Assembly (NCBI GenBank): GCA_038214335.1
Contig: JBBQRY010000001.1
Location: 1 to 30,694 of the forward strand
Direction of reading: 5' to 3'
Length of the DNA: 30,694 nucleotides
DNA from: Chthoniobacterales bacterium
GTDB taxonomy: Bacteria; Verrucomicrobiota; Verrucomicrobiia; Chthoniobacterales; Terrimicrobiaceae
The notes under the pieces were generated by a model. The model was not told the DNA's origin, searched no databases, and worked only from the letters and a program-made list of their open reading frames with translations. The first letter of the stretch is position 1. Each line of letters begins with the position of its first letter. This document shows, in pieces, positions 1-30,694 of this stretch. A program made the translations under genes and the position numbers.

Positions 1-190
1 CGCATGGCACGGGGGATAATGCCTGCGGATGCGGGCGTGACAAGCCCTGCGTGCTGATTCCCAACCGGGTCTCGGGCCTCCTCCCGGTCGAGGTTGTCCT
101 AATAATAGTCGTGCCACGGGAATTCGGTCTTGCTGTATTCCTCGGATGTCACAGTTTGCCCGATCCTGCAAAACTGCTAGTCTGTCGTCG

Positions 191-1606
191 ATGAAAGCCG
201 CTTCTCCCACCGCCGCCCGTCCGGGATACCGCTTAGAGACCGATTCGATGGGTGCCATTGAAGTTCCTAATGATCGCTATTGGGGCGCACAGACCGCTCG
301 TTCGCTCATCCACTTTGATATTGGGAACGATGTGAAGCCGCCGGAGTTGATCAAGGCACTTGGCATTCTAAAAAAGGCCTGCGCCCTCGCCAATCGCGAC
401 CTCGGCAAACTTCCGTCGGAGAAATGCGACCTCATTGTGCGGGCAGCAGACGAAGTGATCGCTGGGAAACTCGATGAGCATTTTCCCTTGCGCATCTGGC
501 AGACCGGCAGTGGCACGCAAAGCAACATGAATGCGAATGAGGTCATCTCCAACCGTGCGATCGATTTGGCAGGCGGCGAAATGGGCAGCAAAACTCCCGT
601 GCATCCCAACGACGATGTGAACATGTCGCAGTCCTCAAACGACACCTTTCCGACCGCCATGTCGATCGCCGCTTCCTCAGTGGTGGTCGAGAACCTCCTG
701 CCCGCCGTCCAACAACTGCGCGACACGCTGGAGCGCAAGTCGAAGGAGTTCCGCACCATCGTCAAAATCGGTCGGACACACCTCCAGGACGCGACCCCGT
801 TGACGCTCGGCCAAGAATTCTCGGGCTACGTGGCACTCATGGACAATGCCTCTCGCGCCATCGAACAATCTCTCGACGGCTTGCGCGAGCTGGCGGTGGG
901 CGGCACCGCCGTCGGCACCGGCCTCAATGCCCCTCCAGAATTTGGTGATCGGGCTGCCGCACAAATCGCTGGTCTGACCGGGCAGCCCTTTCGCTCCGCG
1001 CCAAACAAATTTGCCGCGCTCTCGGCTCACAATGAATTTGTGGTCGCCAGCGGTGCGGTCAAATCCCTCGCCTGCGCGTTGATGAAAATCGCCAACGACG
1101 TGCGCTGGCTGGCTTCGGGTCCGCGGTGCGGCATCGGCGAACTCACCCTTCCCGCGAACGAACCCGGCTCCTCGATCATGCCAGGCAAGGTCAACCCCAC
1201 CCAATCCGAAGCCATCACCATGATCGCTGTCCAAGTGATGGGCAACGACACCGCCATCGGCATCGCCGCGTCCCAAGGCAACTTCGAGCTCAATGTTTTC
1301 AAACCGGTCATCATCCACAACTTCCTCCACTCGGTTCGCCTCCTCGCCGATGGATGTCGGTCATTCGACGAACATTGCGCTCAGGGAATCGAACCCCACC
1401 TCGCAACCATCGCTGGCTACGTGAAAAATTCCCTCATGCTGGTGACCGCACTCAACCCGCACATTGGCTACGACAAGGCAGCGCAGATCGCCAAGAAGGC
1501 CCACAAAGAAAACACTGGACTCAAAGAGGCCGCCGTCGCCCTCGGCTTCCTCACCCCGGAACAATTCGACGAATGGGTCATCGCCGAACGCATGACGCAT
1601 TCTTAG
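191..1606 (+). CDS. fumC: Class II fumarate hydratase
   Basis: Signature [11 protein letters not shown], plus [22 protein letters not shown] and N-terminal [21 protein letters not shown] 191 is preferred over 146 because similarity begins just after it. Confidence 0.97.
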
Positions 1607-1640
1607 AAGGTCCGGGGGTGTTGCAAAGCGGGTGGAAAAA

Positions 1641-1890
1641 ATGAGCGCGGCCACAAATGACAACCTGGGCGAAGTCTTTCGAGCGTTCCTCAAGCCTGGG
1701 ATGATCTCGTTTGGCGGTCCCGTTGCGCATTTGGGCTATTTTCACGAAGAGTTTGTCGTGAAACGTCGATGGCTCGCTCTTCATTGGCGCTTTGATCGGC
1801 TGGTGGATTTATCGCATTGAGGCTCCGCCCAATCCGGCATCCCACAAACTCCATCTGGGTGCCCATCTTATTGCGGGAACCTGCCAGTAG
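1641..1890 (+). pseudogene. chrA: Chromate transporter (ChrA) remnant, internally deleted and frameshifted
   Basis: ATG 1641 gives EVFRAFLKPGMISFGGPVAHLGYFHEEFVVKRRWL, the ChrA N-terminus. From 1771 another frame reads GSLFIGALIGWWIYRIEAPP, resembling the mid-protein helix, and stops at 1890. Confidence 0.8.
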
Positions 1891-1923
1891 TCTCGACCCC
1901 CTTTGCGCGAAGCCTTTGAAGTA

Positions 1924-2295
1924 TCACACATTTTTCGCTTCGGGCTGGACACGCAGTCCGACTCGTTCCGCAAGCGCACGCTGACGGGAATCGAAGCTGA
2001 CGAATACCTCCGGAGACAGTTGGATGGCGCAGGCAACATGCAGCACGTCCAGCGTGCGGCAGCCCAGTTCCATTGTGTGAACCGAGAACTGATGGAATGT
2101 ATCCATGAGCATCACCCGGTCGATTTCTGGAAAGTAGTAGAAGCCCTGCTTCCTGCGGCGCTGAAAAAGCGCCATCTGTTCCTCCGCTGCTTCAGGTTGG
2201 ATCTCTTTCCAAGGTGGGGAGGCCTGGAAACCTGGCTTCGAACCCGGAGTCGGATTTTGCCCGCGAATGAAGCGAATCAACGCGAATGAAATCAA
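1924..2295 (-). pseudogene. PIN-domain (VapC-like) ribonuclease, N-terminus missing
   Basis: C-terminal GCRTLDVLHVACAIQL...FVSFDSRQRALAERVGL is typical of PIN/VapC. The N-terminal acidic motif is absent, the first codons come from a short repeat element, and no antitoxin ORF is visible upstream. Confidence 0.72.
2261..2295. repeat. Short triplicated GCGAAT motif (9-10 bp period)
   Basis: CCGCGAATGAAGCGAATCAACGCGAATGAAATCAA, with GCGAAT at 2263, 2272 and 2282. Confidence 0.6.
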
Positions 2296-2542
2296 TGAGA
2301 TGAGGAAGGGAAGGCGTAAATAAACCGGTCTTCTGATTTGCTATTCCAAGTTCCTTACATTCGCGCTTTTCGCGATATTCGAGGGCCTCTTCTGCTGTTT
2401 TCTGGCTCACGCCCGGTCGCAGCCGATCTTTTCGGGAAGGCGGGGAATGGCGACGTGACGCAGAATCAGGTCCTGGATGGCGACGGGTTTTTTGCAGGCG
2501 AAACAATCTGGCGAATCAGAGTTTTTTGTCTCAGGCTGGGGG

Positions 2543-3115
2543 CTATGCCTTTCGATGCTGAAGAATCTGGGGGTCTGCGTGGCGGAGGTTGCAGGTTGCG
2601 ATGATGTGGCGGAGGAGGACGAGGGAGGCGATGGCGTCGCTGCGGGCGTCGTGCCAGCGGAATCCCTCGCAGCAAATCTCCGGTTGGCCTTGGAGGCCAA
2701 GGGATTCGATGACTGCGCCGAGGGAGTGGGAGGGCAGCGAGGGAAACACCGCCCGGGCGAGGCTCAGGGTATCGACCCATGGGCCGAATCCATGGAAGGG
2801 GAAGGCGCGCAGGAAGCGTTTTTCGGTCGCCGCGCCGTGCGCCACGATCCAACATCCGGTCATGTTGTCGCGCACCTCCGGCCAAAGCTCGGTGAGTGAG
2901 GGAGCGTTGGCAATCATGTCATCCGTGATCCCATGCACTTTGCGCGCGGCCCAGGTGACGGGGTTGTTGGCGCACACGTAGGTGGAGAGTCCGTCGGTGA
3001 TCTCTCCGTCGAGCAGATGCACCACCGCGATTTGCACGGGCTCGTCACTGCGTCCGGGTGCCGATCCCGCGCCCTCGAAATCAATCCCTGCAAACCGTGT
3101 CTCGGCGATGCTCAA
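2543..3115 (-). CDS. DEDDh 3'-5' exonuclease (DnaQ-like)
   Basis: ExoI GIDFEG, ExoII VAHGAATEKRFL, ExoIII HDARSDA, and VHGITDDMIANAP. Probable TTG start at 3115 overlaps the TGA of the DAHP synthase gene. Confidence 0.88.
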   Translation of the reverse strand: MSIAETRFAGIDFEGAGSAPGRSDEPVQIAVVHLLDGEITDGLSTYVCANNPVTWAARKVHGITDDMIANAPSLTELWPEVRDNMTGCWIVAHGAATEKRFLRAFPFHGFGPWVDTLSLARAVFPSLPSHSLGAVIESLGLQGQPEICCEGFRWHDARSDAIASLVLLRHIIATCNLRHADPQILQHRKA

Positions 3116-4176
3116 GTCCGCAGCAGGGCTTCGGTCGTTTCCCAATCCAGGCAGGCATCGGTGATCGAGACGCCGTATTTTAAATCGGCGCGCGAAGGGC
3201 TGAGGGGCTGGCTGCCTCCGTGGATGTTGCTTTCCATCATGGCCCCGATGATCTCCCTGCATCCTTCGGCCCGCTGGCCGAGAATGCTCTTCCAAACCTC
3301 GGGTTGCCGGAAGGCGTCCTTCCCGGAGTTGGCATGGCTGCAATCGACCATGAGCGAGGGCAGGAGTCCAGCTTTGGAGAGGGCCGCGCACGATGCGGCA
3401 ATCTGGTGCGGATGGTAATTCGCGCCCTCGCGTCCTCCGCGCAGCACGATATGGCTGTCGGGGTTGCCTGCGGTTTTGATGATGCTGGTTGCTCCTTCTT
3501 GGTCGATGCCAAGGAAGCTGTGCGGGGCGCGGGCGGATTTCATCGCATCCAGTGCGGTTTGGATACTGCCGTCGGTGCCATTTTTAAAACCGACCGGCAT
3601 GGAAAGTCCGCTGGCCATTTCGCGGTGGGTCTGAGATTCGGTAGTTCGCGCACCGATGGCAGCCCAACTGATCAGGTCCGCCGTGTATTGGGGCATGATC
3701 GGATCAAGGAACTCGGTGCCTGCCGGGAGCCCGAGATCCAGGAAATCGAGCAGCAACTTGCGGGCTAGGGCAATGCCGTGTGCGACATCGCACGAGTCGT
3801 CGAGGTGCGGATCATTCAGCAGTCCCTTCCAGCCGATGGTCGTGCGCGGTTTCTCGAAATACACGCGCATGATCACGTAATACTTGTGAGAGACTTCCCT
3901 GCTCAGGACCGCGAGCCTGCGGGCATAATCCAACGCGGCCTCTGGATCGTGGATCGAGCAGGGGCCGACCACGACGAGAAGCCGGTCGTCCTTCCCATGG
4001 AGGATCGCCCGTGCGGTATCGCGGGCCTCTGTGACCAAGCGTAACTGGGACTCGCTCGCCGGAAGCTGCTCTTTGATTCGGGCCGGTGTGATCAGCCGGG
4101 AAACCCCGACAACGTGGAGATTGTCCACGGGCTCGGGGGATTTCGGATTCTCGGATGAAGCTTCAGTCGTCGGCAT
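3112..4176 (-). CDS. aroG: 3-deoxy-7-phosphoheptulonate (DAHP) synthase, class I alpha (AroF/G/H type)
   Basis: VVVGPCSIHD, MRVYFEKPRTTIGWKG, IGARTTESQTHRE, FKNGTDG, VDCSHANS, YGVSITDAC. The feedback-specific paralog cannot be determined. Confidence 0.95.
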   Translation of the reverse strand: MPTTEASSENPKSPEPVDNLHVVGVSRLITPARIKEQLPASESQLRLVTEARDTARAILHGKDDRLLVVVGPCSIHDPEAALDYARRLAVLSREVSHKYYVIMRVYFEKPRTTIGWKGLLNDPHLDDSCDVAHGIALARKLLLDFLDLGLPAGTEFLDPIMPQYTADLISWAAIGARTTESQTHREMASGLSMPVGFKNGTDGSIQTALDAMKSARAPHSFLGIDQEGATSIIKTAGNPDSHIVLRGGREGANYHPHQIAASCAALSKAGLLPSLMVDCSHANSGKDAFRQPEVWKSILGQRAEGCREIIGAMMESNIHGGSQPLSPSRADLKYGVSITDACLDWETTEALLRT

Positions 4177-4365
4177 AAGCGGCGGAGCATCCCGCATTTG
4201 GTCGGGGTCTGCAACTCTGAGGAGGCGAAAAATTTACGGGCATGACAAAATGACACCCAAAAAAAGCGCGATCTCAAAGGTGGTGCTCAGAGTGGTATCT
4301 GAGTCTTTGACTGGATCCGCTCTGACCAGCCAGCACCTAAACTCCTGCGCTCCAGGGCGCAAAAG

Positions 4366-4461
4366 CTAGGAAACCGTGGAGGCATGCCGGGTCCGCCACC
4401 TGATGAGCCCCAGCACCATCAACGAACTGGCCAGCAATCCCCATGTGGACGGCTCGGGGAC
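4366..4461 (-). other. PEP-CTERM protein-sorting signal (exosortase substrate)
   Basis: VPEPS, then a hydrophobic helix, then basic RWRTRH at the extreme C-terminus. Confidence 0.92.
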
Positions 4462-7400
4462 GGCTGAGTAATTGAGGAGGAGATCATTGCCTCCGACACT
4501 CATGCTGAACGTGCCGGAATACGGATTACTGAATCCTGCCGTGCCGTTGTTTGCTGCCACATGAATGGCAAAGTTTCCTGCAGAAAACCCGGTAATCCCG
4601 CCGGTTGTGGCTACGAGCGTCCAAGAATAGCTGTTGGCGTCGTCGAAGTTGAGCGCGTCGCCGTTGCTGTCCGGTCCGACCGCCGAGAGGCTCCAGAGGT
4701 TGATGGAGAATCCACCGGTTGTCAGGCTGGCCAGGTCAAGGCTGCCGGTGAGGGAAATTGTGTCGTAACCTGTGCCAGCGGCTGCCGTGGCATCATTCAA
4801 CTGCCAATTGAACCCTCCCCCACCCTGCCACACCTGCGAGCCCGTGGAAAGCGTCCCGGGACTGTTTCCGGGAGAGAGCGTGCCGGCAACGGTCACCAGT
4901 CCATCCGCCGTGCCCGAACCAGCAAGCGTTCCTCCGGCGCTGACCATCACGCTATTTCCGGACGCCAGAGAGCCGTCGAGGACAAGGGTTCCCGAAGAGA
5001 TCGTGGTTGTTCCCACGAACGTGTTGGCGCCAGTCAGCGTCAGCGTGCCAGCGCCTGTCTTGACGAGTGCTCCGGTCGTGGTGCCCTCTGCTGAGATCAC
5101 GCCGCTGACGGTGGTGGCATGGTCGCCGGTGAAGGTGAGCGTGCGGGTGGTGGCCGTGCCAAAGCTCACCGGACCGGAAATCACGAGGTTTGCAGAGGCG
5201 GCATCGACCGAGGCATCGCCTGAGAGTGCCAGCCCGCTCGCAATTGTCTGTGTCAGTGCCGATTCGTTACGGATTGTGCCATAGGTTGTGATCGTGTTGT
5301 TGCTGAGGATCAGGGCCTCAGAGCCCGATTGGAAGGTGATATCACCCGCGAGCCGGTCGGTCTGCGTGTCAACGCTTGCCGCATTGGAAGATGTGAACGA
5401 CACCGCCGAGCCACCTGCCGCAGTGGTTCCGACCGCCCAGTTGGAGTTATCTCCCCATTGCCCGTTGCCAGCTACGTTGTTCCAGACGGCGGCTGAGGAG
5501 GATGCCAGAAACATGAGGTTCTGCGCAGTGGGGTATGAGAACGTGCCAGAGAGACCGGAGATGTTGGATTTGAACGTGAGCTGGTCAGCCGGAACGCCAC
5601 CGCCAATACCGCCGCCTGAGGAGGTTACCAGCGTGTAGTTTCCCGAGATGGAGAATCCCTTATCATTAAAATAAAAGGAGATGCCAGTGCCCAAGCTAGG
5701 CGCATTGGCCGTTATGATCCGGTCCGATGCGGTGGCTGCGCCGAGGTCCATCAGCAGTGTGGCGTTGCCGCTGGTGATCAGATTGCTCACGTTCACCGTC
5801 TCAATATTGTTCGCATTGCCCGGGCTGTAGGTGGGGGTTGCGCTGCCGCCGGTCAGGGGGCCGAGGTTGACCAGTGTGGCGGCCATGCTTCCCGAGGCAA
5901 ACGTCCCGCTGGAGATATTAACTTGCGCGACATCCGTGACGGCTCCGGCGGCGTAGATGGTGCCCGGCCCCTGGATGATGAGGTTGTTGCCCGCTCCGGC
6001 GAGAGCGCCTGTGAGAGAAAGCGTTGCACTATTGGACGCCAACGTGGTCTGTGAGGTGAGGGTGATCCCACCTCCGTATGTATTATTGCCGGAAACGTTT
6101 TGGAGTGCCCCGCCGGCATTATAGCCAACCCCGCCGACGCTGAGGTTTCCCGTCGCGATGTTGATGTCACCCTGGAACTGGAGTCCGCCGTTGGCGCTGA
6201 CCGTGGTATTCCCCGAGCCGAGAGCGGTATTGCTGGCGACCGTTAGAAACGTGCTGCTTCCGATGCTCGTATCTCCGCTGTAGGTGTTGTTGCCCGAGAG
6301 CTGGAGCCCCCCGGAGGCCGTTGTGGCAATGCCTCCGGTCCCGGTGATGTTACCCGATAAAACGATCGGCGCTGAACTGCTGGACGAGGTGAGAGTGTTG
6401 CTGCCGAGATCCACGGCTCCTGAGAGGATCAGTTGGCCGGTGGAGGAATTGATGAGAGAATTTCCAGCGAGAGTGACATCGCCAGCAATCGTCAGTGCGT
6501 TGCTCGCATTGTTGTTGATCGCACCCTGGTTCTTGGCGCTGACGACAACGCCTGTTCCGTCGAGGGAGATTGATGCGAAGGGCACGGCCTGGGCGGCTTT
6601 GCTCTGGATGCCGAGCTGAAGGGTGCCGCCCGAGGCGACAGTGAGCGCGGATGCGCTGCCCAGAGAGTTTGTGCCGAGAGCGTTGAGGATACCCCCTTGG
6701 ATGGTGGTCGCGCCGGTGTAGCTGCTGCCATTCCCGCTGAGATTGAGAGTTCCCAGTCCGGTTTTTACGAGACCACCCGAGCCGGTCAGATCGCCGGTGA
6801 GGGAAGTCGTCGCCAGGGCATTTGCACTCCCGATCGTCAGTGTGTGGGTTCCGACGCTCACGGCTTTCGACAGGGTCAGGTTCGTGGCTGCAGCACCCTG
6901 GATCGAGGCATCACCGGCAAGCGTGACGGTGCCGTCCCAGGTGGCGATGTTCGAGGCCAGGAGGAGTGCCCCGCTGCCCGCGACACCGGTGCCGCTCAGC
7001 GTCAGGGACTCTCCAGTCACCGTGAAGTTGCCGGTGGCATTGATCGCGAGCGAACCGTTGTTCATCACGGTCGTGCCGCTGGTTGTACCACCAAGGACGG
7101 AAACGCTGTCCATGAACAATGTTCCCTCATTGATCGTCGTTTCGCCGAGATAGGTATTGGCGACGGTTGTTGCCTGCTTAAGGGTTAGGTTTCCTGCGCC
7201 ATTTTTTGTGAGGCCGCCGGGGCCTACGATCACGCCGTTGATCGTGACATTATTTCCATTGGTATCGATGATGCCCGTCGAGTCCATAATCAGATACCGG
7301 TACTGGGAGGAGGCAATATCCCCGGAGGCCTGGAGGGTGCCGCCGCCAAAAATGAGGGAATTCGGGCCCTGATTGCCCGGGCCGACGGGACCTGCGCCAC

Positions 7401-10400
7401 TGCCGAGCGCATCGCCGGAATTTGCCGAGACAACGCCGTCATTGATGGTCAGCGTGCCGTTGAACGTATTGTTTCCGGTGAGCGCAAGCGTTCCGGCGCC
7501 GGTTTTTAGCAGGCTGCCGCCGAAGGCCGGACCGTCAGCGATCACGCCGGTGACGGATGTGTTCTCCGATCCCGAGAAGGTGAGGGTTCCGGGCAGAGCG
7601 CCATTGTTGCTGAGAGCGATGCCGCCGCCGACGGCGAGGCTTCCGGTATTGGCAGAGAGCGTGCGGTCGGAGTTCAGCGCGATGGCACTGTTGATCGTCT
7701 GGGTATTCGACGAGTTGTTTGCCAGGTTGCCACCGAGGACGATCGTGTTGCCGCTGATGGTGAACGCGGACGCTCCCGCAGCAAAATTGATGGCCCCGGT
7801 CGTCTGGTTCCCGCCGGTGGCAATATTGGTCTGGCTTGAGCCGGCAAACGTGAGGTCGGCTCCGGTTGCGGGGACGTTGCCGCCCTGCCAGTTGCCGGCA
7901 GTGGTCCAGTTTCCATCGCCCCCCGAACCATTCCAGGTGCCGGTGACACCGGCCTGCGCGGTGAAGGTCAGGTTTCCGCCCGAAACGCTGAATGTTCCCG
8001 TGAGCCCGGCAATGTCAATCGAGGCAAACGTGAAAGGCGGGCTGGAAGGATTGAGCGGGGCATTCCACTGCACTCCGGAAATCAACGTAAAGCTGCCCGG
8101 GCCAGCAGTGAAGCCAGCCCCTTTGAAGAGGAACGTCGTGGAGTTCCCCAGATCGACGATGCTGCCGACCTGAATTTTGTCTGAAGTATTCGCCGCGCCG
8201 AGGTCCATCAGAAACGAACCGGTGGAAGTGCCGCTCGACGCGATGAGCTGGGAAACAGAAATCGTATCGATGGTTCCGGAACCGCCGGGGCTGAGCGCGC
8301 CGCCATTGATCGAGACCGTGGCATTCATACTCGCCGATTCCAAAACGCCCCCGTTGACGGCAACCGTGCCGGTATTGGTGTTGTTCCCGAGAAGCGCCAG
8401 CGTGCCAGAACCGACTTTGGTGAGGGTCAAATCCCCCGAGACCGGGCCTGAAACGCTCATCTCTTTCGCTGCGGCGTTGTTGCCGATGTCGAAGGTCGCG
8501 CTCGTGGTGAGCGCGAGACCGCTGCTGATGGTTGCTGCGGAATTTCCAGTTCCGGTAAAGAGAATGGTGCTGCCACTTGCGATGGAGAGCGTGCCGTCGC
8601 CGGTAATGCTGCCGCCGCTCATCGTCAGGTTTCCGGAGGAGGCATTGAAGGTCTGCAGGTCGAGCTGTCCGTCGGTGCCGATCGTGATGCTGGTTCCGGG
8701 AATCTGGTTATCGGCGAGAAGGCGAACAACCGCGCTGTTGGCTAAACCGGTGTTGTCACCGATCACAAGGTTTCCGCCGTAGGCGGCACCGGATGTCTTG
8801 CCGAGAGCGAGAACACCGTCGTTGACCGTCGTCAGCCCAGTGTAGGTATTGGCGGAATTTCCGCTGAACGTCATCGTCCCGGTGCCGGCTTTTGTGAACG
8901 AGCTGACGGCGATGGATTCACCGATCGCTCCGGAAAAACCGACATCCACGGAATTTGTGAGGGTGAAATCCTTGAACATCACCGTGCCGCTGCCTTGGGG
9001 GATATTGCTGCCGGTGAGGGTTACCGGCCCGCTGAACATAAATCCATTTGTGCCGCTGAAGGTCGTATTTCCAGCGATCACAAGCGTATTGGCCAGCGTG
9101 CGATTACCGCCGGATGCCTGGAGGATGGCGTCGAGCGCACCCGCCTTCCCGAGAGCCAGGGTTCCTGTGCCTGCGACCTGGTCGCTTCCGAGGACGAGGG
9201 TGCCCGCCTGATGCTCAAGTCCGCCGGTGAACGTGTTGTTGCCGTTGAGCGTGAGGGTGCCGGACCCTTTTTTCATCAAGGAACCGCCAGCTCCGGTGTT
9301 GTTGCCGTCCGCGATGATCCCGCTGACGGTGGAGTTTTGGGTTCCGGAGAAGGTGAGGCTATTCGGAGTCGCTGAGTTTTTGAGCGCGATCGCTCCTCCG
9401 AACATGAGATCGCCAAAGGCAGCGGTCACCGTGCTGTTCGAGCCGAGGGTGAGGTTGGTGTTGATCGTCTGGGTTTTACTCGACGAGTTCACGATATCGC
9501 CGGTGAGGGTGATCGTATTGTTGGCAATCGTAAAAGTGCCGGCCGCATAGTTGAAGGCGATGCCCGCCACGCTCCGGTCGCTGCCGGTATCGACAGTGAC
9601 CGTCTGGGTGTGGTCTCCGACAAACTGGACCGAGGCGTTTCCGGCCGGGACCGCGTTTCCGATCCAGTTCCCTGCGGTTCCCCACTGCCCGTCGGTGGCA
9701 CTGCCATTCCAGATCGCGGTCGGGAGGGCTGCTGTGCCGTCCGGGTTGATTGTCAGCAATACCTGGGTGTTGGCTGTGAGGGGATCGGCCGTGTTATAGT
9801 AAAGCAGGTTGTTGCCGAGGCGGTCCTGCAGGGGAAATCCGTAGCCGGTGGTCAGCGGGTTCTTTCCGCCGGTGAGACTTGCCGCATAGCCATTGTAAAA
9901 GAGCGGGTTGGATTGAACGTCCGAAAAGTAGATTTGCTGACCGGCAGGCGTGTTGACAAAGAGGATCTGCTCACCTTCCGGAGTCCCGTTTGCGATCGTT
10001 GTCCCATTGACGTTGGAGGCCCCGCTTGCCCACCACTGGGCGCTCGCCAACTCACCGATGGCTGTGCCGTTGAAGAGGGTGGTGCTACCGACGTATCCGA
10101 AGCTCAGCCCCGCATAGAGGTCGCCGACAACCTGCCCCCACACGTCGTTGCTGATTCCCACCTGATCATGGCTATAGCCGGGAGAGGTGATCGTGTAATC
10201 GCCATTATTTCCGTAAATGCCGTCCTGCGAGTTGAGGGAGGCGTAGGGGATGTAGATCGTGGCCGTGGAGCCCACGCCCGATGCCGTCGAACTGCCCAGC
10301 CAAGCGACATCCGCATTGCCGGAGAGGGGACCTGCCGTAAGGGTGATTCCCCCGGTGGCCAGGTCACCCGAGAAAGTGCCCGTGAAGTCATAGGTCTGTC

Positions 10401-11415
10401 CTTGAGTTGAGATATTCCCCGTGGGTTGAGTTCCTGTGCCCACATACGTGCCAGCGAGGTGGACGGTCGCATTTTTTGTCGTCAGGTCGGTCAAATAAGC
10501 CGTGAAATCGTGGTAAACACCATCGGCGCTGAATTGCGGGCTGATGACTCTTGCAAATTCCGAATTTGGCAGAGTGGGCGATGCGCCGCCCGGAATGATC
10601 GCTGCGGGGTTGGCGTCGGGATTCGGAATCGTGGGGTTCGGGGGGGTCGCGGGAGCGACCGTGTTGGTCCCCGACTGGGCATAAGCGGCGTTGACGAGAA
10701 GCTGCGTGTTCGCCGAGATCTGGGTGTGATTCTGAACATTGGTGTTCACCGTTCCATTGGCGATATGCTGGGCAGTCATGGAGAGCGAAATGGCTGTGAA
10801 GTCGATGTAGGACAAGTCGGTATAAACTGCGGTGCCGGTGCCCTGCGGAACAATCGTCTGCTCAAAATACTGGTAGCGGGTGGAGTAGTTGGGGTCGGCA
10901 GGGGTCTGGGCGGCAGGCGTATAGCCGGGCTCCATGCCCTGAAGGCCGTAAGGTCCGAAATTTACGAAGATTCTGCCTCCGCTGAATTCGCTCACATTCA
11001 CCCGCGAGATTCCGTCTGCACCCGTGAGTTGATCGAGGGAGTAGGCCGTATTGGCCATCAATTGCTGGTTGTCGCCAAAAACATTGCTGTATGTCCCGGT
11101 GACCGTCGATGTCGCGTTAAGGAACTGAATAAAGATCTGGCTCGAACTTATCCCGGTATCATTCTTGAAGACGTAGGGAACCGCATCTGCGGCTTCCGCT
11201 GTTGCCGGTGAACCACCCCAGGCAGCCAAGATGAAAAGCGCACAGGCCATGCCGGAAAGCGGCTTCGCGATGGATCGAAACACGCCATCCGATGGCGAAA
11301 CGGTCGATGCGCCGGGTGAAATCCGTATGGATTTTGCTCCCGCAAAGAATTTCGCAGCAAAATGTTGATGCTTTGTTCCAAAAGTGAAATCGCATTTATC
11401 TCGGAGATTTTTCAT
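4366..11415 (-). CDS. 2349-aa secreted protein: GH64-like beta-1,3-glucanase domain + autotransporter-associated passenger (beta-strand) repeats + PEP-CTERM sorting signal
   Basis: Signal-like segment ending ATAEA. Many L.K.G.GTL.L.G.NTY/F.G.T.I..GTL repeats. C-terminal VPEPSTWGLLASSLMVLGLIRWRTR. No beta-barrel. Confidence 0.9.
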   Translation of the reverse strand: MKNLRDKCDFTFGTKHQHFAAKFFAGAKSIRISPGASTVSPSDGVFRSIAKPLSGMACALFILAAWGGSPATAEAADAVPYVFKNDTGISSSQIFIQFLNATSTVTGTYSNVFGDNQQLMANTAYSLDQLTGADGISRVNVSEFSGGRIFVNFGPYGLQGMEPGYTPAAQTPADPNYSTRYQYFEQTIVPQGTGTAVYTDLSYIDFTAISLSMTAQHIANGTVNTNVQNHTQISANTQLLVNAAYAQSGTNTVAPATPPNPTIPNPDANPAAIIPGGASPTLPNSEFARVISPQFSADGVYHDFTAYLTDLTTKNATVHLAGTYVGTGTQPTGNISTQGQTYDFTGTFSGDLATGGITLTAGPLSGNADVAWLGSSTASGVGSTATIYIPYASLNSQDGIYGNNGDYTITSPGYSHDQVGISNDVWGQVVGDLYAGLSFGYVGSTTLFNGTAIGELASAQWWASGASNVNGTTIANGTPEGEQILFVNTPAGQQIYFSDVQSNPLFYNGYAASLTGGKNPLTTGYGFPLQDRLGNNLLYYNTADPLTANTQVLLTINPDGTAALPTAIWNGSATDGQWGTAGNWIGNAVPAGNASVQFVGDHTQTVTVDTGSDRSVAGIAFNYAAGTFTIANNTITLTGDIVNSSSKTQTINTNLTLGSNSTVTAAFGDLMFGGAIALKNSATPNSLTFSGTQNSTVSGIIADGNNTGAGGSLMKKGSGTLTLNGNNTFTGGLEHQAGTLVLGSDQVAGTGTLALGKAGALDAILQASGGNRTLANTLVIAGNTTFSGTNGFMFSGPVTLTGSNIPQGSGTVMFKDFTLTNSVDVGFSGAIGESIAVSSFTKAGTGTMTFSGNSANTYTGLTTVNDGVLALGKTSGAAYGGNLVIGDNTGLANSAVVRLLADNQIPGTSITIGTDGQLDLQTFNASSGNLTMSGGSITGDGTLSIASGSTILFTGTGNSAATISSGLALTTSATFDIGNNAAAKEMSVSGPVSGDLTLTKVGSGTLALLGNNTNTGTVAVNGGVLESASMNATVSINGGALSPGGSGTIDTISVSQLIASSGTSTGSFLMDLGAANTSDKIQVGSIVDLGNSTTFLFKGAGFTAGPGSFTLISGVQWNAPLNPSSPPFTFASIDIAGLTGTFSVSGGNLTFTAQAGVTGTWNGSGGDGNWTTAGNWQGGNVPATGADLTFAGSSQTNIATGGNQTTGAINFAAGASAFTISGNTIVLGGNLANNSSNTQTINSAIALNSDRTLSANTGSLAVGGGIALSNNGALPGTLTFSGSENTSVTGVIADGPAFGGSLLKTGAGTLALTGNNTFNGTLTINDGVVSANSGDALGSGAGPVGPGNQGPNSLIFGGGTLQASGDIASSQYRYLIMDSTGIIDTNGNNVTINGVIVGPGGLTKNGAGNLTLKQATTVANTYLGETTINEGTLFMDSVSVLGGTTSGTTVMNNGSLAINATGNFTVTGESLTLSGTGVAGSGALLLASNIATWDGTVTLAGDASIQGAAATNLTLSKAVSVGTHTLTIGSANALATTSLTGDLTGSGGLVKTGLGTLNLSGNGSSYTGATTIQGGILNALGTNSLGSASALTVASGGTLQLGIQSKAAQAVPFASISLDGTGVVVSAKNQGAINNNASNALTIAGDVTLAGNSLINSSTGQLILSGAVDLGSNTLTSSSSSAPIVLSGNITGTGGIATTASGGLQLSGNNTYSGDTSIGSSTFLTVASNTALGSGNTTVSANGGLQFQGDINIATGNLSVGGVGYNAGGALQNVSGNNTYGGGITLTSQTTLASNSATLSLTGALAGAGNNLIIQGPGTIYAAGAVTDVAQVNISSGTFASGSMAATLVNLGPLTGGSATPTYSPGNANNIETVNVSNLITSGNATLLMDLGAATASDRIITANAPSLGTGISFYFNDKGFSISGNYTLVTSSGGGIGGGVPADQLTFKSNISGLSGTFSYPTAQNLMFLASSSAAVWNNVAGNGQWGDNSNWAVGTTAAGGSAVSFTSSNAASVDTQTDRLAGDITFQSGSEALILSNNTITTYGTIRNESALTQTIASGLALSGDASVDAASANLVISGPVSFGTATTRTLTFTGDHATTVSGVISAEGTTTGALVKTGAGTLTLTGANTFVGTTTISSGTLVLDGSLASGNSVMVSAGGTLAGSGTADGLVTVAGTLSPGNSPGTLSTGSQVWQGGGGFNWQLNDATAAAGTGYDTISLTGSLDLASLTTGGFSINLWSLSAVGPDSNGDALNFDDANSYSWTLVATTGGITGFSAGNFAIHVAANNGTAGFSNPYSGTFSMSVGGNDLLLNYSAVPEPSTWGLLASSLMVLGLIRWRTRHASTVS
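9740..11184 (-). other. GH64-like (laminaripentaose-producing beta-1,3-glucanase) domain
   Basis: Motifs in GH64 order: FSGGRIFVNFG; PAAQTPADPNY..YQYFEQT (Glu185); YTDLSYIDF (Asp205); RVISP; NDVWGQVVGDLYAG; YNGYA...YGFPLQD; LLTINPD. Confidence 0.72.
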
Positions 11416-11602
11416 GATGTGAATGGATCGGTTCAGTTCTCTTTACAGCGGCACAAAGTGGCACCTTTATTCGCGGGTTTTGACCTAGGTCAAATTAATT
11501 TTCCCACAATAAAGGCAACGGCGCAACAAGAGATGGATACCATTCTGTCTGTCCAAAGGTCGGCAAGCATGCGGATGCAACGGTTCTGGATACGAGTCGG
11601 GA

Positions 11603-11908
11603 TCAATCGGGTGGGGTTTCGCCGCGTGCTGCGAACCACTGGCGCAGAAAGAGCAAATCGACAGCGTCCTTTTCACGATGCGTCACTCGTTTCATTCGCC
11701 AAAGGAGTCGCGGCGAGGCGAAGGGAATATCGACCTCCGCGACACGGCGTATCACAATGTCCTTCGCTGCCTCGGCGTAGTCAATACCGCCGATGACAAC
11801 GTATTCGGCACCGAGGCTGTTGAGTTCGCGGCACAGCGCGACCAGATCCTCAACCGACGGCTCACGAGGTTCTAATCCGTCTTCCGGGTAATCATCTTCC
11901 AAAGCCAC
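11603..11908 (-). pseudogene. Nucleotidyltransferase-family gene with in-frame internal deletion
   Basis: N-part EPSVEDLVALCRELNSLGAEYVVIGG is joined directly to C-part IDYAEAAKD...IPFASPRLLWRMK..THREKDAVDLLFL. The segment carrying the DxD metal motif is absent. Confidence 0.72.
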
Positions 11909-12156
11909 TCGTCAGCCTCCTCATGACTGTTGAATCGAAAGACCCCCTTGGGAATTCGCACTCCATGTCCCAGAGCTTTCTGCCACTCTTTCGCGCCGGC
12001 CTTGCTGCTGGAAGAAATGTCGAGTCCCCTGCCGGATGTTTCCATAATTCTGTTGGAAGCCTCGTCAAGGCGCATTCCGTAACGCAAGCCCTCTTGGATC
12101 CTGCGACGCCCCACGGTTCTGCCGATGGTTTCCTCCATGTTGACGGGTATTTCCAT
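11872..12156 (-). CDS. Small hypothetical protein, putative partner (antitoxin-like) of the nucleotidyltransferase
   Basis: 94 aa, ending IPKGVFRFNSHEEADEW. Its 3' end overlaps the nucleotidyltransferase start by 37 nt. Confidence 0.62.
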   Translation of the reverse strand: MEIPVNMEETIGRTVGRRRIQEGLRYGMRLDEASNRIMETSGRGLDISSSSKAGAKEWQKALGHGVRIPKGVFRFNSHEEADEWLWKMITRKTD

Positions 12157-12593
12157 GCCGGAAGAGTATCACCTTGCTGCAGGAAACTCAATTCGTTTCG
12201 GACTTACGCTGCGAATCGGAACTTCTCACCGGTGCCATGAGCCCGAGCGTCCGCGCGATCCCTGCCATGAGCCGGAACCCTCGCCCCAGTTGGCCGATCC
12301 GCCGCGCCAGCCTTCAGCATTGCCACTTCCGTGGTTCCAGTTGGCGGGGAACTCGGGGTACCAGTGTGCAATTTCTCACTCATCCGCTCCTGTGCCTGTC
12401 GGTTCATCTTCAGGCATGGATATTCTTCAATCTTGATAGTTAATCACCTCCGCACGGGTGTTGATGGACAACGTATCAACGCCCGAGTGGCGTTTCCATT
12501 CCTCCAGTGTTCTGCGCACCACGGAGAGAAATGTTCTTCCCAACGGGTTTTCCTTGATGGACAGGGGGACGTGTCTGCTAGAGTCATTGCCTT

Positions 12594-14291
12594 ATGAGTT
12601 CTAAGTCTTCCGGGCGCCTGCGTCCGCATTCCTCTCTTGTTCTGGATGGTCTGAGCCGCGCGGCAAGCCGTGCGATGCTGTATCCGGTTGGGTATAAAGA
12701 AAGCGATTTTGCGAAGCCCCAAATTGGCGTGGCTTCGACGTGGAGCATGGTCACGCCCTGCAACATGCACATCGACCAACTGGCGCGGGAATCCGCGCTG
12801 GGGATAGATGCCGCAGGTGGCAAGGCCACGATCTTCAACACGATCACGATTTCGGATGGCATTTCGATGGGCACCGAGGGGATGAAATATTCTTTGGTTT
12901 CGCGCGAGGTTATTGCGGATTCCATCGAAACCGTGGTGGGGTGTCAGGGATTTGACGGGTTTGTGGCGATTGGCGGATGTGACAAAAACATGCCGGGCTG
13001 CATGATGGCGATTGCGCGGATGAACCGGGCGGCGGTTTTTGTTTACGGCGGAACGATCCTGCCGGGATGTCTTGCTGGGAAAAATCTGGATATCGTCTCG
13101 GTTTTCGAAGCAGTTGGCCAACGGGCGGCAGACAAAATTTCTGACAAGGATCTCCACGATGTCGAGGCCTGCGCGATCCCGGGTGCGGGGTCTTGCGGTG
13201 GTATGTATACGGCGAATACGATGGCTTCGGCGATTGAGGCGCTCGGATTCAGCCTTCCGAACAGTTCGGCTCAGGCGGCCATTTCTGCGCACAAATCGAA
13301 GGACTGCCGGGATGCTGGAGCAGCGGTCATCGCGATGCTCAAGAAAGGGATTGTTCCTTCGGATATCTTTTCCAAAGAGGCTTTTGAGAATGCGATCACG
13401 GTGGCGATTGCGCTGGGCGGATCGACGAACTCGGTACTGCACCTGCTGGCGATGGCGCACTCGGCGAACGTGAAGCTGACGATTGATGACTTCACTCGCA
13501 TCGGCAAGCGCGTGCCCGTGCTGGCGGATCTCAAACCCAGCGGACGGTATCTGATGTCCGAGCTGGTGGAGATTGGCGGCATTGTTCCGATGATGAAAGA
13601 TCTGCTCGGCGCCGGCCTGCTCCACGGCGGTTGCCTCACGGTCACGGGCAAGACGCTCAAGCAAAATCTCGCGGCCTTCAAACCCTATCCGAAGGGTCAA
13701 AAAATTATTGCCCCGCTGAGCGCTCCGCTCAAAAAAGAGAGCCACCTCGTCATCCTTCGCGGCAACATCGCCCCGGATGGGGCCGTCGCAAAAATCTCTG
13801 GCAAAGAAGGTGAGAAATTTTCCGGCACGGCGCGCGTTTTTGAATCCGAGGAGAAAGCACTCGATGCGATCCTTGCAGGCAAAATCCGCAAAGGCGACGT
13901 GATCGTCATTCGCTACGAGGGGCCGCGCGGCGGACCCGGGATGCGCGAAATGCTGTCGCCGACCAGTGCCGTGATGGGCTGCGGGCTTGGCAAAGATGTT
14001 GCGCTGATCACCGACGGACGTTTCTCTGGTGGCACCCATGGGTTCGTGGTCGGCCACATCACGCCCGAGGCGTTTGAGGGAGGTCCGCTGGCGATCATTC
14101 GCAGTGGCGACCCGATCACGATCGACGCGACCACCCGCCAACTCACGCTGGGCGTTCCCGCGAAGGAAATTGCCGCACGCCTCACCAAATGGAAAAAGCC
14201 GAAACCGCGCTACCGCCGCGGCGTGCTGGCCAAATATGCCGCGCATGTCTCGACCGCCAGCCAAGGCGCAGTGACGGACGCCGGATTCTAA
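12594..14291 (+). CDS. ilvD: Dihydroxy-acid dehydratase
   Basis: [41 protein letters not shown]; 565 aa. Confidence 0.97.
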
Positions 14292-14294
14292 CCT

Positions 14295-17200
14295 ATGAAC
14301 GAGCGCACCGCCAACCCGATGCAGGCCGCGGTGTTTCTCCGCGACCACCACTCTCCCGCGAAGCACCACACCCAGGTCTCGATCAGCTTTGGCGAGCGCA
14401 CCGACCCTGCCGTGCTCCGTCAAGCATGGGAGGCGGTCTGTGATACCCATGTCATCCTCCGATCCACATTTTCCCGCTCGACCATCGGAGATGTCACAGT
14501 CTCCGAAGCCCCGGAGACCAAAACCACATGGGGGCAGGTCGATTGGACGGCCATCGATTCGGAAGTCCTGTCCGAGAAATGGGAGGAATTCCAAAATGCC
14601 GACCTGACCCTCCCGATGGATGGGTCATCGCGGATCACAGAAATCCTCCTGCCAGGCGGTGGCTCGCACTACCTGCTCACGCTCGCATCTTATCTGCTCG
14701 ATGAGGCTTCGATTGGACGCGTTTTGTTGGATTGGCTGGTCGCGCTCGAACGCGCCCCCGCGCAGCCCGCCGAGCAACCAGCCCCGCTCACGACCACTGC
14801 GGCATGGAGCGAAATTCTCAAATCTGCCGAAGCGCCGCTGGCTGTGCATGCCCGTCCGATTGAGGACCAGTCTGTCGCGACGGCCTCTCTCACACTCGGA
14901 CGCGAGCAATCCGCCGCGTTCCTCGACGCCTGCAAGGAGAAATCCCTCGACCCGCGCGCCGTCGTTCACAGCCTCTGGGCACTCATGCTCCGCCGCCTTG
15001 GAGCCACCGGAAATGTGACGCTCGGACAATTCAATGCCCGCCGGAGTTCGGACGCTATCGGATATTTCGAGAACTGGCTGCCAGTCTGTCATGAATGGGC
15101 CTCAAAGGATTGGATGCGCGATCTTCAGCGTGCGTATGGAGCGATTTCCGAAAACGCATGGATTTCGACATCCTCCGCCGTCACCGCTGCTCCCAAGCAA
15201 CTGGTGGGCGATCCGCTCTGCGTTGCGTTCTCATGGAGGGGTCCCGAAGCCCGCGAAGTCATCCAAAGCACGTTCCCGCGATGGATCAATTTCGATGCCC
15301 GCATCCGCCTCCCGCGTCCGGATTACCAATTGCTCGAGGTGCGCGCCGCCTCCCAGATTTCCCTCACCCTGCACGGCCTGCCGGGGAACGATGCCTTTGC
15401 CAACGATTTGCTCAAGCGGATCACGAGTCTCATGGAGGCACTCGATTCGATGGACAACAAACCGGCAGCCCAGGTTCCACTTCTGCTGCCGGACGAGATC
15501 CGCACGCTGAAAGAATGGTCGCGCGGTCCTGAAGGCGTGGAGCGTCCTGCCAATACGCTGGCCGCATTCCGCAAAGTCCTGGAAAAATCTCCAGACGCCA
15601 TTGCGGTGCGTGATGGGGATTACGAACTCACGTATGCCGAGCTCGACTCGCTTTCGGATCGCCTCGCGGCGCACTTTGCGCAGGCATCACTCGTCGGCGG
15701 ATGGCATGTTGCCCTCTTCCTTTCGCCTTCCTCGTGGATCGCGATTGCCCTGCTCGCCGCATGGAAAGCCGGGGATATCTGCCTGGCCCTTGATCCCGGA
15801 GCACCCCCGGAATGGATCGAGTCCATGCTCACCTCGCAGGATGTGGGGGTTGTCCTCTGCGATGCCGCCAGCGCCCCGCTTCTCGATGCCTCCTCGCGCC
15901 GGCGCATTGTTCTCGACCAAGAATGGGACGGGCTCGAAACCGCCGACCTGCCCAAAGCCGATCTCAAACCCGAGTCGCCTGCCGCGATCCTGCCCGGCCA
16001 CTCGGATGGTCCGCCGCCGCAGATCCGTGCTCTCACTCAGGAAATGCTCGTTGCCGCGGCGCTCGAGGGCGCACGTGTGCTGGATTTCGGTGCCGGCGAT
16101 TCGTTTCTTGCGCATTCCGCCCCCGGAGGCGGTGCCTTTTTTGACGAATGGCTCCTGCCGCTTCTTGCGGGCGGCACCGTTCAGATCGCCGAAGACGATC
16201 TGCTGGATCCCGTATCCGGCAACACAACTCACCTTCGCCTCACCGCTCCAGAATGGAACAACCAAGCCGCCCGCTGGGCCCGCGCTGGAGAGCAGATTGC
16301 GTCCGCTCCACGCGTTGTCGCTGTCGAATCCGGCTCCAACTCGACAAGTGCCCTCGAAGCATGGGACCACGGCACCGATAGCCAATCCCGCATCATCACG
16401 TTTTTCAGTCCCGCAGGGGTTTGCGGTTTGGGACTCGCCGCTCCCGCCTCGCCCGAGGGGGCATTTCTCATGATCGGACGTCCCACACCCGAGGTCGAAG
16501 CCTTCATCTGCGATGGCGACTCTCAGAATGTGCCGCCCGGATTCACCGGCGAGCTTTGGATCAAATTTCCCGGCTGGAAAAAATCCACCGAACTCCGCGG
16601 ACGCCGCGGCATTCGCACCGGACTCCGTGCATGGAGGAACCGGCAGGGCCTGATCCAGGTCGAAGGTCCGCTGAACCGTTTCACCGATCCCTCCCCCGCT
16701 GCCACCCGCCTGCGCACACTTCCCGAAGTCGTGGATTGTCTGCTCGGGGAACAGGCATGGACGTTGGAAAGCGGACAAGCTGATGGCAAATGGGCCGTGA
16801 CAGAATGGCCGCTGGATCGCGGTGGTTGGATCGACGTGCCCTCGCTTCCGCGTCCCGAACTCGCCGTGCCCACGTCACAACCTGCCCGTGCCGTAGCCGC
16901 TGTGACCGCCGTGCCAGCACCTAAGCCCACCACCCCATGGTCACCAGTCTCCGTGCTCCAGCAGAATGGGTCCACTCCCCCGCTGGTTCTTGTCCCCACA
17001 ACATCCGGCGTGCCCGAAGTCTATCAGGATTTCGTATCCGACCTCGGTGACTCGCGCCGCATCCTAGGTCTCACCGCCCGCGGAGCCCACGACCCCGATG
17101 CCTCCCACACCACCATCGAAAATGCCGCTGCCGCATGGATTGAGGCCCTCACCGAAGAAGACCCTACCATCGCATTTGACCTTTGCGGATTCGGATTCGG

Positions 17201-17609
17201 AGGCATCGCCGCCCTCGAAATGGCCCGCCAATTGGGCGCTGCCAAACGTCGCGTGCCAGGCCTCATCCTCATTGGGTCGCTTCCACCGGAGTCTGAACAA
17301 CCTGCCGGCTGGCTGGCCTCCATGAAAAAATCCGTCTTTAAGCGTCTTGCCGCCGAAGAGCGCGTCGAGCCATGGCCCGCTGCTGGCGAACCCGCCCGCT
17401 CGCACGAAGCCGCATGGAAACGCTACCGACTCACTCCCTGCAACATTCCTGCCCGGATTATTGTCCCGTCAGATTTTCCGCCCGACGCCGCTGCGAACTG
17501 GCTCAGCCTCCTCCCGTCTGCCCGCATCGAACCCGTCAAATGCACCTGGTCCGAAATGCTCTCCTTCCCCGCCGTCAAACGCCTCGCCTCCATCCTCGCT
17601 TCGTCGTAA
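14295..17609 (+). CDS. NRPS-like C-A-TE protein lacking a carrier domain and with degenerate catalytic motifs
   Basis: C-fold (LRQAWEAVCDTHVILRSTF; IGYFENWLPV), A-fold (LTYAEL; WKAGDICLALDP; TGELWI), TE-fold (TIENAAAAWIEAL; LCGFGFGGIAALEMARQL). Intact 1104-aa ORF starting 3 bp after the ilvD stop. Confidence 0.85.
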   Translation: MNERTANPMQAAVFLRDHHSPAKHHTQVSISFGERTDPAVLRQAWEAVCDTHVILRSTFSRSTIGDVTVSEAPETKTTWGQVDWTAIDSEVLSEKWEEFQNADLTLPMDGSSRITEILLPGGGSHYLLTLASYLLDEASIGRVLLDWLVALERAPAQPAEQPAPLTTTAAWSEILKSAEAPLAVHARPIEDQSVATASLTLGREQSAAFLDACKEKSLDPRAVVHSLWALMLRRLGATGNVTLGQFNARRSSDAIGYFENWLPVCHEWASKDWMRDLQRAYGAISENAWISTSSAVTAAPKQLVGDPLCVAFSWRGPEAREVIQSTFPRWINFDARIRLPRPDYQLLEVRAASQISLTLHGLPGNDAFANDLLKRITSLMEALDSMDNKPAAQVPLLLPDEIRTLKEWSRGPEGVERPANTLAAFRKVLEKSPDAIAVRDGDYELTYAELDSLSDRLAAHFAQASLVGGWHVALFLSPSSWIAIALLAAWKAGDICLALDPGAPPEWIESMLTSQDVGVVLCDAASAPLLDASSRRRIVLDQEWDGLETADLPKADLKPESPAAILPGHSDGPPPQIRALTQEMLVAAALEGARVLDFGAGDSFLAHSAPGGGAFFDEWLLPLLAGGTVQIAEDDLLDPVSGNTTHLRLTAPEWNNQAARWARAGEQIASAPRVVAVESGSNSTSALEAWDHGTDSQSRIITFFSPAGVCGLGLAAPASPEGAFLMIGRPTPEVEAFICDGDSQNVPPGFTGELWIKFPGWKKSTELRGRRGIRTGLRAWRNRQGLIQVEGPLNRFTDPSPAATRLRTLPEVVDCLLGEQAWTLESGQADGKWAVTEWPLDRGGWIDVPSLPRPELAVPTSQPARAVAAVTAVPAPKPTTPWSPVSVLQQNGSTPPLVLVPTTSGVPEVYQDFVSDLGDSRRILGLTARGAHDPDASHTTIENAAAAWIEALTEEDPTIAFDLCGFGFGGIAALEMARQLGAAKRRVPGLILIGSLPPESEQPAGWLASMKKSVFKRLAAEERVEPWPAAGEPARSHEAAWKRYRLTPCNIPARIIVPSDFPPDAAANWLSLLPSARIEPVKCTWSEMLSFPAVKRLASILASS

Positions 17610-17669
17610 AAACCGGTTTGTAGCCACTCCCCCACCACTCACCCCAAGAGGACTTTTTCGACTGGGCGG

Positions 17670-18614
17670 TCAACCTGGAAGCGTGGTCAGAAGAATCTCC
17701 GCCGGGCCGCCAACGGGGACGAGATCGAGGTCGTTTCCGGAAGCTGTGACGATAAAGAACCGGCCTTTCGTAAAGGAATGCCCGCCGCAGGCAACCTTGC
17801 CGCTGGTGACGGAAACGAGAGCAAACCGGCCGGGGGTGCGAACTTCTTGACGGGCATCCAGCGTGATGCGTTGCACTTGAAAGAACGGACACGATGCCAC
17901 GGATTTCACGGAGGCGCTGGCAACAGGCGGTTCAAAGTCATTGAAATCAATGGATGCCAGCGATTCTTCGATATGCAGGTCGCGGGGTTTTCCATCCAGC
18001 CCCATGCGGTTCCAATCAAAGACCCGGTAGGTGGTGTCGCTGTTTTGCTGGACCTCGACAATGAGGTTTCCCTCGCCAATCGCATGGAGGCGTCCGCTCG
18101 GAATGAAGATGCTCTCGCCGGTCGTCACCGGAATCTCGTGCAATGTTTCCTCGACCCCACCATGGCGCAGGGCCGACTCAAATGCGTCGCGGGTCACTCC
18201 CGCCTTGAGGCCTGCGTAAATGCGGGCTCCCGGAAGCGCATCCAAAAAATACCAGACTTCCGTCTTGGGCTCTCCGCCGAGCGATGCCGCCAAATGCTGA
18301 GGCGGATGAACCTGCACGGAAAGCCGCTCGCGCGCATCGAGGAGTTTGACAAGGATCGGAAACCGTGGGGACGCATGGTTGGCATACGCGGTCCCGAAAA
18401 TTTCCTCGCGGTCTCCTGTCCAAAGTTCGTTGAGTGTTTTCCCGCGAAGCGGTCCTTCGTGGACGGTGCTCTGCGCATCTTCGCGGTCCACGATTTCCCA
18501 GAGCTCTCCGATCACTGCTCCGGTCGGAAGCGGCTTTTGAAGGACAGACTCAAATCGGCGTCCTCCCCAGACGCGTTCCATCGGCAAAGGCTCGAAAACA
18601 ATGGGCTGATTCAT
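17670..18614 (-). CDS. manA: Type I mannose-6-phosphate isomerase (cupin)
   Basis: ELWEI, LLDARERLSVQVHP, KTEVWY, GRLHAIG, EVQQNSDTTYRVFDW. Confidence 0.92.
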   Translation of the reverse strand: MNQPIVFEPLPMERVWGGRRFESVLQKPLPTGAVIGELWEIVDREDAQSTVHEGPLRGKTLNELWTGDREEIFGTAYANHASPRFPILVKLLDARERLSVQVHPPQHLAASLGGEPKTEVWYFLDALPGARIYAGLKAGVTRDAFESALRHGGVEETLHEIPVTTGESIFIPSGRLHAIGEGNLIVEVQQNSDTTYRVFDWNRMGLDGKPRDLHIEESLASIDFNDFEPPVASASVKSVASCPFFQVQRITLDARQEVRTPGRFALVSVTSGKVACGGHSFTKGRFFIVTASGNDLDLVPVGGPAEILLTTLPG

Positions 18615-18658
18615 CCCCGCAGCATTCGCGATTTTTCAGGCTCACACAATCCGAAAAC

Positions 18659-19054
18659 TCAATCGCGGTTCAGGATCCCCGTCGAAGCCCGAGGCAGAAG
18701 CTGACTGAGTCGGAACTCTTCAGATTTTCCGGACACCGTCGCTGCAAGAATTCGTAAATCCGGCGCGAACTCTGCCAGCACTTGCCGACACGCTCCGCAC
18801 GGGCTGATGGCATGGTCGGTATCCGCCACCACGGCCAAACATCGGAACGTGCGATGTCCCCGCGCCACCGCGGAACCAACGGCCACACGCTCCGCGCACA
18901 CCGTGAGCCCAAAACTCAGGTTTTCAACATTGCAGCCAGTGAAAACCGACCCGTCTTCCGTGAGCAGTGCGGCCCCGACGGCGAACCCCGAATACGGCGC
19001 ATACGCATTTTGCCGCACATCCATCGCGGCCTTAATCAGTTGTTTGTCCTCCAT
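18659..19054 (-). CDS. cdd: Cytidine deaminase (homotetrameric type)
   Basis: YAPYSGFAVGAAL, NVENLSFGLTVCAER, PCGACRQ zinc motifs. Confidence 0.96.
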   Translation of the reverse strand: MEDKQLIKAAMDVRQNAYAPYSGFAVGAALLTEDGSVFTGCNVENLSFGLTVCAERVAVGSAVARGHRTFRCLAVVADTDHAISPCGACRQVLAEFAPDLRILAATVSGKSEEFRLSQLLPRASTGILNRD

Positions 19055-19112
19055 CGTTCGACTTTAGCCTTGTGGCTTGCGGAACTCCAGCATCTGTGCT
19101 TGATTGCGCATT

Positions 19113-19418
19113 ATGAAAACCAGCGGCACTGAAGCATCTCCGGCCAAAGCCTTTCTGGAGCAGCTCGAAAACTTTCGCGAACTCTGTCACGAAACCTTGG
19201 GAACCATTGGCGCGAAGCTGGATCAGCAGATTGACTCCATCAAGACCGAGGTGGATGCCATGCGCACAGAAACCGATATTTCCAAAATTCGTGATATCCG
19301 GGACATGGGCACCCTCATTGGACATGCCGATATCAAACCCGCCAAAGCCCGCCGCAAGGATCTGAAAAAGCTCGATTCTATCACCGAAGACCTCCTCATG
19401 GTTATCAAGTCCTGGTAA
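19113..19418 (+). CDS. Hypothetical helical protein (101 aa)
   Basis: Clean ORF with helical composition, ending KARRKDLKKLDSITEDLLMVIKSW, 12 bp before msrA. Confidence 0.7.
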   Translation: MKTSGTEASPAKAFLEQLENFRELCHETLGTIGAKLDQQIDSIKTEVDAMRTETDISKIRDIRDMGTLIGHADIKPAKARRKDLKKLDSITEDLLMVIKSW

Positions 19419-19430
19419 TGAAAGTCCCTC

Positions 19431-19991
19431 ATGAAATATCTCCTATGCCTCATGGCACTTGTCGTCTCCGCTATGGCCTCTGAAGAAAAAGCCGTTCTCG
19501 GCGGAGGATGTTTCTGGTGCATCGAAGCCGTCTATCACGGTCAGCCCGGCATCGGGACCGTCGTCAGCGGCTATGCGGGGGGGAGCATTCCGAACCCGAC
19601 TTACGAGCGGGTCTGCACCGGAAAAACCGGCCACGCGGAAGTGGTCGAAATTACGTTTGATCCTGCGGTGACAACCTACGAAAAGGTTCTCGATTTGTTC
19701 TGGGACGCCCACGATCCCACGACCCTGAACCGTCAGGGCGCGGACGCCGGCACCCAATACCGCTCGATCATCGTCGCACAAAACCCGGCCCAACGTGCGG
19801 CCGCCGAAAAATCCAAAGCCGAGGCACAGTCTCGATTCCGCTCCCCGATTGTCACGGAAATCGTGACCGATGCGCCCTTCTATGCCGCCGAGGAACACCA
19901 TCAGGATTTCTACGAGCGCAATCCTAACCAGCCCTACTCCCGCGCTGTCATCGCCCCCAAACTCGATAAGTTGCGAACAGGCAAGCACTAG
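19431..19991 (+). CDS. msrA: Peptide-methionine (S)-S-oxide reductase with signal peptide
   Basis: GGGCFWC active site, GYAGG, TGHAEVV, HDPTTLNRQGADAGTQYRS, FYAAEEHHQDFY. Hydrophobic N-terminus MKYLLCLMALVVSAMA. Confidence 0.95.
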   Translation: MKYLLCLMALVVSAMASEEKAVLGGGCFWCIEAVYHGQPGIGTVVSGYAGGSIPNPTYERVCTGKTGHAEVVEITFDPAVTTYEKVLDLFWDAHDPTTLNRQGADAGTQYRSIIVAQNPAQRAAAEKSKAEAQSRFRSPIVTEIVTDAPFYAAEEHHQDFYERNPNQPYSRAVIAPKLDKLRTGKH

Positions 19992-19997
19992 GATTCC

Positions 19998-20300
19998 CTA
20001 CTGCCAGTGGGCCGGGATCCAGACGCGTTGGCCGTTCGAGGTGCCCCATGTGCCATCAACCCAGACGGATTGGGGGCTGGGAGGGAGGCCGCGTTGTGGC
20101 GTGGCAGAGGAAGGACCAGCTTCAAGGAAGTCTGAGTCGTTGCTTCGTCCAGCGGTGGCTGGATGCGGCCCGCGATCGAGCCATTCAAAGAGGGCGTAGC
20201 CGATGGGATCAGGTGGACGCAGGCGGCCTTCCGCATTGCGGCAACCGATGAGGGAACTGCACAGGAGAAGCCCACTGCCGATCAGAAAGGTGTGACGCAT
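19998..20300 (-). CDS. Small lipoprotein with C-terminal YXWGXW-like motif
   Basis: Lipobox LIGC after a hydrophobic stretch; tail SVWVDGTWGTSNGQRVWIPAHWQ. Confidence 0.72.
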   Translation of the reverse strand: MRHTFLIGSGLLLCSSLIGCRNAEGRLRPPDPIGYALFEWLDRGPHPATAGRSNDSDFLEAGPSSATPQRGLPPSPQSVWVDGTWGTSNGQRVWIPAHWQ

Positions 20301-20327
20301 GGAGATCAGTATCTCCCGGTCTGGGAA

Positions 20328-21569
20328 TTATTTCCACTGAAGATTTGCGAGGCGCAGGGCAACTTCCTCGACATTGGCGCGACTGTTGAACGCCGAAATG
20401 CGGAAATACCCTTCGCCTGCGGGCCCGAATCCGCTGCCTGGAGTTACGACCACATTTGCCTGCGAAAGCACTCTGTCAAAAATCTCCCAACTCGTGAGCC
20501 CATGCGGTCCGCGCACCCAGATATACGGCGCATTCTGACCCCCGAACGTCTCGAGTCCGCATCCTTTTGCCGCTTCAACAAGGATCCGGGCATTTCCCAT
20601 ATAATGCTCGATGAGCGCCGCGACCTCGCGCTGGCCTTCCCCGGAATAAAGCGCCGCCGCTGCCCGCTGGGTGACATAGCCGACCCCATTGAACTTTGTG
20701 CTAAAGCGCCGGTTCCAAAGCGGGTGGAGCGGATGCTTTGCGCCCGCAGATGTCGTGCAGTGGAGGGCTTTCGGAACCACGGTAAAGGCGCAACGCACAC
20801 CAGTGAATCCCCCGTTTTTCGAGAAGCTGCGAAACTCGATCGCGCACGTGTTAGCACCGGGGATTTCGTAAATCGAATGCGGGATCCCGGGATCTTGAAT
20901 GTAGGCTTCGTAGGCGGCATCAAAGAGGATGACCGCCTCATGGGCGCGGGCGTAGTCCACCCACGCCGCAAGTTGCTCGCGGGTGGCCGTGGCACCGGTC
21001 GGATTATTCGGATAGCAGAGGTAAATCAGATCCACCTTTTCGCTCGGCACCGCTGGGACGAATCCGTTTCCCGCCGTGCATGGCAGGTAAACCAGTCCGC
21101 CGTAGAGCCCGCAAGCATCGCCTTCGGCGGTGTGGCCGGCCATGACATTCGTATCGACATAGACCGGGTAAACCGGATCCATCACGGCGATCCGGTTGTC
21201 GTGCCCGAAAATATCCAAAATATTCCCGCAGTCGCACTTCGAGCCGTCGGAGACAAAAATCTCATCGTTGGCCACTTCGATGCCACGCTCGCGGTAATCG
21301 TTTGCGGCAATCGCCTCGCGGAGAAATTCATAGCCCTGCTCCGGACCGTAACCTTTGAAGGTTTCGCGCCCGCCCATTTCATCGACGGCTGCATGCATGG
21401 CCTCGCGCACAGCCTCGGGCAGCGGTTCGGTCACGTCTCCAATTCCACAGCGAATCAACCGCGCGGCAGCATCCGGACTAGCATCCGTGAAAGCCTTAAC
21501 CCTACGGTTGATTTCCGGGAACAAATACCCGGCCTTGAGTTTGAGATAATTGGAATTGAGACGCGCCAT
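20328..21569 (-). CDS. dapL: LL-diaminopimelate aminotransferase
   Basis: [48 protein letters not shown]-lysine [30 protein letters not shown]. Confidence 0.96.
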
Positions 21570-21628
21570 AGGAAAGCCGGTCACCGTGCCATACGCGCTC
21601 AGACCTGAAAAGCAAAATTATAAGTTAT

Positions 21629-21707
21629 GGGACTGACCCCTTGAGAGGAAGGGGGAAGGTACCGGTCCGCGCATTTGATCATTTGAGCATACGTGCGGAC
21701 TGGTACC
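21629..21707. repeat. REP-like stem-loop cluster upstream of dapL
   Basis: GGGACTGACCCC; CCCCTT..AAGGGG hairpin at 21637-21654; 15-bp inverted repeat GGTACCGGTCCGCGC (21658-21672) / GTGCGGACTGGTACC (21693-21707). Confidence 0.55.
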
Positions 21708-21811
21708 CGCCCGCCACGCCGCGACCGGAAAACTTTCGAGCGGTGAGGTTGAGGGTCGCAGAAGTGGCTCCCAAGCACTGGCCGCCCGAAAATGGCCATT
21801 TAAGAATTTTT

Positions 21812-21837
21812 GACAGGATTGCAGGATGCGCAGGATT
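21812..21837. repeat. Short triplicated CAGGAT motif (8-9 bp period)
   Basis: GACAGGATTGCAGGATGCGCAGGATT. Confidence 0.55.
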
Positions 21838-22040
21838 CGACCACGCTTCGGCCTTTGATCGGAATGGTGTTCAGAATCCCAGCAAGGAGGTGCTTGCTAT
21901 TGGAATAGACCTGTCGGCATCTGCACACAAGAAGGCCCTACACGAACCACAAGCGAGCACGCCGCTGCTTGCTCGATTTGCACTACGCCCTTTCCCCTTT
22001 GCGGCTTGCGGGAGCGGGGCACCTCTGCGAGATTGCCACC

Positions 22041-22325
22041 GTGAAAGAAATCATTTTCACCGTGGCAGCGGACGAAGCGGGCAGCTTTTCGGCATCATGG
22101 GATGATCCGCGAGGGGGAGGAATTTCCACGCAAGGAGAAGATCTGACGGACCTGTACGCCATGATCCGGGATGCGGTCCTCTGTCACTTTGACGAGGGCG
22201 AGATTCCGGCCCGTGTGGGCCTCCATGTCACGGAAGACCCGGCCCTTACATTCGCGCGAAACTGTCCCGTGACCTTTCCGGCCCGAAAATCGTCCGGGCG
22301 TTGCAACGAATGGGTTTTGCTTTGA
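22041..22325 (+). CDS. HicB-like antitoxin, extended by stop read-through
   Basis: GTG start; MKEIIFTV..DEAGSFSA...ISTQGEDLTDLYAMIRDAVLCHF...VGLHVTEDPAL is a HicB-like small fold. The expected stop position (22257-22259) reads CGA. Confidence 0.72.
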   Translation: MKEIIFTVAADEAGSFSASWDDPRGGGISTQGEDLTDLYAMIRDAVLCHFDEGEIPARVGLHVTEDPALTFARNCPVTFPARKSSGRCNEWVLL

Positions 22326-22369
22326 CATCGTGGCTGGGTGAGCGGAGTGTCGCAGCGGATCAACGGTAG
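22256..22369 (+). pseudogene. HicA-like toxin remnant (no start codon, truncated)
   Basis: The frame from 22256 reads (GCG)KLSRDLSGPKIVRALQRMGFALT, a HicA N-terminus, then diverges and stops before the GSH motif. Confidence 0.72.
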
Positions 22370-22388
22370 CTCGTAAACCGCTCGGCTT

Positions 22389-23087
22389 TCAACCTAAATT
22401 CAGGTTCCGCTTGATGAGGATATCGCGTGCGAAGGGATTTCCTTCGTCCTCCATTTCGCGGAGATAGAGAACGGCGAGGGCTCGGACGGATTCCGCAGGA
22501 TGGTCGAGGGCGGCTTCTGCAACGCGCGGGGTGAGGAAGCGCTCCAGCATGTTGGTGGCTTGGGCCGCATCGGCGGCGGGGAGAATTCCGAGATATGCGC
22601 GTTCCGCCTTGGCTTCTAGGAAGGCGATATCTTGGAGATCCTTGTCACGTCCGGTGTCCTGCTTGGTCACCAGGATGTCAATGACGTCCGGCAGCCGTGT
22701 GCCATCGGCAAGCGGGGTGGCGCGCGCCCAGACGGCATCAAACTCGTCCATATCCAATTCGTTCGGAGCACGAAAGATGTCGAGGGGTTGGTTTGCTCCC
22801 ATGATTCGGATCACTCCATCCTGCGCGATCACCTGGGAAAGGTCGTCTGGGGAAATCGGGGTCCAACTTCCGATGGCGAGAGGCTGAAGGGCCGGATACG
22901 TTCGGCAAAGCGCGAGCACGACAGAGGCCCAAGCGCAGGGATCCAAGCTAGGATCCAGCCAGATATCGGCGTCGAACGTGGGTCTCGAGTGGCCATGAGA
23001 AATCACCGCCAGCCCGCCCAGCATCAAGACGCGATGGCTTTCAGCCAAAGCACAGGTGATTATTGCTGTGGAAGCGGGATTTTCCAT
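22389..23087 (-). CDS. Pol-beta-superfamily nucleotidyltransferase with helical C-terminal extension
   Basis: LMLGGLAVISHGHSRPTFDADIWLD (GG...DxD), PLDIFR, KQDTGRDKDLQDIAFLE. ATG 23087. Confidence 0.82.
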   Translation of the reverse strand: MENPASTAIITCALAESHRVLMLGGLAVISHGHSRPTFDADIWLDPSLDPCAWASVVLALCRTYPALQPLAIGSWTPISPDDLSQVIAQDGVIRIMGANQPLDIFRAPNELDMDEFDAVWARATPLADGTRLPDVIDILVTKQDTGRDKDLQDIAFLEAKAERAYLGILPAADAAQATNMLERFLTPRVAEAALDHPAESVRALAVLYLREMEDEGNPFARDILIKRNLNLG

Positions 23088-23311
23088 TGGCGAGCGGTCT
23101 CCTTGATCCGATCCGAAATCCAGATGGCGTCGGCGACGGATTGCACGCCTCCGGGCAGCCATGGTTCGGAGTTGTCGGGGATGGGTTTGAGGCCTTGGGC
23201 GACGCGCGAATTCCCCTCGGGTTTGCCCTGCCGTCGCCGGATGTAAGCGCGTGATTGCTGCATGGAATACAACCACTTCTGCCGTTCCACATCCGGGCGG
23301 TATTGTTTCAT
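23060..23311 (-). CDS. Small hypothetical protein, putative partner of the nucleotidyltransferase
   Basis: 83-aa ORF overlapping the downstream nucleotidyltransferase start by 28 nt. Confidence 0.58.
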   Translation of the reverse strand: MKQYRPDVERQKWLYSMQQSRAYIRRRQGKPEGNSRVAQGLKPIPDNSEPWLPGGVQSVADAIWISDRIKETARQWKIPLPQQ

Positions 23312-23525
23312 GTGCCGAGCCTAACGCGCGCCGCCCGATATTTCCAGCCACATTCTGCTCAGTGCTAAGGAGGTTTCAGAAAGGGATAGTCAATCGATGG
23401 CTTACAAGGGCCTGATCGACCTCCGGCAGCAGGTGCGCTGAGCGAAGTCGCTTGTGAAGATTCAGCTCCAGCGCCGACACGATCTGATTCCTGTCATTGC
23501 AAATACTGTCAGTGGCATAAAACGA

Positions 23526-24365
23526 TCATTTATTGTCCCAAAGGCTGCGCAGGACGGACCACCAGACGAAGGCGCGGCTTGCCTTTGGAGCGCGGGCCTG
23601 CGGGTTGGCCGCGATGAGGTCAAGCGTGCGGCGGGCAAGGTGGAGCGGTAGCCGCACGGCAACGCGCACGCGGAGCCACCGCACCTGGTTGGCATAAAGT
23701 GCGCCGGCTTCAAGGGCGTGGCGTGCCCGAGCCATGGCATTCTCGAATTCGCATTCCCGCACATAAACCCGGCCCGCTGCGGCATCCGCATGGCGGTCGC
23801 GAAGGATATTCACCCATTGGAGCCCGCAGCCAAATTTCCAACCCAGCCGGCTGAGTTCCTCGGGGTTGCAGCGCGAATATCGAGGCAGATGTTTGAAACA
23901 AATCTCAGTCCAAAATTTTCCCACGCATCCTGCCACGAGTCCGGTGTAATGGGCGGCTTCGTCGATCGTGAGCGGCACCTCATTTTCCGCAAACCGCATC
24001 AAATCAAATTGCTGGCCTTCTAAGATCGTTCGCCAGACCGCACGGATTTCGGCAGAGTCCGGCGAGGATTCCAGCTCGGCGAGGAGATGCGGCAGGGCCT
24101 CAAGCAGATCGCGTTCGGCAGCGGGAAGACAACCCAGCGGGAGGACTTCTTCGGGTTCCCATCGGTCGGGCAGCCTCTCCAGCAATTCGCGCCGCACCGG
24201 GATCGGCACCTCGGAGGCGTCGGCGATGGAGTCCGATGCGCGTGCGAGCAGGTAAGCCAGGGCCAAGGTGCCGCGCACCTCCCGGGGCACAAGGCGCAAC
24301 GAAAGGAAAAATGACCGGGATACTCTGCGAAGGAGATCGTCCGCGTTCGGAAACGCACCATCCAT
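23526..24365 (-). CDS. Squalene/phytoene synthase family (head-to-head prenyltransferase)
   Basis: LLRRVSRSFFLSL, YLLARASDSIAD (DxxxD), YTGLVAGCVG, LQWVNILRD..AD. ATG 24365 chosen as start. Confidence 0.88.
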   Translation of the reverse strand: MDGAFPNADDLLRRVSRSFFLSLRLVPREVRGTLALAYLLARASDSIADASEVPIPVRRELLERLPDRWEPEEVLPLGCLPAAERDLLEALPHLLAELESSPDSAEIRAVWRTILEGQQFDLMRFAENEVPLTIDEAAHYTGLVAGCVGKFWTEICFKHLPRYSRCNPEELSRLGWKFGCGLQWVNILRDRHADAAAGRVYVRECEFENAMARARHALEAGALYANQVRWLRVRVAVRLPLHLARRTLDLIAANPQARAPKASRAFVWWSVLRSLWDNK

Positions 24366-24387
24366 GACAGGTCCGAATATCAAGAAT

Positions 24388-26484
24388 CTACCGGCGTCCT
24401 CCACCGCCCCGGAATCCGCCGCCACCCCCAAACGAGCGCTGCTGACCGACATTTCGCGAGAACCTCTGCGAGTCGAGGTCCGAGCGCATCGAGTCATTGA
24501 ACGCATTGCGATCCGGCTGAGCCCAGCCATCGCCTTTTTGTTGCTGCCAGCCGCCATCGGAGGCGGCCCGATACGCTTGGCCGTCCTTTCCGGCAAAGAC
24601 ATCGTTGTTGCCCAGCCGTGAGGCATCGTTCTGGAGCGTTTGCCGATCTACGGTCTGACGGTTTTCAGCGCGTGCGGGATCATTGGCCTGCGGGCGATCG
24701 TTTTTCCAGTTTTGGTAGTTCGGGTTCGACCGGATATTGTTGGCCGCATTGTTGACATCCGTGCGGGTGATGTGCGTGTTCTTTACGACGTTGTTGGACC
24801 AGTTGTTATAGACGTTGCGGGTGTTGATGTTCACGTTGTTCCAGTTCTTTTCCCATCCGCCATGCCATGGTCCCCACCATGGCGAACATCCCCAGGCGTG
24901 GTCGGCGACAAGGCCGAAGGCAAACCCGGTGGACAGCCCGCAGGCAAATCCCGCACCGAATCCATACGTCACGGGGGGGCCAATCCAAACATCGCCTCCA
25001 ATAAATGGCGGATACCAATATCCGGTTCCGAACACCACGACGCCCTCCGGAGCAAGGCATGGCCCAAAGTAGCCCGGGGTGTAACCCGTATAGACAACTT
25101 CCGGCGTTGAACCATACACAGAGACATTTGTCACATAGTAGATCGGGCAGCTCGGAGGAATCGCGTAAATCTCCGGAGGCACGGAATCCGCAACCGCCCA
25201 TGGCCCAGTGGGCGCGGCGGACTGAAACCAGACGCCCTTCACGATCGCATAGTAGGAATCCTCTGCCACCTTGATGACGGGCGTGGAGGTATTGATCGCA
25301 TAGCCAAGAGCGGTGCCGGCAATCGGCTGAAACTCGGGAGTTCCTACGAAATCCACGGTGGTTGAAGCCGTGCGTGAGATCGTTGCCGTCTGCGGAATCG
25401 TGGATGAGATGGCTGCCTCGTTGGCCTGCGGAGTTCCCGCCACGGACGCCAGCACGGTCCCCGCCGGATGGCTCTCCGGGATCATTGCAAAATCCGCCGG
25501 AAGCGCATTGGACGCCACAAACTGCCATGGTCCCGCGAGCGAAGGTCCTGTGAACCAGCGCCCGGAAAGCACGACATACCATGCCTGAGTTGGCACATAG
25601 ACGAAGATCGAGCCGGTGGAGTTCGTCACCTGCAAAAGCTGGGTGGGATCAATCGGAGCGAGCTGTGCAGGCCCCTCGGTCGTGACCAACTCCGCCGCTG
25701 CGGTGCTCACAAAAACCGTCGGCAGCGGTCCCGGTTCCGAACCCTTCGGCGGATCATAAAGCTGTGCGGTATCCGACACCCCAGCCAGCACGGTAGCCAG
25801 CGATGCGGGCGGAGTCTGCGCCGCCGTCCATGGCCCGTTCAACGCCGAAGCCTGCACCCAGCCGCCATTGATGCGCAGGAAATACAGTCCGCTGGTTGGG
25901 TCCATCAGGATGAGTGCTTGGGTATTGATCACGCGCAGCAAGGTGACACCATTCACCGCACGCAAGGCGGGTTCGCCATTCACCAGCACGAGCACGGCGG
26001 GGCCGTCGCTGGTGAAAATCGTGGGAACAGGATTCTGCACCGCGACGGTAGGTTGGCCTTCGGCGGTTGTGACGGCAAGGTTGGCTCGAATGGCCGGGAG
26101 CGAAAGGTTCTGCGCCCACGTGGAAGCTTGGGCGGTGACGAGGCCCGCATAATTGGTGGCCTGATCCGGAGCGGATGGAAAATTGATCTGTGCCGGCGTG
26201 AGATTCGACAACGACACAACCTGCTGCTCATTATCGACATCCGTCGTGCCCATGAGAACCATGGTCCCGAATTGCGGAGCCGCCGCCCCCTGTGGCGTCA
26301 CCGACACCGCCAGCCGAGCTGTCAACTGGTTGCCCGTCCAATCAGTCACCTGTGGCTGGTAAACCGAAAACGACGCCCCATTCGCAGTGAACGTCCTCGG
26401 CCACCCCGCGCCGGGGTCCGCAAACCCTTCCCCAGCAAAAAAACAAATACCCGCAACCGCAAACAACAGGCAGCACGTTTTCAT
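24388..26484 (-). CDS. Secreted 698-aa protein with three internal Y....G.W......GPW repeats and Asn-rich / Gly-Arg-rich tail
   Basis: Signal peptide MKTCCLLFAVAGICFFAGEGFA, then WPRTF...YQPQVTDW. Ends GGGGGFRGGGGRR. Confidence 0.82.
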   Translation of the reverse strand: MKTCCLLFAVAGICFFAGEGFADPGAGWPRTFTANGASFSVYQPQVTDWTGNQLTARLAVSVTPQGAAAPQFGTMVLMGTTDVDNEQQVVSLSNLTPAQINFPSAPDQATNYAGLVTAQASTWAQNLSLPAIRANLAVTTAEGQPTVAVQNPVPTIFTSDGPAVLVLVNGEPALRAVNGVTLLRVINTQALILMDPTSGLYFLRINGGWVQASALNGPWTAAQTPPASLATVLAGVSDTAQLYDPPKGSEPGPLPTVFVSTAAAELVTTEGPAQLAPIDPTQLLQVTNSTGSIFVYVPTQAWYVVLSGRWFTGPSLAGPWQFVASNALPADFAMIPESHPAGTVLASVAGTPQANEAAISSTIPQTATISRTASTTVDFVGTPEFQPIAGTALGYAINTSTPVIKVAEDSYYAIVKGVWFQSAAPTGPWAVADSVPPEIYAIPPSCPIYYVTNVSVYGSTPEVVYTGYTPGYFGPCLAPEGVVVFGTGYWYPPFIGGDVWIGPPVTYGFGAGFACGLSTGFAFGLVADHAWGCSPWWGPWHGGWEKNWNNVNINTRNVYNNWSNNVVKNTHITRTDVNNAANNIRSNPNYQNWKNDRPQANDPARAENRQTVDRQTLQNDASRLGNNDVFAGKDGQAYRAASDGGWQQQKGDGWAQPDRNAFNDSMRSDLDSQRFSRNVGQQRSFGGGGGFRGGGGRR

Positions 26485-26590
26485 AGAATTCAAACTAGCA
26501 TCAACATGCCGGTTAGCGAGGGAATAACGCGTTGGAACCGGCCTGCCGATCGTGGGCAAAACCTTGCATGGGGATGCCTGTTTCCTTCAT

Positions 26591-26638
26591 TCCGGTGGAG
26601 CCATGTTTTCTGGCTAAAACTGCGCCACCTCCACCGGA
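26591..26638 (-). terminator. Stem-loop directly 3' of tRNA-Ser(GGA), possible terminator or processing signal
   Basis: Perfect 10-bp inverted repeat TCCGGTGGAG (26591-26600) / CTCCACCGGA (26629-26638), with inner GTTTT/AAAAC pairing. No strong U-tract. Confidence 0.4.
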
Positions 26639-26646
26639 GGAAAACC

Positions 26647-26731
26647 CGGATGGGGAGGGATTCGAACCCCCGGTACCTTTCGGCACACACGCTTTCCAGG
26701 CGTGCGCATTCGACCACTCTGCCACCCATCC
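26647..26731 (-). tRNA. tRNA-Ser(GGA)
   Basis: Minus strand GGATGGGTGGCAGAGTGG...CACGC-CTGGAAA-GCGTG, long variable arm, GGTTCGAATCC T-loop, CCCATCCG. CCA is not encoded. Confidence 0.97.
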
Positions 26732-26847
26732 TTGATTGAACGAACAACCATCATTAGCGGAGCCTTCGGGGTTTGACAACACTGCTCGCAAGAAATTCCG
26801 GCATCCGATCGGCATAGACGGCGAGGCGAAAGCCGCAGAACGGACTC

Positions 26848-27624
26848 TCAGAAATAGAACGGCAGACCTTGGGATTGGAAGGCTGCCTTTTGCTCGGAAA
26901 GATATTTGTCACCAAGCTTTTCAAAACCGCCTGCCTGCCGGAAGGCTGCCAGAAACGTATTGATCTGAGCGCGGAGCTCTTCGTTGTCTGAGCGGAGTCC
27001 GATGGCCCATTTTTCCTGCTGGATCGGGTTCAGCAGAGCGCGTGTAGTGTCGGACTGGGACTGCGCATTTTTCCAGACACTCATTTGGTCGTAGAGAAAG
27101 CCGCCCGCTTTCCCCTGCACGACTTCCAGCACGGCGGACGCTTCCTTTTCCAGCGCGATGATGGATGCGTTTTTCAGGTGGGCCCGTGCCCAAACCTCGC
27201 CAGTTGTGCCCTGGCGCACCGCCAACGTGTGCCCCGGCCGATCAAGGTCGGCAAGAGACTGAATCGGGGAATCTTTTGCAACCAAGAGCGCCAGCCCGAT
27301 GGTCAGATACGGATCGGAAAAACCAATCGATGAGCGGCGCTCAGGAGTGTCCGTCATCGACGAAATCACGCAATCAATCTTCCCGGTTTTCAGAGAGGGG
27401 ATCAGCCCGGTGAAGGGGATATTCTCAATCCGCACCGGACGCCCGAGCGCCTCACCAAGGGCGTTGGCCAGATCGACACTCACGCCCGTCGGCTGGCCAG
27501 CGGCACCAATCGTCTCAAACGGCGGATACGAAAGATCCATCCCGACGACAAGCTCATTGGCGGATCGCTTCGTCGTGCAAGCGGCAAGGAAGAGGACAGC
27601 AACAAGCAAGAAAAGTTTCGACAT
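26848..27624 (-). CDS. Amino-acid ABC transporter substrate-binding lipoprotein (family 3)
   Basis: Lipobox LAAC, VGMDLSYPPFE, GVSVDLA, FTGLIPSLKTGKIDCVISSMTDTPERR...FSDPY. Confidence 0.93.
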   Translation of the reverse strand: MSKLFLLVAVLFLAACTTKRSANELVVGMDLSYPPFETIGAAGQPTGVSVDLANALGEALGRPVRIENIPFTGLIPSLKTGKIDCVISSMTDTPERRSSIGFSDPYLTIGLALLVAKDSPIQSLADLDRPGHTLAVRQGTTGEVWARAHLKNASIIALEKEASAVLEVVQGKAGGFLYDQMSVWKNAQSQSDTTRALLNPIQQEKWAIGLRSDNEELRAQINTFLAAFRQAGGFEKLGDKYLSEQKAAFQSQGLPFYF

Positions 27625-27683
27625 GCATCAATTCTCGCGGTGAGAACCGGCGGCGGCGAGGAATAAACGACAGGAATAATCAA

Positions 27684-27710
27684 CCGCAGAGATCGCAGAG
27701 ATCACAAAGA
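27684..27710. repeat. Short triplicated CGCAGAGAT motif (9 bp period)
   Basis: CCGCAGAGATCGCAGAGATCACAAAGA. Confidence 0.6.
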
Positions 27711-27755
27711 AAGGAGCTTACCCAAAAGTAAAACTGCTTTGGGGACGCTTTGTGG

Positions 27756-27781
27756 CGCAGTAGCCTCTCCCGCAGTAGCCT
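27756..27781. repeat. 11-bp direct repeat pair, arm-type-site-like, 3' of tRNA-Ser(CGA)
   Basis: CGCAGTAGCCT at 27756-27766 and 27771-27781. Confidence 0.55.
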
Positions 27782-27885
27782 AAAGGTACAATTCCAGGGA
27801 CAGATGCCAAAAAATTGCCGTTTTTCGACCAACCAAAAATCGAAAACCCTGGGTATATGCGGGTTTTGCGGGCGATTTTCGGTCA

Positions 27886-27977
27886 TGGCGGAAGGGGTGG
27901 GATTCGAACCCACGGTGCCTTTAACAGCACGCTCGATTTCGAGTCGAGTGCCTTCGACCGGACTCAGCCACCCTTCC
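27886..27977 (-). tRNA. tRNA-Ser(CGA)
   Basis: Minus strand GGAAGGGTGGCTGAG...CTCGA-CTCGAAA-TCGAG, long variable arm, GGTTCGAATCC, CCCTTCCG followed by encoded CCA. Confidence 0.97.
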
Positions 27978-28029
27978 TTTTCACTAGCAACGACTTACGA
28001 ATCGATAAAAAATCCGAACTTGATTTTTC

Positions 28030-28050
28030 TACGGTCGTTTTTTTACGGTC
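28030..28050. repeat. 7-bp direct repeat pair, arm-type-site-like, between tRNA and integrase
   Basis: TACGGTC at 28030-28036 and 28044-28050. Confidence 0.45.
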
Positions 28051-28058
28051 AATGCGTT

Positions 28059-28637
28059 ATGAGCAACATTGCCATCCCAACTTCCTCCGAAAAGAAAGCC
28101 TCTTGGACACCGACCAGCGTTCAGTTTCTCTACCGTCATCGTAATGGCGGCTACTATGTCCGAACGTATGCAGGTGGCAAGCAAAAACGGCCAACCTTGA
28201 AGACCACGCTCCTGTCTGTGGCGAAAAACAGGATGCAAGAGCATATTGACGCCTCCGAACGCCTGAAGTCCTCCGGGGCGGCCGCGCAGGCATCAGGGCC
28301 ACTGACGTTCGGCGAGGCGCTGGCCGTATACAAAGAGCGTCTAGCTTCATCCGCAGATGTTCGGCCAAACACCAAGGCATTTCGGGAGGCTGGCATAAAA
28401 TTGGTGCTCCGTTCTTGGACGGGAATCGAAGCAACCAATGTGCGAAAGATCACTTCAAAGCTGGTCGATACGTGGTTGAGGAGTTTTTGCGCTTCCGCTA
28501 CGCCGTATGTTCCCAATAAGGCGAAAACCCCCGCACGCAATTCGACCGGAGCCAGCGCGACGACGATCAAGTGCGCTTTGGACGCGATCCGGCATGTTCT
28601 TGATGTGGCGTTTCTTCGTGGGAGGTATTTTTCCTGA
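28059..28637 (+). pseudogene. Tyrosine recombinase/integrase, N-terminal domains only
   Basis: LYRHRNGGYYVR..AGGKQKRPTLKT (arm-binding-like), LTFGEALAVY and ATTIKCALDAIRHVLDVA (core-binding-like). Stops before any catalytic R-H-R-Y residues. Confidence 0.75.
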
Positions 28638-28762
28638 TGAGAGCTGCGAAAGATATTGGAATTTTCACTCGACCGAAAAAATCTTCAAAATAATCCCCTT
28701 GACACGTTTTTCTGCTTTTGTGTGACGTTTGCACGCTCTCTCGTGACGGGCCGTTGTCGAAA

Positions 28763-29296
28763 ATGGCTAACAAAACGCTAATCGCCTGGACCGACCACAC
28801 GTGGAATCCGTGGATGGGGTGTGCCAAGTATTCCGCAGGCTGTGCGAACTGCTATGCGGAGACTCTCACGAAAAACACCATGGGACTGAACGGGGGCACA
28901 GATGCCCCACGTCAGATAACCACGTCAACACTGAAGAATGTCCTTAGATGGCAAGAAGCGGCGGCAAGAGGTGTGCCCGGTATTCTTGGGAACGGCAACC
29001 ACTTGGTTTTTGTGGGGTCTCTCATGGACTGGACGGAAGATCGTCCAGACTTGGTGGCACCACGTCAAAAAATGTGGCAGACCATCAAGGAATGTCCGCA
29101 ATTGTGGTTCCAACTGCTCACCAAACGTGCCGAGAACATCGAAAAGTTTCTACCCCCCGATTGGGGTGCGGGTAGCGGTTACTCAAACGTTTGGCTGGGC
29201 ACGTCCATCGAGGACATGCGTGTGGCGGATAGAGCCGACCTGCTGAAAGGGATTCCAGCGGTGGTAAAGTTCATCAGCTATTAACCCGCGCTGGGT
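28763..29296 (+). pseudogene. DUF5131 (phage Gp37/Gp68-like, three-Cys motif) pseudogene
   Basis: IAWTDHTWNPWMGCAKYSAGCANCYAE (CX6CX2C), FQLLTKRAE, NVWLGTSIE. FISY-TAA-PALG stands where FISYEPALG is expected. Confidence 0.82.
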
Positions 29297-29470
29297 CGTT
29301 GCCCTTTTCAATGGGGGCGAACGTCACTCCAATATGGTGAATGTGATTTCTCCCTCCAAAACCGGCGGAATTTGCGCGCAGTTTTTGTTTTTGTCTACCG
29401 AGGTAGACAGAAATGCATTTTCAAATGCCTGCCAGCTCTCTATCCTGCTGAAAACCACCATCCTCCTGTC

Positions 29471-29524
29471 ATGGCCAACCTCACAAAACGCGATCTTGTC
29501 ATGGAGATCAGCAACGACACGAAG
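29471..29524 (+). pseudogene. N-terminal fragment of an HU/IHF-family DNA-binding protein
   Basis: MANLTKRDLVMEISNDTK matches HU/IHF helix 1 (M..TK.DLV..IS), then the sequence becomes unrelated. Confidence 0.62.
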
Positions 29525-29580
29525 GCGAACACCCCTGCCTCTTTTTGTGGCAGGTGCAGCTACATGCCAGATCAACCTTT

Positions 29581-30072
29581 ATGAAGGATCAACAAACAAC
29601 GACGAGGCGGTTTTTCCCGAAGAGAAAAACCGTTGCTTGTCTTGGCTTGGCGTGCCTGTCCGTCGGTGTGCTGGCTGCATACATGGCGATTCAGTGGAGT
29701 AGCCTCACCCTCGCGCTCGGTTCAGTTGTGGCTCTTCTTGGTTCGGTGATTCTTTTGGAGCCAGTGATCAGGAACCCGACAATCGAAGTTCGTGCTGACC
29801 ATCTCATTTTGCGCCTTTTTGGGAATGCGGTTGATCTGGGAGCCAGTCACTTGACTGAAGTGTTCAGGCGCAGGCGAGGCGCACGCTCCTATCGATTTGA
29901 GTCGGGCACCAGATTTTATCAGGTGACCCCCGTGGTATACTTTCACGCTGACATGCTCCAGAGAGAGTTTGACCGTCTTTTTGGTGTGGCTGAGGTTGAA
30001 GACACAATCGCGAAGCCCAGGCAGAAATCCTCGCAGGGTATGCTTCGCAATCCCGAAAAAGCTGAAGGTTGA
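29581..30072 (+). CDS. Hypothetical membrane protein (two N-terminal TM helices)
   Basis: VACLGLACLSVGVLAAYMAIQW and LTLALGSVVALLGSVILL hydrophobic segments followed by a soluble domain. Confidence 0.65.
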   Translation: MKDQQTTTRRFFPKRKTVACLGLACLSVGVLAAYMAIQWSSLTLALGSVVALLGSVILLEPVIRNPTIEVRADHLILRLFGNAVDLGASHLTEVFRRRRGARSYRFESGTRFYQVTPVVYFHADMLQREFDRLFGVAEVEDTIAKPRQKSSQGMLRNPEKAEG

Positions 30073-30093
30073 CGGTTACGAAGAAGGAATACG

Positions 30094-30441
30094 ATGCGCA
30101 ACTACACAGAGCAGATAGAACAGTTCGGGCCGACGATCATCCAGGCGTGGGAGGTTCACGCCGACAAACGACCGCTGATTGAGTGTGACTTGGCCAGCAA
30201 TACGGTGCAGGTATATGACTCCCGTGAGTATATCGACAGCCTGTCCGAACGAACACGAGAGGCAGCACACCTGGAATTCTCCAGGATAATCAATGAAGGG
30301 GGCATTATGGTGTTCGTCAAGGACACTAAGAATCGCGTGCTGCAATCTTACTCCTTTGCACTTGAAGCCCCCAAAAAGAAGAGGGAGCCAAAAAAGCAAA
30401 CCAACCGAAAAGCGAATCCTCAGCGGTCTCGTGTCCGGTGA
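30094..30441 (+). CDS. Hypothetical protein with basic C-terminal tail
   Basis: 115-aa ORF 21 bp after the membrane-protein gene, on the same strand. Confidence 0.62.
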   Translation: MRNYTEQIEQFGPTIIQAWEVHADKRPLIECDLASNTVQVYDSREYIDSLSERTREAAHLEFSRIINEGGIMVFVKDTKNRVLQSYSFALEAPKKKREPKKQTNRKANPQRSRVR

Positions 30442-30694
30442 TTTGCCTCGTCGTGAAATCTATGCCTTCAAACGTATGAGCGACAGCCCAACCGGTATTC
30501 ACAGCTTGCTTCATTCGATCTATTTGAAACATCGCAGAAGGCATCGTGAAAATCCGGACTCTGATCAGATGTGCTGCATGTGGTCGTCAAACAACCCTCC
30601 GGACGTTATAGCAGGAACACTTTGCCTGGTCGCCCCTCCACTAGAACGAACCATGCAATGACTGTTGCCATGATGATCCCTGCGGCCACTAGAG

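Follow-up and report, generated by a model that had tools for sequence, protein, structure and literature searches.

The question raised by this locus is what function can be assigned to a giant protein whose precomputed Pfam list holds PATR alone, much as the preliminary description of this DNA had expected when it supposed that automated annotation would label only the repeats. The window (the whole stretch of 30,694 nucleotides that was analysed) belongs to an uncultured sediment bacterium of the Verrucomicrobiota. According to the ORF list and its translation, the reading frame 4366..11415 on the reverse strand is open throughout and intact (2,349 aa), and a script search found every motif quoted in the preliminary description at its coordinates, all within this one frame. 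Scans for promoters and terminators around the gene gave nothing above chance, and its sequence was found in no RNA run. Orthologues go under the names 'autotransporter-associated beta strand repeat-containing protein', 'fibronectin-binding autotransporter adhesin' and 'hypothetical protein'. Our reading is that the gene product is probably a cell-envelope-tethered GH64-fold beta-1,3-glucanase on an exosortase-sorted stalk, with its parts arranged as follows.

4366..11415, reverse strand: whole gene, 2,349 codons plus stop, laid out as leader, GH64-like head, three-module beta-helix stalk and PEP-CTERM tail (ORF list and translation, full-length orthologues)
11191..11415, reverse strand: long N-terminal leader, aa 1-75 (read from the sequence)
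9736..11190, reverse strand: GH64-like head domain, aa 76-560 (Pfam, family profile, AlphaFold2, Foldseek, VIA-align, hhalign)
10861..10863, reverse strand: codon of Glu185, candidate general acid, equivalent to LPHase Glu154 (alignments, conservation)
10801..10803, reverse strand: codon of Asp205, candidate general base, equivalent to LPHase Asp170 (alignments, conservation)
7942..9717, reverse strand: stalk module A, aa 567-1158 (PATR matches, AlphaFold2, Foldseek)
5491..7941, reverse strand: stalk module B, aa 1159-1975, a longer homologue of A (internal BLASTP, PATR matches)
4471..5490, reverse strand: stalk module C, aa 1976-2315, the shortest copy (internal BLASTP, PATR match)
4369..4470, reverse strand: PEP-CTERM sorting tail, aa 2316-2349 (TIGR02595, PF07589)
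4450-4458: PEP of the tail, aa 2320-2322

The resemblance of the head to GH64 is far beyond chance. The preliminary description had called the head a GH64 enzyme, and against Pfam PF16483 (Glyco_hydro_64) the protein scores 37.5 bits, above the curated cut-off of 27 (E 2.2e-9), the match extending over profile positions 33-159 of 370, that is, the N-terminal third of the profile only. With HMMER, a family profile of the head matches PDB 3gd0 (LPHase) at E 7.1e-15; the profile was required because a single-sequence PDB search with the head gave a marginal match only (E 0.019). Comparison by hhalign with canonical GH64 of the same phylum gave 98.6% probability and E 1.2e-15, the match being confined to the N-terminal ~240 residues of the head without extension into the C-terminal half, and all the sequence-level significance for GH64 comes from these residues. 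An NCBIfam search of the head returned no family at E <= 0.1. The LPHase motifs named in the preliminary description are indeed present in the HMMER alignment to 3gd0 (SGRIYFSYG, PAVQNPTDPN, WSEYT, QVDMF, RALSP and AYGFAFDD), and the motifs of the head itself are the following.

aa 144-154: FSGGRIFVNFG
aa 167-176: PAAQTPADPN
aa 183-187: YFEQT
aa 202-206: SYIDF
aa 289-293: RVISP
aa 423-436: NDVWGQVVGDLYAG
aa 507-511: YNGYA
aa 525-531: YGFPLQD
aa 554-559, window 9739-9756: LTINPD

The parallel between YGFPLQD and AYGFAFDD, which lies in the C-terminal half, has no significance by sequence only, its basis being the fold alignment. The AlphaFold2 model of the head (pLDDT 91.7) predicts the two-domain GH64 fold, a thaumatin-like beta-sandwich together with an alpha/beta domain. 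The top Foldseek matches of the model are all GH64, with five GH64 entries standing first, and its neighbours in the AlphaFold DB are GH64 proteins. By VIA-align the predicted model superposes on 332 of 362 residues in 3GD0 (Z 23.8, across model residues 6-491) and on four other GH64 entries with Z 20.6-22.3, and this bears out the GH64/thaumatin-type fold that had been proposed from the letters of the sequence. Thaumatins reach Z 11-14. A thaumatin-like or GH152 identity of the head was rejected, since GH64 structures match it far better (Z 21-24 against 11-14). Identity between the head and the solved GH64 enzymes is 15-18%. The C-terminal domain is ~150 residues larger than in GH64 enzymes and matches at the level of the fold only; a low-confidence Pro-rich loop in the AlphaFold2 model (aa ~250-269) is among the extra residues of the head.

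Sequence comparisons place the head, an apparently intact enzyme domain, in a divergent, uncharacterised GH64-like clade, a description that fits it better than that of a typical GH64. The clade comprises 92 clusters at 50% identity and includes stand-alone as well as anchored forms, the short relatives ending in PEP-CTERM, IPTL-CTERM-like or MYXO-CTERM tails. PF16483 matches 49 of 62 clade members. Literature searches found no characterised member of the clade, and those on GH64 in Verrucomicrobia and on glucanases with PEP-CTERM did not turn up this architecture. In the tree, the stalked heads cluster as a single group (support 99/91).

The Glu/Asp pair singled out in the preliminary description holds in both residues and codons. 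In the family profile E185 is aligned to the Glu of WSEYT and D205 to the Asp of QVDMF in 3gd0, and in the hhalign comparison they are aligned to the invariant Glu and Asp of canonical GH64. The LPHase residues Glu154 and Asp170 are given as the catalytic pair in PMC4758615, which cites Wu et al. 2009 for it. Within the clade the pair is nearly invariant (Glu185 in 61/62 members, Asp205 in 59/62), 59/62 retain Arg148, the Arg of the SGRIY motif, and the polar residues R289, Q340, Y342, N423, D432, Y525, D531 and R532 are nearly invariant as well. Four LPHase sugar contacts (Thr156, Asn158, Trp163 and Thr167) were compared across the 62 clade members. Two are matched, by Thr187 (Thr in 51/62) and by Ser202 (Ser or Thr in 62/62), and the other two of the four positions are not kept: Asn158 is replaced by Val189 at a variable position, and Trp163 falls at a 4-residue insertion where Tyr198 occupies a position that varies between Tyr, Asn, Trp and Phe.

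The stalk had been described as beta-helical, which agrees with the structural model of module A and, through their sequence homology to A, with modules B and C. Module A begins with a W..G..W..NW cap, continues as a right-handed beta-helix of ~18 rungs with PATR repeats and ends in a beta-sandwich; its AlphaFold2 model is all-beta (pLDDT 91.6), and its top Foldseek matches are the passengers of EspC, SepA, IgA1 protease, pertactin and Hbp. In the internal BLASTP, aa 569-1032 and 1161-1584 share 35% identity (E 9e-44), and module C matches modules A and B at E 5e-25 and 5e-22; module C closes with an SPG... beta-rich domain ahead of the tail. From the DSSP rung count of module A, extrapolated to modules B and C, we infer that the stalk would have ~54 rungs and, given colinear modules, would span roughly 25-35 nm. 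This gene encodes the only PATR protein found in the small genome of the host.

The sorting signals had been read as those of an exosortase substrate and not of a barrel autotransporter, and the searches agree with this on each point. The tail runs from VPEPS through the hydrophobic helix TWGLLASSLMVLGLI to the basic cluster RWRTRH and is conserved among orthologues. TIGR02595 scores 19.5 bits on the last 100 aa (cut-off 16), and in the genome search PF07589 scores 22.3 bits on this tail (cut-off 20.7); PEP-CTERM matches number eight in the genome, this protein and seven others. A single exosortase gene is present on contig C36 (PF09721, 84.3 bits). It passes the family signature TIGR04178 only (45.6 against a cut-off of 23), none of the named subtype models being passed, and it adjoins a polyprenyl synthase gene. 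The autotransporter barrel PF03797 was found neither in the protein nor in the 83%-complete genome. At the other end of the protein, the leader as read from the sequence has the hydrophobic core ACALFILAAWGG and a cleavage-type site, AEA followed by ADA, directly before the head. The junction A-x-A followed by AD(P/A)(I/V)P is common to the orthologues, some of which also share the MKN...DFT start.

About 35 orthologues were found in Verrucomicrobiota, and their length of 2,281-2,410 aa is kept although identity drops below 50%. Across the six nearest of them, identity is highest in the head, at 80-88%, and lower in the stalk modules, at 61-73%. Among the 27 stalked members in the tree, 26 are without a barrel, and 25 of those have a recognisable PEP-CTERM tail. 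One relative, P0035, has this head and stalk joined to a complete type Va beta-domain (PF03797, 181.8 bits). Housekeeping genes surround the gene in the window (fumarase, DAHP synthase, dihydroxy-acid dehydratase, an NRPS-like gene) and offer no hint of its function; the neighbours differ at two orthologous loci, and carbohydrate-utilisation genes flank the gene neither here nor at those two loci. Three GH1 beta-glucosidase-type genes occur in the genome, and GH16 and two-domain GH3 were not found in the 83% of it that is available.

We infer catalytic activity, substrate, exosortase processing and outer-membrane exposure of the protein, and in the mechanism we propose the long leader would direct Sec export and would be cut, probably between AEA and ADA. 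The mature N-terminus would then be a two-domain GH64-fold enzyme that most likely cleaves beta-1,3-glucan by the inverting mechanism that characterises GH64, with Glu185 as the acid and Asp205 as the base; likely substrates would be laminarin, chrysolaminarin and curdlan-type, fungal or algal wall glucan. The head would sit at the far tip of a rod of ~1,750 residues made of three tandem passenger-like beta-helix modules, each closed by a small beta-sandwich. The PEP-CTERM tail would be recognised by the single exosortase of the genome, which would substitute for the type Va barrel in sorting and anchoring. Displayed in this way at a fixed distance from the surface, the glucanase could attack insoluble or polymeric glucan by contact and keep the products close, and the GH1 genes may be cited alongside this retention of products.

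The substrate assignment has to be weighed against a GH64-fold hydrolase with another substrate or role, which would act on some other beta-glucan or on the cell's own exopolysaccharide and serve to remodel or release the matrix in which PEP-CTERM proteins are supposed to act, instead of serving to feed on foreign beta-1,3-glucan. The link between PEP-CTERM systems and exopolysaccharide production (PMC4960237) would suit such a role; what stands beside the exosortase gene here, however, is the polyprenyl synthase, and the few ORFs checked there included no recognisable exopolysaccharide gene. The catalytic pair is kept, yet the C-terminal domain is enlarged and unalignable by sequence and the LPHase subsite residues are changed at two of four positions, the clade lies apart from canonical GH64 (best Pfam E 2.9e-16 among 62), and a glucan-utilisation context is absent from this locus and the two orthologous ones, all of which would fit a changed specificity. 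On the other hand, the solved structures that match the head are all beta-1,3-glucanases, and Thr187 and Ser202 agree with two of the LPHase sugar contacts. Characterised GH64 and thaumatin-like GH152 enzymes (CAZy families) act on beta-1,3-glucan, a general observation that also speaks against another substrate. We regard this alternative as unlikely. That the head is instead a thaumatin-like, non-catalytic lectin or adhesin tip, by which the cell attaches to fungal, algal or matrix glucan, seems to us very improbable. The thaumatin fold is common to both, the layout resembles that of beta-helical adhesins and the 'fibronectin-binding' name has been given to orthologues in the sources, but the preservation over deep divergence of Glu185, Asp205, the SGRIY Arg and many polar groove-type residues is what would be expected of an enzyme rather than a lectin, and the better match to GH64 than to thaumatin structures points the same way.

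A different doubt concerns location. The protein could be periplasmic or inner-membrane, held by its uncleaved C-terminal helix, with the enzyme acting within the envelope, in which case the picture of a head held away from the cell would be wrong. No mechanism is known to carry PEP-CTERM proteins across the outer membrane. In Akkermansia these proteins were more abundant in the intracellular fractions than in those of the outer membrane (PMC4960237). Neither a barrel nor another secretion partner is encoded adjacent to the gene, as would suit retention inside the envelope. The Gram-negative periplasm is roughly as wide as, or narrower than, ~25-35 nm, and a rod of the estimated length would therefore roughly match or exceed it. 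Moreover, P0035 bears this head and stalk on a classical autotransporter barrel, a device for display at the outer membrane, and a beta-1,3-glucan substrate in the periplasm is not evident. Taken together, we consider confinement within the envelope quite improbable, and an envelope-tethered glucanase displayed outside the cell is the reading we retain.

This reading provides a concrete enzymatic hypothesis for a giant PATR protein, of a type that is usually left in PVC-group genomes as repeat proteins or 'adhesins', and it defines a divergent GH64-like clade that annotation pipelines recognise only marginally. That the gene encodes the only PATR protein found in the genome, together with the tight conservation of length, suggests that how far the enzyme extends from the cell is important. 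One may speculate further, with considerable doubt, that the PEP-CTERM/exosortase route and the type Va barrel are interchangeable for displaying the same enzyme-tipped beta-helix within one orthologous family, and that the head clade may represent a new subfamily of GH64 in which the enlarged second domain confers a new product pattern or substrate. If the anchors were interchangeable, exosortase sorting would be able to bring a folded rod of 2,300 residues to the cell surface. The swap between barrel and PEP-CTERM within one family offers a handle on the surface delivery of exosortase substrates, and the natural pair would, under that condition, open the outer-membrane step of PEP-CTERM sorting to direct test.

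In several respects the protein can be compared to known systems. Like the laminaripentaose-producing endo-beta-1,3-glucanases of GH64 (Streptomyces matensis LPHase 3GD0/3GD9, Paenibacillus barengoltzii PbBgl64A 5H9X/5H9Y, 7VTK and 5H4E), the head has a two-domain fold with a homologous N-terminal domain, and the Glu/Asp pair and the SGRIY, DPN and RxxSP motifs of LPHase occur in it in unchanged order. It differs from them in its ~150 extra residues and in a C-terminal domain to which sequence-profile alignment does not extend, and whereas they are free secreted or CBM-fused enzymes, this head stands on a stalk of 1,750 aa with a PEP-CTERM tail. With the type Va autotransporters (the SPATEs EspC, Hbp, EspP and SepA, and IgA1 protease) the protein shares an N-terminal globular head, a right-handed beta-helix and PATR. 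However, its head has a glycoside hydrolase fold where the SPATEs and IgA1 protease have a serine protease, its stalk consists of three tandem modules, and a PEP-CTERM tail is found where the C-terminal beta-barrel stands in type Va proteins. The protein is not a type Va autotransporter, because the C-terminal 12-stranded translocator barrel (PF03797) is absent from it. As in substrates of the PEP-CTERM/exosortase (EpsH) sorting system (Haft 2006, 2012, in the summary given in PMC4960237), there is a C-terminal PEP motif followed by a transmembrane helix and a basic cluster. An exosortase-family gene is likewise present in the genome. As a rule, PEP-CTERM substrates are small and of low complexity, with no function known for them, whereas the cargo here is a beta-helix of 2,300 aa that bears a recognisable enzyme domain. 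Each part of the protein is of a known kind, and their combined design is real, conserved and overlooked by routine annotation.

The window protein is encoded in a single open frame and is laid out as follows.

4366-11415, minus strand: whole gene, a single open frame of 2,349 codons
11191-11415 (aa 1-75), minus strand: leader of about 75 residues, with a hydrophobic core and a junction between AEA and ADA
aa 76-560, minus strand: head of about 485 residues
stalk region, minus strand: about 1,750 residues in which Gly, Thr, Ser and Asn are abundant
C-terminal end, minus strand: tail, VPEPS followed by a hydrophobic helix and RWRTRH

A script located each motif quoted in the preliminary description where it had been placed, with Glu at residue 185 (codon 10861-10863) and Asp at residue 205 (codon 10801-10803). 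The leader is unusually long, with about 55 residues ahead of the hydrophobic core, and is reminiscent of the extended signal peptides in large type V proteins. Its start (MKN/H..., then DFT) is common to some orthologues, and no match to an ESPR model was seen in the window protein.

The assignment of the head to GH64 was borne out by the profile search that had been proposed for it: Pfam Glyco_hydro_64 is passed with 37.5 bits (cut-off 27, E 2.2e-9), by a partial match spanning only profile positions 33-159 of 370. NCBIfam named no family for the head. An exhaustive HMMER search for its relatives (E <= 0.001) gave 92 clusters, and a clade profile was derived from an alignment of 62 heads (A1). 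With this profile, E was 7.1e-15 for LPHase, the laminaripentaose-producing GH64 beta-1,3-glucanase of Streptomyces matensis (PDB 3gd0), and between 1e-10 and 1e-14 for other GH64 structures. The motif parallels of the preliminary description are visible in the printed alignment with 3gd0: SGRIY and PAxQxPxDPN are matched, the Glu of WSEYT lies opposite YFEQT, the Asp of QVDMF opposite SYIDF, and RALSP opposite RVISP. Counted along the chain, the aligned residues of 3gd0 are Glu154 and Asp170, which a passage of PMC4758615 citing Wu et al. 2009 gives as the acid/base pair of an inverting mechanism in LPHase. When A1 was compared by hhalign with A3, an alignment of canonical GH64 domains of other genomes in the Verrucomicrobiota (full-length matches of 160-196 bits), the probability was 98.6% (E 1.2e-15), and E185 and D205 fell at positions where the canonical domains invariably have Glu and Asp; the match between A1 and A3 ends after about 240 residues.

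The AlphaFold2 model of the head, built on A1, is confident (pLDDT 91.7, pTM 0.90), with a poorly defined loop at a Pro-rich stretch (aa ~250-269). In a Foldseek search of the PDB the top six matches are all GH64 structures (five entries), while rank seven and the remaining top ranks are thaumatins; the AlphaFold DB neighbours are GH64-domain proteins. The structural comparison with LPHase that had been suggested also favours GH64, as VIA-align gave Z 23.8 against 3gd0 with 332 of 362 residues aligned (model residues 6-491), compared with 20.6-22.3 for four further GH64 entries and 11-14 for thaumatin-like proteins. Both GH64 domains are thus present in the model, the second being identifiable by its predicted fold only. 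The head has about 150 residues beyond the solved GH64 enzymes.

Within the clade, 61 of the 62 members have Glu at residue 185, 59 have Asp at 205 and 59 have Arg at 148 (SGRIY motif); R289, Q340, Y342, N423, D432, Y525, D531 and R532 are further polar residues close to invariant in A1. Four sugar-contact residues of LPHase are given in PMC4758615, two of which have conserved counterparts (Thr187, Ser202) and two of which do not (Val189; variable Tyr198). We read the head as a presumably active hydrolase whose GH64-like clade is divergent, and its activity would most probably still be that of a beta-1,3-glucanase. On all that is testable it is a GH64 head, but as a remote, enlarged variant only.

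Internal BLASTP resolved three homologous stalk modules, A (aa 567-1158), B (1159-1975) and C (1976-2349), with E 9e-44 between A and B, both of which begin with a W..G..W..NW cap motif. The protein has at least 7 autotransporter-associated beta strand (PATR) repeats. Module A was modelled on 23 orthologues (pLDDT 91.6). From the DSSP strand list of this model we would read an all-beta solenoid with about 18 rungs of some 25 residues each and then a small beta-sandwich; the structures closest to the model are the type Va autotransporter passengers EspC, SepA, IgA1 protease, pertactin, Hbp and EspP. This match, together with the homology of B and C to A, agrees with the beta-helical stalk described at first. 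Extrapolating the rung count of A to all three modules, the whole stalk is estimated at about 54 rungs and ~25-35 nm. All seven PATR matches of the genome (2.29 Mb, 346 contigs, 83% complete) fall within the window gene, and in the assembly as it stands this gene appears to be the only one for a beta-helix repeat protein.

The last 100 residues pass TIGR02595 (19.5, cut-off 16), and PF07589 was passed by the tail in the whole-genome search (22.3 against 20.7). The genome has eight PEP-CTERM matches and one exosortase-family gene (PF09721, 84.3 bits), which passed the TIGR04178 signature and no named subtype; no autotransporter barrel was found in the 83%-complete assembly. The proposed exosortase-type tail in place of a barrel is thus upheld, and on every testable point the window protein is a PEP-CTERM protein.

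About 35 full-length orthologues were found in Terrimicrobiaceae, 'Spartobacteria' and other Verrucomicrobiota metagenome bins, with lengths of 2,281-2,410 aa even where identity is below 50%. A simple PEP-CTERM pattern recognised the tail in 32 of the 33 orthologues P0002-P0034, the exception (P0016) having a hydrophobic stretch and basic cluster followed by ~25 extra residues. In P0035 (3,838 aa, from a Methylacidiphilales bin) the same head stands on a longer stalk, and a complete type Va beta-domain (PF03797, 181.8 bits) forms the C-terminus; this barrel in place of PEP-CTERM is a natural anchor swap inside one family. In a maximum-likelihood tree of the 62 heads, all 27 that come from stalked proteins group together (support 99/91), P0035 being the first to branch off within the group; the neighbouring group is made up of stand-alone proteins 400-600 aa long. 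As midpoint rooting served for drawing only, the tree is not read for a direction of change. One of the stand-alone group, P0038 (Terrimicrobiaceae; 'beta-1,3-glucanase family protein' at NCBI), has the head and a PEP-type tail (VIPEPG, hydrophobic helix) without a stalk, the tail being slightly under the Pfam cut-off (19.6 against 20.7 bits). The distribution is patchy, with 8 of 151 sampled genomes of the order, and any GH64 match in 14 of 401 across the phylum. As had been expected of automated annotation, the precomputed Pfam list for the window protein has PATR only, and GH64 is named in just 7 of 36 proteins (this one and its relatives).

In the six nearest orthologues no part is better conserved than the head, at 80-88% compared with 61-73% in the stalk modules. 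The pattern is opposite in P0018, P0021, P0022, P0024, P0025 and P0030, where the head is 47-51% identical to that of the window protein and module A 61-69%, module C likewise exceeding the head in P0018 and P0021 (70-77%), which suggests mosaic evolution or head-stalk recombination. Many stand-alone relatives (P0045, P0050, P0054, P0055, P0059, P0065, P0070) end soon after the domain in a similar motif (...LLLLDQ, LLLLGNN, LLLQ, LLLEN, LLLGE), which could be an unrecognised sorting or secretion signal; one of these shares a cluster with a Solidesulfovibrio alcoholivorans protein. A 2,142-aa open frame from a different family of the phylum (G443:C543:6554-7084) has a weak N-terminal GH64 match at its start (28.7 bits), so that stalked GH64-like proteins may extend outside this order.

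The neighbours of the window gene are housekeeping genes, and the neighbourhood varies among orthologous loci. Other features of the window are:

14295-17609, plus strand: NRPS-like protein, 1,104 aa, with weak Condensation, AMP-binding and Thioesterase matches and no carrier-domain match, directly after a dihydroxy-acid dehydratase gene
20163-21608 (plus), 22389-23351 (minus) and 25468-26739 (plus): ORFs of 320-481 aa with no Pfam match at E <= 0.001

Words of the contig are present in sediment and microbial-mat metagenomes, and none were in the RNA runs searched. The genome has three GH1-type genes and one single-domain GH3, with no GH16 found in the 83%-complete assembly; judged from this gene content, putative use of gluco-oligosaccharides downstream of the window protein is possible.

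No description of a GH64-like head joined to a PATR stalk and PEP-CTERM was found in the literature searched. We see the chief value of the finding in the natural swap of barrel and PEP-CTERM within the head-plus-stalk family. We rejected the window protein as an autotransporter, since the barrel that defines type Va is missing from it; its likeness to the SPATE-type autotransporters, which have a serine protease head, is that an enzyme is carried at the tip of a beta-helix.

Follow-up and report, generated by a model that had tools for sequence, protein, structure and literature searches.

What can an NRPS-like protein do when it has kept the fold of a termination module and lost the residues that make each of its domains work? 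This question is raised by one open reading frame, P0001, at 14295-17609 on the plus strand of the window, by which we mean the whole stretch of 30,694 nucleotides that was analysed. NRPS modules are textbook machines of secondary metabolism, and single degenerate domains are known within active NRPS assembly lines. The initial annotation had described P0001 as an intact frame in which the condensation (C), adenylation (A) and thioesterase (TE) folds are all substituted and the carrier domain is missing.

At the sequence level, the frame is indeed intact, with 1104 residues and no internal stop in translation, and all the motif strings quoted in that annotation were recovered from it at the positions given there. 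Pfam, hhalign, AlphaFold2 and Foldseek gave a layout of degenerate C, A and TE domains with no carrier domain, all on the plus strand. The condensation-like domain (residues 1-400, 14295-15494) matched PF00668 with 34 bits (cut-off 30.6) and aligned to the C domains of McyB and LgrA in a PDB profile search. It is followed by an adenylation-core-like domain (residues 420-790, 15552-16664; PF00501, 89 bits, hhalign and motif table), which aligned to structures 8gic and 1amu, and by a shortened A-subdomain (residues 791-855, 16665-16859) that ends in WPLDRGGWID, aligned to PLTxNGKxDRxALP. A Pro/Ala-rich linker (residues 856-884, 16860-16946) stands where a carrier domain would be expected, and the chain ends with a thioesterase-like alpha/beta-hydrolase domain (residues 885-1104, 16947-17606; PF00975, 56 bits, hhalign) that aligned with its TE counterparts in AB3403, EntF and fatty-acid synthase. 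PP-binding (PF00550) and AMP-binding_C had no Pfam match in the frame.

The correspondence of motifs was established by profile-profile alignment to real C-A-T-TE modules (hhalign, probability 100), together with the PDB profile search. In the C-like domain, the position of HHxxxDG reads ASYLLDE (residues 131-137, 14685-14705), and xxYLLDE is the family reading. The second His of the motif is His in none of the 67 close members and in one of the 16 distant ones, being absent from 82 of 83 sequences; this catalytic position varies over the family (S, A, P, G, E and others), and lineage L032 reads HHSLFDE.

In the A-core-like domain, motifs A1 (LTYAEL, residues 445-450) and A2 are retained. The A3 P-loop is substituted by AAILPGHSDGPPPQ (15981-16022), which maps to PGHxDGxPP in the family and is listed as PGHSDGPPP in the motif table. 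Both hhalign and the motif table read FSPAG at the A5 YGPTE position and a change from TGD to TGL at A7 (IRTGLR, 16611-16628), and A8 has no counterpart in the alignment to real modules. At A10 (WPLDRGGWID, 16806-16835), GK has become GW: the Lys is replaced by W845, and W occupies this position in 64 of the 67 close members. The alpha-amino-binding Asp235 (GrsA numbering) falls on G613 in the profile alignment.

The TE triad is also gone, with Ser, Asp and His replaced by G967, G994 and W1085 (hhalign). The nucleophile elbow reads GFGFGG (17187-17204), and the C-terminal His position lies in CTWSEML (residues 1083-1089). The Ser position holds Gly in 82 members, Asp in one and Ser in none of the 83. 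According to the motif table, no lineage has retained the A-domain motifs for ATP binding, and the TE triad is entirely missing throughout.

The absence of the carrier was seen in the same alignments, where the GGhSL motif of real PCPs faces a gap in the family. A PCP HMM built on 40 real PCPs and run with filters off (--max) gave a best E of about 0.5 across the 83 members. The f16 ortholog L024 carries about 80 extra residues at the PCP position, with helices patterned like those of a PCP, but the PCP HMM gave only E 0.9-11, and we make no claim of a vestigial carrier domain. To judge from these alignments, the C, A and TE folds of P0001 are all devoid of canonical catalytic residues, and the protein is probably truly non-catalytic. 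The disappearance of canonical residues is no proof that every catalytic ability has gone.

At the structural level, AlphaFold2 predicted an intact fold (pLDDT 91.1, pTM 0.76), and the sole stretch with pLDDT below 50 was a run of 21 residues in the linker (859-879). The best Foldseek matches of the model were the termination modules 2vsq, 4zxh, 6n8e and 5ja1/5ja2; whole-chain matches to SrfA-C, AB3403 and EntF had E values from 6.5e-56 to about 4e-49. The pseudo-NRPS is predicted to retain the complete termination-module fold without the carrier domain.

We found 83 full-length relatives with identities down to 16%, all with the same architecture and none with a carrier domain. Database relatives of equal length (40-67% identity) bear automatic 'AMP-binding protein' names and come from Verrucomicrobia/Terrimicrobiaceae MAGs, and an ESM Atlas cluster of 79 members named 'hypothetical protein' belongs to the same family. 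None of the 67 close and 16 distant orthologs presented canonical motifs or a PCP; it is the substituted motifs that are conserved. D136, G965, G967, G969, W1085, F615, D617, E618 and W619 do not vary among 27 members with 40-67% identity. Over the 83 sequences, the C-like domain has the most invariants (G33, W45, W79, W84, W96, L119, P328, W330 and D334), with His at position 125 in 81 members and Asp at position 136 in 82.

Overall dN/dS was 0.10-0.18 (dS 0.4-1.5), far from the value near 1 that the initial annotation had linked to decay. By domain, it was 0.16-0.24 for C, 0.09-0.13 for the A core and 0.07-0.14 for TE, and only the A-subdomain and the linker were not below 0.25; constraint was seen in all domains. 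That annotation had proposed a repurposed NRPS scaffold rather than a decaying gene, and this proposal is supported, since canonical relatives are missing, the substituted motifs are conserved, dN/dS is low and the predicted fold is intact. The pseudo-NRPS family is under purifying selection and is in all probability a repurposed pseudo-enzyme. Recent inactivation of an NRPS gene, with a pseudogene in the making, is an explanation to which we give practically no credence: only the dead motifs themselves speak for it, against a selection of this strength, a confident fold, orthologs that remain full-length and free of frameshifts down to 16% identity, and replacement residues that are themselves invariant.

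The gene was present in all 16 genomes of its own genus and in 23 of the 24 of its own family. In the sample of the order, it was found in families f1 (12/12), f16 (11/11), f9 (4/4), f4 (3/3), f10 (2/2) and f2 (1/2), which makes 33 positive genomes of the 34 sampled in these six families. The sampled genomes of the remaining families of the order had no pseudo-NRPS ortholog, and a search of 301 genomes from the rest of the phylum gave no full-length match. Candidates from family f8 (G081) turned out to be real T-C-A-T NRPS modules and not members of this family. In the IlvD tree, the gene-bearing genomes all lie on one side of a single branch (support 93/96). The gene had a single origin, in the common ancestor of the six families, all of one verrucomicrobial order, and has been retained since; the family was vertically inherited and derives from one C-A-T-TE termination module. 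Our results suggest that this order is Chthoniobacterales. In public data, the locus was matched in DNA metagenomes only (sediment, mat, freshwater and salt-lake), and the public RNA runs gave no match.

The upstream gene is ilvD, encoding dihydroxy-acid dehydratase (12594-14291, plus strand; TIGR00110 equivalog, 745.6 bits against a cut-off of 618; ILVD_EDD_N and ILV_EDD_C). Three nucleotides, 'cct', separate its TAA stop (14289-14291) from the ATG of the pseudo-NRPS. The pseudo-NRPS gene lies directly downstream of ilvD on the same strand at all examined loci of f1, f2, f4, f10 and f16, with gaps of -1 to 78 nt and of 281 nt at one locus; in its own family, the gap is -1 to 13 nt, so stop and start overlap or nearly do so. 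All the other neighbours change between loci, and both outer flanks are reshuffled even within one family. Purifying selection across the verrucomicrobial clade, together with this conserved position, argues against a decaying gene. In f9, the two genes are far apart in all four genomes and both are kept, and the conserved neighbour of the pseudo-NRPS is an AhpC/TSA peroxiredoxin instead.

We searched for further traces of a relationship with ilvD. Behind ilvD in families without the gene, a diverged copy was sought at eight loci, which held only small unrelated ORFs. IlvD itself bears no sign of co-adaptation to the pseudo-NRPS: none of the columns or indels in its alignment distinguishes gene-bearing genomes from the others. 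When IlvD was modelled together with the C-like domain only (residues 1-405), the complex scored 0.00, which speaks neither for nor against binding. A role as substitute for the regulatory subunit of acetolactate synthase was rejected, as ilvN (TIGR00119) occurs alike in gene-bearing families and in the others. The adjacency could persist solely through dependence on the ilvD promoter.

The pseudo-NRPS gene was also kept in two genomes of about 0.92 Mb, G032 and G047, in which it adjoins a Liv-type branched-chain amino-acid ABC transporter; this neighbour is a second, weak hint at a branched-chain link. Reduced symbionts usually shed regulators, and a purely regulatory sensor is disfavoured for this reason. 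Xiphinematobacter has been put forward as a source of essential amino acids for the nematode in which it lives. This nematode endosymbiont has a published genome of 915,884 bp (PMC4607532), and our results suggest that G032 is Xiphinematobacter. The symbiont that retains the pseudo-NRPS gene has 817 proteins. The two Xiphinematobacter genome papers make no mention of an NRPS-like or AMP-binding gene or of ilvD.

Our best guess, which we hold with about as much confidence as doubt, is that the protein is non-catalytic, has a binding or accessory role and is coupled either to IlvD or to branched-chain amino-acid metabolism. A cycle of adenylation, thioester formation, condensation and release would be impossible for the pseudo-NRPS, since P-loop, A10 Lys, phosphopantetheine arm, condensation His and Ser nucleophile are all lacking. 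The protein would most likely act by binding, with the vestigial C-, A- and TE-like clefts as putative protein- or metabolite-binding surfaces and a probable role as an accessory, scaffold or ligand-binding subunit. Since the gene is presumably co-transcribed with ilvD, with translational coupling in its own family, the process served would most likely be IlvD function or branched-chain amino-acid or keto-acid metabolism. A more specific version is offered only tentatively: the whole termination module would have been recruited to primary metabolism as an essential silent subunit, whose empty A pocket and C and TE clefts bind a branched-chain keto or amino acid and/or IlvD, and which stabilises, assembles or controls the dihydroxy-acid dehydratase. 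Such a subunit would explain both the translational coupling with ilvD and the retention in the 817-protein Xiphinematobacter.

Other readings of the same data have to be weighed. The protein could be non-catalytic and serve, as a scaffold or binding protein, an essential process unrelated to IlvD, with the place beside ilvD reflecting the insertion site and promoter dependence. This finds backing in f9, where the genes are unlinked in four of four genomes and a peroxiredoxin is the conserved neighbour, in the retention of the pseudo-NRPS even at 0.92 Mb, and in IlvD sites that show no co-adaptation. However, the junction with ilvD was kept in five families despite reshuffled outer flanks, and in the own family the stop and start overlap or lie at most 13 nt apart; we regard this reading as rather doubtful. 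An unlikely option is a cryptic enzyme, in which one domain with a non-canonical active site would act on a free, carrier-independent substrate, perhaps one formed by IlvD. This would most likely be the C-like domain, in which H125, D136/E137 and PRWxxxD334 are deeply conserved: it holds most invariants of the family, H125 and D136 are all but fixed, L032 has its HHSLFDE, and an enzyme fits the retention in the 817-protein symbiont better than a regulator does. On the other hand, the canonical catalytic His position is variable over the family, H125 may be merely structural in the strand preceding the motif, and the ATP motifs of the A domain and the TE triad were lost in every lineage.

The pseudo-NRPS might also still serve an NRPS pathway in trans, with a free-standing carrier and active partner enzymes, and its own genome does contain real NRPS pieces elsewhere, such as A-T-TE on contig C173. 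Yet three genomes that keep the gene (G019, G032 and G047) have one PP-binding match each, which is the fatty-acid ACP and leaves no other carrier; in G032 and G047, the sole AMP-binding match is the pseudo-NRPS gene itself. With the catalytic residues all missing as well, service in trans seems very improbable.

Among known systems, SrfA-C (2vsq), AB3403 (4zxh) and EntF (5ja1/5t3d) share with the pseudo-NRPS the domain order and the C, A-core, A-subdomain and TE folds; the homology is clear by profile methods, with an identity to real modules of only 15-17%. Unlike these termination modules, the pseudo-NRPS has no carrier, C-domain His, P-loop, A7 Asp, A8, A10 Lys or Ser/Asp/His triad, and its gene is a core gene present in single copy and inherited vertically, next to a gene of primary metabolism and outside any biosynthetic cluster. 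The X-domain of glycopeptide-antibiotic NRPSs is a degenerate C-type domain with a mutated HHxxxDG that recruits cytochrome P450s. It resembles the C part of the pseudo-NRPS in its condensation fold and mutated motif, and it was kept for protein binding instead of catalysis; by analogy, it would be a precedent for a binding-based mode of action. However, the X-domain works within an active assembly line whose neighbouring A, T and TE domains are functional; the pseudo-NRPS is a wholly silent, free-standing module. The gibberellin receptor GID1 and ABHD5/CGI-58 are catalytically dead alpha/beta-hydrolases acting as receptors or co-activators. Like the TE part, they kept the hydrolase fold with the nucleophile or His replaced, and they work through ligand or protein binding. 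They are single-domain and eukaryotic, while the dead hydrolase of the pseudo-NRPS forms one chain with C and A domains that are dead as well.

In the literature, we found no paper describing this family and no description of a free-standing module with silent C, A and TE domains and a deleted carrier that behaves as a housekeeping gene. The pseudo-NRPS gene clearly behaves as a core housekeeping gene, being single-copy, vertically inherited, under purifying selection and retained in a 0.92-Mb endosymbiont. The order that carries it is abundant in soil and freshwater, and the host of the symbiont is a crop pest. The family would give pseudo-enzyme biology a clear case. For genome mining, it would call for caution, as 'AMP-binding/NRPS-like' calls of this type are not biosynthetic. 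Finally, the pseudo-NRPS may reveal a new accessory factor of branched-chain amino-acid synthesis, including in a symbiont of a crop pest.

The pseudo-NRPS family is a family of NRPS-derived pseudo-enzymes. In the window, the gene (14295-17609, +) translates into 1104 residues with zero internal stops, confirming the intact 3.3-kb frame reported in the initial annotation. Pfam matched, in order, Condensation (34 bits), AMP-binding (89 bits), and Thioesterase (56 bits), all weak and all above threshold, and found neither PP-binding nor AMP-binding_C. NCBIfam gave only amino-acid adenylation domain and NRPS matches, all far sub-threshold.

Each motif quoted in the initial annotation was located at its coordinates, and we mapped the motifs onto real NRPS modules in two ways. 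When the family profile was searched against PDB sequences, the C-like domain and A1-A2 aligned to McyB, LgrA, SrfA-C, and AB3403, with HHxxxDG opposite xxFLLDE and PLxxNGKxDRxxLP opposite WPLTRGGWIDxxxLP. Profile-profile alignment against six real C-A-T-TE modules (probability 100) placed the A3 P-loop YTSGSTGxPKG on L-PGHxDGxPP, A7 TGD on TGL, and A4 FD on G612-G613; the pseudo-NRPS therefore has Gly in place of the Asp that binds the alpha-amino group of the substrate. In this alignment, A8 had no counterpart in the family, the TE GxSxG became GFGFG, the TE Asp and His corresponded to G994 and W1085, and the PCP motif GGhSL fell opposite a gap. The claimed absence of a carrier domain also held: besides this gap and the missing Pfam PP-binding match, a PCP HMM derived from 40 real PCPs gave, with filters off, E-values of at least ~0.5 among 83 members. 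One ortholog (L024:9979-13572, -; genome G039, family f16) carries an insert of ~80 residues (residues ~860-950) exactly at the PCP position. Its helix pattern is PCP-like, Ser is absent, and the PCP HMM E-value is only ~1-10; it may be the relic of a lost carrier domain.

A search of 5.8 billion proteins retrieved 72 relatives with 40-67% identity, 66 of them longer than 1000 residues. Those bearing a name were all from Verrucomicrobia or Terrimicrobiaceae MAGs, and below them the scores fell sharply to real NRPSs (E 1e-19). The substituted motifs were invariant or nearly so in 27 representatives (D136, F615, D617, E618, W619, G965, G967, G969, W1085, M1088, and L1089). Distant orthologs from other families (16-31% identity) kept the same length and domain order, and the catalytic residues were likewise missing. 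Among 83 sequences, the catalytic His2 position held His in one, the A10 Lys was retained in one, and the TE nucleophile position was Gly in 82, Asp in one, and Ser in none; canonical motif sets were absent. The sole canonical-looking HHxxxD motif (HHSLFDE) belongs to an ilvD-adjacent f4 ortholog (L032:1576-5097, -; genome G041), whose A and TE regions have diverged almost beyond Pfam detection. Using the Nei-Gojobori method on unsaturated pairs, dN/dS was 0.10-0.18 overall (C 0.16-0.24, A core 0.09-0.13, TE 0.07-0.14), and the A-subdomain and linker lay above these three domains. The invariant replacement residues, the distant orthologs, and the dN/dS together rule out the recent decay of an NRPS gene.

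Structure prediction also gave a confident fold. The AlphaFold2 model, computed from 83 sequences of the family, had a mean pLDDT of 91.1 and a pTM of 0.76, and its sole low-confidence stretch was the Pro/Ala linker at the expected carrier-domain site (residues 859-879). Foldseek ranked NRPS termination modules at the top: SrfA-C (2vsq, E 6.5e-56), AB3403 (4zxh), ObiF1 (6n8e), and EntF. Thus, the pseudo-NRPS is predicted to be a well-folded C-A-TE module minus the carrier domain. It resembles an NRPS termination module in fold and domain order, but lacks each catalytic feature tested.

The window spans the entire contig C1 of a MAG with a size of 2.29 Mb and a completeness of 83%. All 16 genomes of the genus and 23 of the 24 in the family carried a full-length single-copy ortholog. 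Among 121 genomes evenly drawn from the order, it occurred in six families: f1, its own (12/12), f16 (11/11), f9 (4/4), f4 (3/3), f10 (2/2), and f2 (1/2). The remaining families in this sample had no ortholog, just pieces of large multi-module NRPSs, and no full-length pseudo-NRPS was found beyond the order in 301 genomes of the phylum. On the maximum-likelihood IlvD tree, one branch (support 93/96; in 92% of bootstrap trees) split 20 gene-bearing from seven gene-less genomes, so a single gain is enough.

Two of the f9 genomes are single contigs of ~0.92 Mb each, G032 (915,884 bp) and G047; the gene is intact in G032 and the two copies are 74% identical. The published genome of the nematode endosymbiont Xiphinematobacter encodes 817 proteins (PMC4607532). 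G032, G047, and G019 (100% complete) have no PP-binding domain besides the fatty-acid ACP, which rules out a role in any NRPS line there; in G032 and G047, AMP-binding matches nothing but the pseudo-NRPS itself. The protein works in cells that lack every NRPS partner. The MAG of the window does hold real NRPS/PKS-type pieces with PP-binding domains on contigs C173 (an 874-aa open A-T-TE frame), C62, and C16 (L002-L004), unrelated to the pseudo-NRPS.

Directly upstream lies a genuine dihydroxy-acid dehydratase gene, ilvD (TIGR00110, 745.6 bits vs. a cut-off of 618), whose TAA stop is three bases from the pseudo-NRPS ATG. The same-strand pair was present in all examined loci of f1, f2, f4, f10, and f16. 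In the closer f1 loci the gaps were -1 (ATGA), 3, 4, and 11-13 nt; more distant loci had 18-78 nt, and one locus had 281 nt. All other neighbours vary, even within one family, and eight genomes without the gene have small unrelated ORFs after ilvD. In f9 the pseudo-NRPS is not linked to ilvD and adjoins an AhpC/TSA peroxiredoxin. A Liv-type branched-chain amino-acid ABC transporter (one permease and two ATPases) lies convergent with it in the reduced f9 genomes, where the opposite flank has a degenerate AhpC/TSA-like ORF (in G032, L016:5835-8331 and 12135-12962). The free-living f9 genomes (L029, L030) also have a good AhpC/TSA gene next to it.

Within the window, msrA (peptide-methionine sulfoxide reductase; 19431-19991, +) lies 1.8 kb downstream; with the f9 peroxiredoxin it forms a faint oxidative-stress theme that may be coincidence. 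A squalene/phytoene-synthase family gene lies 6 kb downstream (23526-24626, -); it directly follows the pseudo-NRPS, convergently, in L019 and is on the same side within a few kb in L017 and L024, possibly a vestige of an older gene order. A 2349-aa ORF (4366-11415, -) has seven PATR (passenger-associated transport) repeats near its C-terminus as its only Pfam match and is otherwise unannotated. Three long ORFs are partly overlapped by long opposite-strand ORFs: one of 481 aa (20163-21608, +), unmatched in Pfam and NCBIfam, and two of 723 aa (24388-26559, -) and 295 aa (27750-28637, +), unmatched in NCBIfam.

The pseudo-NRPS is an ancient, selected, well-folded derivative of an NRPS module without anything that NRPS chemistry needs. 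The fold, the conserved substitutions, and the dN/dS support the main claim of the initial annotation, that an NRPS scaffold has been repurposed, probably as a non-catalytic protein. It would serve as a binding platform for proteins or metabolites, and the conserved operon position would link it with IlvD or with branched-chain amino-acid/keto-acid metabolism. We give an IlvD/branched-chain accessory protein roughly even chances. The junction persists while the flanks reshuffle, and in its own family the two genes are spaced as translationally coupled genes are. Against this, f9 keeps them apart, and no IlvD residue or indel is confined to gene-bearing genomes. Shared-promoter dependence could by itself keep the two genes adjacent. 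A replacement of the regulatory small subunit of acetolactate synthase is excluded, since ilvN occurs in genomes with and without the pseudo-NRPS. There may also be a cryptic catalytic role, in particular for the C-like domain, which has the most deep invariants (G33, W45, W79, W84, W96, L119, P328, W330, and D334) and near-invariant H125 and D136.

For the binding reading, the nearest functional precedents by analogy may be the X-domain of glycopeptide NRPSs, which recruits P450s, and those dead alpha/beta-hydrolases that serve as receptors or co-activators. Database entries for the family are named 'AMP-binding protein' or 'hypothetical protein', and our literature search found no paper describing it. 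Its status as a core gene with a link to primary metabolism is unusual.
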